A DNA stretch of 64,000 nucleotides from Kiritimatiellia bacterium. Its GTDB lineage: Bacteria; Verrucomicrobiota; Kiritimatiellia; RFP12; JAAYLN01. Below the pieces are notes generated by a model. The model saw only the letters and a list, made by a program, of their open reading frames with translations. It did not search any database and was not told the origin of the DNA. This document shows positions 1-64,000 of this stretch, in pieces; positions within the stretch are counted from its first letter, which is position 1, and every line of letters begins with the position of its first letter. The stretch spans positions 28,005 through 92,004 of the forward strand of contig JAZQOA010000072.1 of NCBI GenBank assembly GCA_045627605.1, in the 5' to 3' direction. The translations under genes were made by a program, and so were the position numbers.

Positions 1-390
1 GACATCGCGGTCTTCCTCGACATTCACAGCCCGTGGGTGCGCGGCGAGTGGAATGAGCGCGTGTACATGACGTATGGCCCGAGTGAAACCGGCAACGCCG
101 CGAAAAAGCGCTGGGGCGAAATTCTCGAACGGGTGCAGACCGGTTCGCTCGCCTACAAGGTGGCGGACAACTTCCCCTGGAACTTCGGTTGGAACGCGCC
201 GTCAAATGTCGCCGCGGGGCAGCGGAGCGCCGGTGGCTGGGCCTTCGACATCTTGAAACGCCCGCTTCTCGTCGGCACTTACGAAATCCCCTTCGCGAAA
301 GCCAACGGCAAGGTTGTGACGCCGCAGGCCTGCCGTGAATTCGGCGCCGACTCCGCGCGGGTCTTGCGCGAATTCATCGAAACGGCGTAG
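1..390 (+). CDS. hypothetical protein, C-terminal part (5' end outside window)
   Basis: Frame 1 is open from the window edge to TAG at 388-390 with coding-like composition. No family motif recognised beyond a weak FLDIHS string. Confidence 0.5.
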   Translation, partial: DIAVFLDIHSPWVRGEWNERVYMTYGPSETGNAAKKRWGEILERVQTGSLAYKVADNFPWNFGWNAPSNVAAGQRSAGGWAFDILKRPLLVGTYEIPFAKANGKVVTPQACREFGADSARVLREFIETA

Positions 391-463
391 ACGGTGGCAT
401 TTTTTTAAGTCGAATTTGGTATAGTATAGGGAAGTAAAAACTCCAATCGAAAGGAACTGCACG

Positions 464-1261
464 ATGAATCTCCTCGTTCGCACAACGCCTGTCCAGGGCT
501 ACAACAAGATTTTCGACGTGGGCGAATACGGCATGAAGCTCACGAAGTTTGGCCTTCTCCACCTCGCCAAGGGAACCGAGTTCAAGGATGACACGGGCGA
601 GATGGAAGTTGCGCTTGTCCTTGTCGGCGGCAACTTCGCCGCGAAAGGCGACGGGTGGGCGTTTGAGGTCGCGGACGGTCGCAAGAGCCCGTTCACGGGG
701 AAGCCCCATTGCCTCTATCTCCCGCGCCATACGGCCTACGCGATTTCCGCGACGACGGACGTCGAGCTCGCCTTCAACGCCTCGCCCGCGACGCGCGACA
801 CCGCCCGCCCGACGTTGATCAAGCCCGAGGACACCCGCCACATTGCGCTTGGCAAGGACAATTGGACGCGAACCTCCGAAATCATCCTCGACGAGAAGTT
901 CGACTCCGAGCACTTCTATATCGGCGAGGGCATGATCCCCTCCGGCAATTGGTCCGGCTACCCGAGCCACCGGCACGACGTCAACAATCCGCCGACTGAG
1001 CTCGACATGGAGGAGACCTACTTCTACCTCTTCGACCCGCCCTGTGGCTTCGGATTCCAAAGCGTGTACCAGCCCGACGGCTCGCTCAACGAAGCCTACC
1101 GGGTGCAGAACTACGACACCGTCGCGATTGCCCAGGGCTACCACCCGCTCGTCGGGGCGCCCGGCTACCAGATGTACTACCTCTGGACGATGGCCGGCGC
1201 ACAGGGGCGGGGGCTCATCTCGTCCATGGATCCCGCGCATGCGTGGGTGAAGAATGGTTAA
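464..1261 (+). CDS. iolB: 5-deoxy-glucuronate isomerase (IolB)
   Basis: 265 aa with an ATG start. The C-terminal half matches my recollection of B. subtilis IolB (GNWSGYPSHRHD, EETYFY, GYHP, YYLW, DPAHAW). The last codons and stop (AAT GGT TAA) lie inside the left TIR of the adjacent element. Confidence 0.85.
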   Translation: MNLLVRTTPVQGYNKIFDVGEYGMKLTKFGLLHLAKGTEFKDDTGEMEVALVLVGGNFAAKGDGWAFEVADGRKSPFTGKPHCLYLPRHTAYAISATTDVELAFNASPATRDTARPTLIKPEDTRHIALGKDNWTRTSEIILDEKFDSEHFYIGEGMIPSGNWSGYPSHRHDVNNPPTELDMEETYFYLFDPPCGFGFQSVYQPDGSLNEAYRVQNYDTVAIAQGYHPLVGAPGYQMYYLWTMAGAQGRGLISSMDPAHAWVKNG

Positions 1262-1774
1262 ATGGTTAAATGGTTAAATTGCGCAGAGCGCTTTAAATCG
1301 CGCAGGGTGCTTTAAGTTGCACAGAGTGCTTTAAGTTTTCGGGAGCGGGTGATGACGGACGTTGGAAGGGAGCTAAGCGCACGTAGTTTTGACTTTGCCT
1401 TGCGCATTGTGAAGTTGGCGCAGGACCTTTCCGGCGGGAAGGGTGAAAATGTGCTGTCGAGACAAGTTCTGCGAAGCGGGACGAGCATCGGGGCAAATTT
1501 GCGCGAATCGATTTTCGCCCAATCGACGGCGGATTTTGTCTCGAAGTTGAGCATTGCCTTGAAGGAAGCGTCTGAAACGCAGTATTGGCTTGAACTTCTT
1601 CATGCGGCTGGTTATCTTGAAGAGGGGGGAGTTCGTCTCGCTCAAGGACGATGTCGACTGGCTCGTTGGAACGCTCGTAAATGTTGTCAAGACCAACAAG
1701 CGCAAACTCAACCGCCAATAACCCTCAATTTAACCATTTAACCATTTAACTTTTTAACTTTTTAACCATTCAAC
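1256..1774. mobile_element. TIR-bounded AT-rich element carrying a four-helix-bundle protein gene (IVS-like cassette)
   Basis: GTTAAATGGTTAAATGGTTAAAT at 1257-1279 and its exact reverse complement at 1728-1750, followed by degenerate TTTTTAAC copies to 1774. Three internal 18-19-nt units (TGCGCAGAGCGCTTTAAA type) at 1280-1335. AT-rich relative to the flanks. Confidence 0.65.
1352..1721 (+). pseudogene. four-helix-bundle protein (PF05635/TIGR02436-like, '23S rRNA intervening sequence protein'), disrupted by a +1 frameshift at a G6 run
   Basis: ATG at 1352 preceded by GGGAG. The N-terminal 90 aa fit the family pattern (SIGANLRES, LKEASETQYWLELL). After GGGGGG (1624-1629) the family-typical C-terminus EGEFVSLKDDVDWLVGTLVNVVKTNKRKLNRQ* is read only if one G is removed, giving a stop at 1719-1721. 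The as-sequenced frame instead runs on to 1741. Confidence 0.75.
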
Positions 1775-1778
1775 TCCC

Positions 1779-3512
1779 ATGTACTTGCTTGGCATAGACT
1801 TTGGCACGGGCGGATGCAAGGTGACGGCCGTCGATTACGAGGGCCGCCTTGTCGGCGACGCCTCCGTTGAATACGCGACCTATCACGAGCATCCCGGCTG
1901 GAGCGAGCAGGAGCCTTCCGACTGGTACGCGGCGATGTGCCAGGCGCTCGCCAAACTCGCCGCCAAGGGCGTCCGTCTCTCCGAGGTCGCCGCGCTCGCG
2001 CTCGACGGCTCCACGCACAACGCCGTGCTTCTCGGCCGCGACATGCGCCCCCTCCGCCGCACGATCATGTGGACTGACCAGCGCAGCACCGGGGAGTGCG
2101 CCTGGCTCCGCCGTGAAAAGGGCGATGAAATTTTCGCGACCTGCTACCAGATGCCTGCTCCGACCTGGACCTTGCCGCAGCTCATGTGGCTCAAGGCGCA
2201 CGAGCCCGAAGTCCTGGAACAGACGGCGCACGTCCTCTTTGTCAAGGACTACGTCCGCTTCCTCCTGACGGGGCATGTGGCGACGGACTACATCGAGGCG
2301 CAAGGCACGTTGATGTGCGACGTTAAATGGTTAAATAGCCCTACGGGCATTAAATGGTTAAATGGCCCTTCGGGCGTTAAAGAGTTAAATGGCCCTACGG
2401 GCGTTAAAGAGTTAAATGCGGCTTCGCCGTTGAATTTAAAGGCCTCTGGCCGATTTAACAATTTAACCTCTTATTGGGATTCCGATCTTGTCCAATTGTC
2501 AGGCTTGAAGATGTCCGCCATGCCGGAAATCATCAGGCCGACAGACGTTGTCGGCGGAGTGACTGCCGCAGCTTCTGCACAAACGGGGATTCCCGAAGGG
2601 ACGCCGGTTGTCTGCGGCACCAGCGACAGCGCCGTCGAGGACTATGGCGCGGGCGCCGTCGAGCCGGGCGACCTCATCATCAAGCTCGCCACGGCCGGCA
2701 ATGTCAACTCAATGACCGCCGCGCCGCATCCGCATCCAAAGACGCTCACCTACGCCCATGTCGTGCCGGGGATGTGGTACAGTGTGAGCGCCACCAACGC
2801 CGCGGCGCTTTGCCAGCGCTGGATGCGCGACACTTTTTTTGTTAAATGGTTAAATGGCCCTACGGGCATTAAAGAGTTAAATAGCCCTACGGGCATTAAA
2901 GAGTTAAATGCGGCTTCGCCGTTGAATTTAAAGGCCGCAGGCCGATTTAACAATTTAAAGCAATGCGATTTAACTTCTTACGAGGTGATGGATGCCGAAG
3001 CCGCGCAGTCGCCCATTGGCGCGGGAGGGGTGATGTTCCACCCGTACCTCCAGGGCGAGCGCTGCCCGTATTGGGATGCTAATCTCCGCGCCTCGTTTAC
3101 GGGCGTTTCGATTTCGTCGTCGCGCGGCGATTTTTGCCGTGCGCTTCTCGAAGGCGTGGCCTTCTCGTTGCGCGACTGCTACGGCACCCTTGAGGAGATG
3201 GGGCTTCCCGTCTCGCGCATTTTCCTGATTGGCGGAGGCGCGAAGTCCGCGCTCTGGAGCGAGATCGTCTGCAACGTCTTTGGCAAGCCCGTCGCAGTGC
3301 CCGCGCCTGCCGACGCCTCATTTGGCGCGGCGCTTCTGGCGGGCGTTGGCACGGGCGTCTTCGCAGACGCCAAGGCCGCCGTCGCCCAGTGCCTGCACAT
3401 CGCGCGGCGCATCGAGCCGGTGGCGGAGTCCGTCCGGGCCTATGACGCGCTCTACGCCCGCTACAAGGCCGTGCACGATGCCCTCGCGCCGGTTTATTCC
3501 GAAAGCAAATGA
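1779..3512 (+). CDS. xylB: FGGY-family carbohydrate kinase (xylulokinase-like) carrying two in-frame repeat-element insertions
   Basis: 577 aa. N-terminus MYLLGIDFGTGGCKV, then PGWSEQEPSDWY, TDQRS, GTSDS and LIGGGAKS motifs of FGGY kinases. It is about 90 aa longer than typical family members because of two AT-rich insertions. Confidence 0.75.
   Translation: MYLLGIDFGTGGCKVTAVDYEGRLVGDASVEYATYHEHPGWSEQEPSDWYAAMCQALAKLAAKGVRLSEVAALALDGSTHNAVLLGRDMRPLRRTIMWTDQRSTGECAWLRREKGDEIFATCYQMPAPTWTLPQLMWLKAHEPEVLEQTAHVLFVKDYVRFLLTGHVATDYIEAQGTLMCDVKWLNSPTGIKWLNGPSGVKELNGPTGVKELNAASPLNLKASGRFNNLTSYWDSDLVQLSGLKMSAMPEIIRPTDVVGGVTAAASAQTGIPEGTPVVCGTSDSAVEDYGAGAVEPGDLIIKLATAGNVNSMTAAPHPHPKTLTYAHVVPGMWYSVSATNAAALCQRWMRDTFFVKWLNGPTGIKELNSPTGIKELNAASPLNLKAAGRFNNLKQCDLTSYEVMDAEAAQSPIGAGGVMFHPYLQGERCPYWDANLRASFTGVSISSSRGDFCRALLEGVAFSLRDCYGTLEEMGLPVSRIFLIGGGAKSALWSEIVCNVFGKPVAVPAPADASFGAALLAGVGTGVFADAKAAVAQCLHIARRIEPVAESVRAYDALYARYKAVHDALAPVYSESK
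2322..2474 (+). mobile_element. MITE-like (ORF-less) derivative A of the 1256-1774 element family, in frame inside the kinase gene
   Basis: Left end GTTAAATGGTTAAAT (2322-2336). Right end ATTTAACAATTTAAC (2453-2467) pairs with it at 14/15 positions as an inverted repeat. The interior is five roughly 23-27-nt units, each a TTAAA-type block plus an 11-nt GC mini-hairpin (GCCCTACGGGC and similar). Translated as VKWLNSPTG-IKWLNGPSG-VKELNGPTG... Boundaries are +/-10 nt. Confidence 0.7.
2841..2981 (+). mobile_element. MITE-like (ORF-less) derivative B of the same family, in frame inside the kinase gene
   Basis: Same left end GTTAAATGGTTAAAT (2841-2855) and same unit order as copy A, with one fewer GCCC hairpin unit. 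Right end ATTTAACAATTTAAA...ATTTAAC (2945-2974). Same orientation and codon phase as copy A. Confidence 0.7.
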
Positions 3513-3565
3513 CACACGCCGGTTCTGCCTGGGCGGCGCCGGAGCCAACTTCAAGGAGAAATGAG

Positions 3566-4957
3566 ATGAAATTCGCGGTCATGCTTGCCAACCGGGGCTT
3601 TTTCCCCGGGGAACTGATAGCCGGGGCTCGGGAAGACCTCCGCAAGGCGCTTGCCGCCTGTGGACACGAGGCGCTTTTCATGGAAGGCGCGGGGACGCGC
3701 TACGACGCCGTCGAGACGATGGAGGAGGGGCGCAAGTTCGCCGACTTTCTCGCCGCCCGCAAGGGCCAGTACGATGGCGTCATCCTTTCGCAGCCCAACT
3801 TCGGCGATGAAAACGGTGCTTTCGTGGCGCTCCGCGACGCCGGCGTGCCGATCCTCGTCCAGGCCTACCCCGACGAGGCGGGGCTCATGGACTTCGCCCA
3901 CCGCCGCGACGCGCTTTGCGGCAAGCTTGCCATGTGCAACGTGCTGCGCCAGGCCGGGATCAGGCACTCGCTTACGCGTCGCTTCTGCGTCAAGCCGGAC
4001 TCCGCCGACTTCGCCGAGGACTTGCGCCTCTTCGCCGCCACCTGCCGGGTGGCGAACGGCATGCGCCGCGTCAACGTCGGCGCAATTGGCGCGCGCACAA
4101 CGGCTTTCAAGACGGTGCGCTTCGACGAGGTCGCCTTTATGGGCGCCGGCATCAACGTCGAGACCATCGACCTCTCGCTCGTCTTCAAGCTCATGGACGA
4201 AGCCGATCCCGCCGCCGTTGCCGCCATGGGGAAACGCCATGCCGACTACGCGGATTTCGGCACGTGGCCGGAGGAGAAGGCCGAAAACCTCGCCCGCCTC
4301 GGCGTGGCGCTCGACATTGTCCGCGACCGCTTCGGTCTTGACGCCATGGCCATCCGATGCTGGGACGAGCTCCAGCTCCGCTACGGCATCGCCCCGTGCC
4401 TGGCGATGAGCATCCTCAACCAGGACGGCCTACCCGCCTCATGCGAGATGGATGTCGACAATGCGGTCATGATGCGCGCGATCAATCTTGCCTCCGGGGC
4501 TCCCGTCGCGGTTTTCGACGTCAACAACAACTTTGGCGACGCCGCAGACCGCTGCATCATGTTCCATTGTTCAGCGATGCCCGCCGGCATGATGGTCGGC
4601 AAGCCATCCGTCGGTGAACACGCCATGTTCAGGAAGGCTTACGGCGCCGGTTCCGGCGTCGGCATCCTCAACGCCCCCGTCGCGAAGTCGCCCCTTACCG
4701 TTGGCAGCCTCAAGACGGAGAACGGCAAGGTCTGCGCCTTCGTCACGGAAGGCGAAATCACAGACGACAAGATCGAGGAGGCCTTTTTCGGCACGGGCTT
4801 CGTCTTCCGCAAGGACGACGGAGATTGCGAGGCCATGCTCCGCTATATGGCGAGGAACGGCTACCGCCACCACGTTTCCTTTGCCGCCGGCAAGTGGGCG
4901 GCGGCCATCGCGGAAGCCTTCGGCACCTACCTCGGCTACGCTGTCGACAGAATTTAG
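3566..4957 (+). CDS. L-fucose/L-arabinose isomerase family protein
   Basis: 463 aa from the ATG at 3566, with AAGGAG at 3553-3558. The pattern QPNFGDENG...RRDALCGKLAMCNVLRQ resembles the FucI/AraA-family N-terminal and central region. The track start at 3509 is upstream of the SD. Confidence 0.7.
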   Translation: MKFAVMLANRGFFPGELIAGAREDLRKALAACGHEALFMEGAGTRYDAVETMEEGRKFADFLAARKGQYDGVILSQPNFGDENGAFVALRDAGVPILVQAYPDEAGLMDFAHRRDALCGKLAMCNVLRQAGIRHSLTRRFCVKPDSADFAEDLRLFAATCRVANGMRRVNVGAIGARTTAFKTVRFDEVAFMGAGINVETIDLSLVFKLMDEADPAAVAAMGKRHADYADFGTWPEEKAENLARLGVALDIVRDRFGLDAMAIRCWDELQLRYGIAPCLAMSILNQDGLPASCEMDVDNAVMMRAINLASGAPVAVFDVNNNFGDAADRCIMFHCSAMPAGMMVGKPSVGEHAMFRKAYGAGSGVGILNAPVAKSPLTVGSLKTENGKVCAFVTEGEITDDKIEEAFFGTGFVFRKDDGDCEAMLRYMARNGYRHHVSFAAGKWAAAIAEAFGTYLGYAVDRI

Positions 4958-4992
4958 ACGAGCCCGTCTTTTCGCGGAATAGTTATTGACCC

Positions 4993-6843
4993 ATGCAAGA
5001 TTTCATGTATTCGATCGTCGGCGTGCTTGCGCTTGTCATCCACGTCATCGTCAATCCGTCGCTGTTCAGGAGAAGCGGCGCGAACGGCAGGAAGTCCGGC
5101 GCGTATTCCTTCCTGATGCTCGCCATCTTCGCCTACTATGTCACGGACGCCTTCTGGGGGCTTTTCGCCGGGCTCAACAACATCCCGCTCCTCTTTGTCG
5201 ACACGACGATCTACTACGTCGCCATGGCCTCGGCCCTGGCCTGCTGGTCAAGCTACATCATCGAATACCTCGAGCTTGATAGTTTCACCAGCAAGGCGGT
5301 CAAGTACGTCGCCTGGACCTTCTTCTACGCCGAGATCACGGCGCTGGCGGTCAACTTCTTCTACCCCTGCTTCTTCTGGTTCGACGAAAACGACGCCTAC
5401 CAGGCGGGCGCCATCCGCCACGCGGCCCTCTGGATCCAGGTGGTGCTGTTCTTCTTCACCGTCCTCGTCACCGGCCAGAAGGCCCTGCACGTCAAGGGAA
5501 TCGTCCGGTCGCGGCACCTGGCCATCTTCTTCTTCAGCACCGTGATGATGCTGGCCAACTTCTTCCAGGCGCTCTACCCGCTCCTGCCGGTTTACGCGAT
5601 GGGCTGCCTGATTGGCTGCTGCATCCTCCACGTCTACGTCGTCGAGGACGAGCGCGAGGAGTACCGGAAGATCATCGCCGAGGAAAAGAACAGCGCGGAG
5701 GCGGCGAACCGGGCGAAGACGGCCTTCCTCTTCAGCATGTCGCACGACATCCGCACGCCGATGAACGCCATCCTCGGCTACGTGGCCATGGCCAGGAAAA
5801 AGTCCGCCGACCCCGTCGTCACCGACTACCTGAAGAAGGTCGACATCGCGGGAAACCAGCTTCTCGCCCTGGTCAACCAGGTCCTTGAAATGTCGCGCAT
5901 TGAGTCCGGGAGCATCGTCCTCCAGGAGCAGAAGATCAACGTCGAGGAAGGTGCGGAAGTCGTCCGCGCCGTGTATAGGGCGCAGGCAAGGGCCAAGGGA
6001 ATTTCGCTCGACGTCGAACTCCGCGGCGTGACCCACAAGCACCTGATTGGCGATGCCGACTGCATTTCCCGAATCACAAACAACCTGGTCGGAAACGCAA
6101 TCAAGTACACCCGCGAAGGCGGTTCCATCTGCTCCTGCGTGGAGGAGGAGCCCTGCGAAAAGCCCGGGTTCGTCATCTCGCGGTTGACGGTGGAGGACAC
6201 CGGCATTGGAATCAGCGAGGAATACCTCCCGCATATCTTCGAGGAGTTCTCGCGGGAAGATACGTCGACGGTCAGCCATATCCAGGGCTCGGGCCTGGGC
6301 ATGTCCATCGTCAAAAGGCTCGTGGACTTGATGGGCGGCACGATCGAGGTCACGTCAAAGCTCGGCGCGGGGTCGAAGTTCGTCGTGCGGGTTCCGCTGA
6401 AGATCGACACGGAATTTAAGGAGGAGGCCGCGGGCGAAGCCGCGCTGCAGGACGTCTCCCTTAAGGGAATGAAGATCCTCCTGGTCGAGGACAACGAGAT
6501 GAACCGCGAGATCGCGATGGACATCCTCGGCGACACCGGCGCGGAAATCGACGTGGCGGAAGACGGCGTGGTCGCCGTTGAAAAAGTGGCGAATTCCGCG
6601 CCGGGACGGTACGACGTGATTCTGATGGACGTCCAGATGCCGCGCATGGACGGCTACGAGGCCACCCGGCGGATTCGCGCCCTGGCGGACAAGGAGCGGG
6701 CCTCGGTCAAAATCTTCGCAATGACCGCGAACGCCTTTGCCGAAGACAAGCAGAACGCGCTGGACGCCGGAATGGACGGCCATTTGGCAAAGCCAATCGA
6801 CGTCCCGAAGTTGCTGGCCACCCTGTCGGGCTTGAAGAAGTAA
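4993..6843 (+). CDS. hybrid sensor histidine kinase (multi-TM N-terminus, HisKA, HATPase_c, receiver)
   Basis: 616 aa. Hydrophobic N-terminal third, H-box FSMSHDIRTPMNAILGY, G-boxes (DTGIGI, GSGLGMSIV) and C-terminal REC (ILLVEDNEMN...MDVQMPRMDG...AKP). Confidence 0.9.
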   Translation: MQDFMYSIVGVLALVIHVIVNPSLFRRSGANGRKSGAYSFLMLAIFAYYVTDAFWGLFAGLNNIPLLFVDTTIYYVAMASALACWSSYIIEYLELDSFTSKAVKYVAWTFFYAEITALAVNFFYPCFFWFDENDAYQAGAIRHAALWIQVVLFFFTVLVTGQKALHVKGIVRSRHLAIFFFSTVMMLANFFQALYPLLPVYAMGCLIGCCILHVYVVEDEREEYRKIIAEEKNSAEAANRAKTAFLFSMSHDIRTPMNAILGYVAMARKKSADPVVTDYLKKVDIAGNQLLALVNQVLEMSRIESGSIVLQEQKINVEEGAEVVRAVYRAQARAKGISLDVELRGVTHKHLIGDADCISRITNNLVGNAIKYTREGGSICSCVEEEPCEKPGFVISRLTVEDTGIGISEEYLPHIFEEFSREDTSTVSHIQGSGLGMSIVKRLVDLMGGTIEVTSKLGAGSKFVVRVPLKIDTEFKEEAAGEAALQDVSLKGMKILLVEDNEMNREIAMDILGDTGAEIDVAEDGVVAVEKVANSAPGRYDVILMDVQMPRMDGYEATRRIRALADKERASVKIFAMTANAFAEDKQNALDAGMDGHLAKPIDVPKLLATLSGLKK

Positions 6844-6851
6844 TCGGCGGA

Positions 6852-6917
6852 CTCGCGCTCTACGCCCGCTGCAAGGCCGTGCACGACGCCCTCGCACTGG
6901 TCTGTTCCGTCTTTTAG
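6852..6917 (+). pseudogene. orphan 3'-end fragment of a xylulokinase-like gene
   Basis: 6855-6895 matches 3447-3487 (the end of the intact kinase gene) at 39/41 nt by hand alignment, then 10/14, and ends at its own stop TAG (6915-6917). Reads ALYARCKAVHDALALVCSVF* versus ALYARYKAVHDALAPVYSESK*. Confidence 0.7.
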
Positions 6918-8056
6918 AGGCTTAACAGGAACTCAGTCACAGGCACAGCCGTGACATTCTCGGTGAGTTTCATTGCGCGTTCGCCCCGGTAAAGCAAGGT
7001 CAGTTCCGCTTCTGGGTAATCCTGATGAAAAGCCTCAAGGCCGGAGGCATCCGAGCGGTCGGCGCGTGTGGCGTTTTTGACCTCGATTGCGCGGAAGACA
7101 TTTTCCCCGTAGATGACGAAATCGACTTCCACGCCGCTTTTCGTTCGCCAGAAATAAAGTTGATTGGGTTCGCTCAGGTAATCATTCCACGCCCTGATTT
7201 GCTGATAGACCAGACCTTCAAGGCAGGCGCCCTCGATTTCCGTTGCCCGGTCAAGGGGGCCATGCGGGCGCAGGGCGCGGAAAACACCGGCGTCGAAGAA
7301 GTAGATTTTGTCATGGCCGATGAGCTGGCGTTTGGCCCGTTTGGAGAAAACGGGAAGGCGTGAGACAATCAGCATTTCCTCGAGGATTTCAAAGTAGGTG
7401 TCGACCGTTGATCGTTTGACTCCCGCTTCACGTGCGATTTCACTGGCTGACAGGACGCTCCCGTGCGAGAAACTGGCAATTTCCAGAAAGCGGAAAAATG
7501 AATCGACTTTTCGGATGACGCCTTCCGTGATGAGTTCTTCCTCAATGTAAAGGTCAAGATAGGTCTTCAGGATGTTCTCGCTTGAACCACTTTTCGGGAA
7601 ACGCACCAAGGGGAGCATGCCATATCGAAGTGCGTCTTCAAGGCAAAATGCCTCGCCGAGTTCCCTCGCGAGGAACGGGTGGCACATCCGCTTCGCCGCC
7701 CGACCGCCCAGAAGATCTGCATTCGCATTTCGCTTCAACTTGCGCGCGCTTGAACCCGTCATGATGAATCTGTACCCGTTTTCATTGTCCATCAGCTGAT
7801 GGACGACATCCAGAACTTCCGGCGCTCTTTGGATTTCATCGATGACGACAGTCCGCTTATTCGGTTTTGCATGAATGTAGTTTTTCAAGCGTTCCGGATA
7901 GGCGCGGAGTTCCCGTCGTGTCGCGGGATCAAGCAGGGAGATGATATGGGCTTTGGGGAAGTGTTCCTCAAGCCAGGTGCTCTTTCCCGTTCCTCGGGGA
8001 CCAAAGAGAAAGTAGCTTCCATCAATGTCGGGTAAGACTCTTTTTAAGCGTTTCAT
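6914..8056 (-). CDS. AAA+ ATPase, COG1373/DUF4143 family
   Basis: 380 aa. Walker A GPRGTGKST, Walker B VVIDEIQ, C-terminal region typical of DUF4143 proteins. Visibly lower GC than the surroundings. Confidence 0.8.
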   Translation of the reverse strand: MKRLKRVLPDIDGSYFLFGPRGTGKSTWLEEHFPKAHIISLLDPATRRELRAYPERLKNYIHAKPNKRTVVIDEIQRAPEVLDVVHQLMDNENGYRFIMTGSSARKLKRNANADLLGGRAAKRMCHPFLARELGEAFCLEDALRYGMLPLVRFPKSGSSENILKTYLDLYIEEELITEGVIRKVDSFFRFLEIASFSHGSVLSASEIAREAGVKRSTVDTYFEILEEMLIVSRLPVFSKRAKRQLIGHDKIYFFDAGVFRALRPHGPLDRATEIEGACLEGLVYQQIRAWNDYLSEPNQLYFWRTKSGVEVDFVIYGENVFRAIEVKNATRADRSDASGLEAFHQDYPEAELTLLYRGERAMKLTENVTAVPVTEFLLSL

Positions 8057-8074
8057 AGGTTTGGGGTTGCAGAC

Positions 8075-8103
8075 AATATACTCGTTTTCGGCTAAAGTGT
8101 CAA
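8075..8103 (-). promoter_or_regulatory. sigma70-like promoter of the ATPase gene (TTGACA-N17-TATATT on the minus strand)
   Basis: Reverse complement of 8098-8103 is TTGACA and of 8075-8080 is TATATT, with a 17-nt spacer. The -10 element ends 18 nt upstream of the ATG at 8056. Confidence 0.5.
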
Positions 8104-8104
8104 C

Positions 8105-8161
8105 TTTTTTCCATCGCTAATGTAAAAAGCGCAGCATTTTTTCCATTAGCAATGTAAAAAA
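8105..8161. promoter_or_regulatory. pair of 24-nt palindromic direct repeats (candidate operator sites)
   Basis: TTTTTTCCATCGCTAATGTAAAAA (8105-8128) and TTTTTTCCATTAGCAATGTAAAAAA (8137-8161). Each has the form TTTTT-CAT-N5-ATG-AAAAA, immediately upstream of the -35. Confidence 0.4.
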
Positions 8162-8345
8162 TGCGGTCATAGGCGTTTGGAATGGACGGCCATGTCGCCG
8201 CACTCAGTTTGTTGCACTACTTCGAAGTTCATCAATTCATCGCCGGAGCAATAGCGGAAAATGAGGGTTGGCGTGACAGTTTGTCTATGGACTTCGTCCG
8301 CAGATGGCGGAGTCGCGTCTGTCGACTGTCCTTTTTTTCAAAAAA

Positions 8346-8381
8346 GCCGCCGGACTTCCGTGGAAGTCCGGCGGCCTTTTG
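8346..8381 (-). terminator. rho-independent terminator downstream of blc (A/T runs on both sides, so possibly bidirectional)
   Basis: GCCGCCGGACTTCC-gtg-GGAAGTCCGGCGGC is a perfect 14-bp stem, flanked by TTTTTTT/AAAAAA (8332-8345) and TTTT (8378-8381). Confidence 0.8.
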
Positions 8382-8398
8382 CATGGCGCCTGCGGGAA

Positions 8399-8908
8399 TT
8401 ACGGGAATTCAAGTTCTTCGACTTTGAATCCCATGCCTTTTGCCATGTCGATCAGCGCGTCCCTTTGTTCGACCGGCAAATTCGGATTGCGCGAAAGGAG
8501 CCAGAGGCTCGAACGGTCGTTGCCCGTCACGAGCGAAAGGTCGTAGCCGGGTGAAAGCCACAGGATCTTGTAGTCGCCGTAGAAAGGGCGGAAGAACGAG
8601 ATCCTGAAGTGTCCGACATCGGAGTCGCCGGCGAAATGGCCGACGGCCTTTGCGACTTTCTCCTTGCCGTTCTTCGTCCCGCGGTTGACGATGCGCAGCG
8701 AATCCTTCTCCAGCGAGTAGGTCGCCGTCACGTCCTTGAGGTCGCGTTCGAACCACTGCGGCAGTCGCGCGACCTCGTGCCACGTCCCCATGTATTTGGC
8801 GGCGTCGAAGTTCTGCACGGCGGGCAAGTCACGTGAACTTTGCACCGTGGTGCATCCCGCTGCGGCGCACAATGTCGCCAGTCCCAGATATTGCATCAGT
8901 TTGTTCAT
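8399..8908 (-). CDS. blc: bacterial lipocalin (outer-membrane lipoprotein Blc)
   Basis: 169 aa. Lipoprotein signal ...LCAAAGC, then the lipocalin motif YMGTWHEVARLP and SLWLLSR. GGAGG SD upstream. Confidence 0.85.
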   Translation of the reverse strand: MNKLMQYLGLATLCAAAGCTTVQSSRDLPAVQNFDAAKYMGTWHEVARLPQWFERDLKDVTATYSLEKDSLRIVNRGTKNGKEKVAKAVGHFAGDSDVGHFRISFFRPFYGDYKILWLSPGYDLSLVTGNDRSSLWLLSRNPNLPVEQRDALIDMAKGMGFKVEELEFP

Positions 8909-9251
8909 CGCATACCTCCTTTTTTGTTGTTTCGTCGAACGGGCCCCTCCCGTTTGACGCCATCAATTATGGACTATTTCATTGGGAAATTTCGTTGGAT
9001 TTGCAACATCTCGAAAATTCTTGAAGGAGAGGGGGCAGGCCCCTTTGCATCGAAGTCGCAAAACGTCTCCGTGAGTTGGAAAATGGATATGGGTTGCCAC
9101 TTTCGGCAGTGCAAAAAGGCAATCGGCTACCGGAGCTTGGTCGGCAACATGGAAATTCACGGAGACTGTGATCCAGGACCGCCAAAATGTGCTGCAAAAG
9201 TTTTACTTAACTTTCATTAAGTTAACCGTCGTTAAGTTAACCGAGGTTTGT

Positions 9252-9647
9252 TTAGTGGCAGTGGTGGCCGCAGTGGCTGCAGCTGCCGCCGCAGGAATGG
9301 CCTTCGTCGTGCCGGCACGTGGCGGACGCCGTTGCCGCGAGTTTGCCGTCGATGAATTGCGCGACGGCGTCGTCGGCCTTGCCTTCGACTCCCGCGAGGA
9401 CCTTGATGCGGGCCGCCGCGAGCATGCCGAGCGCCCCGGGGCCGATGCCGCCGCAGATGACGGTGTCGACCTCGTTCTGGATGAGCCAGATGGCGAGAAG
9501 TTCGTGGCCTTCGCTGGCGGCGTCCGCGACTTCGCTGTCCGTGACCTTGCCGTCCGCGACGGTGTAGAGCTTGAAGAGTTCCGTCTTGCCGAAGTGTTGG
9601 AAGATTTCGCCGTCGGGCGAGTAGGGGATGGCGATTTTGCTGGTCAT
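9252..9647 (-). CDS. NifB/NifX-family (dinitrogenase FeMo-cofactor-binding domain) protein with Cys/His-rich tail
   Basis: 131 aa from the ATG at 9647, with GGAG upstream. HFG...F, VICGGIGPGA pattern. C-terminus CRHDEGHSCGGSCSHCGHHCH. Its start overlaps the upstream stop (ATGA). Confidence 0.7.
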   Translation of the reverse strand: MTSKIAIPYSPDGEIFQHFGKTELFKLYTVADGKVTDSEVADAASEGHELLAIWLIQNEVDTVICGGIGPGALGMLAAARIKVLAGVEGKADDAVAQFIDGKLAATASATCRHDEGHSCGGSCSHCGHHCH

Positions 9648-10477
9648 TTGAAGTCTCCGTTGAGCATGGGCCGGGCCTGGGGGAAGTCTTCGGCGAGGGT
9701 CTCCGTGAAGAAGGCGGGGTGGGCGAGGTTCCAGTCGTCCGTGAAGGCCCGTGGGAAGCGCTTGACGAGCGACAAGGTGTAGCGCGCGGCCAGGCGGGCG
9801 TCGAGGACCTTGCACAAGGCGTCGCCAAACCGGAACTCGGAGAGTGCCCCGAGGGCTCGGAAATGCGGTTCGAGGAGGTGGTAGAACTTGGAGTGGTCGC
9901 CGATGTGGCGGCGGGAGGGGACGGCATGCCGTGCGCCGTCGTAGCCGATGGAGACGAGTTGTTCCTTCGCGATGGAGAGGACTTCCTCCGCGCCGCCCCA
10001 TTCCTCGACGCCGTGGAGGAAGGTGTTGCAGCCGATCCCGGTGCCGAGAAACATGATCTTCGCGTTGGCGAGGAGAAGGCGGCGCCAGGGCGAGAAGGGG
10101 CCGGCGGGCGAGTCAAAGCGTTCGTGACCCTCGGTGAAGGCGTCCGCATTTCTCCCGTAGGCGGCGAGCGAATGCGTGGGGTGGAGCGAGCGCACGACGC
10201 CCTCGCGTTTCCTGAAGAGTTCCGGTAGCAGCCCCACGACGCTCTTGGTTTCGCGGACGTCGTAGATGGGCTGGGCGGCGTTGACGTTGCTCCACGTGAG
10301 GGTGGGCATGGCGAAGAGCCCGTCGTCGCGGAAGTAGTCCATGAAGACGTCGAGGACGGTGTCGGCGCGTCCTTCGACCTCCCCGATGGACTTCATCGAG
10401 GAGTGGACGAGCAGGGTGTCGCCGCGCTTGATGCCTGACTTCGCCAGGTCGTCGGCGAGGGATTCGTAGGTGTGCAT
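9644..10477 (-). CDS. AAC(3)-family N-acetyltransferase
   Basis: 277 aa from the ATG at 10477. LLVHSSMKSIG...ADTVLDVF...FAMPTLTW and SLHPTHS fit the aminoglycoside 3-N-acetyltransferase fold family. The Arg-rich extension in the track ORF is rejected. Confidence 0.75.
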   Translation of the reverse strand: MHTYESLADDLAKSGIKRGDTLLVHSSMKSIGEVEGRADTVLDVFMDYFRDDGLFAMPTLTWSNVNAAQPIYDVRETKSVVGLLPELFRKREGVVRSLHPTHSLAAYGRNADAFTEGHERFDSPAGPFSPWRRLLLANAKIMFLGTGIGCNTFLHGVEEWGGAEEVLSIAKEQLVSIGYDGARHAVPSRRHIGDHSKFYHLLEPHFRALGALSEFRFGDALCKVLDARLAARYTLSLVKRFPRAFTDDWNLAHPAFFTETLAEDFPQARPMLNGDFK

Positions 10478-10485
10478 GGCCGGAA

Positions 10486-11823
10486 TTAGTACTGGATGAT
10501 GCTGCCGCCAATGTATTCGCGGAGGATGGAGTAGCCCGGAATGCCCTCTTCGTCGCCGACTTTGAAATGGGTGAGCGAGCCGAGAAGCCGCCGCGCCTCG
10601 ATGTAGGCGGGCGACGCCGGGGAAATGGCCGAAAGCAGGGGCTCCGCGTAATGGCGGAGGACGCCGGGTTCGTAGGCGAGCGTCGTGTCGAAGGTCTCCG
10701 CCGCGTTGCCGGTGAAGGGGCGTATCCACTTTTCCTCGCCGTCGCAGACCGACTGCCACAGGCCGATGGTTTCCTCCGCGCCCCGCGAACGGTACTTGCT
10801 GTCGCGGATGATGCGGCGGATGAGGCGGCCGTCCGCCGGCTTTGAAAGCGGAATCTCGTCGTAGAGATTCGTCGCGGTGTCGGCGAAAATGAGGTGCTTT
10901 TGCGCGGCGGGAATGCTCGGTGTCAGTTCGGGGTTGAGGCTGTGGAGTCCCTCGATGACGATGACGGAGCCGTCGGGCAGGCGCTCTTCGTGGCCTTCCT
11001 TCGCGGGGGCGTGCGTGTGGAAGTCGAAGCGCGGCAGAACGGCGGGCCTGCCGGCGATGAGATCCCGGAGGTTGGCGCCGAGCTGGTCGAGGTCGATGGC
11101 CTTGATGTGCTCGTAGTCGAGGTTGCCGTTTTTATCGCGCGGGTTGAGGGCGTCGCCGACGAAGTAGTCGTCGGTCGAGATCACCAGCGTGCCGATGCCG
11201 TTGTTGTTGAGGTGGTGGGTGAGACGCTTCGCGAAGGTTGTCTTCCCGGCCGACGACGGCCCGCCGATGAGGACGAGCCGCGCGGTGGCGGCGTTTTCCC
11301 CGATGCCCCGGGCCATCGCCTCGATTTCCTCGCCGTGGAAACGCTCGGCAAGCATCTTGATCGAGCGTGTTTCGTGGGCGGAAAGTTTGGCGAGTTCCTC
11401 TTCGGGGAGGTGCGTCACGGATGGCGCAAAGGAGATTTTCACGCCTTTCAGCGCGCGCCGGAAGAGAAACTTGGCGCGGCCGACGTGGAAGTCGGAGGTG
11501 ACGATCGTGATGGCGTCGACCCCGGCGGTCTCGAGGATCGGTTTGGCGAGGGCGGCGTCCTCGACCGTGTTGCGGCTTTCCGCGTGGGGGAGGAACCGCG
11601 ACGCCGCGACGCCATGCTCGACGAGGTACTTGCGCGAGTAGAAGGCGTGGGGCTTGTCGGTGGTGTTGAAGTGGTCGCCCCAGCCGCCGGTCGGGAGGAC
11701 GAGCGCCCCGGGTTGCCGCGCGCATTCCTCGATGGCGCGGTTGGCGCGTTCGAGCGCGATTTGCGAAAGACCGCCGTTCTCGTCGTTGGGTGCGCCGAGA
11801 AGCACGATAGCCGTTTTCCCCAT
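10486..11823 (-). CDS. fusion protein: DUF218 (YdcF/ElyC-like) domain + uridine-kinase/PRK-family P-loop kinase domain
   Basis: 445 aa from the ATG at 11823, with GGAGGAG SD. N-terminus VLPTGGWG...SRNTVEDA (DUF218). C-terminal half has the P-loop GGPSSAGKTT and a Udk-like region. Confidence 0.7.
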   Translation of the reverse strand: MGKTAIVLLGAPNDENGGLSQIALERANRAIEECARQPGALVLPTGGWGDHFNTTDKPHAFYSRKYLVEHGVAASRFLPHAESRNTVEDAALAKPILETAGVDAITIVTSDFHVGRAKFLFRRALKGVKISFAPSVTHLPEEELAKLSAHETRSIKMLAERFHGEEIEAMARGIGENAATARLVLIGGPSSAGKTTFAKRLTHHLNNNGIGTLVISTDDYFVGDALNPRDKNGNLDYEHIKAIDLDQLGANLRDLIAGRPAVLPRFDFHTHAPAKEGHEERLPDGSVIVIEGLHSLNPELTPSIPAAQKHLIFADTATNLYDEIPLSKPADGRLIRRIIRDSKYRSRGAEETIGLWQSVCDGEEKWIRPFTGNAAETFDTTLAYEPGVLRHYAEPLLSAISPASPAYIEARRLLGSLTHFKVGDEEGIPGYSILREYIGGSIIQY

Positions 11824-11854
11824 TGCCTTCTCCTCCTTTTGGGCTTGCCGCCGG

Positions 11855-13177
11855 TTACTTCGCGAACTGCGGGAGGTAGTCCTTGTTGGCCTCGAACATT
11901 TCATCGACCATCGCGCGGATCTCGCGGAGCGAGCAGACCGCCGCGGTGAGCGGATCGTAGCAGATCGCCTGGTAGATCATCTCGCGGTCGCCGCGGAAGC
12001 TGCCCTCGACGGCCATTTCCTCGATCTGCGCGCTGGTGCCGCTGAGGAGCGCCAGCTGCGGCGGGAGCCGGCCGACGTGGATCGGTTCGAGACCGCGGCG
12101 GCTGGCGAGGACGGGCACCTCGACGCAGCATCCTTCGGGAAGGTTGTCCACGAGCCCGAAGTTGCGCACGTTGCCATTGAACTTGAACATCTCGCCGTCG
12201 CCGAAGACGGCGTTGAAGATCGAGGCGGCGTACTCCTGGCCGCGCTTCAGGTCGAGGGGCTGCTTGAACCAGTCCTCGATGTCCTTCTTCCACGAGGTTT
12301 CGCGCTTGCGGTATTCGTTGAGAATGTAGGCGTATTTGCCGGGGTTCCAGCCCGTACCGGGCAGGCAGTACTTCTTGATCAGGTCCTTGCGCTTGTGGAA
12401 CCAGGGGTTGTACTCGCTGTTGTGCCCCGACGACTCCGTGACGTAATAGCCGAGGGCGAGGAACATTTCGTTGCGGACGATCTCCCGCTTGTAGATTTCC
12501 TCGTTTTCGGTGATCGCCTTGCGGATCAGCGGGTAGGCGTCCTTGCCCTTCCACTTGAACTCTGTGTAGAAAGCCTGGTGGTTGATGCCCGCGCACGTGT
12601 AGGTGATCTCGTCCTCGGGGGCGCCGATCCAGCCGGCGAGCATGGCGGCCGTGCCCTGTACGCTGTGGCAGAGGCCGCTGGCCAGGATTTGCGGGTAGGC
12701 GCTTTGCACGGCGCGGCAGAGCATCGCCATCGGGTTGGTGTAGTTGAGGTAGACGGCGCCGGGGCAGTACCTGTCGATATCGCGCGCGATGTCGAGGATG
12801 GGGTTGACCGTGCGGAGGAAGCGGAAGATGCCGCTCGGGCCGCGCGTGTCGCCGACGTTGGTGTCGACGCCGTATTTCTTCGGGATGAGAATGTCGTGCT
12901 GCCAGATGTCGCAGTTGCCGTGGAGGATCGTGGTCACGACGCCGTCGGCGCCCTTGAGGGCCTTGCGGCGGTCCGTTGTCGCGAAGATTTTGGCGGGGTA
13001 CTTGCCTTCCTCGACGATGCGTCTGCAGGCGCGGTAGATGAAGTCGAGGCGCTCGGGGTCGATGTCCATCAGCGCGATTGTCGCGTCGGCAAACGCGGGG
13101 AAGGTGAGCAGGTCGCTGACGAGCTTGCGGGTGAAGCCGAAACTGCCGGCTCCGATGAATGCGATTTTGCGTGACAT
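11855..13177 (-). CDS. glycoside hydrolase family 4 (NAD/Mn-dependent alpha-glucosidase or alpha-galactosidase)
   Basis: 440 aa. [12 protein letters not shown] Rossmann N-terminus, NYTNPMA and GLCHSVQGT motifs typical of GH4. Confidence 0.85.
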
Positions 13178-13277
13178 GGTTGCCTTTGGGTTGGAGTTGT
13201 CGAAGACAATGCAAGTATAGCAAAATCCAGATGTTTTTTGTGGCGCATTTCGTAAAACCCCGTATACTTATTGGGTG

Positions 13278-16200
13278 ATGAAAATCAATTTCAATTTTTC
13301 GCAGCCGAACTGGGATGGGCTTGTCGCCGCCGTGCGCATGGGCGACAGGCGCGCCTTCGAGCGGCATTTCGGCGCCTGTCTCCCGATGGGCGGATTCCAG
13401 TCGCTTTGGTTCGGGGCGAAGTCCGGCAAGGCCTACCTCCTCCAGCGCATCGCCGACGAAATCGCGCCTGCGGGCCGCGGGTTCCCTCCCGACTTGAAGT
13501 ACGAATACCGCCGCATGCTGGCCCCGTACAAGCTCTACCGCGAATTTGTCTCGGGGCGCGATGTCGCGGAAGCCCTTGCGCAGGTTGCGGAGGCTTTCAT
13601 CCAGGGCGTCACGCCCGCCGATTTCGACGCGGTGCTTATGGCGGGCGCCATCTGCGTCTTTGCCGGCGACGCCGAAAGGCTGGCGACTTTGTCCGATTTG
13701 CGCGGGGTGCGCGCCGGCATCGGCGCCTCCGACTTCAGGACCTACACCGATGTCTTCGCCGCCTACCGGCTGCTTCTTGAGCGGGGCCCGTCGCAAGGCG
13801 TGCTGTCCCGGCTCGATCTGCTGGGCGATTCCTTTGGCGGCGCCGCCAGCTTCCTGCCGCAGATGCGCGGGAAGTTCCCGCTGACGCATCTCCGCCTTCC
13901 CTGTTTCGAGCTTTACGCCGCCGTGTGCGCGGCGCTTTACAAGGACGCTCCGCTTCGGTGCCTTTCAGTCGGCGTGACGGTGGATTCGCTTCTCCATGCG
14001 CTTGACGATGTTCGCGGCACGGTCGATTGCGCCTTGCTGGCGGATGTTTCCCGTATCCTTGCGGCGGTGGGCGAGGACGGCGGATCCTTCGGCTCGGAGG
14101 CCGTCCCCCCCGGTGCTTTCACGCCGCCTCCCCTGGCGTCGTTCAACCGCCTGCTGATGGCGCATGTCGCCGGGGGCGAAGGGGTGCTCGGGGGCGACGC
14201 CCGGCCGCATGTCGAGGCGGCGCGCGCCCTGGTTGACGCCGGGCAGCTTGTGCTTGGCGCCACGGCGGCGGGGTTCGCCATGGGCTGGCCGTCGGTTTCC
14301 GAGAGTGCCGGCGCCGTGGTTGCCGCGGCGGCGCATTGGGGCGTGAAGCCGCTTTTCAAGATGGATCCCCGTCTCCCGGCATGGCAGCTCGCGCTCGACG
14401 AGCTTGGGAAGTTCATCGACGGCGCGGATGCCGCCCCCGCGGCGGTGCGCGACCCGTTCTTCTGGCTTCTTACCCTTTCAAGGGTTGGGGGGCCCGAGAC
14501 CTTCAAGGTCGTCGATCTCGGCATTTGGCGCCGGCGCGTCCTGAAGAGCGGCAAGCTCGGCAAGGGCAAGGTCCACTCCGTCGGCGAGGCGGAGCGCATG
14601 GTCGGCGAACTCGAGACGCTGCCGCAGGACGACGCGGTCTTCGCGGCGCTTTGGCAGCTTAGCGGCGAATTTGGCTTTCCGCGTGGCTTCCGGTCCGTCG
14701 GGAATCCCGGGAAATTCGCCTGCCTTTTGCGCAGTCTCGTCGGGCATCCGCGTGTCGCCGCGATGGTCGATGGCGAAGATTTCGAGGCGACGCCGATCGA
14801 ACTTTCGGCCTACGCGCCGAAGATCGAGACTTCGCGGACGCCCGAAGGCGAACTTGTGCTGGAGCTTCCGCGCGAATTGCGCGAACTCGGCTCCGAAGCC
14901 GGTTCGGGACGCGCCTTGCTGCGCCTGGGCCCCGGCAAATACGGGGCGCTTCTCTGCGGCGCCGAACTGCAACGTGCCGCCGAGATCATCTTGAAGCGCG
15001 GCTCGGGCGGGAAGGTGGTGATTCCCGGGGCGGCGGCCGAAGACGCCGCCAACCGCATCGCGCAGGCGGCCAAGACCATCCCGATGCATGGCGTCATCAC
15101 GGAAGACGGCGACCTCTCGAAACTCCCGCGCGTCGCGGCGAGCCCCCTGCCGCACCTGCGCCTTTCACTTGAGGACGACGACGCGCTGGAAATCGCCCTT
15201 CGCGTCGTCGTGGACGAAGGCACGGGCAAGGTCGTTTACGCGCCGGGCTTCGGTCCCGGCGAAGTCGTCGCGCGCCAGGCGGGCGAGGCCGTTGCCGTTG
15301 TCCGCGACAAGTCCGCCGAGGAAGCCGCGGCGAAGCCCGTCCGCGACCTGCTGGCGGAATGCCCCGGCGTGAAGGCCATGGGCGTCGACGACTGGCGGGC
15401 CGAGGGCCTGGCGGAGATTCTCGGCGCCCTCGACGGCCTCCGTTCGCTGGGCGATGCCGTGGCCCTCGACTGGCTCGACCCCGACCGCGTCCTCAAGGTG
15501 GCGTCCGTGAGCGGCGCCGCGCTCGATGCCAGGCCCAAGGGCGCGGGCCATTGGTTCGGCGTCTCCGGCAACTTCGACCTCGACAACGGCAAAGTGCTCT
15601 CCTTCGAGGAAATGCTGAAGTCCATGCCCGCCAAGGTCGGCGGCTACGTCCGGCTTTCGGACGGCGAATACGTGCGGGTTTCGCGGAAGTTGCGCGAGAG
15701 GCTCGAAATGCTCGGCGCCGCAGGCGACATGCGCGACGGCGAGCTCGACGTGCCCGTCGCGGCCTTGCCCGCGATTGACGGCGCCTTTGGCGGCGCGGCG
15801 GAAAATGACGGTGCCGCCGCTTTTGCCCTGCCCGAGGCGATGGAGCGCCGCGCCACGCAAATCCGCGACGAGCTGGCGCGTGACGTCGCCGTGCCGGAGG
15901 GGCTTGCCGCCGAGTTGCGCCCCTACCAGCGCGAGGGCTTCGTTTGGCTCGACCATCTTGCCGGGTGCGGCATCGGCGCATGCCTGGCGGACGACATGGG
16001 CCTTGGGAAGACGCTCGAAATCATCGCCGTGCTGCTGGCCCGCGCCGCCGATGGCGCCTCCCTGGTTGTCGCCCCGACCTCGGTCTGCGGAAACTGGGAG
16101 TCCGAGATTCGGCGTTTCGCGCCGGGGCTTGTCCCGAAGCCGGTCGGTGCGCGCGAATCCGCCGCCGAAGTCGTGAAGACCGCGGGACGTGGCGACGTCG

Positions 16201-17264
16201 TCATCGCCAGCTACGGCCTTGCCGTCACCAAGGGCGACATCCTCGCCTCGCGCCATTGGAACGGCGTCGTCCTCGACGAGGCCCAGGCCATCAAGAACGC
16301 CGCCACGAAACGCGCCAAGGGCGTCAAGAAACTCGCCGCCCAGTTCCGCGTGGCCGCGACGGGCACGCCGGTCGAGAACCGCCTCAGCGAATTCTGGAGC
16401 CTCTTCGACTTCCTCAACCCCGGGATGCTGCTCTCGCAGGAGAAGTTCGTCGCCCGCTACACGCAGGACGGCATGGCGACCGCCGGGCTCAAGAAACTCG
16501 TCTCGCCGTTGGTTTTGCGCCGCCTGAAAAAAGACGTCCTCAAGGATTTGCCCCCCAAGACCGAGGTGAACCTCTTCGTCGAGCTGGAGTCGACCGAGCG
16601 CGCCGCCTACGAGGCCTGCCGCCGCCAGGCGCTTGAAGCGGTTGAGCAGGCGAAGGAGGCCGGCAAGGCCGCCTCGGCGGGAATGCTCGTCCTCCGTGAA
16701 CTCACGCGGCTCCGGCGCTTCTGCTGCCACCCGTCGCTTGTCCTCCCCGAACTTGTCGCCTCCGCGAAACTCGACGCGCTCGCCGATCTCCTGGCCGACC
16801 TCCGCGAGGGCGATCACCGCGCACTTGTCTTCAGCCAGTACACCGACTATCTCGCCATCGTCGGCAACATGGTCGGCAAAAACGGCTGGTCCTACCAGTA
16901 TCTCGACGGCTCCACGCCGAGGGACGAGCGGCTTGAACGGGTGGAGCGCTTCCAGAAGGGCGAAGGCGACTTCTTCCTCATCAGCCTCAAGGCGGGCGGC
17001 TTCGGCCTCAACCTTACCGCCGCCAACTACGTGATTCTCCTCGACCCCTGGTGGAACCCCGCCGTGGAGAACCAGGCGGCGGACCGCGTCCACCGCATCG
17101 GGCAGACGGAGCCGGTGACGGTTTACCGACTCGTCGCGAAGGACACCATCGAGGAACGCGTCGTCGCCCTCCACGCCGACAAGCTCAAGATCGCGGACGA
17201 CCTTCTGGAAGGCGCCGGCAGCGCCGCGCTCACGCTGAACGAGATGATGGGGCTGTTCAGCTGA
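13278..17264 (+). CDS. SNF2-family helicase with an approximately 870-aa N-terminal extension of unknown function
   Basis: ATG at 13278; the track start at 13275 is GTG. Motifs LRPYQREGFVWL, DDMGLGKT, VLDEAQAIKN, TGTPVENRL, SLKAGGFGLNLT, WWNPAVENQAADRVHRIGQ. Confidence 0.9.
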   Translation: MKINFNFSQPNWDGLVAAVRMGDRRAFERHFGACLPMGGFQSLWFGAKSGKAYLLQRIADEIAPAGRGFPPDLKYEYRRMLAPYKLYREFVSGRDVAEALAQVAEAFIQGVTPADFDAVLMAGAICVFAGDAERLATLSDLRGVRAGIGASDFRTYTDVFAAYRLLLERGPSQGVLSRLDLLGDSFGGAASFLPQMRGKFPLTHLRLPCFELYAAVCAALYKDAPLRCLSVGVTVDSLLHALDDVRGTVDCALLADVSRILAAVGEDGGSFGSEAVPPGAFTPPPLASFNRLLMAHVAGGEGVLGGDARPHVEAARALVDAGQLVLGATAAGFAMGWPSVSESAGAVVAAAAHWGVKPLFKMDPRLPAWQLALDELGKFIDGADAAPAAVRDPFFWLLTLSRVGGPETFKVVDLGIWRRRVLKSGKLGKGKVHSVGEAERMVGELETLPQDDAVFAALWQLSGEFGFPRGFRSVGNPGKFACLLRSLVGHPRVAAMVDGEDFEATPIELSAYAPKIETSRTPEGELVLELPRELRELGSEAGSGRALLRLGPGKYGALLCGAELQRAAEIILKRGSGGKVVIPGAAAEDAANRIAQAAKTIPMHGVITEDGDLSKLPRVAASPLPHLRLSLEDDDALEIALRVVVDEGTGKVVYAPGFGPGEVVARQAGEAVAVVRDKSAEEAAAKPVRDLLAECPGVKAMGVDDWRAEGLAEILGALDGLRSLGDAVALDWLDPDRVLKVASVSGAALDARPKGAGHWFGVSGNFDLDNGKVLSFEEMLKSMPAKVGGYVRLSDGEYVRVSRKLRERLEMLGAAGDMRDGELDVPVAALPAIDGAFGGAAENDGAAAFALPEAMERRATQIRDELARDVAVPEGLAAELRPYQREGFVWLDHLAGCGIGACLADDMGLGKTLEIIAVLLARAADGASLVVAPTSVCGNWESEIRRFAPGLVPKPVGARESAAEVVKTAGRGDVVIASYGLAVTKGDILASRHWNGVVLDEAQAIKNAATKRAKGVKKLAAQFRVAATGTPVENRLSEFWSLFDFLNPGMLLSQEKFVARYTQDGMATAGLKKLVSPLVLRRLKKDVLKDLPPKTEVNLFVELESTERAAYEACRRQALEAVEQAKEAGKAASAGMLVLRELTRLRRFCCHPSLVLPELVASAKLDALADLLADLREGDHRALVFSQYTDYLAIVGNMVGKNGWSYQYLDGSTPRDERLERVERFQKGEGDFFLISLKAGGFGLNLTAANYVILLDPWWNPAVENQAADRVHRIGQTEPVTVYRLVAKDTIEERVVALHADKLKIADDLLEGAGSAALTLNEMMGLFS

Positions 17265-17357
17265 GAGTTGGCAGAGGGGCGCGCTCCCGCGTGACCGCCG
17301 CGCTGGGAGTGCGGCGGGGAGTGGTGCGGGGGCCATGTGTTTCCCCCGGCCGCGTCT

Positions 17358-17406
17358 GTTGCAATTTCCCGTTGCATTTTCCCGTTGCTTTTTTGTTGCT
17401 TTTATC
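17358..17406 (+). promoter_or_regulatory. four tandem GTTGC-headed 11-13-nt direct repeats upstream of the Hpt/kinase genes
   Basis: GTTGCAATTTCCC, GTTGCATTTTCCC, GTTGCTTTTTT, GTTGCTTTTATC, ending 28 nt before the ATG at 17434. Confidence 0.35.
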
Positions 17407-17433
17407 ATGTGTTTTTGATAGGATTCAATCATC

Positions 17434-17817
17434 ATGATTAAAGACTCTAGTCAAATTTTCAGCCGTCTTGCTGCCATGGGCTGCAACATCGAGGAGACGC
17501 TGGAAGACACTTACATGGGCAACGAGGCGCTTTACCTGAAGCAACTTGTGCGCCTGGCCGGCTCCGATACGCCGCAGAAGATGCTCGCGGCTGTCCGGGG
17601 CGGCGATGTCGCGGAGTGTTTCGAGGCGGCGCACGAGCTGAAGGGACTCTACGCGACGATGGGGCTTGAGCCCTTGTATCGCTCGTGTTGCGTTATCGTC
17701 GAGGCGACGCGCGGCGAGCAGGGCCGTCTCGACGGCGTGCTTGAAAAAGCCGAGGCGCTCGCGGCCAGCCACGAGGCGGTGCTGGGGGAGATCAGGGGAT
17801 TCGGTGCGCCCGCCTGA
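17434..17817 (+). CDS. Hpt (histidine phosphotransfer) domain protein
   Basis: 127 aa containing the Hpt signature AAHELKG. Confidence 0.75.
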   Translation: MIKDSSQIFSRLAAMGCNIEETLEDTYMGNEALYLKQLVRLAGSDTPQKMLAAVRGGDVAECFEAAHELKGLYATMGLEPLYRSCCVIVEATRGEQGRLDGVLEKAEALAASHEAVLGEIRGFGAPA

Positions 17818-17842
17818 CGGGCGGGGAGGGAAAGGTTTGGCT

Positions 17843-20380
17843 ATGCAGGATTTTGAAAAGGCGGAAGGCTCCAAGGAACAGAAGATCGCGTCGAAAGGGT
17901 CGTCGAGCGACCAGATTCTTTCGGCTATCACGAGGATGCTTTATTCCTACAACTTGACCGTCGATCTCGAAACGGGCAAGTACACGATGATCGAAGGCAC
18001 GGGCCTGACGAATATGCGCGAACTCTTCCGCCGGACGGACGACTTGCGCCGGGCGAACGAAAGCGTTTTCAGAACCATCGAACCGAAGTTCGTGCCCAAG
18101 TTGCGCGAACTGGTGGGCCTCGACTACCTGCGCAACCGCACTGAGTCGGGATACGTCGGCACCTACGAGTACATGGAGCGCAACACCGACAACAACGCCG
18201 TCGACCACTGGGCCGAAGTGAATGTCTTCATCGGTCACGACGAAGACGGGGGGGTCGTGGCGAACATCCTCGGTCGTGACATCACGGAGTTCCACCACCG
18301 GCAGGAGGCGCGCGACAAGGAGCAGAAAGCCGCCGCGGCGAAGGATCAGCTGCTGTCGGAAATCACCCAGAAACTCTACGGCTTCAACGTCACCGTCGAC
18401 TTGCAGACGGGTCACTACTCGCTCATCGAGGGCACTGGCACTCCGGATTCGGTGAAGGCGTTCTCCGAGGGCGAGTTCTATCCCGACGTCATCGAGAAGT
18501 TGCTTGGCCACGTCGCCGGCTCGCACGAGAACGAGGTGCGCCGTCTCTTCGGGTTCGACTATCTCGTCAACCGCAAGAACGAGGAAGGCTATGGCGGCTA
18601 CATCGAGTACCCGATGGACTTCGGCGGCCGCCACCGCTGGCACGAGGCGAACCTCTTTTTCGGAACAAGCGCCACAGGGGAGCGCGTGGCGAACATCCTC
18701 GGCCGCGACGTGACCGAGGCCCACGAGCGCCAGGAAATCCGCGAACGGGAACTCAAGGCTGTCGCGACGAAGGACATGATCCTCTCCGACATCACGCAGC
18801 ACCTCTACGCCTACAACCAGACGGTCGACCTCGACAGCGGAAAGTACACGCTGATCACGGGAACGGGCATGGAGGAGGTGCGCGAGATCCTCTCACGGAC
18901 GGACGACTTCAAGACGAGCTTCAATGAATGCCGCAAGATCGTCGAGCCCGACCACTTGAAGGAGGTGGACGAACTGATTTCCCTGGAGGCCCTGCGCGCG
19001 CCGGGCGTGCCGGACGGCTTCGTGAACCGAATCGAGTATCCGGCGACGATCAACGGCAGCCGGCACTGGCACGAGGTCAATGTCTTCCGCGGCACCGGCG
19101 CATCGGGGCGGCCCGTCGCGAACGTTCTGGGCCGTGACGTGACCGAGGCCCACGAGCAAAGCGACACCGCCGCCCAGCTGGCGATCGCCCGCGCCGCAAA
19201 CAAGGCCAAGAGCGAGTTCCTTTCGAACATGTCGCACGACATCCGCACGCCGATGAACGCCATTCTCGGCATGACGACGATTGCGCAGACCTATATTTCG
19301 CAACGCACCGACGACGCAGTCTGCATCAAGCAGATTTCGGACTGCCTCGACAAGGTCCTCGTCGGCTCGCGCCACCTGCTCTCGCTCATCAACGACGTGC
19401 TCGACATGTCGCGCATGGAGTACGGGCGCCTCTCGATCAACGAGGCCCCGATCAAACTCGACGAAATCGTCAAGGGCGTCCTCTCGCTCATCCGCTCGCA
19501 GGGCGAGGACAAGGGCATTCTGGTGGAGTATTTCGAGGAGAAAATCATCCACCGCTCGCTGAAGGTCGACGCCATGCGCATCAACCAGATCTTCATCAAC
19601 ATCCTCGGCAACTCGGTCAAGTTCACGCCGAAGGGCGGCAAGATCACGTGGCGCATCAGCGAACAGCCGGGCGATCAGCCCGACGTCTCGGTTTTCCGTT
19701 TCGAATGCCGCGACACGGGCCGCGGTATGAGCGCGGAGTTCCTGCCCAAGCTCTTCGACCCGTTCGCGCAGGAGGGGCGCCAGTTCTCCGACACCTATGT
19801 CGGCACCGGTCTCGGCATGGCGATTACCAAGCAGATCGTCGAGCTGATGCACGGGTCGATCGTGGTCTCGAGCCGGCTGGGCGAAGGCACCACGTTTGTC
19901 GTCGAACTGCCGCTCAAGCACGCCGAAAAAATGACGGGCGACAAGGACGAGGCCAAAGCCTTGCCCAAGCCGGCGAGCACCAACATTGTCTCCGGCCGCT
20001 CCTTCCTCGTGGCCGAGGACGTTCCCTCCAACGCCGAGGTCATCACCCAGATGGTCGAGCTTTGCGGCGGGAAAATCGAGATCGCCGCCAACGGCCGCCT
20101 GGTCGTCGAGCGCTTCCGCCGTGCCAAGAAGGGCGAGTTCGACGCCATTTTCATGGACATCCGCATGCCCGAGATGAATGGCTACGAGGCCACCTCGGCA
20201 ATCCGCGCGCTCGACCGCGACGACGCGAAGACCATCCCGATCATCGCCATGAGTGCGGATGCCTTCGCCGAGGACATCGCCAGGGCCAAGCAGAGCGGCA
20301 TGAACGACCATGTGTCGAAGCCCATCCGCTTCAAGCAACTTTCCGCCACGCTTCAGAAAGTACTTCCCGAAAGGAAATGA
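17843..20380 (+). CDS. hybrid sensor histidine kinase with three tandem approximately 160-aa sensor repeats
   Basis: ATG at 17843 after GGGGAGGG. Three paralogous modules begin ILSAITRMLYSYNLTVDLETGKY, LLSEITQKLYGFNVTVDLQTGHY and ILSDITQHLYAYNQTVDLDSGKY. Then H-box SNMSHDIRTPMNAILGM, HATPase_c and REC (FMDIRMPEMNG...SKP). Confidence 0.9.
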   Translation: MQDFEKAEGSKEQKIASKGSSSDQILSAITRMLYSYNLTVDLETGKYTMIEGTGLTNMRELFRRTDDLRRANESVFRTIEPKFVPKLRELVGLDYLRNRTESGYVGTYEYMERNTDNNAVDHWAEVNVFIGHDEDGGVVANILGRDITEFHHRQEARDKEQKAAAAKDQLLSEITQKLYGFNVTVDLQTGHYSLIEGTGTPDSVKAFSEGEFYPDVIEKLLGHVAGSHENEVRRLFGFDYLVNRKNEEGYGGYIEYPMDFGGRHRWHEANLFFGTSATGERVANILGRDVTEAHERQEIRERELKAVATKDMILSDITQHLYAYNQTVDLDSGKYTLITGTGMEEVREILSRTDDFKTSFNECRKIVEPDHLKEVDELISLEALRAPGVPDGFVNRIEYPATINGSRHWHEVNVFRGTGASGRPVANVLGRDVTEAHEQSDTAAQLAIARAANKAKSEFLSNMSHDIRTPMNAILGMTTIAQTYISQRTDDAVCIKQISDCLDKVLVGSRHLLSLINDVLDMSRMEYGRLSINEAPIKLDEIVKGVLSLIRSQGEDKGILVEYFEEKIIHRSLKVDAMRINQIFINILGNSVKFTPKGGKITWRISEQPGDQPDVSVFRFECRDTGRGMSAEFLPKLFDPFAQEGRQFSDTYVGTGLGMAITKQIVELMHGSIVVSSRLGEGTTFVVELPLKHAEKMTGDKDEAKALPKPASTNIVSGRSFLVAEDVPSNAEVITQMVELCGGKIEIAANGRLVVERFRRAKKGEFDAIFMDIRMPEMNGYEATSAIRALDRDDAKTIPIIAMSADAFAEDIARAKQSGMNDHVSKPIRFKQLSATLQKVLPERK

Positions 20381-20384
20381 CGAG

Positions 20385-22835
20385 ATGATTACCGACTTGA
20401 ACGGCCGCAGCGCCGCGATAGCCTGTGCGAGCGACGAGGACTCCGAGCGCCTGGCCGGGGCCCTTGCCGAACTCGGCGTCGAGACCGATATCTACGCTGC
20501 GGACGCCTCTGGCGCCGTGTTGGCCATCGCGAGCGGCCGCCGCTACGACTTCGTGCTGGTGCACTGCACGGCCAAGACGCTGTCAGACCGCGTCATGTGC
20601 GAGACCTACCGTCTCGCCGGCGACATCGCCGCACGACACTTGGTCGCCATCACTTCCGACTGGTCGCATGTCGAGTCGCTTGCGCCGGGGCTTGGGTTCT
20701 GCGCCTATCTGCGCCCGAGCGCCGACCGCGACGAGGTGCGCCGCGTGATGGGGAAAATCCTCGCCGACGAAAAACGCGCTCTGGCAAAGACCGAGCACCC
20801 CGACCTTATGGGCAAGCACTTCCTCGTGGTGGACAACAACGTTTCCAACGTCGAGATCCTCAAAAACGCCATCGAGTGCTTTGGCGGCACCGTTGACGTG
20901 TCCAGCAGCGGGGAAGAGGCCATATCGAAGATGCTCAACGCGCCGGCATCGGGCGACGCCGCCTATTCGATGGTGCTGATGGACATCTACATGCCGCCGG
21001 GCATCGACGGCCTCGAAGCCACGCAGCGCTTCCGCAATTCGGCCCATCCGCTGGCGAAGACGCTGCCGATCGTCATCGTCTCGGGCGATGCCGACCCGTT
21101 GATCACCGTTCGCGAGCGCGAGGTCGGTGCCAGCGCCTTTCACCTGAAGCCGCTCACGCGCTCGGCCCTCGTCGAGATTCTCCGCCGCTTCCTCGATTTG
21201 CCGCCCCAGGCCGAAACCAACGTCGAGCTCACCAGGATCCGCCGCATTTCCGAGTTGAAGGAGGACAACCGCAAGCTTACGTCGTTCCTCAACACCCAGA
21301 AGGCCGCCAGCGCGTTCTTCAACCACATGTTCGACGCGCTTCCCCAGCCGGTCTTCCTCAAGGATGCGGCAAACTCCCAGTACCTGCGGTGCAACCCCGC
21401 GTTCGTCGAAGCCAACGGCCATACAAGCGAGCAGATTATCGGAATGTTCGACCGCGATATCTTCCCGGCCGAATTTGCCGAGGCGTTCGTCGCGCATGAC
21501 AAGGCCACCCTCGCCGCACCTGACGGGCGGTGCTTTTTCCCGACCCACGGCTGCGGTGCCGATGGCTGCGAACACCGCCTCTGGGACAAGTGGCAGGTCG
21601 TTATCGACGGCCAGGATGGGCGGCGCTACATTCTGGGCGCACTCAGTGAGGTCACGAAGCGCGTCGAGGACGCGAATCGCATCCTCCAGCAGGAGCGCCA
21701 GATCAACGAGGCCGTCAAGAAGGAGCGCGACGTGGCCGTCGCCGCCGAAAAGGCGAAGAGTTTCTTCTTCTCCGCGATCAGCCACGACATCCGAACGCCG
21801 CTCAACTCGGTGATAGGTTTCGTCGACATGCTCGAGCGCGAGGACGACCCCGCGCTGCGCCAGGAGTACATCCGAAACATCAAGTCCAGCGGCCGCGACC
21901 TCATGCGCCTCGTCGACGACATGATCGACCTCGTCAAGTACGACAATGGTGGCGCGGCTGTCTTGGCCGAGCCTTTCCAGGTCGGCGATCTCGCCCGGGA
22001 GTGCAGGGACGCGCTGAAGGGCGCCGTCGAGGCGAAGGGCCTTGAGTTCACGCTCGACCTCCCCGACGACATGCCCTTGCTGGTCGTCGATCGCCGCCAT
22101 TTCCGCCAGATCCTGATGAATCTCGTCGACAACGCCGTCAAGTTCACCGAAAAGGGTTCTGTGAAGGTGTCGCTGTCGTATGTGTCGGAGGTACTCACAC
22201 TGCGTGTGAAGGACACGGGCTGCGGCATCGCGCGAGACGACCTGGAGCGCATCCTGAAGCCCTACGTGAAGGTTGAAAACCGGACGCAGACGGGCGGCAC
22301 GGGCATCGGATTGGCAATCGTCAACCTTCTTGTCGAACGCATGGGTGGCAAACTCTCGGTGCAGAGCCTCGTCGGGGTGGGGTCTGAATTCTCGGTCGTC
22401 GTGCCTGACGTGAAGGTCGGGAAGATAAAGGCCGCCGACACCGGACTGAAGGCGTCAAAGCTCCTGCCTTTCGACGGCAAGCGCCTGCTGTTGGTGGACG
22501 ACGTGAAGCTCAACCTGATGGTGCTGTCGTCGTATTGCCGCAAGCTTGGCGCGGCGAAATGCCTGATGGCTTCCTGCGGGGAGGAGGCGCTGCAGGTGCT
22601 GGCGAAGGAACCGGTCGACATGGTACTGACCGACATCCTGATGCCGGGCATGGGCGGCGTGGGCCTCGTGAAGGAAATCCGCGCCAACAAGGATTATGAA
22701 AAAATGCCCGTCCATGCCGTGACGGCTGATGTCGAGTTCGCCAAGAATGGCGACACGCGGAACTTCGACGGCGTGATCATGAAGCCGCTTACGCTCGACA
22801 GCCTCAGCCGCCACTTTGCGAAATACACCCCTTGA
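20385..22835 (+). CDS. hybrid sensor kinase/response regulator (pseudo-REC, REC, PAS-like, HisKA, HATPase_c, REC)
   Basis: ATG at 20385, 4 nt after the upstream stop. REC LVVDNNVSN...LMDIYMPPGIDG, H-box SAISHDIRTPLNSVIGF, DTGCGI and GTGIGLAIV, C-terminal REC LLVDDVKLN...TDILMPGMGG. Confidence 0.85.
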   Translation: MITDLNGRSAAIACASDEDSERLAGALAELGVETDIYAADASGAVLAIASGRRYDFVLVHCTAKTLSDRVMCETYRLAGDIAARHLVAITSDWSHVESLAPGLGFCAYLRPSADRDEVRRVMGKILADEKRALAKTEHPDLMGKHFLVVDNNVSNVEILKNAIECFGGTVDVSSSGEEAISKMLNAPASGDAAYSMVLMDIYMPPGIDGLEATQRFRNSAHPLAKTLPIVIVSGDADPLITVREREVGASAFHLKPLTRSALVEILRRFLDLPPQAETNVELTRIRRISELKEDNRKLTSFLNTQKAASAFFNHMFDALPQPVFLKDAANSQYLRCNPAFVEANGHTSEQIIGMFDRDIFPAEFAEAFVAHDKATLAAPDGRCFFPTHGCGADGCEHRLWDKWQVVIDGQDGRRYILGALSEVTKRVEDANRILQQERQINEAVKKERDVAVAAEKAKSFFFSAISHDIRTPLNSVIGFVDMLEREDDPALRQEYIRNIKSSGRDLMRLVDDMIDLVKYDNGGAAVLAEPFQVGDLARECRDALKGAVEAKGLEFTLDLPDDMPLLVVDRRHFRQILMNLVDNAVKFTEKGSVKVSLSYVSEVLTLRVKDTGCGIARDDLERILKPYVKVENRTQTGGTGIGLAIVNLLVERMGGKLSVQSLVGVGSEFSVVVPDVKVGKIKAADTGLKASKLLPFDGKRLLLVDDVKLNLMVLSSYCRKLGAAKCLMASCGEEALQVLAKEPVDMVLTDILMPGMGGVGLVKEIRANKDYEKMPVHAVTADVEFAKNGDTRNFDGVIMKPLTLDSLSRHFAKYTP

Positions 22836-22845
22836 TTTGAGGCCT

Positions 22846-22907
22846 GAAGGCGACTTCCTTCTTGTCAGCCTCAAGGCGGGCGGCTTCGGTCTCAACCTTG
22901 CCGCCGC
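22846..22907 (+). pseudogene. orphan fragment of an SNF2-helicase paralogue (helicase-C motif region)
   Basis: 56/62 nt identical by hand alignment to 16962-17023 of the intact SNF2 gene. Encodes EGDFLLVSLKAGGFGLNLAAA versus EGDFFLISLKAGGFGLNLTAA. Starts 10 nt after the kinase stop. Confidence 0.65.
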
Positions 22908-22955
22908 GTCCTTCTGGGAAACGACGCATTGCAATATCCCGCCCGCGTCAGGGGA

Positions 22956-23015
22956 GGTTGTAGGTTGAAGGTTGTAGGTTGAAGGTTGGAGGTTGAAGGT
23001 TGAAGGTTGGAGGTG
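22956..23015. repeat. heptamer tandem array (GGTTGNA) x ~8.5
   Basis: GGTTGTA GGTTGAA GGTTGTA GGTTGAA GGTTGGA GGTTGAA GGTTGAA GGTTGGA GGTG. Confidence 0.9.
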
Positions 23016-23585
23016 CGAGTGGGGAGTAGGCATCGGTACCGCCGCGCAAAACATCGGTGCTTCTCGTCTCATGTCTCTCGTCTCATGTCTCACGCCCTCG
23101 CTCATCACATGAGGACACGAGACAAGAGACACGAGACGCAAAAGGTTCGCGCCCGGTGCCCCGCAAGAGCCAGTAGGCATCGGTACCGCCGCGCAAAACA
23201 TCGGTGCTTCTCGTCTCTTGTCTCATGTCTCACGCCCTCGCTCATCACATGAGGACACGAGACAAGAGACACGAGACGCGAAAGGTTCGCGCCCGGTGCC
23301 CCGCAAGAGCCGGTAGGCATCGGTACCGCCGCGCAAAACATCGGTGCTTCTCGTTTCTTGTCTCATGTCTCACGCCCTTGCTCATCACATGAGGACACGA
23401 GACAAGAGACACGAGACGCGAAAGGTTCCCGCCCGGTGCCCCGCAAGAGCCGGTAGGCATCGGTACCGCCGCGCAAAACATCGGTGCTTCTCGTCTCATG
23501 TCTCTCGTCTCTTGTCTCACGCCCTTGCTCATCACATGAGGACACGAGACAAGAGACACGAGACGCGAAAGGTTCGCGCCAGCTT
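23016..23585. repeat. four tandem copies of a ~140-bp unit, each with a long heptad-built hairpin
   Basis: The GTAGGCATCGGTACC landmark occurs at 23025, 23173, 23313 and 23453, giving periods of 148, 140 and 140. Units are near-identical. The example stem 23212-23231 / 23259-23278 pairs at 18/20 positions with a 27-nt loop. The last unit ends about 6 nt from the hemW stop. Confidence 0.9.
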
Positions 23586-24725
23586 TCACGCGAGCAGTTC
23601 CGCGATGGCGGCGTCCGCGACTTCGCGTCCGCGCCGCGTGAGCGCCCAGCGCCCGGGGCGGATTTCCTGCGTGATGCCGTGCGTGGCGAGACGCCTTAGC
23701 GTCGATTCCCATTCGGCGACGCGCACCGCGGCGGCGGGGTGGGTCTTGGCGAAGGCCGCGGGCGAAGCGCCTTCCGCCATGCGCAGCGCGTAGGCAAAGC
23801 GTTCCTCGGCGTCGTCCGCCGGCGAAAGCGTCTCGTCGTTCTCGGCGGGCGGAAGCGAGCCGGCGCCGAGCGCCGCCCGCCATTTCGCGACGTCGGGCGC
23901 GATGGTGCGGCGCGTTAGCCCAAGGCGCGAGGCCGCGGCGGGGCCGAGCCCCAGGTAGTCCTCTCCGCGCCAGCAGGCGAGGTTGTGGCGGCATTCGAAG
24001 CCGGGAAGCGCGTAGTTGGAGATTTCGTAGCGAACAAAACCGGCGGCGGCGAGGATGTCCTCCGTCCGCGCCAGAAGGTCCATTTGCGCGTCGTCCGCCA
24101 GGGGGGCGAGCCTGCCGGCGGCGATGTCGCGGCCCAACGCCGTTCCGGACTCGACAATCAGGCCGTAGACCGAGAGGTGGCGGGGGGCGAGCGCCAGCGC
24201 CTTTGCAAGCGTCTTTTCCCAGGCGGGGGCTTCGACACCGGGGTAGCCCGCGATGAGATCGAAGCCGACATTGCCGAAGCCGTGTGCGCGGGCGAGCGCA
24301 AGGGCGTCTGCCACGTCGCGCGCCGTGTGGCGGCGGCCCATGGCCTTGAGGACGGCGTCGTCAAGCGACTGCGCGCCGAAACTAAGGCGGTTGACGCCGA
24401 GGGCGCGGAGCGCGTCGAGAAGGGCGGGGGTCGTGATTTCCGGCGAGGGATTGAGCTCGACGGTCCATTCCGTCGCGCGGGAAATGTCAATGCCCGCGGC
24501 GGCGAGTTCCGCCACGGTTTCGCGGAGGCCGTCGGACCCGAGCAATCCGGGTGTGCCGCCGCCGAAATAGATGGTCCCGGGGGCGAGATGGCCGCCTGCG
24601 CGGAGTGCGCATTCGCGCCCGATGCGCCTTGGGAAGTCGCGGGCGCCCTCCAAGCCGGCAATGGAATAGAGTGCGCAGTAGCGGCACTTCGAGAGGCAGA
24701 AGGGGACGTGGAGGTAGAGGTTCAT
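23586..24725 (-). CDS. hemW: radical SAM family heme chaperone / oxygen-independent coproporphyrinogen oxidase-like (HemW/HemN family)
   Basis: 379 aa from the ATG at 24725. LYLHVPFCLSKCRYCALYS (CX3CX2C), YFGGGTP and a HemN C-terminal-like region. Confidence 0.8.
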   Translation of the reverse strand: MNLYLHVPFCLSKCRYCALYSIAGLEGARDFPRRIGRECALRAGGHLAPGTIYFGGGTPGLLGSDGLRETVAELAAAGIDISRATEWTVELNPSPEITTPALLDALRALGVNRLSFGAQSLDDAVLKAMGRRHTARDVADALALARAHGFGNVGFDLIAGYPGVEAPAWEKTLAKALALAPRHLSVYGLIVESGTALGRDIAAGRLAPLADDAQMDLLARTEDILAAAGFVRYEISNYALPGFECRHNLACWRGEDYLGLGPAAASRLGLTRRTIAPDVAKWRAALGAGSLPPAENDETLSPADDAEERFAYALRMAEGASPAAFAKTHPAAAVRVAEWESTLRRLATHGITQEIRPGRWALTRRGREVADAAIAELLA

Positions 24726-24751
24726 CGCGGCGGGGGCGCGGGCGGCGGGGG

Positions 24752-25357
24752 TCACTCGTCTTCTTCGAGGATGATTTCGGGAAGCCGCTCCTCCTTCGAC
24801 TTCCAGCCGTTGGTCCAGTCCGTCCCCGGGTCGAAGAACTCCTCGCCGGGGCGGAGGTCGTCCTTCGTGTCGGGGCGTCCGTCCGGCCCGCATGAGAAGA
24901 GGACGGGCAGGGCGTTGGTTCCCCGTTCGTAGAAGTAGGGGCGGCCCCAGGGGTCTTCCATCAGCTGGACGAGGTAGGGGCCGTCCCAGCCGGGTTCGCC
25001 GAGGTCCTTGTTGAGCGCGGCGAGGCCCTGCTCCGTTTCGGGGAAGCGCCCCACGTGCATTTTGTAGCGGCCGAGGGCGGTGGCGAGGACATCGAGCGAC
25101 TTGACCGCCGTGAGGTGCGGGATGGGGCGGTCGGAGTTGTCGCGGACAGTGCGCCCCACCTTGCCGATGAGGAGCCCGCCGACAATGGCGAGGATGAAAA
25201 TCGCCGCGAAGATGACGCGCGGGGCGTAGATTTCGCGCAGCGTGGGCGTCGCCGAAATCCCGGCAAGACGGCGTTCCGCCTCGCGCCTGATCTGGAGCTT
25301 GCGCCGTCTGCGGCGCGCGGCGTCGCCGGGGTTGTGTTTCGCGGGGCCTTGCTGCAT
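24752..25357 (-). CDS. GspG-like (type II secretion pseudopilin C-terminal domain) membrane protein
   Basis: 201 aa. Arg-rich N-terminus, one TM (VIFAAIFILAIVGGLLIG), then ...GRFPETEQGLAAL...WDGPYL...DPWGRPYFY...SCGPDGRPDTKDD, typical of the GspG C-terminal domain. No G/FTLIE prepilin motif seen. Confidence 0.65.
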   Translation of the reverse strand: MQQGPAKHNPGDAARRRRRKLQIRREAERRLAGISATPTLREIYAPRVIFAAIFILAIVGGLLIGKVGRTVRDNSDRPIPHLTAVKSLDVLATALGRYKMHVGRFPETEQGLAALNKDLGEPGWDGPYLVQLMEDPWGRPYFYERGTNALPVLFSCGPDGRPDTKDDLRPGEEFFDPGTDWTNGWKSKEERLPEIILEEDE

Positions 25358-25364
25358 GGCGGGT

Positions 25365-26045
25365 TTAGTCCAGCTTCGTCCAGGCGCCGTCCTTGCGGAC
25401 GTACCGGTGCGGCGAGGTGCCTTCGGCGAAGATTTTGACCGAGGGCTTTTCGTTGCGGAAGACGACCATGGCGCCGTCTTCGAGGGCCCAGGCTTTCGAG
25501 GGCGTGCCCGGATAGGTTTCCCTTGCGAGGCGCTTGTCGAAGCCTTTCCAGGGGGCTCCCTGGTAGTGGGGGCAGAAGAAGACGGGAAGCATGCCCATGC
25601 CGGCGATGAAGTCGTAGCGGCCGTCGGTGAAGTCGTTGTAGCCGGCGTGCGAAAGGATGATGCAGCCCGCGCTGGTGCCCGTCATCACCGTGCCGCGGCG
25701 ATAGGCCTCGCGGAAGGTGTCCGCCAGGTGGTAGAAGGAGATCTTGTCCGCCAGCCTCTCGGTCATGCCGCCCGAAAACCAGACGATGTCGCTGGACAGG
25801 ATCTTTTTCCTCAGCGCGGCGACGCTCTTCGGCTGCTCCTCCCAGATTTTGACGACATCGATTTTGCGCGTCGCGACGTGAAAGGCCTCCACGATCGGGC
25901 CGGTGACCTCGGGGTTGTCGCGCGCGGCCGTGGCGAAGACCAGCACCTTCGGGGATTTTTTCCCGGACAGTTCGCAGATGAACTTGACCTGGTCGCCGTA
26001 GCCGGAGGCGAAGACGGCCTTGCGGATTGGTTTTTCGCCGGCCAT
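25365..26045 (-). CDS. peptidase S51 / type 1 glutamine-amidotransferase-like (dipeptidase E or cyanophycinase family)
   Basis: 226 aa. FSGGMTERL and GTSAGCII motifs resemble the S51 GGGNT and SAG nucleophile regions. Confidence 0.65.
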   Translation of the reverse strand: MAGEKPIRKAVFASGYGDQVKFICELSGKKSPKVLVFATAARDNPEVTGPIVEAFHVATRKIDVVKIWEEQPKSVAALRKKILSSDIVWFSGGMTERLADKISFYHLADTFREAYRRGTVMTGTSAGCIILSHAGYNDFTDGRYDFIAGMGMLPVFFCPHYQGAPWKGFDKRLARETYPGTPSKAWALEDGAMVVFRNEKPSVKIFAEGTSPHRYVRKDGAWTKLD

Positions 26046-26048
26046 GCC

Positions 26049-26861
26049 CTACCTCCCCGCCGTTGCCGCGAACGCCGCCTCCTTGATGGCGTCGGCTCGT
26101 TTGCCGTCCAGCCCCTGCGGCACGAAACCGCAGGCGCGCGGATCCCTGCCGAAGAGCGTCGCCGCCCAGACCAGCGCCTGGAGGTATTCGCCGTCTTCGT
26201 TGAGATGGAAGACGTCGCAGTCGGGGAGGGGCTTGCCGCCTTTGCCGCCGACGACGTCGCCGCCAAAGGAGTCCGCCGCGTACCTTACCGGCAGGGCCTT
26301 GCGGAAGACCTGGACCGCCGCGCCCGTCGGGATGACGCGGAAGCCGTAGCCGGCGGCGAACAAGCCGTAGGCGGCGTGGAGCTTCGCGTACATTTCGTCG
26401 GGCGTGAGGCCCCAGTCCGCGAGGCGCCTGTCGAAGGGCGTGTAGCTCCAGGTCTCCTGGACGACGATCTCGGCCTGGGGCGCGAGACGGCGGATCGTTT
26501 CGACCAGCTTGTCGCCGAAGGGATGGTAGGAGTCGGGGACCCACGAAAGGTGCGAGGCCTGCTGGATGGTCACGACGTCCCACTTCGCGAGGCCGAGCGC
26601 CGTGGCGATGTCTTCTTCGCCGATGACCCGCCCGCCGCCGCGGGTTTCGCGGTCCGAGCGGTAGGGCTTGAGCGACGGGTCGGCCGCGCAAAGCTCGAGG
26701 TTCTGGCAGTGCTTTTCCAGCGGGAACCCGCCGATGTAGAGCGACATGAGGTCGAGGTCGACGCCGAAGTCGGCGGCGACCTTCGGGAGGTAGGTCATGC
26801 AGCTGATCGAAAAACTGTTGCCGATCATCAGCACGTTCATCGCGGGGGGCTTTCCTGTCAT
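26049..26861 (-). CDS. DUF4886/SGNH-like hydrolase family protein
   Basis: 270 aa from the ATG at 26861 (alternative start at 26840). The N-terminal block NVLMIGNSFS is typical of this family. The Arg-rich upstream extension in the track ORF is rejected. Confidence 0.6.
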   Translation of the reverse strand: MTGKPPAMNVLMIGNSFSISCMTYLPKVAADFGVDLDLMSLYIGGFPLEKHCQNLELCAADPSLKPYRSDRETRGGGRVIGEEDIATALGLAKWDVVTIQQASHLSWVPDSYHPFGDKLVETIRRLAPQAEIVVQETWSYTPFDRRLADWGLTPDEMYAKLHAAYGLFAAGYGFRVIPTGAAVQVFRKALPVRYAADSFGGDVVGGKGGKPLPDCDVFHLNEDGEYLQALVWAATLFGRDPRACGFVPQGLDGKRADAIKEAAFAATAGR

Positions 26862-26899
26862 GCGGGGACGCTCTCTTTCTGTCTGGTGCGGGGGCGGTT

Positions 26900-28144
26900 T
26901 TATTCGGCGGGGGTGCGGCCGAAGTCGAAGACCTTGACGATTTCGCCGTCCTTTTGCGCCGACTTGTGCGCGGCGACGCCCATCGCCATGTAGGACGAGG
27001 CCTTCCAGATGTCGATCGCGGGGCGGCGGCGCTCGTAGACCGACGTGACGAATTCGTTGGCGAGGTAGGGGTGCGAGCCGCCGTGGCCCTGCGGGACGAA
27101 GTCGTCGCCGGGCTTGGCGTCGGGCTGGAGCACCTTCTTGTAGGCGGCGGCGACTTCCGGCGGCAGCGGATCGCGCATTTCGGCGTCGGAAACATCCTTC
27201 TCGACGACGGCCTTCTTTTCGGTGTTGAACTCGACGCGCCCGTTGTCGCCCCACTTGTTGTAGGCGTAGGCGCCGCGGGTGCCGTACATGCGGAAGTCTT
27301 CGTCGCGCAACCCGATGCCCGGGCAGATTTCGCGCAGTTCGGCGACGCGGAAGGGAACGCCGTTCGCGAGCTGGAAGAGCGCGACGATGCTCGAGAAGTC
27401 CATGTGCGCGAAGTGCGGGTCGGCCGCGCCGAACTGGTTGGCGATGCCGTAGGCCGAGACTTTGAGCGCGTAGGTGTCGCCCATCACGCTGAGGGGGCCC
27501 GAGACGGAGTGCGTCGGGTAGTTCATCGGGTGGCTCTTGAGGCCGCGGTCATAGTAGGGCTTGAGTTTCGCGGCAAGCTGCGAACCGATGACGCCCGTGT
27601 TGCGGGATTTCGAGACCTCGCGGAGGGAGCAGCCGAAGCAATCGACGTCGTGCGCGTATTCCGCGGCGGCGTAAACGACCTTGCCGAACTCGCCGGCCTT
27701 GAACTTGCGGCGGCAGAACATCGTCTGCGGCCGGTAGTAGGTCGTCTCCCCGAGCATGTAGTGCTTGCCCGTGGCCAGTGTCGTGTCGATGATCTTCCCG
27801 CACCAGTCGAGCATTTCCTCGTCGTCGGGGAGGCAGATGACCGGGACGGCGCTGTAGACGTCCTTGCCGCACTTCATCGCCTGAATCGCCTGCGGGGCAT
27901 GGAGCATGGGCTGGGTGATGATCGCCAGCGCGTCGCAGTCGGAGTTGCAGATGTCGTCAAACGATTCATAGACGTCCCTGTCGGCGACTTTCCCGGAATA
28001 GGCAAGCCACTGTTTCCAGTTGGCGAGTTTTTCCGGCTGCGCGTCGCACAAGGCGACCGCGTCGACAAGCGGGTGCGAGGTGAAGAGGTGGGCGAAACAA
28101 CCGCCAAACGAACCAAGGCCGACAAGGCCGATTTTGATACCCAT
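26900..28144 (-). CDS. Gfo/Idh/MocA family oxidoreductase
   Basis: 414 aa from the ATG at 28144. N-terminal Rossmann IKIGLVGLGSFGG and the conserved layout of the family. Confidence 0.8.
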   Translation of the reverse strand: MGIKIGLVGLGSFGGCFAHLFTSHPLVDAVALCDAQPEKLANWKQWLAYSGKVADRDVYESFDDICNSDCDALAIITQPMLHAPQAIQAMKCGKDVYSAVPVICLPDDEEMLDWCGKIIDTTLATGKHYMLGETTYYRPQTMFCRRKFKAGEFGKVVYAAAEYAHDVDCFGCSLREVSKSRNTGVIGSQLAAKLKPYYDRGLKSHPMNYPTHSVSGPLSVMGDTYALKVSAYGIANQFGAADPHFAHMDFSSIVALFQLANGVPFRVAELREICPGIGLRDEDFRMYGTRGAYAYNKWGDNGRVEFNTEKKAVVEKDVSDAEMRDPLPPEVAAAYKKVLQPDAKPGDDFVPQGHGGSHPYLANEFVTSVYERRRPAIDIWKASSYMAMGVAAHKSAQKDGEIVKVFDFGRTPAE

Positions 28145-28331
28145 GGTTAAGCTCCGGGCCCGCGCGGTCCGCGGCGGATTCGCCGCGCCTAAACCGCGCT
28201 GGGCATTTGAATGATTATAGCACAATGAAAGACGGGGCGTTGCGCGGCGTTTCGTGCGCCATGCGTACCGGACGCCAAGACAGTAATCAAAACATCCTGA
28301 TTTCGTGCGGCTTTCGTTCCGCGAAACCGCG

Positions 28332-28360
28332 TTGACAATGAAATCGCGTTGTGTTAGATT
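28332..28360 (+). promoter_or_regulatory. sigma70-like promoter TTGACA-N17-TAGATT placed for a leaderless transcript
   Basis: TTGACA at 28332-28337, 17-nt spacer, TAGATT at 28355-28360. The ATG at 28367 is 7 nt after the -10 and there is no SD. Confidence 0.4.
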
Positions 28361-28366
28361 TGGCGC

Positions 28367-30673
28367 ATGTCATTCAATGAAGCAAATTCCGGGGGCCCCT
28401 CGGCGGATGAAGGGGATGCAAGAGGGCAACGCGCCCACCCGGCGCCACCGGCGGCGTCCTTCAGGGACGGCGACACGGTTGTCTTTTTCGGCGATTCGCT
28501 CACGCACGGCGGGTTCTACCACGAGTATCTGGCCGACTTCTACCGCACGCGCTTCCCGGAGGCGGACATCCGCTTTGTCAATTCCGGCATCGGCGGCGAC
28601 ACGGCCGCAGGCGCGATGCCGCGCATTCCCGTCGACGTGGCCGAGTACCGGCCGACATGGGTCTTCTACCATTTCGGCATGAACGACGTGAACCGCGGCG
28701 CCTACGTCCCGAACCCGACACCGGAGCAAGTGAAGCGGGCGGCGGATGCCGCCGGGGCGTTTAGGCGCAACTTCGCCGCGCTTGCCGAGGGGGTGCGCGC
28801 AGCGGTGCCGGGCGTCCGCGAGATGTTCGCGACGCCGACGATCTACGACGAGACGGCCGTGGTCGACGACATTCCGCCGGACGCGGCGGAATGGGCGACC
28901 GTCAACCAGGTCGGCCGCCACGCGGCGCTCCGTCGTCTCCGCGAGTTCGTGAAGAACTATGCCGCCGAAAGGAACGCCCCGGTTGTAGACTGGCACGCGC
29001 CGCTCGACGAATTCGTGAACCGCCGCCGCCGCGCGGGGGATGCGCATTTCAGGGTGACCCGGTTTGACCGCGTCCATCCCGGCGTCGTCGGGCACGCGAT
29101 CATGTCGTGGGAGTTCCTGAAGGCCCAGGGCGTTTCGGCGACGGTTTCCGACATTGAAATCGACGCGGCGTCGGGGCGGGCCGTCCGCGCGGAGAACGCA
29201 ACGGTCGGCGAGGTCGTCCGCCAGGAAGACGGCCTTGCCTGCACGGTGCTGGAGAAGTCGCTGCCGTTTCCCGTGCCGGACGAGGCGCGGGAATTCCTCG
29301 GGGAGTTCGGCGTCGAGGAGGCGCTGAACCGCGAGGTTTTCGCCGTGAAGGGGCTGCCGGAGGGAAACTACGCGCTCCTGATCGACGGCGTTGAGGTGGC
29401 ATGCGGCAGTGCCGCCACTTTCGCGGAGGGGCTGCGCCTTGGCTTCAACCCGAAGACGCCGCAATACGCGCAGGCGAGGGCCTTTTTCGAGCGCAACGCC
29501 GAACTCGCCGCCCGCGAACGCCTAATGCGCAACGCGCATTCGGGGCGCTGGTTCTACGGACAGCGGGGGGCGCCGGTGGACGACGTGGCCGCCTTCGCCG
29601 CGTGGTTCGAGCAAAACGAGAAGGACAAGTCCGCCTATTTCGCCGGTTTCGTGCCCGCCTACCTCAAGTACTGGCCGACCTACCGTGAGTCCCGCGCGGC
29701 GCTCCTTGCCGACCAGCAGGCCGCGCGCGCACTCGTGAAGCCCGTCCCGCACAGGTATGAGGTGAGGCGCCTGACGGCCGATCCGAACCTGTCGGTCTTC
29801 GTCTCCGACATCCACATCAGCGGCCCGGAGGTCATGACGGCCTGGGGCACCCAGCCGACCTACCAGAACGCCTATTTCAAGCGGACGGTGGACGATATCC
29901 TCGCGATGCGTCCGCGCCCGGCGCGCGTCGTGTGCTTCGGCGACGTCGCGCTTTGGTTCGGCTTCCACCAGGACTACGAAACGGCGTTGCCGCTGCTCCG
30001 GCGGCTTACGGATGCCGGCATCGAGGTTTTCGTCACCACCGGCAACCACGACCACCGCGATTCAATGGCCCGGTATTTCCCGCGGCAGGCCGCCGCCTCG
30101 CCGGTTCCGGGGCGCTTCGTTTCGGTCATCGACCTTGGCGCGGCCGACCTCATCCTGCTGGATACGCTCTGGGAGAACGAGGATGGCGAGGGCTCCAACA
30201 ACAATGTCGGCGGGAAGCTCGACGAGGCCCAGTGGCAATGGCTTCGGAAACGTGCCGGGGAGGCGGAAAGACCATTCTTCGTCGGGGCTCATCATCCGTC
30301 CGACGACGTCGGGATCGGCGACCGCGGGATTGTCGAGGCGCTCGCCGACAACGCGATGTTCGCGGGCTACATCTACGGGCACAAGCACCGTTGGAACAGG
30401 TACTGGCACTTCGCCGACTATTCGACGCGCCGGCTGAAGCGGTCGGCCGGTCTGCCGTCCACCGGCTGGAACGGCGACATCGGCTATGCCACGATGCGGA
30501 CGTTTTCGGACCGCGCCGAACTGGCGCTCTTTCAGACGGACTATTTCTGGCCCATCCCCCTCAAGGACGGCGAAACGCGCCCCCGCGACTGGGATGTGAT
30601 CATTTCCGAGAACCGCGCCAGTTCCCGCGTGACGTTCCCGTACCGAGAGTCAAGACGAGACTCCCAACTCTGA
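28367..30673 (+). CDS. fusion protein: SGNH/GDSL hydrolase domain + calcineurin-like metallophosphoesterase domain
   Basis: 768 aa. VVFFGDSLTHGG, GINDV-like block and DRVHP (SGNH blocks I, III, V). C-terminal VFVSDIHISG, FGDVA, TTGNHDH, GAHHP and GHKHRW (MPE motifs). Confidence 0.8.
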   Translation: MSFNEANSGGPSADEGDARGQRAHPAPPAASFRDGDTVVFFGDSLTHGGFYHEYLADFYRTRFPEADIRFVNSGIGGDTAAGAMPRIPVDVAEYRPTWVFYHFGMNDVNRGAYVPNPTPEQVKRAADAAGAFRRNFAALAEGVRAAVPGVREMFATPTIYDETAVVDDIPPDAAEWATVNQVGRHAALRRLREFVKNYAAERNAPVVDWHAPLDEFVNRRRRAGDAHFRVTRFDRVHPGVVGHAIMSWEFLKAQGVSATVSDIEIDAASGRAVRAENATVGEVVRQEDGLACTVLEKSLPFPVPDEAREFLGEFGVEEALNREVFAVKGLPEGNYALLIDGVEVACGSAATFAEGLRLGFNPKTPQYAQARAFFERNAELAARERLMRNAHSGRWFYGQRGAPVDDVAAFAAWFEQNEKDKSAYFAGFVPAYLKYWPTYRESRAALLADQQAARALVKPVPHRYEVRRLTADPNLSVFVSDIHISGPEVMTAWGTQPTYQNAYFKRTVDDILAMRPRPARVVCFGDVALWFGFHQDYETALPLLRRLTDAGIEVFVTTGNHDHRDSMARYFPRQAAASPVPGRFVSVIDLGAADLILLDTLWENEDGEGSNNNVGGKLDEAQWQWLRKRAGEAERPFFVGAHHPSDDVGIGDRGIVEALADNAMFAGYIYGHKHRWNRYWHFADYSTRRLKRSAGLPSTGWNGDIGYATMRTFSDRAELALFQTDYFWPIPLKDGETRPRDWDVIISENRASSRVTFPYRESRRDSQL

Positions 30674-30688
30674 ACTCACCACTCTCAA

Positions 30689-31969
30689 CTAAAAAAAGGC
30701 TTCGTCGTCGAGTTCGATGGCGTTGCCTCCGGCGTCGATGGAGTCGAAGTCGCCAGGGTCGATGGCGGCTTTCCTTGGCGCGGCCTTCTTTTCGGGAACC
30801 TTGACTTCGCGGCCGAGGAAGCGGTCGAGCAGGTACTGGCGGCGGAGTTGGGCGATGTCGTCGCGCACGGAGTAGAGGCGTTTGATTTCGGAAGAGAAGA
30901 ACCGGTCTTTTTCATCGACGGGCCAGTCGAGGGCTTTGGCGCCTTTTTCGGGCGTGTAGGCGAGGGCGTCGATCATCTTGGCGTTGCCGTCGAAAAACGG
31001 CTGGAGCCGCGCGTTGAGGAAGAGCGTGTCGGAATCGGCTTCGCGCGGCTGGAAGGTGTCGGCCTTGAGGAAGCCGTAGGCGGACTCCTTCGGCGAAATG
31101 CGCCAGTATTCCCTTGCGTTACCCGTGACGGACGCCCCGGCCCCGCCGATCCCGTCGATGATCAGCTGCCGGTAGATGGCGACGCGGGTATCCTGGCCAA
31201 AGCGGGGCCATTTCATCGTGCCGTAGCCGGAGAAGGGGATGTCGTCCGTCCCCCAGGTGTATTTTGCGCCGCCGGGGGCGTGGCGGACGATCTTGAGCCG
31301 CCATTTGGCGCCGCGTTCGCTGTTCGGCTGGAAGAAGGGGAGTTCAAGCGCGAAGCAGGGCCAGGAGAGGAAGACGGAGACGTACCAGCATTTCCGGGCC
31401 TTGCTCCACTGGACGTTGAACTTCCTGTTCAGGGGGCCGGTCGGCCCAGGCCCGCACGCGGCCGCGTCCTCGGTCATGTAGCGGCGGGTGCGGTCGGGGC
31501 GTTCGCGTTCCTCGACCGGGACGCACGCGCCGGAGTATTCGGGGACCATCTTGACCGCCGCGGCCTCCGGGGCGTGGATCGTGAAGTGGCGAACGGGGGT
31601 GCGCGCGGCGGCGGCCGAGGCGTCCGTGCCAAGGTAGAACTCGATGTCGCCGCCGGGATCAGCTTCGCCTTCGTGCCCGTCGAACTTGAGGAGGATCAGG
31701 ACGCCGGTCGTGTTGTAGACGGCCGTCACGGCATGGCCGGTTTCGGCGGGCGCGGCCGGGTTGCCGGAGGCTATGAAGCCGGTGCCGAGGCTTTCGGCGT
31801 AAGTGGTGGCCGTCGTGTCGAGGAAATCGACCGAGCCCGCCTGCAGGAGGCACATCCAGTGGCCCGACGGGGCGGGCTGGACCTGGAATTCGGCCGCGGG
31901 GAGCGGGGCGGCGCAAAAGAGGACGAGGGCGGCCGCGAGAAGGGCGGCGGGGATGCGGCGGGGATTCAT
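30689..31969 (-). CDS. secreted hypothetical protein
   Basis: 426 aa from the ATG at 31969. Signal peptide MNPRRIPAALLAAALVLFCAAPLPAAE. Its start overlaps the upstream stop (TAATG). No family recognised. Confidence 0.6.
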   Translation of the reverse strand: MNPRRIPAALLAAALVLFCAAPLPAAEFQVQPAPSGHWMCLLQAGSVDFLDTTATTYAESLGTGFIASGNPAAPAETGHAVTAVYNTTGVLILLKFDGHEGEADPGGDIEFYLGTDASAAAARTPVRHFTIHAPEAAAVKMVPEYSGACVPVEERERPDRTRRYMTEDAAACGPGPTGPLNRKFNVQWSKARKCWYVSVFLSWPCFALELPFFQPNSERGAKWRLKIVRHAPGGAKYTWGTDDIPFSGYGTMKWPRFGQDTRVAIYRQLIIDGIGGAGASVTGNAREYWRISPKESAYGFLKADTFQPREADSDTLFLNARLQPFFDGNAKMIDALAYTPEKGAKALDWPVDEKDRFFSSEIKRLYSVRDDIAQLRRQYLLDRFLGREVKVPEKKAAPRKAAIDPGDFDSIDAGGNAIELDDEAFF

Positions 31970-33318
31970 TACCGGGCCTCCATTTCTGAAATCTTGAGCA
32001 GGCGGTCGGCCCAGGCGATGGCGTCGAGCCTCGTGGTTTCGGGGGCGGACGTGTCCCTTTGGGCGTCCGTGAGCCAGGCGAGGGCGCGGCGTCCTTCGAC
32101 GACCTTGAGGTGGTCTTCGGATTCGAGGAGTTTCCTTGCCAGTTCGTTGACGAGGCTGAGGAGGCAGACGTCCCCGTAGGCCTGGCGCAGGGCGAAGTCG
32201 GCGAGCGTGGGGATGTAGCCGCCGTCCGCGAGCGGGTAGCGGAAGGTGGCGGAACGGAGCCGCCCGTGGTCGTCGCTCCACGGGTTTTCCTTTTCGGCCG
32301 GGGCCGGCACGGCGACGCCCGCGTAGCCGGCGAGGAAGGGGGCGATGCCCTTGTTGACGCGCCAGACCCAGGGGTTCTCAATGGCGGCGACGGCTGGGAA
32401 GTCGCAGATCGAGGCGGCGCCGATGGCGCGGCGGGCCTGGAGCTGGCGCGGGGTGGCGGAGGCCGTGAAAACATGGTAGTGCCTTGACGCGGCTTTCCGG
32501 ATGTCTTCCCGGTCCGCGTCCACCACGTAGGAGTCCTCCGCGAAGGCGGCGGGGTCGAGGCGCGTCAGGAAGGCGTCCGCCGGCTTTGCCGCGGCCGTGT
32601 CGCCGGAGAGGAAGAGATAGTCGCCTTTTTCGTAGCGTCGCCGCGGGGCCCTGAGGGAGAAGGGCATGACGCGCAGGGCGATGTCGAGTTTGCCGGCCGC
32701 GGCGCCGTCCGCGACGAATTCGAGCGCGCCCTTGTAGAGCCCGGGCGCGGTGCCTTCGGGCAGGGCGATGGCGACGACGAGCTGGCGGGCGCAGTTCGCT
32801 TTGAGCGGGAAGGGAAGGAGGCGCGGGGCGTCGGCGTCCGGGAGCGTGCCCGAATCGGCGGGGACGTACCGTCCCTTGGCGCGGATCGTGTTGGCGGAGG
32901 TCTTGTCATCCGTGGCGACGAGGGCGTCGTCGTGGAGCAGGAGTTCGGGAACGAGGGTGCGGCCGGAGGCGTCGCGCCATTCGCAGAACCAGGCGTTGCC
33001 GGCCTGGTACCAGCACTTCACGACGCGGATGTCGATCGCGCCGGCGGGAATTGCGCCCGCGTCGGATTTGAGCCCGTCGCATTGGGCGAGGAAGGCCTTG
33101 ACATCGGCGGGCGACTTGACCACGGCCGAGAGCACGGCGGTGGAATTGCCGGCGGCAACGGCATCGAGGCATGCGTTGCCTTTTTCCACCTCGGCGTCGG
33201 GCAGGATGCGCACCGGGGAGAAGGGGTCCGCCGGGGCGTAGGAGAGGGCGGCGAAGCCTGCGGGCGCAAGCAGGGCGAGAAGGAGGGAGGCGAGACCCGC
33301 TGTTTTTGCGAAGTTCAT
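31969..33318 (-). CDS. secreted hypothetical protein, shares a domain with the adjacent 1171-aa protein
   Basis: 449 aa. Signal peptide ...LLAPAGFAA. The segment IDIRVVKCWYQAGNAW...LLLHDDALVATDD parallels DIRLVKCWYTPFGVW...ILLHDDSLIVADK in the 33331-36846 product. Confidence 0.6.
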   Translation of the reverse strand: MNFAKTAGLASLLLALLAPAGFAALSYAPADPFSPVRILPDAEVEKGNACLDAVAAGNSTAVLSAVVKSPADVKAFLAQCDGLKSDAGAIPAGAIDIRVVKCWYQAGNAWFCEWRDASGRTLVPELLLHDDALVATDDKTSANTIRAKGRYVPADSGTLPDADAPRLLPFPLKANCARQLVVAIALPEGTAPGLYKGALEFVADGAAAGKLDIALRVMPFSLRAPRRRYEKGDYLFLSGDTAAAKPADAFLTRLDPAAFAEDSYVVDADREDIRKAASRHYHVFTASATPRQLQARRAIGAASICDFPAVAAIENPWVWRVNKGIAPFLAGYAGVAVPAPAEKENPWSDDHGRLRSATFRYPLADGGYIPTLADFALRQAYGDVCLLSLVNELARKLLESEDHLKVVEGRRALAWLTDAQRDTSAPETTRLDAIAWADRLLKISEMEAR

Positions 33319-33330
33319 TTCGGGGGCATC

Positions 33331-36300
33331 CTATTCGTCGAGGGAGAGGTCGCCGAAGTCCGATTCGGCTTCGAGGTCGAGCGAGGCGGCGGCGTCGGTC
33401 TTGGTGGATTTCCGCGTCGCCTTGGTGAGGGAGACGACGATGCGGGAGATGCGGTTGTAGAGGTCCTTGCCCTCCTCCTTGTCGATCATCGGGATCATGT
33501 CGGCGTAGGCCTGCTGGGCGCGGCGGAAGTTTTTGGCGAGGCGGGCGCTGTCGCCGGTCTTCTCGAGGATTTTCATGCGGTTGTAGCCGGCGTCGTCGAT
33601 GCTGTCGTAGGATTTCACGGCCCTGGCGTATTCCCCGAGCTTGACGAGGGCGTCGCCGCGGCGCTCGAGGACGGGGTAGGTGACGGGGCCTTTGAGCTGT
33701 TTGGGCGTGCCGAAGGCGAGGAAGTCGTCGCAGAGCTGGACGAACCGGGCGGCGCGTCCGCCGCGGAGCATGCCGTCGGCGAGGGCGCAGAGGAGGTCGG
33801 CGCGCGCCTTGGTCGCGAAGCGCCTTTCCCCAAGGGCCTCGCCGTAGAGTTTTTCCGCGGCGTCGAGCGCGGCCGGCGTGGGCGACCAGTCGAATTCAGA
33901 GGGGGCGACGATGGTCCGCATGAGACCGAGGTAGGCCTTGGCCTTGACATCGGCGGAGGCGCGTGGATCGGCGACGATGCCGCGGAAGACCTGGGCCGCG
34001 CTTTCGTCGTCGAGGAGCAGGCGGCGGATGTCCGCGAGCTCGAACTGGGCGTCGCGGAGCTTGCCCTCCTCGACGTCGGGCATTGCGACGGCGCGTTCGA
34101 GGAGTGGGAGGGCGAGGTCGCACATGTGCCTCGACTTCAGTTTCGCGGCCTCGTCGACGAGGGCGTCGAAGGACGCCGGTTCGGGGAGTTCCGCGACGAA
34201 CATCCCGGCGGCGGGGGGCGGCGGGGCGATGGTCTTCGCCTTGGGCGCGGTTTCGGCGGGGGCGGCGGGAAACTGGGCGATGCGCGCCGCCATTTCGGCG
34301 CGGAAGGCATCGAGGTCCATGGTTTCGGGATCGCATGTGTCAAGCCAGAAGAGGCTTTCCCGGGCGGACTGCGCGATGGCCTTGTCGGCGGATTTCATGG
34401 CGTTTTCGCAGCGCATGCGGAGGAGCGTGGCGTAGCGGATGTCGTCGAAGCCCTCGCGCATGCCTTCCCAGGCGACGGTGTCGAGGACGCCGTCGGCGGT
34501 CGGGTATACGATGTTGAAGTTCTTGTAGCGTCCGGGCAGGATGTTGTCGTTCCAGATGTCGAAGCCCTCGTACCAGACGTATTCGGCGATTCCGTCGTAA
34601 TTGGCCACGTACATGCGCATGCCCTTGTTGCGGCGCCAGGTCTCGGGATTCTTCGGACCCGTGAAGGGCGCCGCATAGCTGAACATAAGTGCGTTGGCGT
34701 CGTGCCACTCGGCGGCAACCGACCCCCGGATCGAGGCGGCGAAGTCGTTGCAGTCGACCGCGAAGTTGGCGTACGGGGCGACGCCCGAGGTGATGAAGGA
34801 CTTGAAGCCGTACTTGCCGAGGATGCTGAAAAAGGGAAATTCCTCGCGGTCAGTCGCCGGCCCGGCCTCGTCCCATCCGTAGAAGGTGGCGTTGCGGTGG
34901 TCGAGGACTTCGTCGTAGCGTTTGGCGACGTACTGCACGGTCTTCTCGTACTTGGCCTTGCAGCGTTCGAGCTTTTCGGGCGTGTTGTTTTTCGCGGGAT
35001 CGCCGCCGCAGGTGATTTCCCCGATCCAGTCCTGCTCGAAGGCCGCGCCGCCGCCGAACATGAAGCCGAGGTCGCCGCCCGCGTTGCCGAGGAGCCTGTA
35101 CTCGCGTTCGGCGAGCTTGTCCGCGACCGGGTCGGTCTGCGAGAAGGAGGCGACGAAGGGGTGGAGGATGTTGTGTTCGGCCATGTTCCTCATTTCGGCC
35201 GAGAAGCGCTTTTCGGCGAGGACGAGCGAATGGCCCATTTCAAGCTGGATTGAGAGTCCGCAGTGGTTCATCATGCCGCCGATGTACTCGCGGCCCAGGT
35301 CGTATCGCGTGGCGGCGCGGGGAAGCTTGAAGGGGAGGATTTCGACTTCGAGCGGGATCGAACCCGCGGGAGCGCCGTCCGCGGCGAACGCGATGGAAGT
35401 CCTGTAGAGGCCGGGGGCGGCTTCGGCGGGGGCGTGGACCGTGATCCAGAACTGCTTGTTCTCGCCAAAGGCGAGCGAGACGTTCGCGGGCATCGGGCCC
35501 TTGGTGTCCGCGACGGGCGAGTTGACATAGTTGAAGGGCGTCGTTTTGGACTGGACGCCGGGCTTTGAGATGTCTACGTAGCGCGAGCCGCTCTTGTAGT
35601 CGACGCGGAGGAAATTCCTGCGCTTCGCCTTGTCCGCGACGATCAGCGAGTCGTCATGCAGGAGGATTTCCGATGCAAGGGTGTTGAATTCGGAGCCGAC
35701 GTGGAAATAGGAGTTCCAGACGCCGAAGGGGGTGTACCAGCATTTCACGAGGCGGATGTCGAGTGCGTCCCGTGGGAGTTCCGCGCCATTGCCGGAGACC
35801 GGGGGCCTGGCTTCGACCGCGAGGTCGCGGATGTCGCCGAGCGGGTGGAGCATGAAGGTGGCGGACTCGAACTCGCCTTGCGCGAGAATGAGTCGGAGCT
35901 TTGCGGTGGGCGCGGCGTCGGCGGGCAGGACGAAGGGCAGGCGTTTTTCGGCGGAATAGGGATAGAAGGTCGAGGCGACGAACTTGTCGCCCGTGCCGTT
36001 TGCCGCGTCCGCGAGCTTGGCGAGGGCGGGGAGGTCGCGGGCGACGCGCGCGTAGGCCTGCCAGTCGCGAATGTCGGCGGGCTTGTCCGCGAGGGCTGCG
36101 ATTTTGTCCGCGAGGGCAGAGCAGGCCGCGCCGAATTTGGCGTTGCCCGCCTGCTTTTGGGCGGCGTATTTCGCGGCGAGCGCGGTGGCCGCGGCCTTCG
36201 CGGGCGCGAACCGAAGGAGCTCGTCGCGCGTGAGGGCGCGGTTCCAGACGCGGGGCGAGGCGACTGCGCCCTTGAAGCCTTTGGCACCGAATGGCGCGAA

Positions 36301-36846
36301 AAGGCTCTTCAAGTCAATTGGCGACGGCAGGTCGGCGTCGATGGATTTCGCCGCCATTTGCTCCTGGCCGTCGAAATAGACGGAGTAGGCGAGGTTCGAG
36401 AGCGAGAAGACATAGGCGAGGTGGTGCCATTCGCCAGGCGCGACGCGGTGCTCGATGTGCGACCACGCCTCGAAGACGCCGAAGTCGGTCGGGTTGGTCT
36501 TGAGGTTGAGGCGCACGGGCGCGAAGTCGTAGGGCGGCTTGACCGTCTTGAAGCCGAAAGCGACATCGGCCTCGGACGGGGCGTCCATCCTGAACCAAAA
36601 GGAGGCGGAAACCTCCTCGCCCGACATCTTGGACGCCTTGTCGCCCAAGGCGGGTGCGGCGCCCTTGGCGGACGTCCCGTCGAAGACGAGTGCGTCGGCG
36701 CCGTCTGGCGCGGCGGCCTTGGCGACGGTCATGCCGTCCGCCACGAGCGGGGTGAGATCCCGCGGCGCGAAGACGGGGGGCGTGTCCGCAGGCATTGGTG
36801 CGGCAAGGAGGCCTGCCGCGATGAAAAATGGAATGGTGGGCTTCAT
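33331..36846 (-). CDS. large secreted protein: LamG-like lectin domain + DUF4091-like putative glycoside-hydrolase region + C-terminal TPR-like repeats
   Basis: 1171 aa from the ATG at 36846 with a signal peptide. FWFRMD...PRVWNRALTRDELL (LamG-like), AWEGMREGFDDIRYATLL (DUF4091-like), helical repeat C-terminus. Confidence 0.65.
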   Translation of the reverse strand: MKPTIPFFIAAGLLAAPMPADTPPVFAPRDLTPLVADGMTVAKAAAPDGADALVFDGTSAKGAAPALGDKASKMSGEEVSASFWFRMDAPSEADVAFGFKTVKPPYDFAPVRLNLKTNPTDFGVFEAWSHIEHRVAPGEWHHLAYVFSLSNLAYSVYFDGQEQMAAKSIDADLPSPIDLKSLFAPFGAKGFKGAVASPRVWNRALTRDELLRFAPAKAAATALAAKYAAQKQAGNAKFGAACSALADKIAALADKPADIRDWQAYARVARDLPALAKLADAANGTGDKFVASTFYPYSAEKRLPFVLPADAAPTAKLRLILAQGEFESATFMLHPLGDIRDLAVEARPPVSGNGAELPRDALDIRLVKCWYTPFGVWNSYFHVGSEFNTLASEILLHDDSLIVADKAKRRNFLRVDYKSGSRYVDISKPGVQSKTTPFNYVNSPVADTKGPMPANVSLAFGENKQFWITVHAPAEAAPGLYRTSIAFAADGAPAGSIPLEVEILPFKLPRAATRYDLGREYIGGMMNHCGLSIQLEMGHSLVLAEKRFSAEMRNMAEHNILHPFVASFSQTDPVADKLAEREYRLLGNAGGDLGFMFGGGAAFEQDWIGEITCGGDPAKNNTPEKLERCKAKYEKTVQYVAKRYDEVLDHRNATFYGWDEAGPATDREEFPFFSILGKYGFKSFITSGVAPYANFAVDCNDFAASIRGSVAAEWHDANALMFSYAAPFTGPKNPETWRRNKGMRMYVANYDGIAEYVWYEGFDIWNDNILPGRYKNFNIVYPTADGVLDTVAWEGMREGFDDIRYATLLRMRCENAMKSADKAIAQSARESLFWLDTCDPETMDLDAFRAEMAARIAQFPAAPAETAPKAKTIAPPPPAAGMFVAELPEPASFDALVDEAAKLKSRHMCDLALPLLERAVAMPDVEEGKLRDAQFELADIRRLLLDDESAAQVFRGIVADPRASADVKAKAYLGLMRTIVAPSEFDWSPTPAALDAAEKLYGEALGERRFATKARADLLCALADGMLRGGRAARFVQLCDDFLAFGTPKQLKGPVTYPVLERRGDALVKLGEYARAVKSYDSIDDAGYNRMKILEKTGDSARLAKNFRRAQQAYADMIPMIDKEEGKDLYNRISRIVVSLTKATRKSTKTDAAASLDLEAESDFGDLSLDE

Positions 36847-37045
36847 AAGCTGCGCCTTGGTTTTGTTCGGGCATCCACGGGGATTGCCCGGTGATGCCGG
36901 TGTCCGATCATTGTGCAAACTGCCGAACGGACCGTGCCGTTGGACTTGCCGGCATTGATCCCTTCTTCAAGTTCGCCTGGGGCTCAAGTCCCCGGTTTCA
37001 CAAGGGGCGCCCACCTGTGGCGTGGACGTCGCGGCGGATGCCCGC

Positions 37046-38227
37046 CTACTTGAACATGCGGAGGGCGTATTCGATTGCGAGCATGGAGTAGGAGGTGCAG
37101 AGCACGGGGTCGTTTTCCCAGAAGCGGTTGTTGTCATTGGCCCAGGAGCCGTCTTCCTTTTGGAGCGCGACCACCTTTTCAAGGAGTTCGTCGCGCCACT
37201 TCACGGCGGGCTGGCCTTCCTTGGCCGAGGGCAGTTCATTGACGTCGAGGAGCGAGAGGGCGCGGGCCATGATCGTGTAGTAGTAGTAGAGCCCCTGGGC
37301 GCCCATGCCGGGATTCTCGTCGACCGTCCAGTGGCGGCGGGTGTAGTCGACGGCCGAAACGACGCGCGGGTCGTCGCGCCCGAGTTGGGCGAAGATCATG
37401 GCCTCGAGTCCGGAGTAGGTGATGCTGCCGTACGAGCGGAGGGGCGGACGCTTCCCCGGCGACGCGGCCGCTGCGCCTTCGGGGCGTTTGCCCTTCATGC
37501 CTTCGGGCGGGGCCGGTGGCTTGCCCGATTCACGCTTGTAGAGGAAGCCGCCCTTGTCGTCGGGATCGGCGCCCTTTTCGCCGTCCTTGATCTGCATCTT
37601 CTCGACGAAGGAGAGGGCGGCGTCCCAGTCGATGTCGACCTTTTTCTCGCCGGCGGGGCGCTGCTCCTCGACGTCCTGCGTGACGCGCATGGCGGCGATG
37701 CACCAGGCGGAGTTGTTGAGGTCTGCGTACCCGCCCGGGGAGTTTTTCTCGTAGCCGAAGCCGCCGGCGGTTGCGGCGCCGTCGTCGCCGGTGAGCTGCG
37801 TCGCGGCGACATACTCGCGCGCCTTCTGGATGATGCGCGTGGAGCCGGCGTTGTCGGCGTAGTGCAGGGCGGTCATGCAGATCGCGGTGTTGTAGGTGCC
37901 GAGCGCACCGCCGCGGCGACCGGGGACGGTGACGTAGATGCCGCCGTCGGGCTGGCTGCAGGCGCGGACGAATTCAGCCGCCTTGGCGACGGCATCCTTG
38001 TTGGCGCCCGTGCCGGAAAGCGCCCAGGCGGGCAGCGCGGTGAGGGCGGGGAAGGTCGGGTTTGACCACACGCCGTTGGTGCCCTGTTGCGCGACGAGCC
38101 ATGCCGCGCCCTTGGCGAGGCTGGCCTTGGCCCGTGCTTCAAGGGGGGCGGGTTGCGTGGCGTCCGCCGCCAAGAGCGAAGAGGCGGCGAGCATCGCCGC
38201 CGCAAAAGCGAAATGTTGTTTCCTCAT
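37046..38227 (-). CDS. secreted prenyltransferase/squalene-oxidase-repeat (alpha/alpha-toroid) protein
   Basis: 393 aa from the ATG at 38227, with GGAGGA SD and a signal peptide. Repeats QQGTNGVWS, QPDGGIY, GGFGY and QKEDGSWAND. Confidence 0.7.
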   Translation of the reverse strand: MRKQHFAFAAAMLAASSLLAADATQPAPLEARAKASLAKGAAWLVAQQGTNGVWSNPTFPALTALPAWALSGTGANKDAVAKAAEFVRACSQPDGGIYVTVPGRRGGALGTYNTAICMTALHYADNAGSTRIIQKAREYVAATQLTGDDGAATAGGFGYEKNSPGGYADLNNSAWCIAAMRVTQDVEEQRPAGEKKVDIDWDAALSFVEKMQIKDGEKGADPDDKGGFLYKRESGKPPAPPEGMKGKRPEGAAAASPGKRPPLRSYGSITYSGLEAMIFAQLGRDDPRVVSAVDYTRRHWTVDENPGMGAQGLYYYYTIMARALSLLDVNELPSAKEGQPAVKWRDELLEKVVALQKEDGSWANDNNRFWENDPVLCTSYSMLAIEYALRMFK

Positions 38228-38289
38228 GTTTCCTCCTGTTGTCCGCGGATTGCGGGAAGTGAATGTTTTCCTTCCATTATAAACGAATT

Positions 38290-39342
38290 TTATCCCTCGA
38301 GGCTTGAGAAGCGGTATTCCGTCACGGTGCGGTAGGTCTCGCCGGGGCGGAGCGTGGTGGTGGGGAAGTCCGGGCGGTTGGGCGTGTTCGGGTAGTGCTG
38401 CGTTTCGAGCGCGAGGTAACTGCGGCGGGCGAGGGGAAGCCCGTTCTTCATCGTCCAGCCATCCTTGATGAAGTTGCCGGCGTAGAACTGTACGCCGACT
38501 TGGTCGGACCACACTTCCATCGCGACTTTTTCACCGCGCATTTCCGCGATTTTCCGGAACCCCGAGCCGTTGAGGCACCAGTTGTGGTCGTAGCCGGGGC
38601 CGAACTGCAGCACGGGATCGGGATCGTCGATGCGTTCACCGACCTTGTGGAAGGCGCGGAAGTCGAAGGGCGTGCCCGCGACGGGGCGCGGGTCGCCGAC
38701 GGGTTTGAGGTTGGCGTCGACGGCGAGGAAGGTGTCGGCGTCGATCATCAGCTCCTGGTCGAGGATTGTGCCGGCGCCATTCATGTTGAAGTAGGCGTGC
38801 TGGGTCATGTTGATTGGGGTGGGCTTGGTCGTTGTCGCCTCGTATTCAATGCGCCAGGCGTTGCCCGCCGTCACGGTGTAGGTGACTTTGGCGTCGATGG
38901 CGCCGGGATAGCCCTCCTCGCCATCGGGAAAGGACTTCGAGAAAACGATGCCGACGTCGTCGCCGCGTGAGAAAGGGGCGGCGTCCCAGACGTATTTGTC
39001 CCAGCCGCGGCGTCCGCCATGAAGGGAGGCGCAGTGTTTGGCGTCGTTGCAGAAAAGTGTGTAGTCCTTGCCGTCGAGCGAGAACTTGCCGTTTGCAATG
39101 CGGTTGCCGAAACGCCCGATGATGGCGCCGAAGAAGGCGTCGGAGTTTTCCCAGCCGGCGGGGGAGTCAAAACCGACAGTGACATCCGTGGACTTGCCGT
39201 CCTTGCCCGGTACGAGCAGGCGGTTGATTCGCCCGCCGTAGTTGGTGACCTCGAGCACGAGGCCGCCTTTCCCGCGAAGGGTCCAGATCGACGCCTTCTC
39301 GCCGAATTTCGTTGTGCCAAATGGTTTTTCTGAGAAGTCCAT
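38290..39342 (-). CDS. galM: aldose 1-epimerase (galactose mutarotase)
   Basis: 350 aa. NRIANGKF, LHGG..GWDK.VW, HAYFN and ETQHYPN motifs of the mutarotase family. Confidence 0.85.
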   Translation of the reverse strand: MDFSEKPFGTTKFGEKASIWTLRGKGGLVLEVTNYGGRINRLLVPGKDGKSTDVTVGFDSPAGWENSDAFFGAIIGRFGNRIANGKFSLDGKDYTLFCNDAKHCASLHGGRRGWDKYVWDAAPFSRGDDVGIVFSKSFPDGEEGYPGAIDAKVTYTVTAGNAWRIEYEATTTKPTPINMTQHAYFNMNGAGTILDQELMIDADTFLAVDANLKPVGDPRPVAGTPFDFRAFHKVGERIDDPDPVLQFGPGYDHNWCLNGSGFRKIAEMRGEKVAMEVWSDQVGVQFYAGNFIKDGWTMKNGLPLARRSYLALETQHYPNTPNRPDFPTTTLRPGETYRTVTEYRFSSLEG

Positions 39343-39432
39343 GGATGAGGTTCCTTTTTGCTAATTGGATGAAACGCCGAAAATGATTATAGCATTTTTC
39401 AGGACGCACGCCGAGAGGCTTCGCTTCGGCTC

Positions 39433-39502
39433 GATGCTCAGATGCTCGGATGCTCGATGTTCGGATGCTCTGATGCTCGATGTTCGGATGCTCGGATGCT
39501 CT
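39433..39502. repeat. 7-8-nt tandem array (GATGCTCN) x 9 in a divergent promoter region
   Basis: GATGCTCA GATGCTCG GATGCTC GATGTTCG GATGCTCT GATGCTC GATGTTCG GATGCTCG GATGCTCT, between galM (start 39342, minus) and the SGNH gene (start 39583, plus). Confidence 0.85.
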
Positions 39503-39582
39503 GCGACCGCGGGCGTTGACATGATTTGTGAAGTTTGCCATAATTTTCAAAAATCCATTTTTGCAGCAAAGGGAGCGGAACA

Positions 39583-40455
39583 ATGAAAATGCATCATGTA
39601 GTGGCCGCGGCAGTTTTCCTGGCGGCGTTTGCGGCGCAGGCGGAATTCATCGTCAAGAGCGGTGATGTACTCGCCTTTCTGGGCGATTCGATCACCCAGC
39701 AAGGGCAGGGATTGCCTGTCGGGTACGTCAACCTCGTGTTGCATTCGCTCACGAAGGAAGGGGTCGATGTGAAACCCGTCAAGGCTGGCATTTCCGGGCA
39801 CAAGTCCGACAACATGCTCGGGCGGCTTGATCGCGATGTCCTTGGCAAGGGCGCGAAGGTCATGACGTTGTCGTGCGGCGTCAACGACGTGTGGCACCAG
39901 GACGGCGGGCGCGGCGTCCTGCTCGACGCCTTCAAGACGAACGTGACCGCGATCCTCGACAAGTGCGCCGCCTCCAACTGCACGGTGGTGGTGATGACGG
40001 CGTCGATGTTCCAGTACCACGGCTGGGAAAAGGACCCCCACAACGTGAAGCTCGCGCCCTACAACGACTTCCTGCGCGAAATCGCCGCCGCGCGCAAGCT
40101 CCCGCTTGCGGACGTCAACAAGGCGATGTGGGAAGCCTATGCCGCCGATCCCGAGGGACGGCTCACGGCGGATGGCGTCCACATGAACTGGTCGGGCAAT
40201 TTCCTGATGGCGAAATGCGTCCTCGCCGCGCTTGGGGCCGACGCCGCGAAGCTTGCGGCCTATGAGCGCGATTGGCGCGCAATTATTGGCGGCTCGGAAC
40301 TGAAAATTCCGCTTTCAATCGACGAGATGGACAAGCTCAAGGCCGCTGCCGGCCAAATGGGCGAATCCAGTCAGGTTGCCGACTTCGTCCGTGTGCGCTG
40401 TGGACTCACGGATGGCCGCGGTTCGCATGCCCCGATGCCGGAGCCTGTCAAGTGA
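39583..40455 (+). CDS. secreted SGNH/GDSL hydrolase
   Basis: 290 aa with a signal peptide. LAFLGDSITQQG, CGVNDV and DGVHMN blocks. Confidence 0.8.
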   Translation: MKMHHVVAAAVFLAAFAAQAEFIVKSGDVLAFLGDSITQQGQGLPVGYVNLVLHSLTKEGVDVKPVKAGISGHKSDNMLGRLDRDVLGKGAKVMTLSCGVNDVWHQDGGRGVLLDAFKTNVTAILDKCAASNCTVVVMTASMFQYHGWEKDPHNVKLAPYNDFLREIAAARKLPLADVNKAMWEAYAADPEGRLTADGVHMNWSGNFLMAKCVLAALGADAAKLAAYERDWRAIIGGSELKIPLSIDEMDKLKAAAGQMGESSQVADFVRVRCGLTDGRGSHAPMPEPVK

Positions 40456-40499
40456 GTTCCGCCTTGCCCCCGGCAGAATTTGGAAAGAGTCTGTCGTCA

Positions 40500-42419
40500 A
40501 TGCGTACCCGTTTTCTGGCGTGTGCCGCCCTTGCCGTTGCCGTCCCCGTCCTGGTCTTTGGCAAGGCCTCGTTTTTTTACGTTTCGACCAACGACATCCA
40601 CGCGGTCGAGGGCTCTGATCTCGGCTGGGGCACGTACGTGACGGATGACGGCGTCGCGCATGACGCCTACACGAACCTGCAGCAGGTGATCCAGTACTGC
40701 AACGACAATGGCTTCGGCGGCAGCACGATCTGGATCGAGGACGGCTTCGTTGTTTCGGAAGGCGGCTCCGGCGGGTATCGCATCAGGTGCATCGGCTGGA
40801 GCGAGTCGCTCACGCTCCGCAGCCGGTCCGGCGACTGGCGCACGGGCGCGGAGATCCGCGGGGACGCGGCGACAAGGTGCGTGTACGGACAGGGGTCAGA
40901 CACCTTCATCGGGTTGCGCATCGTCGGGGGAACGGCGACGGACGGTGACGGTGGCGGCATCAACGTCACGGGCTCATACGGCGTCAACCTCGTGAACTGC
41001 CTGGTGGCGGACTGCACGGCGAACGGCAATGGCGGAGGCTATTTCTGCAAGTCCTCGGGTAGGACGATCACCAACTGCGTCTTCACCAACAATGTCTGCA
41101 TCGGCGGCAGCGGGGCCTGCCTGAGCGGCGTCCATAACGTCTATGACAGCACATTCGATGATTGCCACGCGTCCGGTTCGGGGTGGAGCAACGGGAACGC
41201 TGGCGGAATCTCCGGCGCGAAGGTCGTGAGCAACTGCACGTTCACCGCCTGCACGGCGAGCAACCCCTCGCAGATCAACCACGCCTCGCACCAGGCGGGC
41301 GGCGGCGGTGCGCTTGACAACTGCACACTGGTGATGGACTGCGCCTTCACAAACTGCACGGCGAGCGCGGGTGGCGGGGCGCTTGCGCGTTGCGGCGGCG
41401 GCTTCGGCCTCTCGATCTACAAGTGCCAGTCGGGCCGCGGCGGGGGCGGCATTTCGGGCGGCAGCTGGGCGGACTGCTCGATCATCAGCTGCGGCGACAC
41501 GAACCAGCCTGCCGCCGCGAAGTGGACCGCCGGTGGCGTGGAGTCCCTGACGTTCGGCGAGCGGCTGGTTATCTCGAACTGCTTCACGAAGAGCTATGGC
41601 GGCGGGGCGTACAATTCGACGCTTGTGGATTCGCTCATCGTCGGCAATGTCGCCAGCAATTCCGCAGTTACGACATCGGGCGGCGGTCTTCACACCTGCA
41701 CGGCCACGAACTGCTGGATCATCTGCAATCGGGCGATGGGGTCGCTCGCGCAGCGCGGCGACGCGACGCATGGCGGGGCGGGCGGCGCCCACAACTCGAC
41801 GCTGGTCGGGTGTCTCGTCTCCAACAACGTGGCGTTCGCCCGCGGCGGCGGCATGGCGGGCGGGACGGCGCGGAACTGCATGATCGTCGACAACTACGCC
41901 TACGGGCAGGGCGGCGGGGCGTCGGAGAGCACGGCGTTCTACAACACGCTGATCGCGCGAAATACGGCGTCCGCCCAGGGCGGCATCTTCGCCTACGGCG
42001 TCGATAGCGTCCAGCTGGTCAACTCGACGGTAACGGCGAACACGAACCTGCAGACGACCGTGCAGTCGATCGTCAGCAAGGTCGCGATGACCAATTCCGT
42101 CGTATACGGCAACAAAATCACGGCGAGCAGCACGGAGGTCTCCAGTCTCATAGGCGCGGCCTGTTCGTGCTATCCGACCGCCATTGAAGGCGAGAACGGC
42201 AATACGGCCAGGGATCCTCGGCTCTGTACCTTTGAAGGCAAGGAATATGCCGCGACGGCACCGTGGTGCAAGGGCGACGGCATTGAACTCGCCTGGATGA
42301 CCGACCCATTGGACGCCCTCTCCAGGGACTGGTATGGTGACGCGCGTATTCGCGGATCGCACCCCGACATGGGGTGGGTTTCGTTGCGGAAAATCGCAAC
42401 GATCCTGCTCGTCAGGTAG
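40500..42419 (+). CDS. secreted right-handed parallel beta-helix repeat protein
   Basis: 639 aa from the ATG at 40500 with a signal peptide. Many N-C-x-F/V-x-x-N/C...GGG repeats of PbH1 type. Confidence 0.65.
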   Translation: MRTRFLACAALAVAVPVLVFGKASFFYVSTNDIHAVEGSDLGWGTYVTDDGVAHDAYTNLQQVIQYCNDNGFGGSTIWIEDGFVVSEGGSGGYRIRCIGWSESLTLRSRSGDWRTGAEIRGDAATRCVYGQGSDTFIGLRIVGGTATDGDGGGINVTGSYGVNLVNCLVADCTANGNGGGYFCKSSGRTITNCVFTNNVCIGGSGACLSGVHNVYDSTFDDCHASGSGWSNGNAGGISGAKVVSNCTFTACTASNPSQINHASHQAGGGGALDNCTLVMDCAFTNCTASAGGGALARCGGGFGLSIYKCQSGRGGGGISGGSWADCSIISCGDTNQPAAAKWTAGGVESLTFGERLVISNCFTKSYGGGAYNSTLVDSLIVGNVASNSAVTTSGGGLHTCTATNCWIICNRAMGSLAQRGDATHGGAGGAHNSTLVGCLVSNNVAFARGGGMAGGTARNCMIVDNYAYGQGGGASESTAFYNTLIARNTASAQGGIFAYGVDSVQLVNSTVTANTNLQTTVQSIVSKVAMTNSVVYGNKITASSTEVSSLIGAACSCYPTAIEGENGNTARDPRLCTFEGKEYAATAPWCKGDGIELAWMTDPLDALSRDWYGDARIRGSHPDMGWVSLRKIATILLVR

Positions 42420-42448
42420 GCGGACGCCAGATGGGCTTCGAGGCTTGA

Positions 42449-44059
42449 ATGCCGGTCTTCCCAAGGATGAAATCGGACTTGTGTTCAGCCGCCAATGTCG
42501 CGGCGGCGATTGAAAAACCTTCGGCGGCGTCGCCGAACTATTGGTGCACCTGGTGCACGCAGAGTACTTGCCTTGCGCAAACGAAGGCGCGGCTTGCCCC
42601 GCTTTTCATCGGCGACCAAGGGCAGCCGGGCGTCCGTGACGGCCTTTGCGAAGAGGTGCTTTTCGGCAAGGGCGGATGGGTGGACTTCTACCCCCGCGTA
42701 CGCTCCGACCTCGTCTTCCTGCTCGATGACGGCTGGGATGTGCCCTACGGCGCGGGCCGCCTGCCCGAGTTGATGAAGTGGCCTTTTGGATCAATGGAGC
42801 TCGACCCCGTGCGTTTCCCGTCTTTCCGCGGCTCGCCCGGCGCGAAACTTGCGGAGCTGACCCGCCGCGTCAAGGACAAGGGCTGGCGCGGTTCGGGACT
42901 GTGGGTCGCCATCCAGAGCCAGGCGGAACTTGGCGTTGCCAAATGGGCGGGGTTCACGCGGCGCGAGGAGTGGAAGCGCAAGTTGGATTGGTGCGCCGAG
43001 GGCGGCGTCTCGTATCTCAAGGTGGACTGGGGCGAGTGCAGCGGCGACATTGCCTTCCGCCAGATGTTGACCGATCTCAAGAATGAAATCGCGCCCCATG
43101 TCGTCGTCGAGCACTGCCATTGCCAACTGCCGGTGAACGGGATGCGCGAGGACGGCACGGGTGGCGGACGCCGTCTTTTCGGCCCCGAGGACGAGGACCT
43201 GCGCCAGTGGGAGAGGCTGGCGATGAAGTGCTCCGACGCCTGGCGCATCTACGACTGGATCGACCCGCTGGCCATGCCGCAGGGCATTGACCGCACGGTC
43301 ACGGACATCAAGATCGCCGAAGAGACGGGATCGCGGACTGTGGTCTCCACCGAGGACGGCCTCTACATAGGCGCCGCATTGGGTTGCGCCTTTGGCATCA
43401 TGCGCTCCGGGGCGCGGACTGCCGACAGTCGCCGGTGGCCGTCCCTTCCAAGCCGGCGGCTCGCCGAGGTTGACCGTGCCGTGCGGTGGGAGCGGATCGC
43501 CCCCGCCTATGCGCCGCGGCCCGGCTATGCGATTGCCTATTCCGACGATGCGCTTTTCGACAGCTGGCACTTTGAAAAAGGCGAGTTCTGGCATGAGCCG
43601 CTTTGTGGACGCGACATCCGCCAGGGTGCCCCGGCGCGCGTTTCGCGCGGGATGCCGTTGCCGGAGGTCGTTGCCGACGGGGAAATGCCCTATGTGCTGT
43701 GCGCGCGCAATCCGAGCGGCGCGATCTCCGTCGCCGCGCAGCCGCGCGTTTCGGGCGGGAAATACGTGACGCCCCTCGCGGACGTCCGGCTTGACGCCGC
43801 GCTCTCCCCTGCGTCGCCGCTGGGCGTCTTTGGCTCGTTCAGGTCGGTGACGATCCGTTGCGCCCCGGGCGTGGCGGTTTTCGCCCGGGATTTGGCGGGC
43901 GGTGTCGTCCGCGACATCACGGCGTCGGTCTGTTTCGCCGGCGGTGTCGCAACGCTCCCCGGGGATTTGCTTGCGCGGATCGGAAAAGAGGCCGACGACG
44001 ACGACTCGATGCCAGGAGTGCTCGTGTGGTGTGAAAAGGAGGAAGATGAAGGTCGTTGA
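42449..44059 (+). CDS. putative glycoside hydrolase, clan GH-D-like (alpha-galactosidase-like TIM barrel)
   Basis: 536 aa (alternative ATG at 42467). NYWCTW, LLDDGW, DPVRFPSF, KGWRGSGLWVA and SYLKVDW mirror the GH27/GH36 motif order (GWNSW, DDGW, FP.G, GLK.GIW, DY.K.D). Confidence 0.5.
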   Translation: MPVFPRMKSDLCSAANVAAAIEKPSAASPNYWCTWCTQSTCLAQTKARLAPLFIGDQGQPGVRDGLCEEVLFGKGGWVDFYPRVRSDLVFLLDDGWDVPYGAGRLPELMKWPFGSMELDPVRFPSFRGSPGAKLAELTRRVKDKGWRGSGLWVAIQSQAELGVAKWAGFTRREEWKRKLDWCAEGGVSYLKVDWGECSGDIAFRQMLTDLKNEIAPHVVVEHCHCQLPVNGMREDGTGGGRRLFGPEDEDLRQWERLAMKCSDAWRIYDWIDPLAMPQGIDRTVTDIKIAEETGSRTVVSTEDGLYIGAALGCAFGIMRSGARTADSRRWPSLPSRRLAEVDRAVRWERIAPAYAPRPGYAIAYSDDALFDSWHFEKGEFWHEPLCGRDIRQGAPARVSRGMPLPEVVADGEMPYVLCARNPSGAISVAAQPRVSGGKYVTPLADVRLDAALSPASPLGVFGSFRSVTIRCAPGVAVFARDLAGGVVRDITASVCFAGGVATLPGDLLARIGKEADDDDSMPGVLVWCEKEEDEGR

Positions 44060-46688
44060 CTTGCGTTGCGAGTTCGAGAAGAACCCGCTTGGGATAGGCG
44101 AGGTGAAGCCGCGCCTTTCGTGGCGGATGGAGGACGGTCGCAAGGGCGCGCGCCAGTCGGCCTGGCAGGTGCGGGCGCATTTCGTGCGTCCCGATGGCAG
44201 TTCCGGGGCCTTGGCCTGGGATTCGGGCCGTGTCGAGGGATGGGAGTCGCTCGACCACGAATACGCGGGGCGTCCGCTGAAGTCCCGTTCGCGTGTGGCG
44301 TGGCAAGTGCGCATCTGGGATGACAAGGGCGAGGCGTCCGGCTGGAGTGAAACCGCCATCTTCGAGCTCGGGCTTCTCAAGGCGCGCGACTGGCGGGGCA
44401 CGTGGATCGCCCGTCCCGCCCGGTTCAGCGAGGCGGATGGCCAGCCGTCGCCCTATCTCCGCCGCGAATTCACGCTCCCCGCCCAACCGGTCTCGGCGCG
44501 TCTCCACGTCTCGGCGCTTGGCCTTTTCGAAATGCGCCTTAACGGCGCCAAAGTCGGCCGCGACGTCTTCGCGCCGGGCTGGACCTATTTCGACAAGCGC
44601 GTCCAGGCGCTGACCTACGACGTCGCCGCGCAGCTCCGAAAGGGGCGCAATGTGATCGGCGGCTTTCTCGGGGCGGGGCAGTATGCCGGGCTGATGCCCT
44701 ACAACACCGTGATCCCGCACCGCCAGCTTGCGCTGCTCGCCCAGCTTGAGGTTGTCTTCGCGGACGGTTCCCGGCAGATGATCGCCACGGACGAGTCGTG
44801 GCGGACATCCTTCGGCCCGATTCTCTCGTCGGAGTTCTGGCACGGCGAACTTTATGACGCGCGGCTTGAAATGCCGGGCTGGGATTCGCCGGGCTTCGTC
44901 GACGCGGGGTGGGAGCCCGCCGTGCGGGTTTCCCCGCCGACAAAAATCTCTGTCGATCCCGCGCGGTCGCTTCCCGTGCGCCGCCAGATCGAGCTTGCCG
45001 CCGTCGCGCAGACGGAACCCGCGCCCGGCACTTTCATCTTCGACATGGGGCAGAACATGGTCGGCTGGGCGCGGATCAAGGTACGCGCACCGCGCGGCAC
45101 GCGCATCACGGTGCGCTTCGGCGAGATGCTCAACCCCGACGGATCGCTTTACCGCGGCAACCTCACCCACGCCAAGTGTACCGACGCTTACATCTGCAAG
45201 GGCGGCGGCGAGGAAATCTTCGAGCCGACCTTCACCTACCGCGGCTTCAGGTTCGCCGAACTCACGGGGCTCGCCGAACGGCCGGATTTGGGCGATGTCA
45301 CCGGCGTTGTCGTCTTCTCCGAAATGGAGGAACGGTCCGCCTTCCGGTGTTCCAACCCGCTTGTCAACAAGCTGCACGAGAACATCCGCTGGGGGATGCG
45401 CGGCAATTTCCTCGACGTGCCGACGGACTGCCCCCAGCGCGGCGAGCGCCTCGGCTGGACGGGCGACGCGCAGATTTTCGCCCGCACCGCGATGACGCTC
45501 TACGGCTCCGCCGGCTTCTTCACGAAGTGGAACCAGGACATCCTCGACTCGCAGTCGCCCAAGGGCGCCTTCCCGGACAACGCCCCAAACATTTTCCTCG
45601 TCGCCGGCGGGTGGAGCGAGTCCGAGAAGGAATATCCCGGCGGCAATTCGGGATGGGGCGACGCCGGCGTGATCTGCCCCTGGATGCAATACCTTTGCCA
45701 TGGCGACCGGCGTCTTCTTGAACGCCACTACGCGTCGATGGCGAAGTGGATCGCCTGGCAGGAGGCGAAGAGCGACAAGCTCATCCTCAACTCGTCCCTC
45801 TACGGCGACTGGCTCGCGCTCGACGTCTGCTCCTTCAAGCCGGCCTATGAGAAGTCGCTGACGCCGCGCAACCTGATTTCCACGGCCTATTTCGCGCGGA
45901 CGACGGCATTGATGCGCGACATCGCCGCGGCACTGGGAAAGGCGGACGACGCCCGCCGTTACGGCGCGCTTTTCCGGCGCATTAAGGCGGCCTTCGCGAA
46001 GGAGTTCGTGACGCCTTCGGGCCGCGTGGCTTCCGAGACGCAGTCGGCCTATGCGCTTGCCTTGGGTTTCGGCCTCGTGCCGGAAAAACGTGTTGCCGCC
46101 GCCGGCGCGCATCTCGTCCGGCGCATCCATGACTACGGCGACCATCTTTCAACGGGCTTCCTCGGCACGCCGCTCCTGTGCCCCGTGCTGACGCGGCTTG
46201 GCTACGGCGACCTCGCCTACAAGCTTCTGCTCAACCGCGATTTCCCCGGTTGGCTCTATCCCGTGACGATGGGGGCGACGACGGTCTGGGAGAATTGGAA
46301 CGGCTACACGAAGGAACTTGGCTACGGCTTCGGCAGCAAGGGAACGGGTTCCTTCAACCACTACGCCTTCGGCGCCGTCGCCGAGTGGCTCTACGCCTCC
46401 GTGCTCGGCATCGATGTCGACCCGGCGGATCCCGCCTACCACAATGTCGTGCTTCGCCCGTGTCTGCCGCCGGTCTCCGCGGCCGGGAAGCCGGCGGCGG
46501 AGGGGTTGGCCTGGGCCGAAGGCCATGTCGACACACGCTACGGCAGGGTTGCGTGCCGCTGGGAGCGGCGGGATGATGGCCGGGCGCGCTATTCGGTTTC
46601 GCTTCCCGCCAACACGTCCGCCACGCTTCTCCTGCCCGGGCGGCGGGCGAGGCGGCTCAAGTCCGGCGAATATTCGTTTGTGGTATAA
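44046..46688 (+). CDS. alpha-L-rhamnosidase (GH78)
   Basis: 880 aa from the ATG at 44046 after AGGAGGAAG, overlapping the upstream gene by 14 nt. The N-terminus LRCEFEKNPLGIGEVKPRLSWRM is the canonical GH78 opening, and DCPQRGERLGWTGDAQ is also typical. Confidence 0.9.
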   Translation: MKVVDLRCEFEKNPLGIGEVKPRLSWRMEDGRKGARQSAWQVRAHFVRPDGSSGALAWDSGRVEGWESLDHEYAGRPLKSRSRVAWQVRIWDDKGEASGWSETAIFELGLLKARDWRGTWIARPARFSEADGQPSPYLRREFTLPAQPVSARLHVSALGLFEMRLNGAKVGRDVFAPGWTYFDKRVQALTYDVAAQLRKGRNVIGGFLGAGQYAGLMPYNTVIPHRQLALLAQLEVVFADGSRQMIATDESWRTSFGPILSSEFWHGELYDARLEMPGWDSPGFVDAGWEPAVRVSPPTKISVDPARSLPVRRQIELAAVAQTEPAPGTFIFDMGQNMVGWARIKVRAPRGTRITVRFGEMLNPDGSLYRGNLTHAKCTDAYICKGGGEEIFEPTFTYRGFRFAELTGLAERPDLGDVTGVVVFSEMEERSAFRCSNPLVNKLHENIRWGMRGNFLDVPTDCPQRGERLGWTGDAQIFARTAMTLYGSAGFFTKWNQDILDSQSPKGAFPDNAPNIFLVAGGWSESEKEYPGGNSGWGDAGVICPWMQYLCHGDRRLLERHYASMAKWIAWQEAKSDKLILNSSLYGDWLALDVCSFKPAYEKSLTPRNLISTAYFARTTALMRDIAAALGKADDARRYGALFRRIKAAFAKEFVTPSGRVASETQSAYALALGFGLVPEKRVAAAGAHLVRRIHDYGDHLSTGFLGTPLLCPVLTRLGYGDLAYKLLLNRDFPGWLYPVTMGATTVWENWNGYTKELGYGFGSKGTGSFNHYAFGAVAEWLYASVLGIDVDPADPAYHNVVLRPCLPPVSAAGKPAAEGLAWAEGHVDTRYGRVACRWERRDDGRARYSVSLPANTSATLLLPGRRARRLKSGEYSFVV

Positions 46689-46714
46689 TAATAGGTCATC
46701 TCCGCAAGGCCCTT

Positions 46715-48160
46715 ATGCTTGTTTTCCACATAGACTTGAACACCGTGGCGTTGAGGCGCGAGACAATCTCGGCGCTTCTCCGCTTCGTTGCGGCGTGCGG
46801 GTACGATTCCGTCCTCTGGGAGGTCGAGGACAAGGTGCGTTGGGAAACCTGCCCCGAATGCGCACATCCCGATGCCTTCACCAAGGAGGAGTTCCGCGAG
46901 ATTCTCGACGAGGCGAAGTCCCTTGGGCTCGCCCCGATCCCGCTTCTCCAGACCTTCGGCCACGCCGAGTATGTGCTTTCGCACGAAAAATACCGCGCCT
47001 GGCGCGAACTCCCCGAAAAAAAGGACTGCTACTGCGTCTCCCGCGCCGATGTCCGCGACTTCCTCCGGGCCTGGCTGCACGAGTATCTCGAGCTCTTCGG
47101 CGACGGCGTGAGGTTCTTCCACCTCGGCGGCGACGAAGCCTATTCCTTCGGCAAGTGCCCGGTCTGCGCCGTGCGCGACCGCATGGAGCTCTACGCCGAG
47201 CATCTCAAGGCCGTCGCGGGCGAACTCCTTGAAAAGGGGATTCGCCCGGGCTGCTGGTGCGACATGCTCCTCGCCGGCGACGATGAGCAGGCCGTCGCCC
47301 AAATCCCCGCCGATTTCGTCATCTGGCACTGGGACTATTACTACGGCTGCCGCAACAGGCCCGTGAGCAGATGGTCCGACAAAACCCGTTTCCTCCAGGC
47401 GCACGGCTACGATGTCGTCTTCTGCGGCGCGTCGCAGTGCGGCGGCGAAGACCCCTTTCTCCCGCGGTACGAGTGGCACTCGCAAAACCTTGCCGCTTCG
47501 GCGAAACTCGTGAACGGCGACGGGTTGCTCGGGCTTTGCGTGACTTCGTGGTCGATACGCGGCTCGCTCAAGGCCGAGCAATACCCGCTTATCGACTATG
47601 CGGCGCGGTGCTTTAGGAACCCCGGGCTCGATGCCGAAGCAGAATTCTCCGCCGTTTGCCGCCGCTTCTTTGGCGACGTCACGCCGGCGCAGCTCTTCGA
47701 CCTCACCGACTGGGACCATTTTTACCTGGCGGGGATTGAAGGCCGCAGCTGGAACGCCTACAAGGACGCCTCCGTGCCGATGAAAGGCCAGTTCGCCTAT
47801 GTTCTCGCCACGCAGGGGAGGGAGGCGCCGGATTTCGCGGAGAGGCGGCTTGAAACCGTCGCGGCGCTCCTGCGGCGCACCGAGGCGGCGGCGTCCGCGA
47901 TGCGCCAGGCGCGGGGTGGAACGGCGCTTCTGGACGTTCTTCTCCAAGGCGCCGACTTGCGCATCCGCCTTTTTGGCACCCTCCTTGCGGCTCTCCGCGG
48001 GGAAAAAACGCCGCCCGCGCCTTACCTCGCCTCCGCCGCCTACTACGGCCTGGAGCAGACCGATTGGTCGGCATTCAATTTCGCGCGAATCGTCTGGGCC
48101 GTGCTCGACGAACGTTACGCCGAGCCCTTCGACGGCACACAGCTTTTCACACCCCGGTGA
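46715..48160 (+). CDS. GH20-like glycoside hydrolase (beta-N-acetylhexosaminidase catalytic-domain-like)
   Basis: 481 aa. PLLQTFGHAEY and FFHLGGDEAY resemble the GH20 catalytic H-x-G-G-D-E region. Confidence 0.5.
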   Translation: MLVFHIDLNTVALRRETISALLRFVAACGYDSVLWEVEDKVRWETCPECAHPDAFTKEEFREILDEAKSLGLAPIPLLQTFGHAEYVLSHEKYRAWRELPEKKDCYCVSRADVRDFLRAWLHEYLELFGDGVRFFHLGGDEAYSFGKCPVCAVRDRMELYAEHLKAVAGELLEKGIRPGCWCDMLLAGDDEQAVAQIPADFVIWHWDYYYGCRNRPVSRWSDKTRFLQAHGYDVVFCGASQCGGEDPFLPRYEWHSQNLAASAKLVNGDGLLGLCVTSWSIRGSLKAEQYPLIDYAARCFRNPGLDAEAEFSAVCRRFFGDVTPAQLFDLTDWDHFYLAGIEGRSWNAYKDASVPMKGQFAYVLATQGREAPDFAERRLETVAALLRRTEAAASAMRQARGGTALLDVLLQGADLRIRLFGTLLAALRGEKTPPAPYLASAAYYGLEQTDWSAFNFARIVWAVLDERYAEPFDGTQLFTPR

Positions 48161-48181
48161 AAGCCGGGAAAGGACATTCAA

Positions 48182-49681
48182 ATGGAAGCAAAAGACCAGT
48201 ATCCTTCAAACAACGCCCTCCTCGCCAAGATGATCAAGCGCGACGAAATCGACCGCTACTGCAGGAACGGCCGCGATTTCATCGACGACGACGCCATCAA
48301 GGCCGAAATCAAGGCCAATGCCAAGCCCGAGAAGCAGCGCGTCCGCGACATCATCCAGAAGTCGCTCGCCATCCAGACCCTCTCCGGTCCCGAAGTCGCG
48401 GCGCTCCTCGCCGTGGACGACCCCGAACTTCTCGCCGAGATGGCCGAGGCCGCCTGGTCGGTCAAGCACAAGGTCTACGACAACCGCGTCGTCACCTTCG
48501 CGCCGATGTACATCTCCAACTTCTGCGTCAACCGCTGCCGCTACTGCGGTTTCAGCGCCGACAACCCCCACGAAAAGCGCCGCTGCATGACGATGGAGGA
48601 GATCAAGCGCGAGGCCGAGGCGATGATCAAGATCGGCCACAAACGCGTGATGGCGGTCTACGGCGAGCACCCGATGACGGGCGCGCAGTTCATCGCCGAC
48701 TCCCTCCGGAGCATCTACTCGGCCAGCGTCAAGATGCGCAAGGGCGTCTGCAACGTCCGCCGCATCAATGTCAACGCCGCCCCCATGTCGATCGACGACC
48801 TCAAGGTCGTCCACGAGGCCGGCATCGGCACCTTCCAGGTCTTCCAGGAGTCCTACGACCACAAGTTCTACGCCACCATGCACCCGGCGGACACCGTGAA
48901 GGGCGACTACGGGTGGCGCGTCACCTGCATGCACCGCGCCTTTGACGCCGGCATCGACGACGTCGGCCTCGGCGTTCTCTTCGGCCTCAACCCCGACTGG
49001 AAGTACGAGGTTGCCGCGATGTGCTGCCATGCCCGCGAACTCGAACGCTTCGTCGGCATCGGCCCCCACACCTTCTCGGTGCCGCGCATGCACGCGGCTT
49101 CGGGCTCCGAGGTCGCCAACGCCAGGAACGCGTTCACGGACGACGACTTCTTCAAGGCGGTGCTCGTGCTCCGCCTCGCGGTCCCCTACACGGGCCTCAT
49201 CGTCACGGCGCGCGAAAGCAAGGAGCTCCGCGACCGCTGCCTGCGGATCGGCTCGACGCAGATGGACGCCGGGACGCGCATCGACATCGGCGGCTACAGC
49301 GCGGCCAACGTCGACCAGAAACTCGACGAGCAGCAGTTTTTGCTCGGCGACACCCGCTCGCTCGAGCAGATGATCGTCGACCTCGCCAAGCAGGGGGTCA
49401 TCACGTCGTTCTGCACGGCGGGCTACCGCTGCGGGCGCACGGGCGGCTGCATCATGGATGCGCTGAAGACCGGCAAGGAGGGGACCTTCTGCAAGATCAA
49501 CGCCGTGCTCACCTACCGCGAGTGGCTTGACGACTTCGCCTCGCCGGAAAGCATCAAGGCCTGCGAACCCGTCATCCAGGCGGAGCTTGACGCGATCAAG
49601 GAGACGTACCCGAAGTTCTTCCCGGTCGTCATGGACCGCTACAACCGCATTGCCGCCGGCGAACGCGACCTCTATTTCTAA
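48182..49681 (+). CDS. hydG: HydG-like radical SAM enzyme (ThiH/HydG family)
   Basis: 499 aa. CVNRCRYCGF (CX3CX2C) after a HydG-like N-terminal region (FIDDDAI...VVTFAPMYISN). C-terminal Cys-containing region SFCTAGYRCGRTGGCIMD...FCKINAV. Confidence 0.65.
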   Translation: MEAKDQYPSNNALLAKMIKRDEIDRYCRNGRDFIDDDAIKAEIKANAKPEKQRVRDIIQKSLAIQTLSGPEVAALLAVDDPELLAEMAEAAWSVKHKVYDNRVVTFAPMYISNFCVNRCRYCGFSADNPHEKRRCMTMEEIKREAEAMIKIGHKRVMAVYGEHPMTGAQFIADSLRSIYSASVKMRKGVCNVRRINVNAAPMSIDDLKVVHEAGIGTFQVFQESYDHKFYATMHPADTVKGDYGWRVTCMHRAFDAGIDDVGLGVLFGLNPDWKYEVAAMCCHARELERFVGIGPHTFSVPRMHAASGSEVANARNAFTDDDFFKAVLVLRLAVPYTGLIVTARESKELRDRCLRIGSTQMDAGTRIDIGGYSAANVDQKLDEQQFLLGDTRSLEQMIVDLAKQGVITSFCTAGYRCGRTGGCIMDALKTGKEGTFCKINAVLTYREWLDDFASPESIKACEPVIQAELDAIKETYPKFFPVVMDRYNRIAAGERDLYF

Positions 49682-49699
49682 GCCAATGTGGTGGATGGC

Positions 49700-51367
49700 A
49701 TGAGGTGGATGGCAATTGGTTCCGGGGCACCGGAAAAGGCAATGGGGATTGCCGGAAAGATTTTTCTGACAGTTTTCGTTCTTCTTTGGGCGGGTTTGCC
49801 TGCGACCATGCTGGTCACGGAGCTCCCAGACCTCATCGGCGGATTCAAGGCGCGCGGCTGGCGTGAAACGCCCTGCACCATTCTCTCTTCCGAGGCCAGG
49901 CCCGAGAAGAGTTCCTTCCGGCTTGACGTCAAGTACGCCTACTCGTTTGACGGCGGCAGCTTTGAGTCTTCGCGTTTCAACTATTCCGGCGACAGCCGGA
50001 AGTTCTCCAAAATCTCCGAAAGGGCCCCGCTTCTTGAAAAATACGGGAAGGGCAAGTCCGGCATCTGCTTCGTCAACCCGGCGAACCCCTCTGAGGCGAT
50101 TCTGGAGAGGCCTGGCTGGGGGGGCGTGGCCCCCGTTGCCATCCCCCTTGTCTTTGTCGTCGTTGGCGTCACCATCCTCGTCAACACCTGGCGGGGGCGG
50201 AAGCCCCGGCGCAGACCGTCCGCCCCCCCGTCTTACGCCCCAGGAACCCCGGTCAAGCCCTGGGCCCGGCTCGACGCCCCGTGGATTCCGCTTGTCTTTG
50301 GCGGAATTTTCCTCGGCATCGGGATTTTCATCGGTTCTCTGCTTTTACGCAAGTTCATTGCCGATGCGGGATCGTGGGCGTCGACGGAGGGAACGGTGAT
50401 TTCAACCGCCATCCGCGTCACCCACGGAAAGCACGGGTCGAGCTCGTCGCCGTATGTCTCGTATTCGTATTCCGTCAATGGCCTTGAATACGAAAACGAC
50501 GATTTTTCGACATTCGACATTTCAAGCTCCAGTCGCGACGCCGGCGGCAGGCTCGCGCCCTATCGTCCCGGGGGGAAGGCCACGGTCTACTACAAGCCCG
50601 GCAATCCGGCGCACAGCGTCCTCGAAGTCCGGACGTCGCCGCTCGACTACCTGATCCTGATCTTCCCGCTCCTATTCATCCTCGTCGGTGGCGGTGTTTT
50701 CCTCGGCTGCCTGAAGGGGATGCTGGGCGACGGCGCCGCGCGGGAAGAGGAATACGCCGTTGTCGCGGGGCTTAAGCTCAAGCGCCAGATGGGCGATTTC
50801 GGCGGCAAGCTCATCTTCGCGGTGATCTGGAACCTTTTCTGCCTGATGTTCGTCTCGATTTGGTTCAGGGCGTCGGGGAATTTTTCATGGACGCGGGCGT
50901 TCTGGACGTTCGACAAGTTTTTCGTACTGGTCTTCCCCCTCGTTGGCGTCGGTCTCATCGTGTCGTGCCTGGTGACGGCGGCGAGGCGCCTTGCTGTCGC
51001 CGGCCATTACGAAGTGGTGGCGGCGGCGGACAGGCTGGTTCCCGGCGCACGCGTCCAGGTGAACTACGTTTTCAAGGGAAATGCCGGGCGGCTCCCGTGG
51101 GTTGCCTTCTCGGTTGTCCAGCGCGACATGGGGGTTCGCACCTCGTCGCGCGGCGGAGTAGGGGAATCTTCCGCGGCGGCCTACGAGAAGGAGGATGACG
51201 TGTGGGACACCGACAATCCGCTTCAAGCGGGGGCGGGGTCGTTTGTCTTCACGTTGCCCGAGGCCATCAACTCCCCGCGCATCGACTGGTCCCTCAAGGT
51301 GCGCTACGGGAAGCTCTCCGACACCTTCAAGCTGCCAGTCGCCAAGGCTGGTCCGGGTATGGCGTAG
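49700..51367 (+). CDS. membrane protein with two DUF3592-like domains
   Basis: About 555 aa. The start is uncertain: GTG 49688, ATG 49700, 49709 or 49742. It contains two TM-flanked modules of the form W..T.G.V.....Y.Y.V.G..Y. Confidence 0.6.
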   Translation: MRWMAIGSGAPEKAMGIAGKIFLTVFVLLWAGLPATMLVTELPDLIGGFKARGWRETPCTILSSEARPEKSSFRLDVKYAYSFDGGSFESSRFNYSGDSRKFSKISERAPLLEKYGKGKSGICFVNPANPSEAILERPGWGGVAPVAIPLVFVVVGVTILVNTWRGRKPRRRPSAPPSYAPGTPVKPWARLDAPWIPLVFGGIFLGIGIFIGSLLLRKFIADAGSWASTEGTVISTAIRVTHGKHGSSSSPYVSYSYSVNGLEYENDDFSTFDISSSSRDAGGRLAPYRPGGKATVYYKPGNPAHSVLEVRTSPLDYLILIFPLLFILVGGGVFLGCLKGMLGDGAAREEEYAVVAGLKLKRQMGDFGGKLIFAVIWNLFCLMFVSIWFRASGNFSWTRAFWTFDKFFVLVFPLVGVGLIVSCLVTAARRLAVAGHYEVVAAADRLVPGARVQVNYVFKGNAGRLPWVAFSVVQRDMGVRTSSRGGVGESSAAAYEKEDDVWDTDNPLQAGAGSFVFTLPEAINSPRIDWSLKVRYGKLSDTFKLPVAKAGPGMA

Positions 51368-51407
51368 CCGGTCGTCGATGGTTCCGGGAATTGGCGGGCA
51401 GAGTCAA

Positions 51408-52241
51408 ATGGATGTTTTTGGATTTACGGCGAATTGGCATAGCCATACGTTTCGCTGCAAGCATGCGGCCGGGGACGTGGCAGACTACTGCGCCGAAGCC
51501 GCCAAGGCGGGCATCAAGGTCCTGGGGATTTCCGACCACATGCCAACGAGGGACGGGCGCTGGGACCGCGTCCGCATGGACTATGCCTCCATGCCTTCCT
51601 ACATCGAGGCGATTGAGAAGGCACGGCGCGAATATCCCCGGCTGACGCTTTTCAAGGGGCTTGAATGCGAATGGTGCCCGGAGTTCGGCAGGGGATACTA
51701 CGAGGACGAGCTCAATGGAAAATTCGGGCTCGACTTCATTGGCGCCGCGCCGCATTCCTTCAAAATGGACTGGGGAGATGAAAAATGGCTCAACTCCTTT
51801 GCCCGCGGCGACTGGATCGACCAGAAAAACTGGTTGGTCGGCTATGCAAAATGCGTCGTCGACACTGTCGGCACGGGACTTTTCAATTACCTGGCCCATC
51901 CCGACTTGATCGGTTGCTTCTGCACGAAGTGGACGGCCGAGGCGGAGGCCGCGTCGCGCGCCATCGTCCAGGCCGCGCGCGACGCGCACATGCCCATCGA
52001 AATCAATACATCGGGTTTTCGCAAGCCGTGGATCGACGACGAGGACGGGACTCGCCGCGCCCAATACCCTTGGAAACCCTTCTGGCAGATTGCCGCCGAG
52101 GAAGGGGCGACGGCCATCATCGGAACCGACGCCCATTCACCGGAACTCATCGGCGCGACCGTTGACAGGGCCCTGGACTTGGTTCGCGACACCGGCGTCA
52201 AAGTCATTGTGCCGCAGTCCGTGGCCGAAATGCGCGTATAG
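51408..52241 (+). CDS. PHP-family phosphatase (histidinol-phosphatase HisJ/HisK-like)
   Basis: 277 aa from the ATG at 51408. WHSHTFRCKHA, ISDHMP, AHPD and GTDAHS metal-ligand motifs. Confidence 0.75.
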   Translation: MDVFGFTANWHSHTFRCKHAAGDVADYCAEAAKAGIKVLGISDHMPTRDGRWDRVRMDYASMPSYIEAIEKARREYPRLTLFKGLECEWCPEFGRGYYEDELNGKFGLDFIGAAPHSFKMDWGDEKWLNSFARGDWIDQKNWLVGYAKCVVDTVGTGLFNYLAHPDLIGCFCTKWTAEAEAASRAIVQAARDAHMPIEINTSGFRKPWIDDEDGTRRAQYPWKPFWQIAAEEGATAIIGTDAHSPELIGATVDRALDLVRDTGVKVIVPQSVAEMRV

Positions 52242-52249
52242 GTTTCGGA

Positions 52250-52834
52250 CTATTCGGCGAGGAGCTTGAAGAAGATCCCGGCGCAGGCCATGGTGTCGTC
52301 CAGCGCGTCGTGACTGTTGCAGCCTTCGATGCCGAGGGCGGGGATGAGGTTGCAGAGCCTGTAGCTGTCGAGTCCCGGGCGAAGGTGCCGGGCGAGCGCA
52401 AGCGTGTCGCATGTTTCGACAAGTTCCGGCTCGAAGTCGAGGTCGAATTTCCTGCACATGTTCTGCACCATGCCCATGTCGAAGCGCAGGTTGTGGGCGA
52501 CGAGGAGTGTGCGGTCTCCGACAAAGCCGAAGAACTGCCGCATGGCCTCTTCGGGGGCGATTCCGTTGACCTGGAGGAAGTCCATGGAAAGCCCGTGGAT
52601 GCTCTCCGCCCACGGATTCATGTCGCACGTGGGGCAAAGGTAGGTGTTCATCGTCCTTGAAAAGGTGCCCGCGACATATTCGGCGGCGGCGATCTGGCAG
52701 ATTTCGTCGTCTTTCGTCCCGCCCGTGGTTTCGGTGTCGAAGACCACGACGCGGCCGTTCCGCGCGAATTCGCGAATTGCCCCGATTGTGTTTTTACAGA
52801 CTCTCATTTTGCCGTTGATAAGGGGACAGTCCAT
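52250..52834 (-). CDS. DEDDh 3'-5' exonuclease (DNA polymerase III epsilon-like)
   Basis: 194 aa (alternative ATG at 52807). FDTETTG, HNLRFDMGM and HDALDD motifs. Confidence 0.85.
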   Translation of the reverse strand: MDCPLINGKMRVCKNTIGAIREFARNGRVVVFDTETTGGTKDDEICQIAAAEYVAGTFSRTMNTYLCPTCDMNPWAESIHGLSMDFLQVNGIAPEEAMRQFFGFVGDRTLLVAHNLRFDMGMVQNMCRKFDLDFEPELVETCDTLALARHLRPGLDSYRLCNLIPALGIEGCNSHDALDDTMACAGIFFKLLAE

Positions 52835-52883
52835 TAATGTAGTGTTGTTAAAACATTATGGCTAAGAAAATTGTCGAGTTTTA

Positions 52884-55800
52884 TCAAAGGGCGATTTCCT
52901 TGACGGGGGCGTCCGCGAAATCAAGGGTGAGGTCGCGGACGCCGCCGCCCCGGGCAATGGTGAAGGTACACTTGCCGTAGCCCTGGACGGTGGCGGAACT
53001 GTCCGCGAGGGCGAGGACTTCGGCTTCCTCCGAATGGGGCCAGACGGCCGTGCCGCCGCGGACGGCGGCTTTGACGAGGGTGCCGAACGGGAAGGCGACG
53101 TCGTATGTGCGCTCGCCGGCGCGGAGCGTCGCGTGGCGGAGGGGGACGGGGTCGCGGTACCAGTCGGTGGCAAGGAAATAGACGTGCGACGAACCGTCGT
53201 CCTGCGCGTAGACGGCGAATTCGACATCGTCGCCGCAGGCGCACCAGACGGGTTCCCGCTCCGTTTCGCCTTTCAGAAGGGCGCGCAGTTGTTCCTCGTA
53301 GAGGTCGCGCAGCGCGGGGGCGGCGGGATAGGAGAGGGCGTTGACGAGGATGACTTCCCCTTTGCCACAGGCGTAGCGGCAGACGAGGGGGAGTCCGTCG
53401 TCCGTGACGGCGAGGATGGCCTGGGGCGTCTGGATGTTTTCGCAGACGGCGACGGGATGTCCCTTGACCGTGGATTGCCTTAGGCGCGGCGCGCCGCAGG
53501 CGAAGCCGAGGGGATGCCCGATTTCGGCGAGGCGACCTGCGGCAATGTCGGCATACGAAGTCGTATTGGCGAGGTGCGCCCGCGTGAGCAGCAGCTTGCC
53601 TCCGCCACGCACCGCTTCGAGCAATCGGTCGAGATCCGCGGCCTCGGCGCAGTTGTAGCCCACGAAGGCGAGGGCTCCGTAGCCGCGGAGTTGTCCGGCC
53701 CCCGCCTCGACCGGGATGACGTCGATGCCGCCGTGCGGAGTTCCCGTGAAGAAGCCGACTTCGTAGTCGTCGGGGCAGTAGTGGCAGTAGGCGGGCTTGC
53801 CGGGCGTGGCGAGAGGATAGAAGACCTTGAGCAGGCCCCAGCTTTTTTCGGCGTCGGTGGACTCGACTTCCTGAATGCCCCAGGGATGGCGCAGGCCGAA
53901 GCCATGCCAACCGTCGAAGCGCCCGTGGAGAAGGGCGAGGGGCGTGCGGAAGGTGCCTGGCCGCGAGTGCGTCCGCACATAGCGGAAAAAGTCCTGCTGC
54001 TGGCGCAGGTGGTTTTGGCAGGTTTCGCCGAAGCGGTTGAATCCGGCGTAGTACTCCTCGATGTGCCAGAGGCCCTCTTCGGTGTTGATTTCGCAAGCGC
54101 CCTGGATGTAGGCGGAGTAAAGGGCGAGGCGGTAGCGGCGGACATGCTCGGGGACGTCGTAGGGCGACGAAGACCACTGCATGGCGTGGTGGACGCCCGG
54201 CCGCGCAACTCCGCCGAAGCGCGCCGCACCGCGCAGGAAGGCCATGTAGAGTTCGATGGCCCCATACATCGACTCGTAGCCGACCCACTTGTAACCAGCC
54301 TCGAAGAAATACTTGAACATCACCGTCGGGCCGGTGTGGCGGGTGGCGGCGTCTTTGCGGATTTCGGCGAGATGGGCGATTTGGCGGTCGTGGGCGAGCC
54401 GTGTGTCGGGAGGCGTGACGGGATGGCGGTGCCAGTACATCTCGCCGTCTATCTGGAAGTAGTTCTCGTGGCAGTACTGCGGGTTGACGTGGGGGGCGTC
54501 CTCGTCGTAGACGCGTTGTTGCATCTCCCACAGCTGCTGGAGGAATTTCGAGCGGTTGCTTGCGCGCACGCCCCAGTAGAAGCAGGCGCCGTCGCGTTCG
54601 TGCGTTTGGCCGCCGCGGAACCCCGGGCCGGAGAGAAGCGCGGCATCGGGGTTGGTGTTCTGTCCGGGAAGTTCGCGGCCGTCCCACATGTGCACGTATT
54701 CCATGCCGAGCTCGTTCAGGACGCGGGCGAAGTCGCGCCAGGACTCCGCGTCGAGCTGCCGCGAGCCGCTCCAGCGGTAGGTGGGGCGCGCCGTGACGAG
54801 ATCGCCGACTTCATTTTCGAGATACCACTTCAGATATTCGCGGAAACTGTCGGGGTCCTGGTGGACGTAGACCATGTCGCCCGTCCCGGTGGCGACGCCG
54901 TCATTTGCGCGGAAGACGATCCGTTCGATTTCGCCAACGGTCTTTTTGCCTCCGCAGTCCACCTCGAAGGGAATGTGGGCGCCGGGTTCGCCACAGGCGA
55001 GCCGAACGCCGTGCAGTCCCGCCTTTTCGAAATGGAAAACCCCGCCCGTGAGGCGCGGGTCGGGCGACGAGACAGTCACGTCGACGACGTCTTCCTCCGT
55101 TTCGAAGAGCAGGCGCGCCATTCCGCCCGCGGGGGCGATTTTGGCGGCCGCGACAAGGACGGCGCAGCCGGCCGGTTCGGAGACGAGCCCAACTTCGTGG
55201 AGCGCGTAGGGCAGGGCGTCGTGGTAGTCCGAGACGAGGCGGACTTTCAGTTCGTTGTCCGCGAGGAGCGCGCCGGCGGGGAGCGGCAGCTCCCATTCCG
55301 AATTGGTGTGGCAGCGTTCGAAGACTTCGCCTTCGAAGACAACCGCGCCGTTAAGCTCGACGTGGAACCGGGGCCATTCCTTCCGGCTGAGATACTGCGC
55401 CGTCCAGTCGAACTGCTGCTTGTCGGGGACTGGCACGGAGAAGTCGGGAAGCAGGTTCCAGCCCAGCGCCGTCTCAAGCGAAGGCTTCTCCACGAAGACA
55501 TCGCCGGAATAACGCGCCCCCTCGACGAGGACTGCGATGTGTGCGACATCGTTGGCCGGCACCTTGCACGCCTTCGACAGCTCGATCCATTTTCCGCCCG
55601 TGTTTTGGGCGAGGTCGATGGCGAAGACGAGATCCGGCGGAAGCGCGACGGAGTCTGGATTGACGCCGTCCTTGCGCAGGCGGACCTCGAATAGCATCCG
55701 CAGGAATCCCCCGGGTTCGAGGGCGAGGTTCTCGGAGCGGAGTCGGATTCCAAGGCGGAGGTCGTCCGTCGGCGGCGACCACAGATAGGAGAGGGACGGG

Positions 55801-56105
55801 GGCCAGGCGACCTTGCGGTAGGCGCGGCGCGTGTATTCGGCGGGCGTTTTCGATGAGAAGTCGAGGCAGTACTGCGATTTCCCGGCGTGGGTGGTGTCGA
55901 GCGCGTCCGTCACCGTGTGGTACTGCCACTGGAAGTCGGGTTCGTTTTTCCAGAACTTGGAGATCGCGGACTCCCCGGCGAAGAACAGGCGGTATTTTCG
56001 GTTCGCCTCCGGTGCCGCATTGAAGGCAAACGAAGCGGCTTCACCGCCCGCGCGGAGAAGCGCCCCTTCCTTCATGTCGTTGTAGATGCGTTGGAATTTT
56101 GTCAT
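52884..56105 (-). CDS. large cytoplasmic hypothetical protein (1073 aa)
   Basis: Long uninterrupted ORF with coding-like composition. ATG at 56105 is preferred over the TTG at 56153. No signal peptide and no motif I can assign. Confidence 0.6.
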   Translation of the reverse strand: MTKFQRIYNDMKEGALLRAGGEAASFAFNAAPEANRKYRLFFAGESAISKFWKNEPDFQWQYHTVTDALDTTHAGKSQYCLDFSSKTPAEYTRRAYRKVAWPPSLSYLWSPPTDDLRLGIRLRSENLALEPGGFLRMLFEVRLRKDGVNPDSVALPPDLVFAIDLAQNTGGKWIELSKACKVPANDVAHIAVLVEGARYSGDVFVEKPSLETALGWNLLPDFSVPVPDKQQFDWTAQYLSRKEWPRFHVELNGAVVFEGEVFERCHTNSEWELPLPAGALLADNELKVRLVSDYHDALPYALHEVGLVSEPAGCAVLVAAAKIAPAGGMARLLFETEEDVVDVTVSSPDPRLTGGVFHFEKAGLHGVRLACGEPGAHIPFEVDCGGKKTVGEIERIVFRANDGVATGTGDMVYVHQDPDSFREYLKWYLENEVGDLVTARPTYRWSGSRQLDAESWRDFARVLNELGMEYVHMWDGRELPGQNTNPDAALLSGPGFRGGQTHERDGACFYWGVRASNRSKFLQQLWEMQQRVYDEDAPHVNPQYCHENYFQIDGEMYWHRHPVTPPDTRLAHDRQIAHLAEIRKDAATRHTGPTVMFKYFFEAGYKWVGYESMYGAIELYMAFLRGAARFGGVARPGVHHAMQWSSSPYDVPEHVRRYRLALYSAYIQGACEINTEEGLWHIEEYYAGFNRFGETCQNHLRQQQDFFRYVRTHSRPGTFRTPLALLHGRFDGWHGFGLRHPWGIQEVESTDAEKSWGLLKVFYPLATPGKPAYCHYCPDDYEVGFFTGTPHGGIDVIPVEAGAGQLRGYGALAFVGYNCAEAADLDRLLEAVRGGGKLLLTRAHLANTTSYADIAAGRLAEIGHPLGFACGAPRLRQSTVKGHPVAVCENIQTPQAILAVTDDGLPLVCRYACGKGEVILVNALSYPAAPALRDLYEEQLRALLKGETEREPVWCACGDDVEFAVYAQDDGSSHVYFLATDWYRDPVPLRHATLRAGERTYDVAFPFGTLVKAAVRGGTAVWPHSEEAEVLALADSSATVQGYGKCTFTIARGGGVRDLTLDFADAPVKEIAL

Positions 56106-56288
56106 GTTGGCTGCCTTTTTCAAAATCCTACCATCGGGAACCGGGAATGTCAATCCAAAAAGAGCGCTGGAGAGGGAGGGGTTCTTGAAATTTTCCCTTG
56201 CGGGAAAAATGAATAAACACTAAAATAGTAGCAATGCTTTTCACTTGCCGGGGGGACCGGCTTTCACGCATTCAGGAGTAACACCAAC

Positions 56289-59906
<3,618 letters not shown>

Positions 59907-59930
59907 GTCCCTGGTGGCTTCTAGCAAAAA

Positions 59931-59962
59931 GGCGCGACGGCGAAAGCCGCCGCGCCTTTTTT
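59931..59962 (+). terminator. rho-independent terminator of nifJ
   Basis: GGCGCGACGGC-gaaa-GCCGCCGCGCC followed by TTTTTT. Confidence 0.85.
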
Positions 59963-59976
59963 AATTGCCGTAGCGA

Positions 59977-60005
59977 TTGCGAGCAGGCGTTAAAAATGAT
60001 ATACT
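59977..60005 (+). promoter_or_regulatory. candidate sigma70-like promoter of the second ATPase gene (TTGCGA-N17-TATACT)
   Basis: TTGCGA at 59977-59982, 17-nt spacer, TATACT at 60000-60005, about 40 nt upstream of the ATG at 60046. Confidence 0.35.
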
Positions 60006-60045
60006 ATACGGCAAAGTTGGTTAACAAAAAGAGTGAGTTTGCCGC

Positions 60046-61383
60046 ATGAAGGTTGTCAGAGAACGATATTTGAAGCAATTGCGCGAACGGATGCATAACG
60101 GTTTGGTGAAAATCATCACAGGCATTCGACGTTGCGGGAAGTCTTATCTTCTTGGGGTTCTTTTCAAGGAGTATCTTGAGTCCATCGGCGTCGATCAGGC
60201 GCACATCATCGAGGTTGCTCTTGACAAAGATGAATTTCGCGGAATTCGCGACGCGATTCGACTGGGCGAGTACATTCGTACGCGGATTGTGGATGACGGC
60301 AAGTGGACGTATGTCTTCGTGGATGAGGTACAGCTAGCGAAAAAGGTCTTGCCGGACGGTGTGGACATCAGCCGTTATGCGCCTGAAGACCGAGATGAGG
60401 CTTATGTCACTTTTTACGATGTCCTCAACGGCATCAGACAAATGAAGAATGTGGACGTGTATGTCACGGGATCGAATTCAAAAACACTTTCCAAGGACAT
60501 CGACACCAATTTCGCAGACCGTGGCTATCAGATTCGCATGCACCCATTTTCCTTTTCGGAATACTGCCAGGCACTTCAGCCGGAAGACAAGGCAGAGGCG
60601 TTCAGCCGCTATCTGACTTGGGGAGGGATGCCGCTGGCCGTGGCGGAGACAACGGATGACGGTCGGGCTCGCTACCTGAAAGGATTGTTTTCGGAAGTGT
60701 ATTTGAAGGATATCAAATTGCGGTATGAACTGAGAAATGACTTTGTCCTTGGAAAATTGATTGATGTGCTTTCCAGTGCCACGGGGAGTTTGACGAATCC
60801 GCACAAGCTGCGGGACATGCTTGAGTCAACGTTGAAGATCAAGGCGGGTGATCATACGATTGTCAATTACATCGAGTACCTCATAGACGCATTCCTGTTT
60901 TCGGAATCCAAGCGCTGGGACGTAAAGGGAAAGTCGTATTTCGACTATCCGGTTAAGTATTATGCCGAAGACACGGGGCTGCGAAACGCCCGGCTTGAAT
61001 TCCGCGATGTGGAACCGTCGCATTCGATGGAGAATGTCATTTACAACGAACTGGTTCGCAGGGGGTGTTCGGTGGATGTCGGGGTCGTTCAGATTTCCGG
61101 CAGGGGTGAAAATGGGAAACAGTTCCTGCGGCAGCACGAGATTGATTTTGTGGTAAATCGGGCGCCAGGAAAGATCTACATTCAGTCTGCATGGCGACTG
61201 CCTTCGGAAGAAAAGCTCCAGCAGGAACTTTTGCCCCTGCGCCGTAGCGGCGATTTCTTCAAGAAGATCATCGTATCGGAAGGGTATGCGCGGCCGATGC
61301 AAGATGAATTCGGCATCGTACACATCGGCGTGATTCCGTTTTTGCTTGACGAGTGTTTTCTGGAAGATGCCCTTTTGAAATGA
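60046..61383 (+). CDS. AAA+ ATPase, COG1373/DUF4143 family (second copy)
   Basis: 445 aa. Walker A GIRRCGKSY, Walker B VFVDEVQ and a DUF4143-like C-terminal half. Lower GC than the flanks. Confidence 0.8.
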   Translation: MKVVRERYLKQLRERMHNGLVKIITGIRRCGKSYLLGVLFKEYLESIGVDQAHIIEVALDKDEFRGIRDAIRLGEYIRTRIVDDGKWTYVFVDEVQLAKKVLPDGVDISRYAPEDRDEAYVTFYDVLNGIRQMKNVDVYVTGSNSKTLSKDIDTNFADRGYQIRMHPFSFSEYCQALQPEDKAEAFSRYLTWGGMPLAVAETTDDGRARYLKGLFSEVYLKDIKLRYELRNDFVLGKLIDVLSSATGSLTNPHKLRDMLESTLKIKAGDHTIVNYIEYLIDAFLFSESKRWDVKGKSYFDYPVKYYAEDTGLRNARLEFRDVEPSHSMENVIYNELVRRGCSVDVGVVQISGRGENGKQFLRQHEIDFVVNRAPGKIYIQSAWRLPSEEKLQQELLPLRRSGDFFKKIIVSEGYARPMQDEFGIVHIGVIPFLLDECFLEDALLK

Positions 61384-61412
61384 GTTTTCGACAGCCTACT
61401 CATAGCAAATAG

Positions 61413-61466
61413 GAGGAAGGCTTCAAGGAGAACTACGCTCTCCTCAAGAAGCTCTCCGAGATGTAA
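61413..61466 (+). pseudogene. orphan duplicate of the nifJ 3' end
   Basis: 52/54 nt identical to 59853-59906, including the stop. Reads ...GFKENYALLKKLSEM*. Confidence 0.8.
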
Positions 61467-61489
61467 TCGGAAGACGCTTCAGGCGAAAC

Positions 61490-61523
61490 GGCGCGACGGC
61501 GAAAGCCGCCGCGCCGTTTTTTA
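61490..61523 (+). terminator. second copy of the nifJ terminator hairpin
   Basis: The 26-nt hairpin is identical to 59931-59956 and is followed by GTTTTTTA. Confidence 0.75.
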
Positions 61524-61683
61524 TCGAAAATCCGCTTGTTTTTGCGCTGACGGTGTGCTATGATATTTGCGCTTTGAAGTTGTGCTTTGCGCGGGAGCGT
61601 AAGGCGTCGCCGGATGTCTGGATATTCAGCGATGTAAAAACGGAAAAGTCTATTGCTGTTTGTCAAACGCCGCAAGGGGTGCT

Positions 61684-61947
61684 ATGCCAGTAATTGAAAG
61701 AACAGTCCGCCCGAGGAGAAACAGGGTGTCTGTCGAGGTGCCCCGCGAATTCAGTGCATATTCCTGCAGGGTGATAGTCATTCCGCTTCAAGAGGTTGTG
61801 CAAAGTCGTAGTCAGGATGCGGAATGGCGCGGTCAGATGCGAATTGGTTCCATGAAGGATGAAATCAGTCTGCCGGAGAATTTTGAACAGGAATTTAGTG
61901 GATTGGATGCTCAAGTTTCCGAGATGTTCGAGGGAGCGATGCCGTGA
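61684..61947 (+). CDS. type II antitoxin (DUF2281/VapB-like)
   Basis: 87 aa from the ATG at 61684 after AAGGGG. The C-terminal GSMKDEISLPENFEQEF resembles the DUF2281 antitoxin motif. Its stop overlaps the GTG start of the PIN gene (GTGA). Confidence 0.6.
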   Translation: MPVIERTVRPRRNRVSVEVPREFSAYSCRVIVIPLQEVVQSRSQDAEWRGQMRIGSMKDEISLPENFEQEFSGLDAQVSEMFEGAMP

Positions 61948-62318
61948 GATTCCTTCTCGACACGCAGATTGTCATTTGGGCGATGGTTGGAAGTCCGCGC
62001 CTCTCTCCTTGTGCGCGAGAGATTCTGGAGAATCCAGATAACGAGTTTTGCGTTAGTGCTGTGTCGGTCTGGGAAACGGCGATTAAACATTCCATCAAGC
62101 CAGAGGCGATACCAGTCACAGCGGAACAGATGGTTCGGTTCTGCCATGAGTCGGGTGTCGATGAACTTCGCATAGGATTTGATCATTCTCAACGCGCCGA
62201 TACTCTGCCAAGACATCACAATGATCCTTTTGATCGGATGCTGGTTGCGCAAGCGCAAGTGGAAGGTCTTTATTTGCTTTCGCATGATGGCAAATTGCCG
62301 CTTGCCGCCTTACGGTGA
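61944..62318 (+). CDS. vapC: PIN-domain toxin, VapC family
   Basis: 124 aa. N-terminal FLLDTQIVIW, SAVSVWE and HHNDPFDRMLVAQA motifs (PIN acidic residues). Confidence 0.8.
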   Translation: MRFLLDTQIVIWAMVGSPRLSPCAREILENPDNEFCVSAVSVWETAIKHSIKPEAIPVTAEQMVRFCHESGVDELRIGFDHSQRADTLPRHHNDPFDRMLVAQAQVEGLYLLSHDGKLPLAALR

Positions 62319-62413
62319 TTTCGTTGTTCATGTGTGATTGATCTTTGACATGCCGCCCGACGGTTGTTCGGGCGGGCCGTCGGCACCGCGCAAGCGGGAG
62401 ACTGGCATGACCT

Positions 62414-62433
62414 CCGGCCTCGGGTGAGGCCGG
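62414..62433. terminator. perfect 8-bp GC hairpin between vapC and pncC (weak terminator candidate, no U-run)
   Basis: CCGGCCTC-gggt-GAGGCCGG. Confidence 0.25.
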
Positions 62434-62517
62434 ACAGTCAAAACAACTTAGCGGGCATATGGGCAGGGAGACTCGTTACAGGATCAAGGACAACTACGTC
62501 CGTTTGTTTCCCCAAGC

Positions 62518-63000
62518 CTATATGGCTTCTGCCGCTGCCAGCAGCAGGTTGAGCGCTTTTTCGACGGTCGCCTCGCGGACGGCGCCGCGGTCGCCGGGAA
62601 AGAGGTTGCGCGTCACCTGGGTGCCGGTTGGGGAGGCGACGGCGATGTAGACGAGCCCGACGGGCTTCGTCGGCGTACCGCCGTCCGGGCCGGCGATGCC
62701 GGTGACGGCGACGGCGCAGTCGGCGCCGAATTTCATTCGCGCCCCTTCGGCCATCTTTGCCGCGCATTCGGGGCTGACGGCGCCGACGGTGCGCAAGATT
62801 TCCTCCGGAACGCCGAGGAGGTCGCGCTTGACCTCGTTGGCGTAGGAAACGGCTCCGCCGGGGTAGCAGGCCGAAACGCCGGGCTCGGCGGTGATTGCAC
62901 CGCCAATGAGCCCGCCCGTGCATGATTCCGCCGTGGCGAAGGAAAGCCCCTTCGCGAGGCAGGTTTCCTTGAGTTTGCGAACCGTTTCAGCTGTTGTCAT
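62518..63000 (-). CDS. pncC: nicotinamide-nucleotide amidohydrolase (CinA C-terminal domain, PncC)
   Basis: 160 aa. ATAESCTGGL, VSYANEVK and VAVTGIAGPDGG motifs. Confidence 0.85.
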   Translation of the reverse strand: MTTAETVRKLKETCLAKGLSFATAESCTGGLIGGAITAEPGVSACYPGGAVSYANEVKRDLLGVPEEILRTVGAVSPECAAKMAEGARMKFGADCAVAVTGIAGPDGGTPTKPVGLVYIAVASPTGTQVTRNLFPGDRGAVREATVEKALNLLLAAAEAI

Positions 63001-63024
63001 TTTTGCCTCACCTTGACAAACGAA

Positions 63025-63054
63025 GGCCGGCGACCTGAAGGCAAGTCGCCGGCC
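63025..63054 (-). terminator. 10-bp GC hairpin 24 nt upstream of the pncC start (terminator or attenuator candidate)
   Basis: GGCCGGCGAC-N10-GTCGCCGGCC, followed on the minus strand by TTCGTTTGT. Confidence 0.3.
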
Positions 63055-63297
63055 CGTGAAGAGAAACCCCGCCCGGTCGTAATGCCGGAAGTCTACCTGT
63101 TCTTTTTAAATCCAGGTGGGAGACGTAGTCCGCAGGTCCGGTATGCCACGGAGGCGTGCCTTCTCTAACGGCGTTCTTTCTCCCCAAGCGAAATGTAGAA
63201 CGGAGATTTGAAGCGTGTCCGCGATGCGGGCAGGGCCAATTTCAGTACCACATTCCCTGCGGACGGACTGTGATCCGCCCGCGGGAGTCCAGTGAAC

Positions 63298-64000
63298 TCA
63301 GTTTGCCCGGACTTCGGCGCCGAGCGTGTTTTTCAGCACGGTCATGATCTTTTCGCATGCCGCGTTGACTTCGTCGTCGGTGAGCGTCCGTTCGGGCGAA
63401 CGGAATTCCAGCGAATACGCCAGGGAGCGCTTGGCGCCGTCCAGCGTTTTCGGTTTAAAGATATCAAAAAGCTTGATTCCCGTCAAGGTCTTGGGCCCGG
63501 CCTTGGTGATTGCCTTCACGATGTCGCCGTGCGCAAGCGTCTCGGGGACGACAAGCGCGATGTCGCGGATGACCGCCGGGAAGGCGGGCACGGGCTTGAG
63601 CGCGCGGTGCGTGCCGAAGTTCATCAGCAGCGGCGCCGTGGCGATTTCGGCGACGGCCATCGGCGTGTTGACGCGCCAGGAATGGCGAAGCGCCTGCTTC
63701 ACGAGGCCCATGCGGCCTGCGGTGCCCTTGCCGATCTTGATGGCGACGGACCAGCCCTTCTCGAAGGCGGCGAAGTCTTCGAGTTCGAAGCGGGGCGTCG
63801 GGGCGTGGAGCGTGGCGCAGAGGTTTTCGACGAGCCCCTTGAGCCAGAGCATCGCCTCCTCGTTGGAGACGGCGGCGCGGCGCTGGAGCGCACCGCGTCC
63901 GAAGGGACCGCAGAAGCCCATCGAGAGACGCTTCTCCTCGCCGAAGGCGTCGCCGTCGCGCCAGAAGACGCGGCCAATCTCGAAGAGCGCGGGCGCCTCG
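63298..64000 (-). CDS. pheT: phenylalanine--tRNA ligase beta subunit, C-terminal part (5' end outside window)
   Basis: The frame is open to the window edge. The B5-to-FDX-ACB C-terminal region FPAVIRDIALVV...FDIFKPK...KRSLAYSLEFRSPERTLTDDEVN is typical of PheT. Confidence 0.85.
   Translation of the reverse strand, partial: EAPALFEIGRVFWRDGDAFGEEKRLSMGFCGPFGRGALQRRAAVSNEEAMLWLKGLVENLCATLHAPTPRFELEDFAAFEKGWSVAIKIGKGTAGRMGLVKQALRHSWRVNTPMAVAEIATAPLLMNFGTHRALKPVPAFPAVIRDIALVVPETLAHGDIVKAITKAGPKTLTGIKLFDIFKPKTLDGAKRSLAYSLEFRSPERTLTDDEVNAACEKIMTVLKNTLGAEVRAN

What the first reader, a model, noticed from the sequence alone, without database searches (positions are those of the whole stretch)
23016..23585. 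Four tandem 140-bp units, each folding into a long heptad-built hairpin, occupy most of the kinase to hemW convergent gap
Seen:
- Near-identical units start at 23025, 23173, 23313 and 23453, with unit lengths of 148, 140 and 140 nt; the last is truncated about 6 nt from the hemW stop.
- Each unit contains CGTCTC(T/A)TGTCTC(A/T)...TGTCTC - 27-nt loop - GAGACAAGAGACACGAGACG, giving 18/20 paired positions. Alternative registers are possible because both arms are 7-nt repeats.
- Each unit also has a second 8-bp helix (CCGGTGCC...GGCATCGG) and a CATCGGT direct repeat.
- The 140-nt period is not a multiple of 3, so the overlapping track ORFs change frame between units and are not credible proteins.
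- There are no unique spacers, so this is not a CRISPR array.

Inference: this could be an array of structured-RNA genes, a REP/BIME-like cluster of extragenic palindromes acting as a bidirectional terminator or mRNA stabiliser, or the recombination-prone end of the inserted signalling block. I do not recognise the unit from any described repeat family.
Basis: partly seen in the sequence, partly recalled or inferred. Interest (0 to 1): 0.65.

Follow-up and report, generated by a model that had tools for sequence, protein, structure and literature searches.

The report
Strain-variable tandem array of heptad hairpins
Just after the hemW gene sits a non-coding array of four ~140-base hairpin-forming repeats whose number differs between strains and which some strains lack altogether. 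Its core hairpin, built from 7-base words, belongs to a widespread and apparently undescribed kind of bacterial palindromic repeat.

Summary
Window 23025-23580 holds 3.9 head-to-tail copies of a 140-nt unit (94% matches), lying between a hybrid histidine kinase and hemW. Each unit folds into a long imperfect hairpin whose arms are GTCTCNN/NNGAGAC heptads.

It matches no Rfam family, is not CRISPR, and lacks the U tract of an intrinsic terminator. No second copy occurs in the 64-kb window.

Same-species assemblies (HemW 98% identical) show 4, 2 or 1 units. Arms differ by whole heptads. Two assemblies have no unit and carry a DpnII-type restriction-modification cassette in exactly this slot. The array is therefore dispensable and fast-evolving.

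Pattern scans show that heptad-built GTCTC/GAGAC hairpins are abundant in at least 10 phyla, in both polarities. They hug stop codons. In 11 of 11 genes tested they sit in frame inside genes such as dnaE, metH and a Mur ligase, which is RPE-like behaviour.

Best reading (0.55): a locally amplified palindromic minisatellite of this selfish or slippage-driven class. Any REP/BIME-like RNA effect would be secondary and is untested.

Novelty: new variant of a known kind. Interest: 0.5.

The parts
22948..23585 (.). The whole replaceable segment: the AGGTTGN heptad array plus four hairpin units. It is bounded on the left by CCCGCG (22942-22947) and on the right by the hemW stop codon.
   Evidence: In L248 the same left flank (gcaacatcccgcccgcg) is joined to a DpnII-type R-M cassette that runs to 8 nt from the hemW stop. 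In L120 the segment, with 1 unit, follows CCCGCG after the SNF2 gene.
22955..23014 (+). Heptad array (AGGTTGN) x8.6. On the hemW-sense strand it reads (NCAACCT)n, which is C-rich and G-poor.
   Evidence: TRF; the repeat finder D3. It is shorter in L118 and L120 by inspection of the sequences. It has no similarity to the unit.
23025..23172 (.). Unit 1 (147-148 nt). It has an extra left-arm heptad. The core heptad hairpin is at 23065-23138.
   Evidence: RNA MFE is -58.2 kcal/mol (+) and -76.5 (-).
23173..23312 (.). Unit 2 (140 nt). The core heptad hairpin is at 23212-23278.
23313..23452 (.). Unit 3 (140 nt). The core hairpin is at 23352-23418. Its first heptad is GTTTC, as in L118 unit 1 and L120.
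23453..23580 (.). Unit 4. It has an extra left-arm heptad and is truncated after GCGCC, so it lacks the 18-nt junction. The core hairpin is at 23492-23565.
   Evidence: The terminal unit is truncated at the same point in L118 and L120.
23586..24755 (-). hemW (radical-SAM haem chaperone, 389 aa). The variable slot begins immediately after its stop codon.
   Evidence: Pfam Radical_SAM and HemN_C. P0001 is 389 aa and 100% identical. Sequence diverges right after the stop in L247 and L249.
20310..22835 (+). Convergent hybrid histidine kinase. It is the last gene of a 5.66-kb block (about 17292-22947) that is absent in L120.
   Evidence: Pfam. Block borders come, with CCCGCG at both ends (17286-17291 and 22942-22947).

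Best explanation
The array is a dispensable, fast-evolving, non-coding minisatellite. It arose by local tandem amplification of a roughly 122-140-nt imperfect palindrome.

The palindrome's core is a 'heptad hairpin': 3-4 GTCTCNN words, a short structured loop, then 3 NNGAGAC words. It sits in a hypervariable slot that begins right after the hemW stop codon.

**Shown.**
- Arms gain and lose whole 7-nt words.
- Assembled unit number differs between assemblies (4, 2, 1).
- The whole segment can be replaced by a restriction-modification cassette.
- The core hairpin belongs to a widespread class of GTCTC/GAGAC heptad hairpins. These are copied within genomes, lie next to stop codons, and are tolerated in frame inside essential genes.

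**Inferred.**
- The heptad changes come from replication slippage. Heptamer repeats are known to be over-represented and length-variable in bacteria.
- The unit-number changes come from unequal recombination between 140-nt units.
- The element persists as selfish or near-neutral DNA rather than because hemW or the kinases need it.
- If read-through transcripts from either convergent gene cover it, each unit would fold into a very stable stem-loop. That stem-loop could act like REP/BIME elements, as a 3'-exonuclease barrier and a partial roadblock. I regard this as a side effect.
For: **Copy number and arm length differ between same-species assemblies** (HemW of L120 and L247 98% identical to the window's).
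- Window: 4 units.
- L118/L119: 2 units, the second missing 14 nt (two heptads) of the right arm.
- L120: 1 unit.
- L250 and L251: the unit is present, but the contigs break inside it.
- L247 and L248/L249: no unit and no AGGTTG array. An N6_N4_Mtase/DpnII/MethyltransfD12 cassette lies 8 nt from the hemW stop.

**Pattern of differences.** Units differ by 7-nt and 14-nt indels plus transitions. Variants are shared in a mosaic pattern between units and strains.

**No sign of selection on structure or independent transcription.**
- No compensatory pair changes.
- No promoter-like site.
- No Rfam family.

**Local amplification.** There is no second copy of the unit in the window, in plasmids or in about 1.6 Mb of fetched loci. 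None of about 240 other heptad-hairpin loci shows a long-period tandem array of such units.

**The class is real.**
- 98 of 115 and 117 of 120 hits have at least 3 heptads in an arm.
- The median distance from stop codon to hairpin is 0-10 nt.
- 10 of 10 sampled intragenic cases, plus L109 MetH (two hairpins matched by the scan, a third read from the translation), are bona fide genes with the hairpin in frame in linkers or loops. Efficient terminators would not be tolerated there.
- By inspection, copies within one genome share heptad order and loop remnants.

**Literature.**
- Heptameric repeats are over-represented, length-variable and sometimes inverted (PMC4692102, PMC2700814, PMC4679880).
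- RPEs insert in frame (PMC10969869).
- Intragenic REPs exist (PMC3733652).
Against: - No transcript data exist, so an RNA-level role cannot be excluded.
- Each unit folds far better than shuffles (z about -4 to -5). The array starts 6 nt after a stop codon between convergent genes, which is where terminators and stabilisers sit.
- Copy numbers come from short-read assemblies. The related ones are MEGAHIT k141 contigs, and a 140-nt repeat can collapse in them. So 1, 2 and 4 are minimum estimates.
- Only 64 kb of this genome could be searched. A dispersed family elsewhere in the genome is not excluded. Four Logan contigs break inside the unit, which fits either polymorphism or extra copies.
- The 18-nt inter-unit junction cannot be derived from the flanks of the single-unit allele. 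The array therefore did not arise by simple duplication of that allele.
Confidence: 0.55

Rival explanations
1. It is a selected bidirectional transcription barrier or mRNA stabiliser. The stacked hairpins insulate the convergent hemW and kinase transcription units and protect both 3' ends, as REP/BIME elements or 'hairpin cluster' terminators do. Unit number tunes the strength of the effect.
For: - The position is right: the array starts 6 nt after the hemW stop, in a convergent gap.
- The stem-loops are very stable on both strands.
- Class members hug stop codons, and convergent plus tandem contexts outnumber divergent ones (23+44 vs 15, and 14+40 vs 10).
- Clusters of hairpins without U tracts have been proposed as terminators (PMC8355165, abstract seen).
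- REPs are reported mostly downstream of ORFs (PMC3733652).
Against: - Same-species strains do without it entirely. In those, an R-M cassette lies 8 nt from the hemW stop.
- L120 keeps a unit although the convergent kinase operon is gone.
- There is no U tract, while canonical A/U-tract terminators exist at 8341-8380 and 59926-59961.
- Hairpins of the same class are tolerated inside dnaE, metH, a Mur ligase gene and others.
- L118 unit 2 has lost two of the three right-arm heptads.
- There is no covariation.
- The class shows no sense-strand folding preference.
Confidence: 0.2
2. It is a mobile non-autonomous element (MITE/REP/RPE-like) that inserted after hemW and then multiplied. The unit is one member of a dispersed family moved by a transposase encoded elsewhere in the genome.
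For: - The class behaves like invasive DNA. It has many copies per genome with shared heptad order, by inspection.
- It occurs in frame inside genes.
- The segment occupies a slot that also receives an R-M cassette.
- The inter-unit junction is not derivable from local flanks.
- Logan contigs break inside the unit.
- The unit starts with GTAG and the hairpin starts with CGTC, which are the two tags of the REP superfamilies (PMC3733652).
Against: - The unit's non-heptad flanks occur nowhere else in the window, in plasmids or in 1.6 Mb of loci.
- The ORFs scanned in the window include no transposase or RAYT-like gene.
- There is no target-site-duplication signal for the class.
- The stems are far longer than the 6-13 bp of REPs (PMC3733652).
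- The GTAG and CGTC matches may be chance.
Confidence: 0.12
3. It is an array of small structured RNA genes, for example regulatory sRNAs or an antitoxin-like repeat RNA, processed into unit-length molecules.
For: - It consists of tandem, near-identical, strongly folding units.
- The hemW-sense strand folds 10-18 kcal/mol better per unit and uses more G.U pairs.
- The slot hosts a defence system (R-M) in other strains, and some defence systems use repeat RNAs.
Against: - No promoter-like site and no Rfam match, even at E<=10.
- No compensatory changes.
- z-scores are equal on both strands.
- C-to-T variants between units keep pairing on the opposite (+) strand.
- No toxin or effector gene is adjacent.
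- Unit number and arm length are unconstrained.
Confidence: 0.06
4. It is a binding array for a protein that reads 7-nt words on single-stranded nucleic acid. One candidate is a cold-shock-domain protein, whose preferred site is the heptanucleotide GTCTTTG/T. Such binding would melt or stabilise the hairpins in a regulated way.
For: - The 7-nt period and a GTCTC core are conserved across phyla.
- The B. subtilis CspB consensus is 5'-GTCTTTG/T-3' (PMC1904285).
- Heptamer repeats have been proposed as Csp, S1 or CsrA sites (PMC4679880).
Against: - This rests purely on resemblance.
- Both polarities are abundant, so no strand or arm rule emerges.
- The element is dispensable in this species.
- No binding data exist.
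Confidence: 0.04
5. It is an assembly artefact: a single unit was inflated, or strain variants were chimerically joined, by the assembler.
For: The period of 140 nt is close to typical maximum k-mer sizes. Related contigs are MEGAHIT k141. Logan contigs break in the repeat.
Against: - The four units are distinguishable by indels and SNPs.
- Two independent assemblies of one sample agree on the 2-unit allele (L118 and L119).
- The inter-unit junction recurs identically in the window and in L118.
Confidence: 0.03

Closest known systems
REP/BIME elements (repetitive extragenic palindromes; GTAG- and CGTC-tagged superfamilies, PMC3733652)
   Same: - Imperfect palindromes in extragenic gaps, mostly downstream of ORFs between convergent or co-directional genes.
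- Often clustered.
- Variable between strains.
- Occasionally intragenic.
- Proposed to stabilise mRNA or impede transcription.
   Different: - REPs are 20-40 bp with 6-13-bp stems and occur in tens to hundreds of dispersed copies, often with a RAYT transposase.
- Here the unit is 122-140 nt with heptad-built arms of about 21-28 nt.
- It is seen at a single locus as head-to-tail copies. BIMEs alternate orientation.
- No RAYT-like gene was found among the window ORFs scanned.
Rickettsia palindromic elements (RPE) and other intragenic MITEs (PMC10969869)
   Same: The class of heptad hairpins to which the core belongs inserts in frame into unrelated housekeeping genes at linkers and loops. RPEs behave the same way.
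   Different: - RPEs are family-specific sequences of about 100-150 bp that encode a conserved peptide and are confined to Rickettsia.
- Heptad hairpins are about 45-90 bp, built from a 7-nt word, and found in many phyla.
- The window's own units are intergenic and tandem.
Heptameric simple-sequence repeats: cyanobacterial STRR, Xanthomonas GGGAATC / Nostoc GGGGAYT repeats (PMC4692102), Beggiatoaceae TAACTGA repeats (PMC4679880), Geobacter metallireducens heptanucleotide families shown as strand-switching pairs (PMC2700814)
   Same: - 7-nt period.
- Intergenic.
- 2 to many units.
- Length-variable between close relatives.
- Sometimes arranged as inverted pairs able to form stem-loops.
- Function unknown; polymerase slippage has been proposed.
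   Different: - The words differ (GTCTCNN/NNGAGAC here).
- The obligatory inverted arrangement forms a hairpin.
- The distribution is pan-phylum.
- Copies occur in frame inside genes.
- Here there is a second level of repetition with a 140-nt period.
Intrinsic terminators and 'hairpin cluster' terminators (PMC8355165)
   Same: Stable hairpins immediately downstream of a stop codon, with several in a row.
   Different: There is no U tract. The same genome has canonical terminators. The element is absent in some strains.

Membership tests
Minisatellite / VNTR | Head-to-tail copies of a 10-200-nt unit | tested here: met
   TRF reports period 140, 3.9 copies and 94% matches. Copies are in register.
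Minisatellite / VNTR | Copy number polymorphic among strains of one species | tested here: met
   4 units (window), 2 (L118/L119), 1 (L120) and 0 (L247, L248), with HemW of L120 and L247 98% identical to the window's. Caveat: these are short-read assemblies.
REP/BIME | Short (20-40 bp) imperfect palindrome with a 6-13-bp stem | tested here: not met
   The unit is 122-140 nt. The core hairpin is about 67-74 nt with arms of 21-28 nt. The definition is from PMC3733652.
REP/BIME | Many dispersed copies in the genome | tested here: inconclusive
   One locus only in the 64-kb window and none in other fetched DNA. The rest of the genome could not be searched.
REP/BIME | Unpaired GTAG or CGTC tag at one end | tested here: inconclusive
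   The unit begins (A/G)GTAGG and the core hairpin begins CGTCTC. However, the CGTC is paired, and the GTAG is not adjacent to a short REP stem. This may be chance.
REP/BIME | Association with a RAYT (IS200/IS605-like) transposase | tested here: not met
   No Y1 transposase domain in the window ORFs scanned or in the neighbours listed for L118 and L120. The scan was partial and window-only.
REP/BIME | Extragenic, downstream of ORFs, between convergent or co-directional genes | tested here: met
   It lies in the convergent kinase/hemW gap, 6 nt from the hemW stop.
MITE / RPE | Terminal inverted repeats plus target-site duplication, and dispersed copies | tested here: not met
   No direct-repeat signal abuts class palindromes (0.9% vs 2.3% in the control). 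The unit is not dispersed in the searchable DNA.
MITE / RPE | In-frame insertion into protein-coding genes | tested here: met
   Met for the hairpin class: 10 of 10 tested genes plus MetH in L109. Not met for the window's own units, which are intergenic.
Heptameric SSR (STRR-like) | Tandem 7-nt words, at least 2-3 units, intergenic, length-variable between relatives | tested here: met
   Arms have 3-4 and 3 heptads, with +/-7 and -14 nt differences between units and strains. The AGGTTGN array of 8.6 units in the window is shorter in L118 and L120 by inspection.
CRISPR array | Repeats separated by unique spacers of similar length | tested here: not met
   The units are contiguous. The only inter-unit sequence is the same 18-nt junction each time.
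Intrinsic (Rho-independent) terminator | GC-rich stem directly followed by a U tract | tested here: not met
   The scan finds only two weak sites inside the units, each a 9-bp stem followed by CGTGTCTCTT. Canonical examples exist at 8341-8380 and 59926-59961.
Any Rfam RNA family | Score at or above the family gathering threshold | tested here: not met
   0 hits in the window. Only sub-threshold miRNA-hairpin noise at E<=10. 0 relevant hits in 18 class loci.
Type III toxin-antitoxin repeat RNA (ToxI-like) | Tandem RNA repeats immediately upstream of an endoribonuclease toxin gene | tested here: not met
   The neighbours are hemW and a hybrid kinase. The L118 and L120 gene lists show no toxin-like gene.

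The most novel reading that the evidence does not exclude
GTCTC/GAGAC heptad hairpins are a pan-bacterial, actively propagating class of palindromic element, a kind of 'heptad RPE'. They colonise the first nucleotides after stop codons and the inter-domain linkers of essential genes (dnaE, metH, a Mur ligase gene, an FAD-dependent flavoprotein oxidoreductase gene) in at least 10 phyla.

They would be copied or grown by an as yet unknown mechanism tied to the 7-nt word, either a dedicated enzyme or a polymerase-footprint slippage process, and perhaps read by a heptad-binding protein.

The hemW array would be the first case in which a whole element has been amplified into a higher-order tandem repeat.
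Probability: 0.22. Interest if true: 0.75.

Novelty: new variant of a known kind. Interest (0 to 1): 0.5.

Why it matters
For this locus alone the answer is modest. It is a strain-variable marker in a hypervariable slot that also receives a restriction-modification cassette. That makes it useful for strain typing and for understanding how such slots turn over.

The wider point is that its core hairpin is one example of a very common architecture that I could not find described. The hairpin arms are built from a 7-nt word. Examples occur in soil, sediment, rumen and groundwater bacteria of many phyla. They sit tightly against stop codons and in frame inside essential genes.

If these elements spread actively, they extend the Rickettsia RPE phenomenon to much of the bacterial tree. 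They would also point to an unknown copying mechanism. If they grow in place by slippage, they give a concrete, testable case for why heptamer repeats are over-represented in bacteria.

Either way, gene callers and terminator or ncRNA predictors will misread them.

Tried and rejected
1. **Polarity rule (GTCTC arm always 5').** Rejected. The reversed pattern also saturates the metagenome scan with clear heptad hairpins.
2. **RNA strand from G.U/A.C asymmetry.** Undecided.
   - The hemW-sense strand folds better.
   - However, z-scores are equal.
   - Inter-unit C-to-T changes preserve pairing on the other strand.
   - The class shows no sense preference.
3. **Covariation.** No compensatory pairs among the 7 copies, which are too similar to be informative.
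4. **Left flank as a degenerate 'unit 0', or the AGGTTG array derived from the unit.** No similarity above shuffles.
5. **Target-site duplications around class hairpins.** None.
6. **Conservation downstream of hemW in more distant relatives (57-65% identical HemW).** There is no element. L122 has an overlapping next gene. L123 has an ordinary 88-nt gap with a simple GC hairpin.
7. **Plasmid database.** Nothing for the unit, and nothing for the 6-kb region beyond kinase-domain similarity.
8. **Exact look-up of the window's own proteins.** Not on record.
9. **Other families.** attC, iteron/centromere, ToxI-like and CRISPR readings were considered and dropped, because the defining neighbours or motifs are absent.
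10. **DNA-uptake-sequence idea.** Neisseria DUS pairs also form hairpins after genes. Dropped, because there is only one locus in 64 kb.
11. **Unit-specific collection scan.** Not run. The species' HemW cluster has no JGI member, so a metagenome scan for the unit was judged futile.
Full report
**1. What is there**

The gap between a + strand hybrid histidine kinase (20310-22835) and the - strand hemW gene (stop at 23586-23588) is 750 nt. Tandem Repeats Finder reports an array at 23025-23580 with period 140, 3.9 copies and 94% matches. The repeat finder places the copies at 23025, 23172, 23312 and 23452. The invariant 24-nt right arm and a 32-nt left segment each occur exactly four times in the window, against zero in shuffles.

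Just upstream lies a second repeat, (AGGTTGN) x8.6, at 22955-23014.

Each unit contains 3-4 GTCTCNN words, a loop region that itself holds a perfect CTCAT-CAC-ATGAG stem, and 3 NNGAGAC words. Small helices flank this core. The whole 140 nt can fold as one long imperfect hairpin:
- RNA + strand: -57.1 kcal/mol, z -4.2
- RNA - strand: -67.3 kcal/mol, z -4.3
- DNA: -34.7 kcal/mol, z -4.8

The minor corrections are listed in the observation check.

**2. What it is not**

- No Rfam family reaches its gathering score anywhere in the window. At E<=10 only sub-threshold miRNA-precursor models match, which simply means 'long hairpin'.
- There are no spacers. The inter-unit sequence is the same 18-nt junction each time, so it is not CRISPR.
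- No sigma-70-like promoter is found, and there is no stem followed by a U tract. The same genome does have textbook A-tract/stem/U-tract terminators at 8341-8380 and 59926-59961.
- The ORFs I scanned in the window include no transposase-like gene.

**3. Comparison with relatives of the same species**

The window's HemW is a 389-aa protein (P0001). Its nearest named relatives are Lentisphaerae and Kiritimatiellia MAG HemW at about 50-54% identity. The organism is therefore probably a PVC-group bacterium; this is an inference.

Its 90%-identity cluster has 9 members. The two compared directly (P0125 of L120, P0127 of L247) are 98% identical to P0001. Their contigs give three haplotypes of the region downstream of hemW.

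- **H1** (window; L118 and L119 from one sample). SNF2 helicase, Hpt, two hybrid kinases, AGGTTG array, units, hemW. The window has 4 units and L118 has 2. The second L118 unit lacks 14 nt, which is two heptads, of its right arm.
- **H2** (L120). The 5.66-kb kinase block is absent, yet the AGGTTG array (shorter) and one unit still sit next to the hemW stop.
- **H3** (L247, L248/L249). There is no AGGTTG array and no unit. Instead, an N6_N4 methyltransferase, a DpnII endonuclease and a D12 methyltransferase end 8 nt from the hemW stop.

The far end of the H3 cassette joins 'gcaacatcccgcccgcg'. This is the same flank that in the window precedes 'tcaggggAGGTTG...' at 22948. Window 22948-23585 is therefore one replaceable segment of a hypervariable slot, bounded by CCCGCG on the left and the hemW stop on the right. 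CCCGCG also marks both ends of the kinase block.

Two further Logan contigs (L250, L251) carry the start of a unit and break inside it.

In more distant relatives (57-65% identical HemW) nothing comparable follows hemW.

The conclusions from this section are:
- The element belongs to the hemW-proximal slot, not to the kinase block.
- It is dispensable.
- It changes quickly.

Caveat: these are short-read assemblies and the related contigs are MEGAHIT k141. The unit counts are therefore minimum estimates.

**4. How the copies differ**

An alignment of the 7 available units shows three kinds of difference:
- whole-heptad indels: +7 nt in the left arm of window units 1 and 4, and -14 nt in the right arm of L118 unit 2;
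- transitions, for example GTCTC to GTTTC;
- a mosaic sharing of variants between units and strains.

This is what slippage and unequal exchange or gene conversion would produce.

RNAalifold finds 36 pairs but no compensatory change. The one-sided changes are C-to-U opposite G on the + strand. The - strand (hemW sense) folds 10-18 kcal/mol better per unit and uses more G.U pairs. The strand signals therefore conflict, and I cannot assign a functional strand.

The 18-nt junction cannot be derived from the flanks of the single-unit allele. That allele is more likely a collapsed array than the ancestor.

**5. The core hairpin belongs to a large class**

For a uniform random sequence of that size I estimate about 30-40 chance hits; this is my own arithmetic. 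Of the 115 loci, 98 have at least 3 heptads in an arm and 73 have at least 3 in both arms. They are therefore real extended heptad hairpins.

By record title, the hits come from these groups:
- Acidobacteriota (several classes)
- Gemmatimonadota
- Nitrospirota
- Chloroflexota
- Planctomycetota
- Verrucomicrobiota, Kiritimatiellia and Victivallales
- Armatimonadota
- Elusimicrobiota
- Peregrinibacteria
- Desulfobacterota-type lineages
- Bacteroidota
- others

*Reversed pattern.* The reversed arrangement (GAGAC arm first) likewise saturates the metagenome scan. Of 120 loci, 117 have at least 3 heptads in an arm. There is therefore no polarity rule.

*Databases and literature.* No Rfam family covers the hairpins in 18 loci. 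A full-text search for the words found only cloning primers.

*Relation to the window's unit.* The unit's non-heptad flanks occur in none of these loci. No other locus has a long-period tandem array of such hairpins. The tandem amplification is thus peculiar to this locus.

**6. Behaviour of the class**

These figures rest on crude longest-ORF gene calls:
- Tandem gene contexts: 44 and 40 hairpins in the two sets.
- Convergent contexts: 23 and 14.
- Divergent contexts: 15 and 10.
- Median distance from stop codon to hairpin: 0-10 nt.

About a quarter of the hairpins lie inside long ORFs. I tested ten of those in lower-GC genomes, and all ten are bona fide genes with the hairpin in frame in a linker or loop:

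| Locus | Gene or domain context |
|---|---|
| L016 | between FAD_binding_2 and Succ_DH_flav_C |
| L035 | DnaE, between the HHH_6 and OB domains |
| L087 | penicillin amidase |
| L108 | between MoCoBD_1 and MoCoBD_2 |
| L101 | between Pkinase and AAA_16 |
| L053 | central loop of an MFS transporter |
| L187 | between CoA_binding and Ligase_CoA |
| L007 | Mur ligase C-terminal domain |
| L133 | after a Ketoacyl-synt_2 domain |
| L160 | BNR/Sortilin-repeat protein |

In L109, an 849-aa MetH has heptad-derived stretches in each of its three inter-domain linkers. Two of them are hairpins matched by the pattern scan; the third I read from the translation.

By inspection, copies within one genome share heptad order and loop remnants (Thermoanaerobaculia JBASRI01 and Dehalococcoidia CAZPYZ01). 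This suggests they are copied rather than independently grown. No target-site duplication is detectable. In tandem gene contexts neither strand folds systematically better (13 vs 17).

Elements tolerated inside dnaE or metH cannot be efficient terminators or RNA-decay signals. The class therefore looks like selfish or near-neutral palindromic DNA. It behaves like Rickettsia RPEs (PMC10969869) and like the intragenic REPs noted by Di Nocera et al. (PMC3733652).

**7. Relation to the literature**

- Heptameric simple repeats are known to be over-represented in bacteria, length-variable between close relatives and occasionally inverted. A polymerase-footprint slippage hypothesis has been proposed for them (PMC4692102).
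- Other heptamer systems are the Beggiatoaceae TAACTGA repeats (PMC4679880) and the Geobacter heptanucleotide families drawn as strand-switching pairs (PMC2700814).
- REPs have 6-13-bp stems, GTAG or CGTC tags and often RAYT genes (PMC3733652). The present unit fails the size criterion. Within the DNA I could search, it also fails the copy-number and RAYT criteria.
- B. subtilis CspB prefers the heptanucleotide GTCTTTG/T (PMC1904285). This is a lead for a heptad reader, not evidence for one.

**8. Verdict**

*Best explanation (0.55).* The array is a dispensable, locally amplified palindromic minisatellite whose core is a member of the heptad-hairpin class.
- It evolves by +/-7-nt changes in the arms and +/-140-nt changes in unit number.
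- It lies in a slot that also receives a restriction-modification cassette.
- A REP/BIME-like effect on read-through transcripts is plausible but untested, and I regard it as secondary.

*Rivals.*
- Selected bidirectional barrier or mRNA stabiliser: 0.20
- Mobile MITE/REP-like insertion: 0.12
- ncRNA gene array: 0.06
- Heptad-binding-protein array: 0.04
- Assembly artefact: 0.03

*Novelty.* New variant of a known kind. It combines features of extragenic palindromes and heptamer SSRs, and adds a higher-order tandem repeat.

*Interest.* 0.5. This comes mainly from the class-level result, not from the locus itself.

Noticed in passing
window 1253-1279 and 1728-1775, flanking ORF 1349-1741 (+): (AATGGTTA) x3.4 and (ATTTAACC) x5.9 are reverse complements of each other. 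They are inverted octad arrays flanking a small gene that matches Pfam 23S_rRNA_IVP (four-helix-bundle protein, E 2.9e-20). The arrangement looks like a small cassette with repeat-array ends.
   Followed up: partly
window 2321-2470 and 2841-2970, inside ORF 1779-3512 (+): An FGGY-family sugar kinase gene carries two in-frame insertions of about 130-150 nt.
- They are built from the same TTAAATGG word plus small GC stem-loops, as 27-nt repeats (GTTAAATGGCCCTACGGGCATTAAAGA).
- The ORF stays open through both.
- The Pfam FGGY_N match is split into 2 stretches and the FGGY_C match is stretched relative to its profile.

This is RPE-like intragenic palindromic DNA in this genome.
   Followed up: partly
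window 39429-39501: An octad array (GCTCGGAT/GCTCGATGTTCGGAT, about 9.5 units) lies in the divergent gap upstream of a GDSL-lipase gene (39583-40455). It is another short-period repeat in this genome.
   Followed up: no
window 17286-17291 and 22942-22947; L120 7340-7390; L248 4280-4324: The hexamer CCCGCG sits at every junction of the variable region downstream of hemW: both ends of the 5.66-kb Hpt plus two-kinase block (absent in L120), the start of the repeat segment, and the start of the R-M cassette in L248. It may be microhomology or a recombination core.
   Followed up: partly
L247 4152-5716; L248 1333-4017: Same-species strains carry a DpnII-type restriction-modification cassette (N6_N4_Mtase, DpnII, MethyltransfD12). 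It lies convergent to hemW, 8 nt from its stop, in place of the repeats. The slot therefore behaves like a defence or variable hotspot.
   Followed up: partly
L035 1322-1374; L109 2453-2545 and 2777-2824; L016, L087, L108, L101, L053, L187, L007, L133, L160: Heptad hairpins lie in frame inside housekeeping genes of unrelated phyla, always in linkers or loops. Examples are DnaE, MetH, a Mur ligase, an FAD_binding_2/Succ_DH_flav_C flavoprotein, a xanthine-dehydrogenase-like enzyme, a Ser/Thr kinase and an MFS transporter.
   Followed up: partly
L030, L044, L076, L079, L086, L111 (Nocardia cyriacigeorgica), L103 (N. vulneris): The pattern also caught a Nocardia-specific dispersed palindromic repeat with conserved loop and flanks (gttcgcggccc...GTCTCGCGTCTCCGC...GCGGAGACGCGAGAC...gggccgcgaac). 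It has only two 'heptads' and is probably an unrelated REP/MITE-like family.
   Followed up: no
window 8341-8380 and 59926-59961: These are canonical bidirectional intrinsic terminators (A tract, GC stem, T tract). The second lies 20 nt after a pyruvate:ferredoxin oxidoreductase gene (56289-59906). They show that this organism uses ordinary U-tract terminators.
   Followed up: partly
window 60001-62000: GC drops to 0.50, against about 0.63 elsewhere. The region holds an AAA_14/DUF4143 ATPase gene (60046-61383). A second gene of the same family lies at 6914-8056. The region may be foreign DNA.
   Followed up: no
L119, L121, L250, L251 (Logan contigs): Four independent Logan contigs end inside the unit, within 9-160 nt of the hemW stop. 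This is expected if the unit is repeated or polymorphic within those samples.
   Followed up: no
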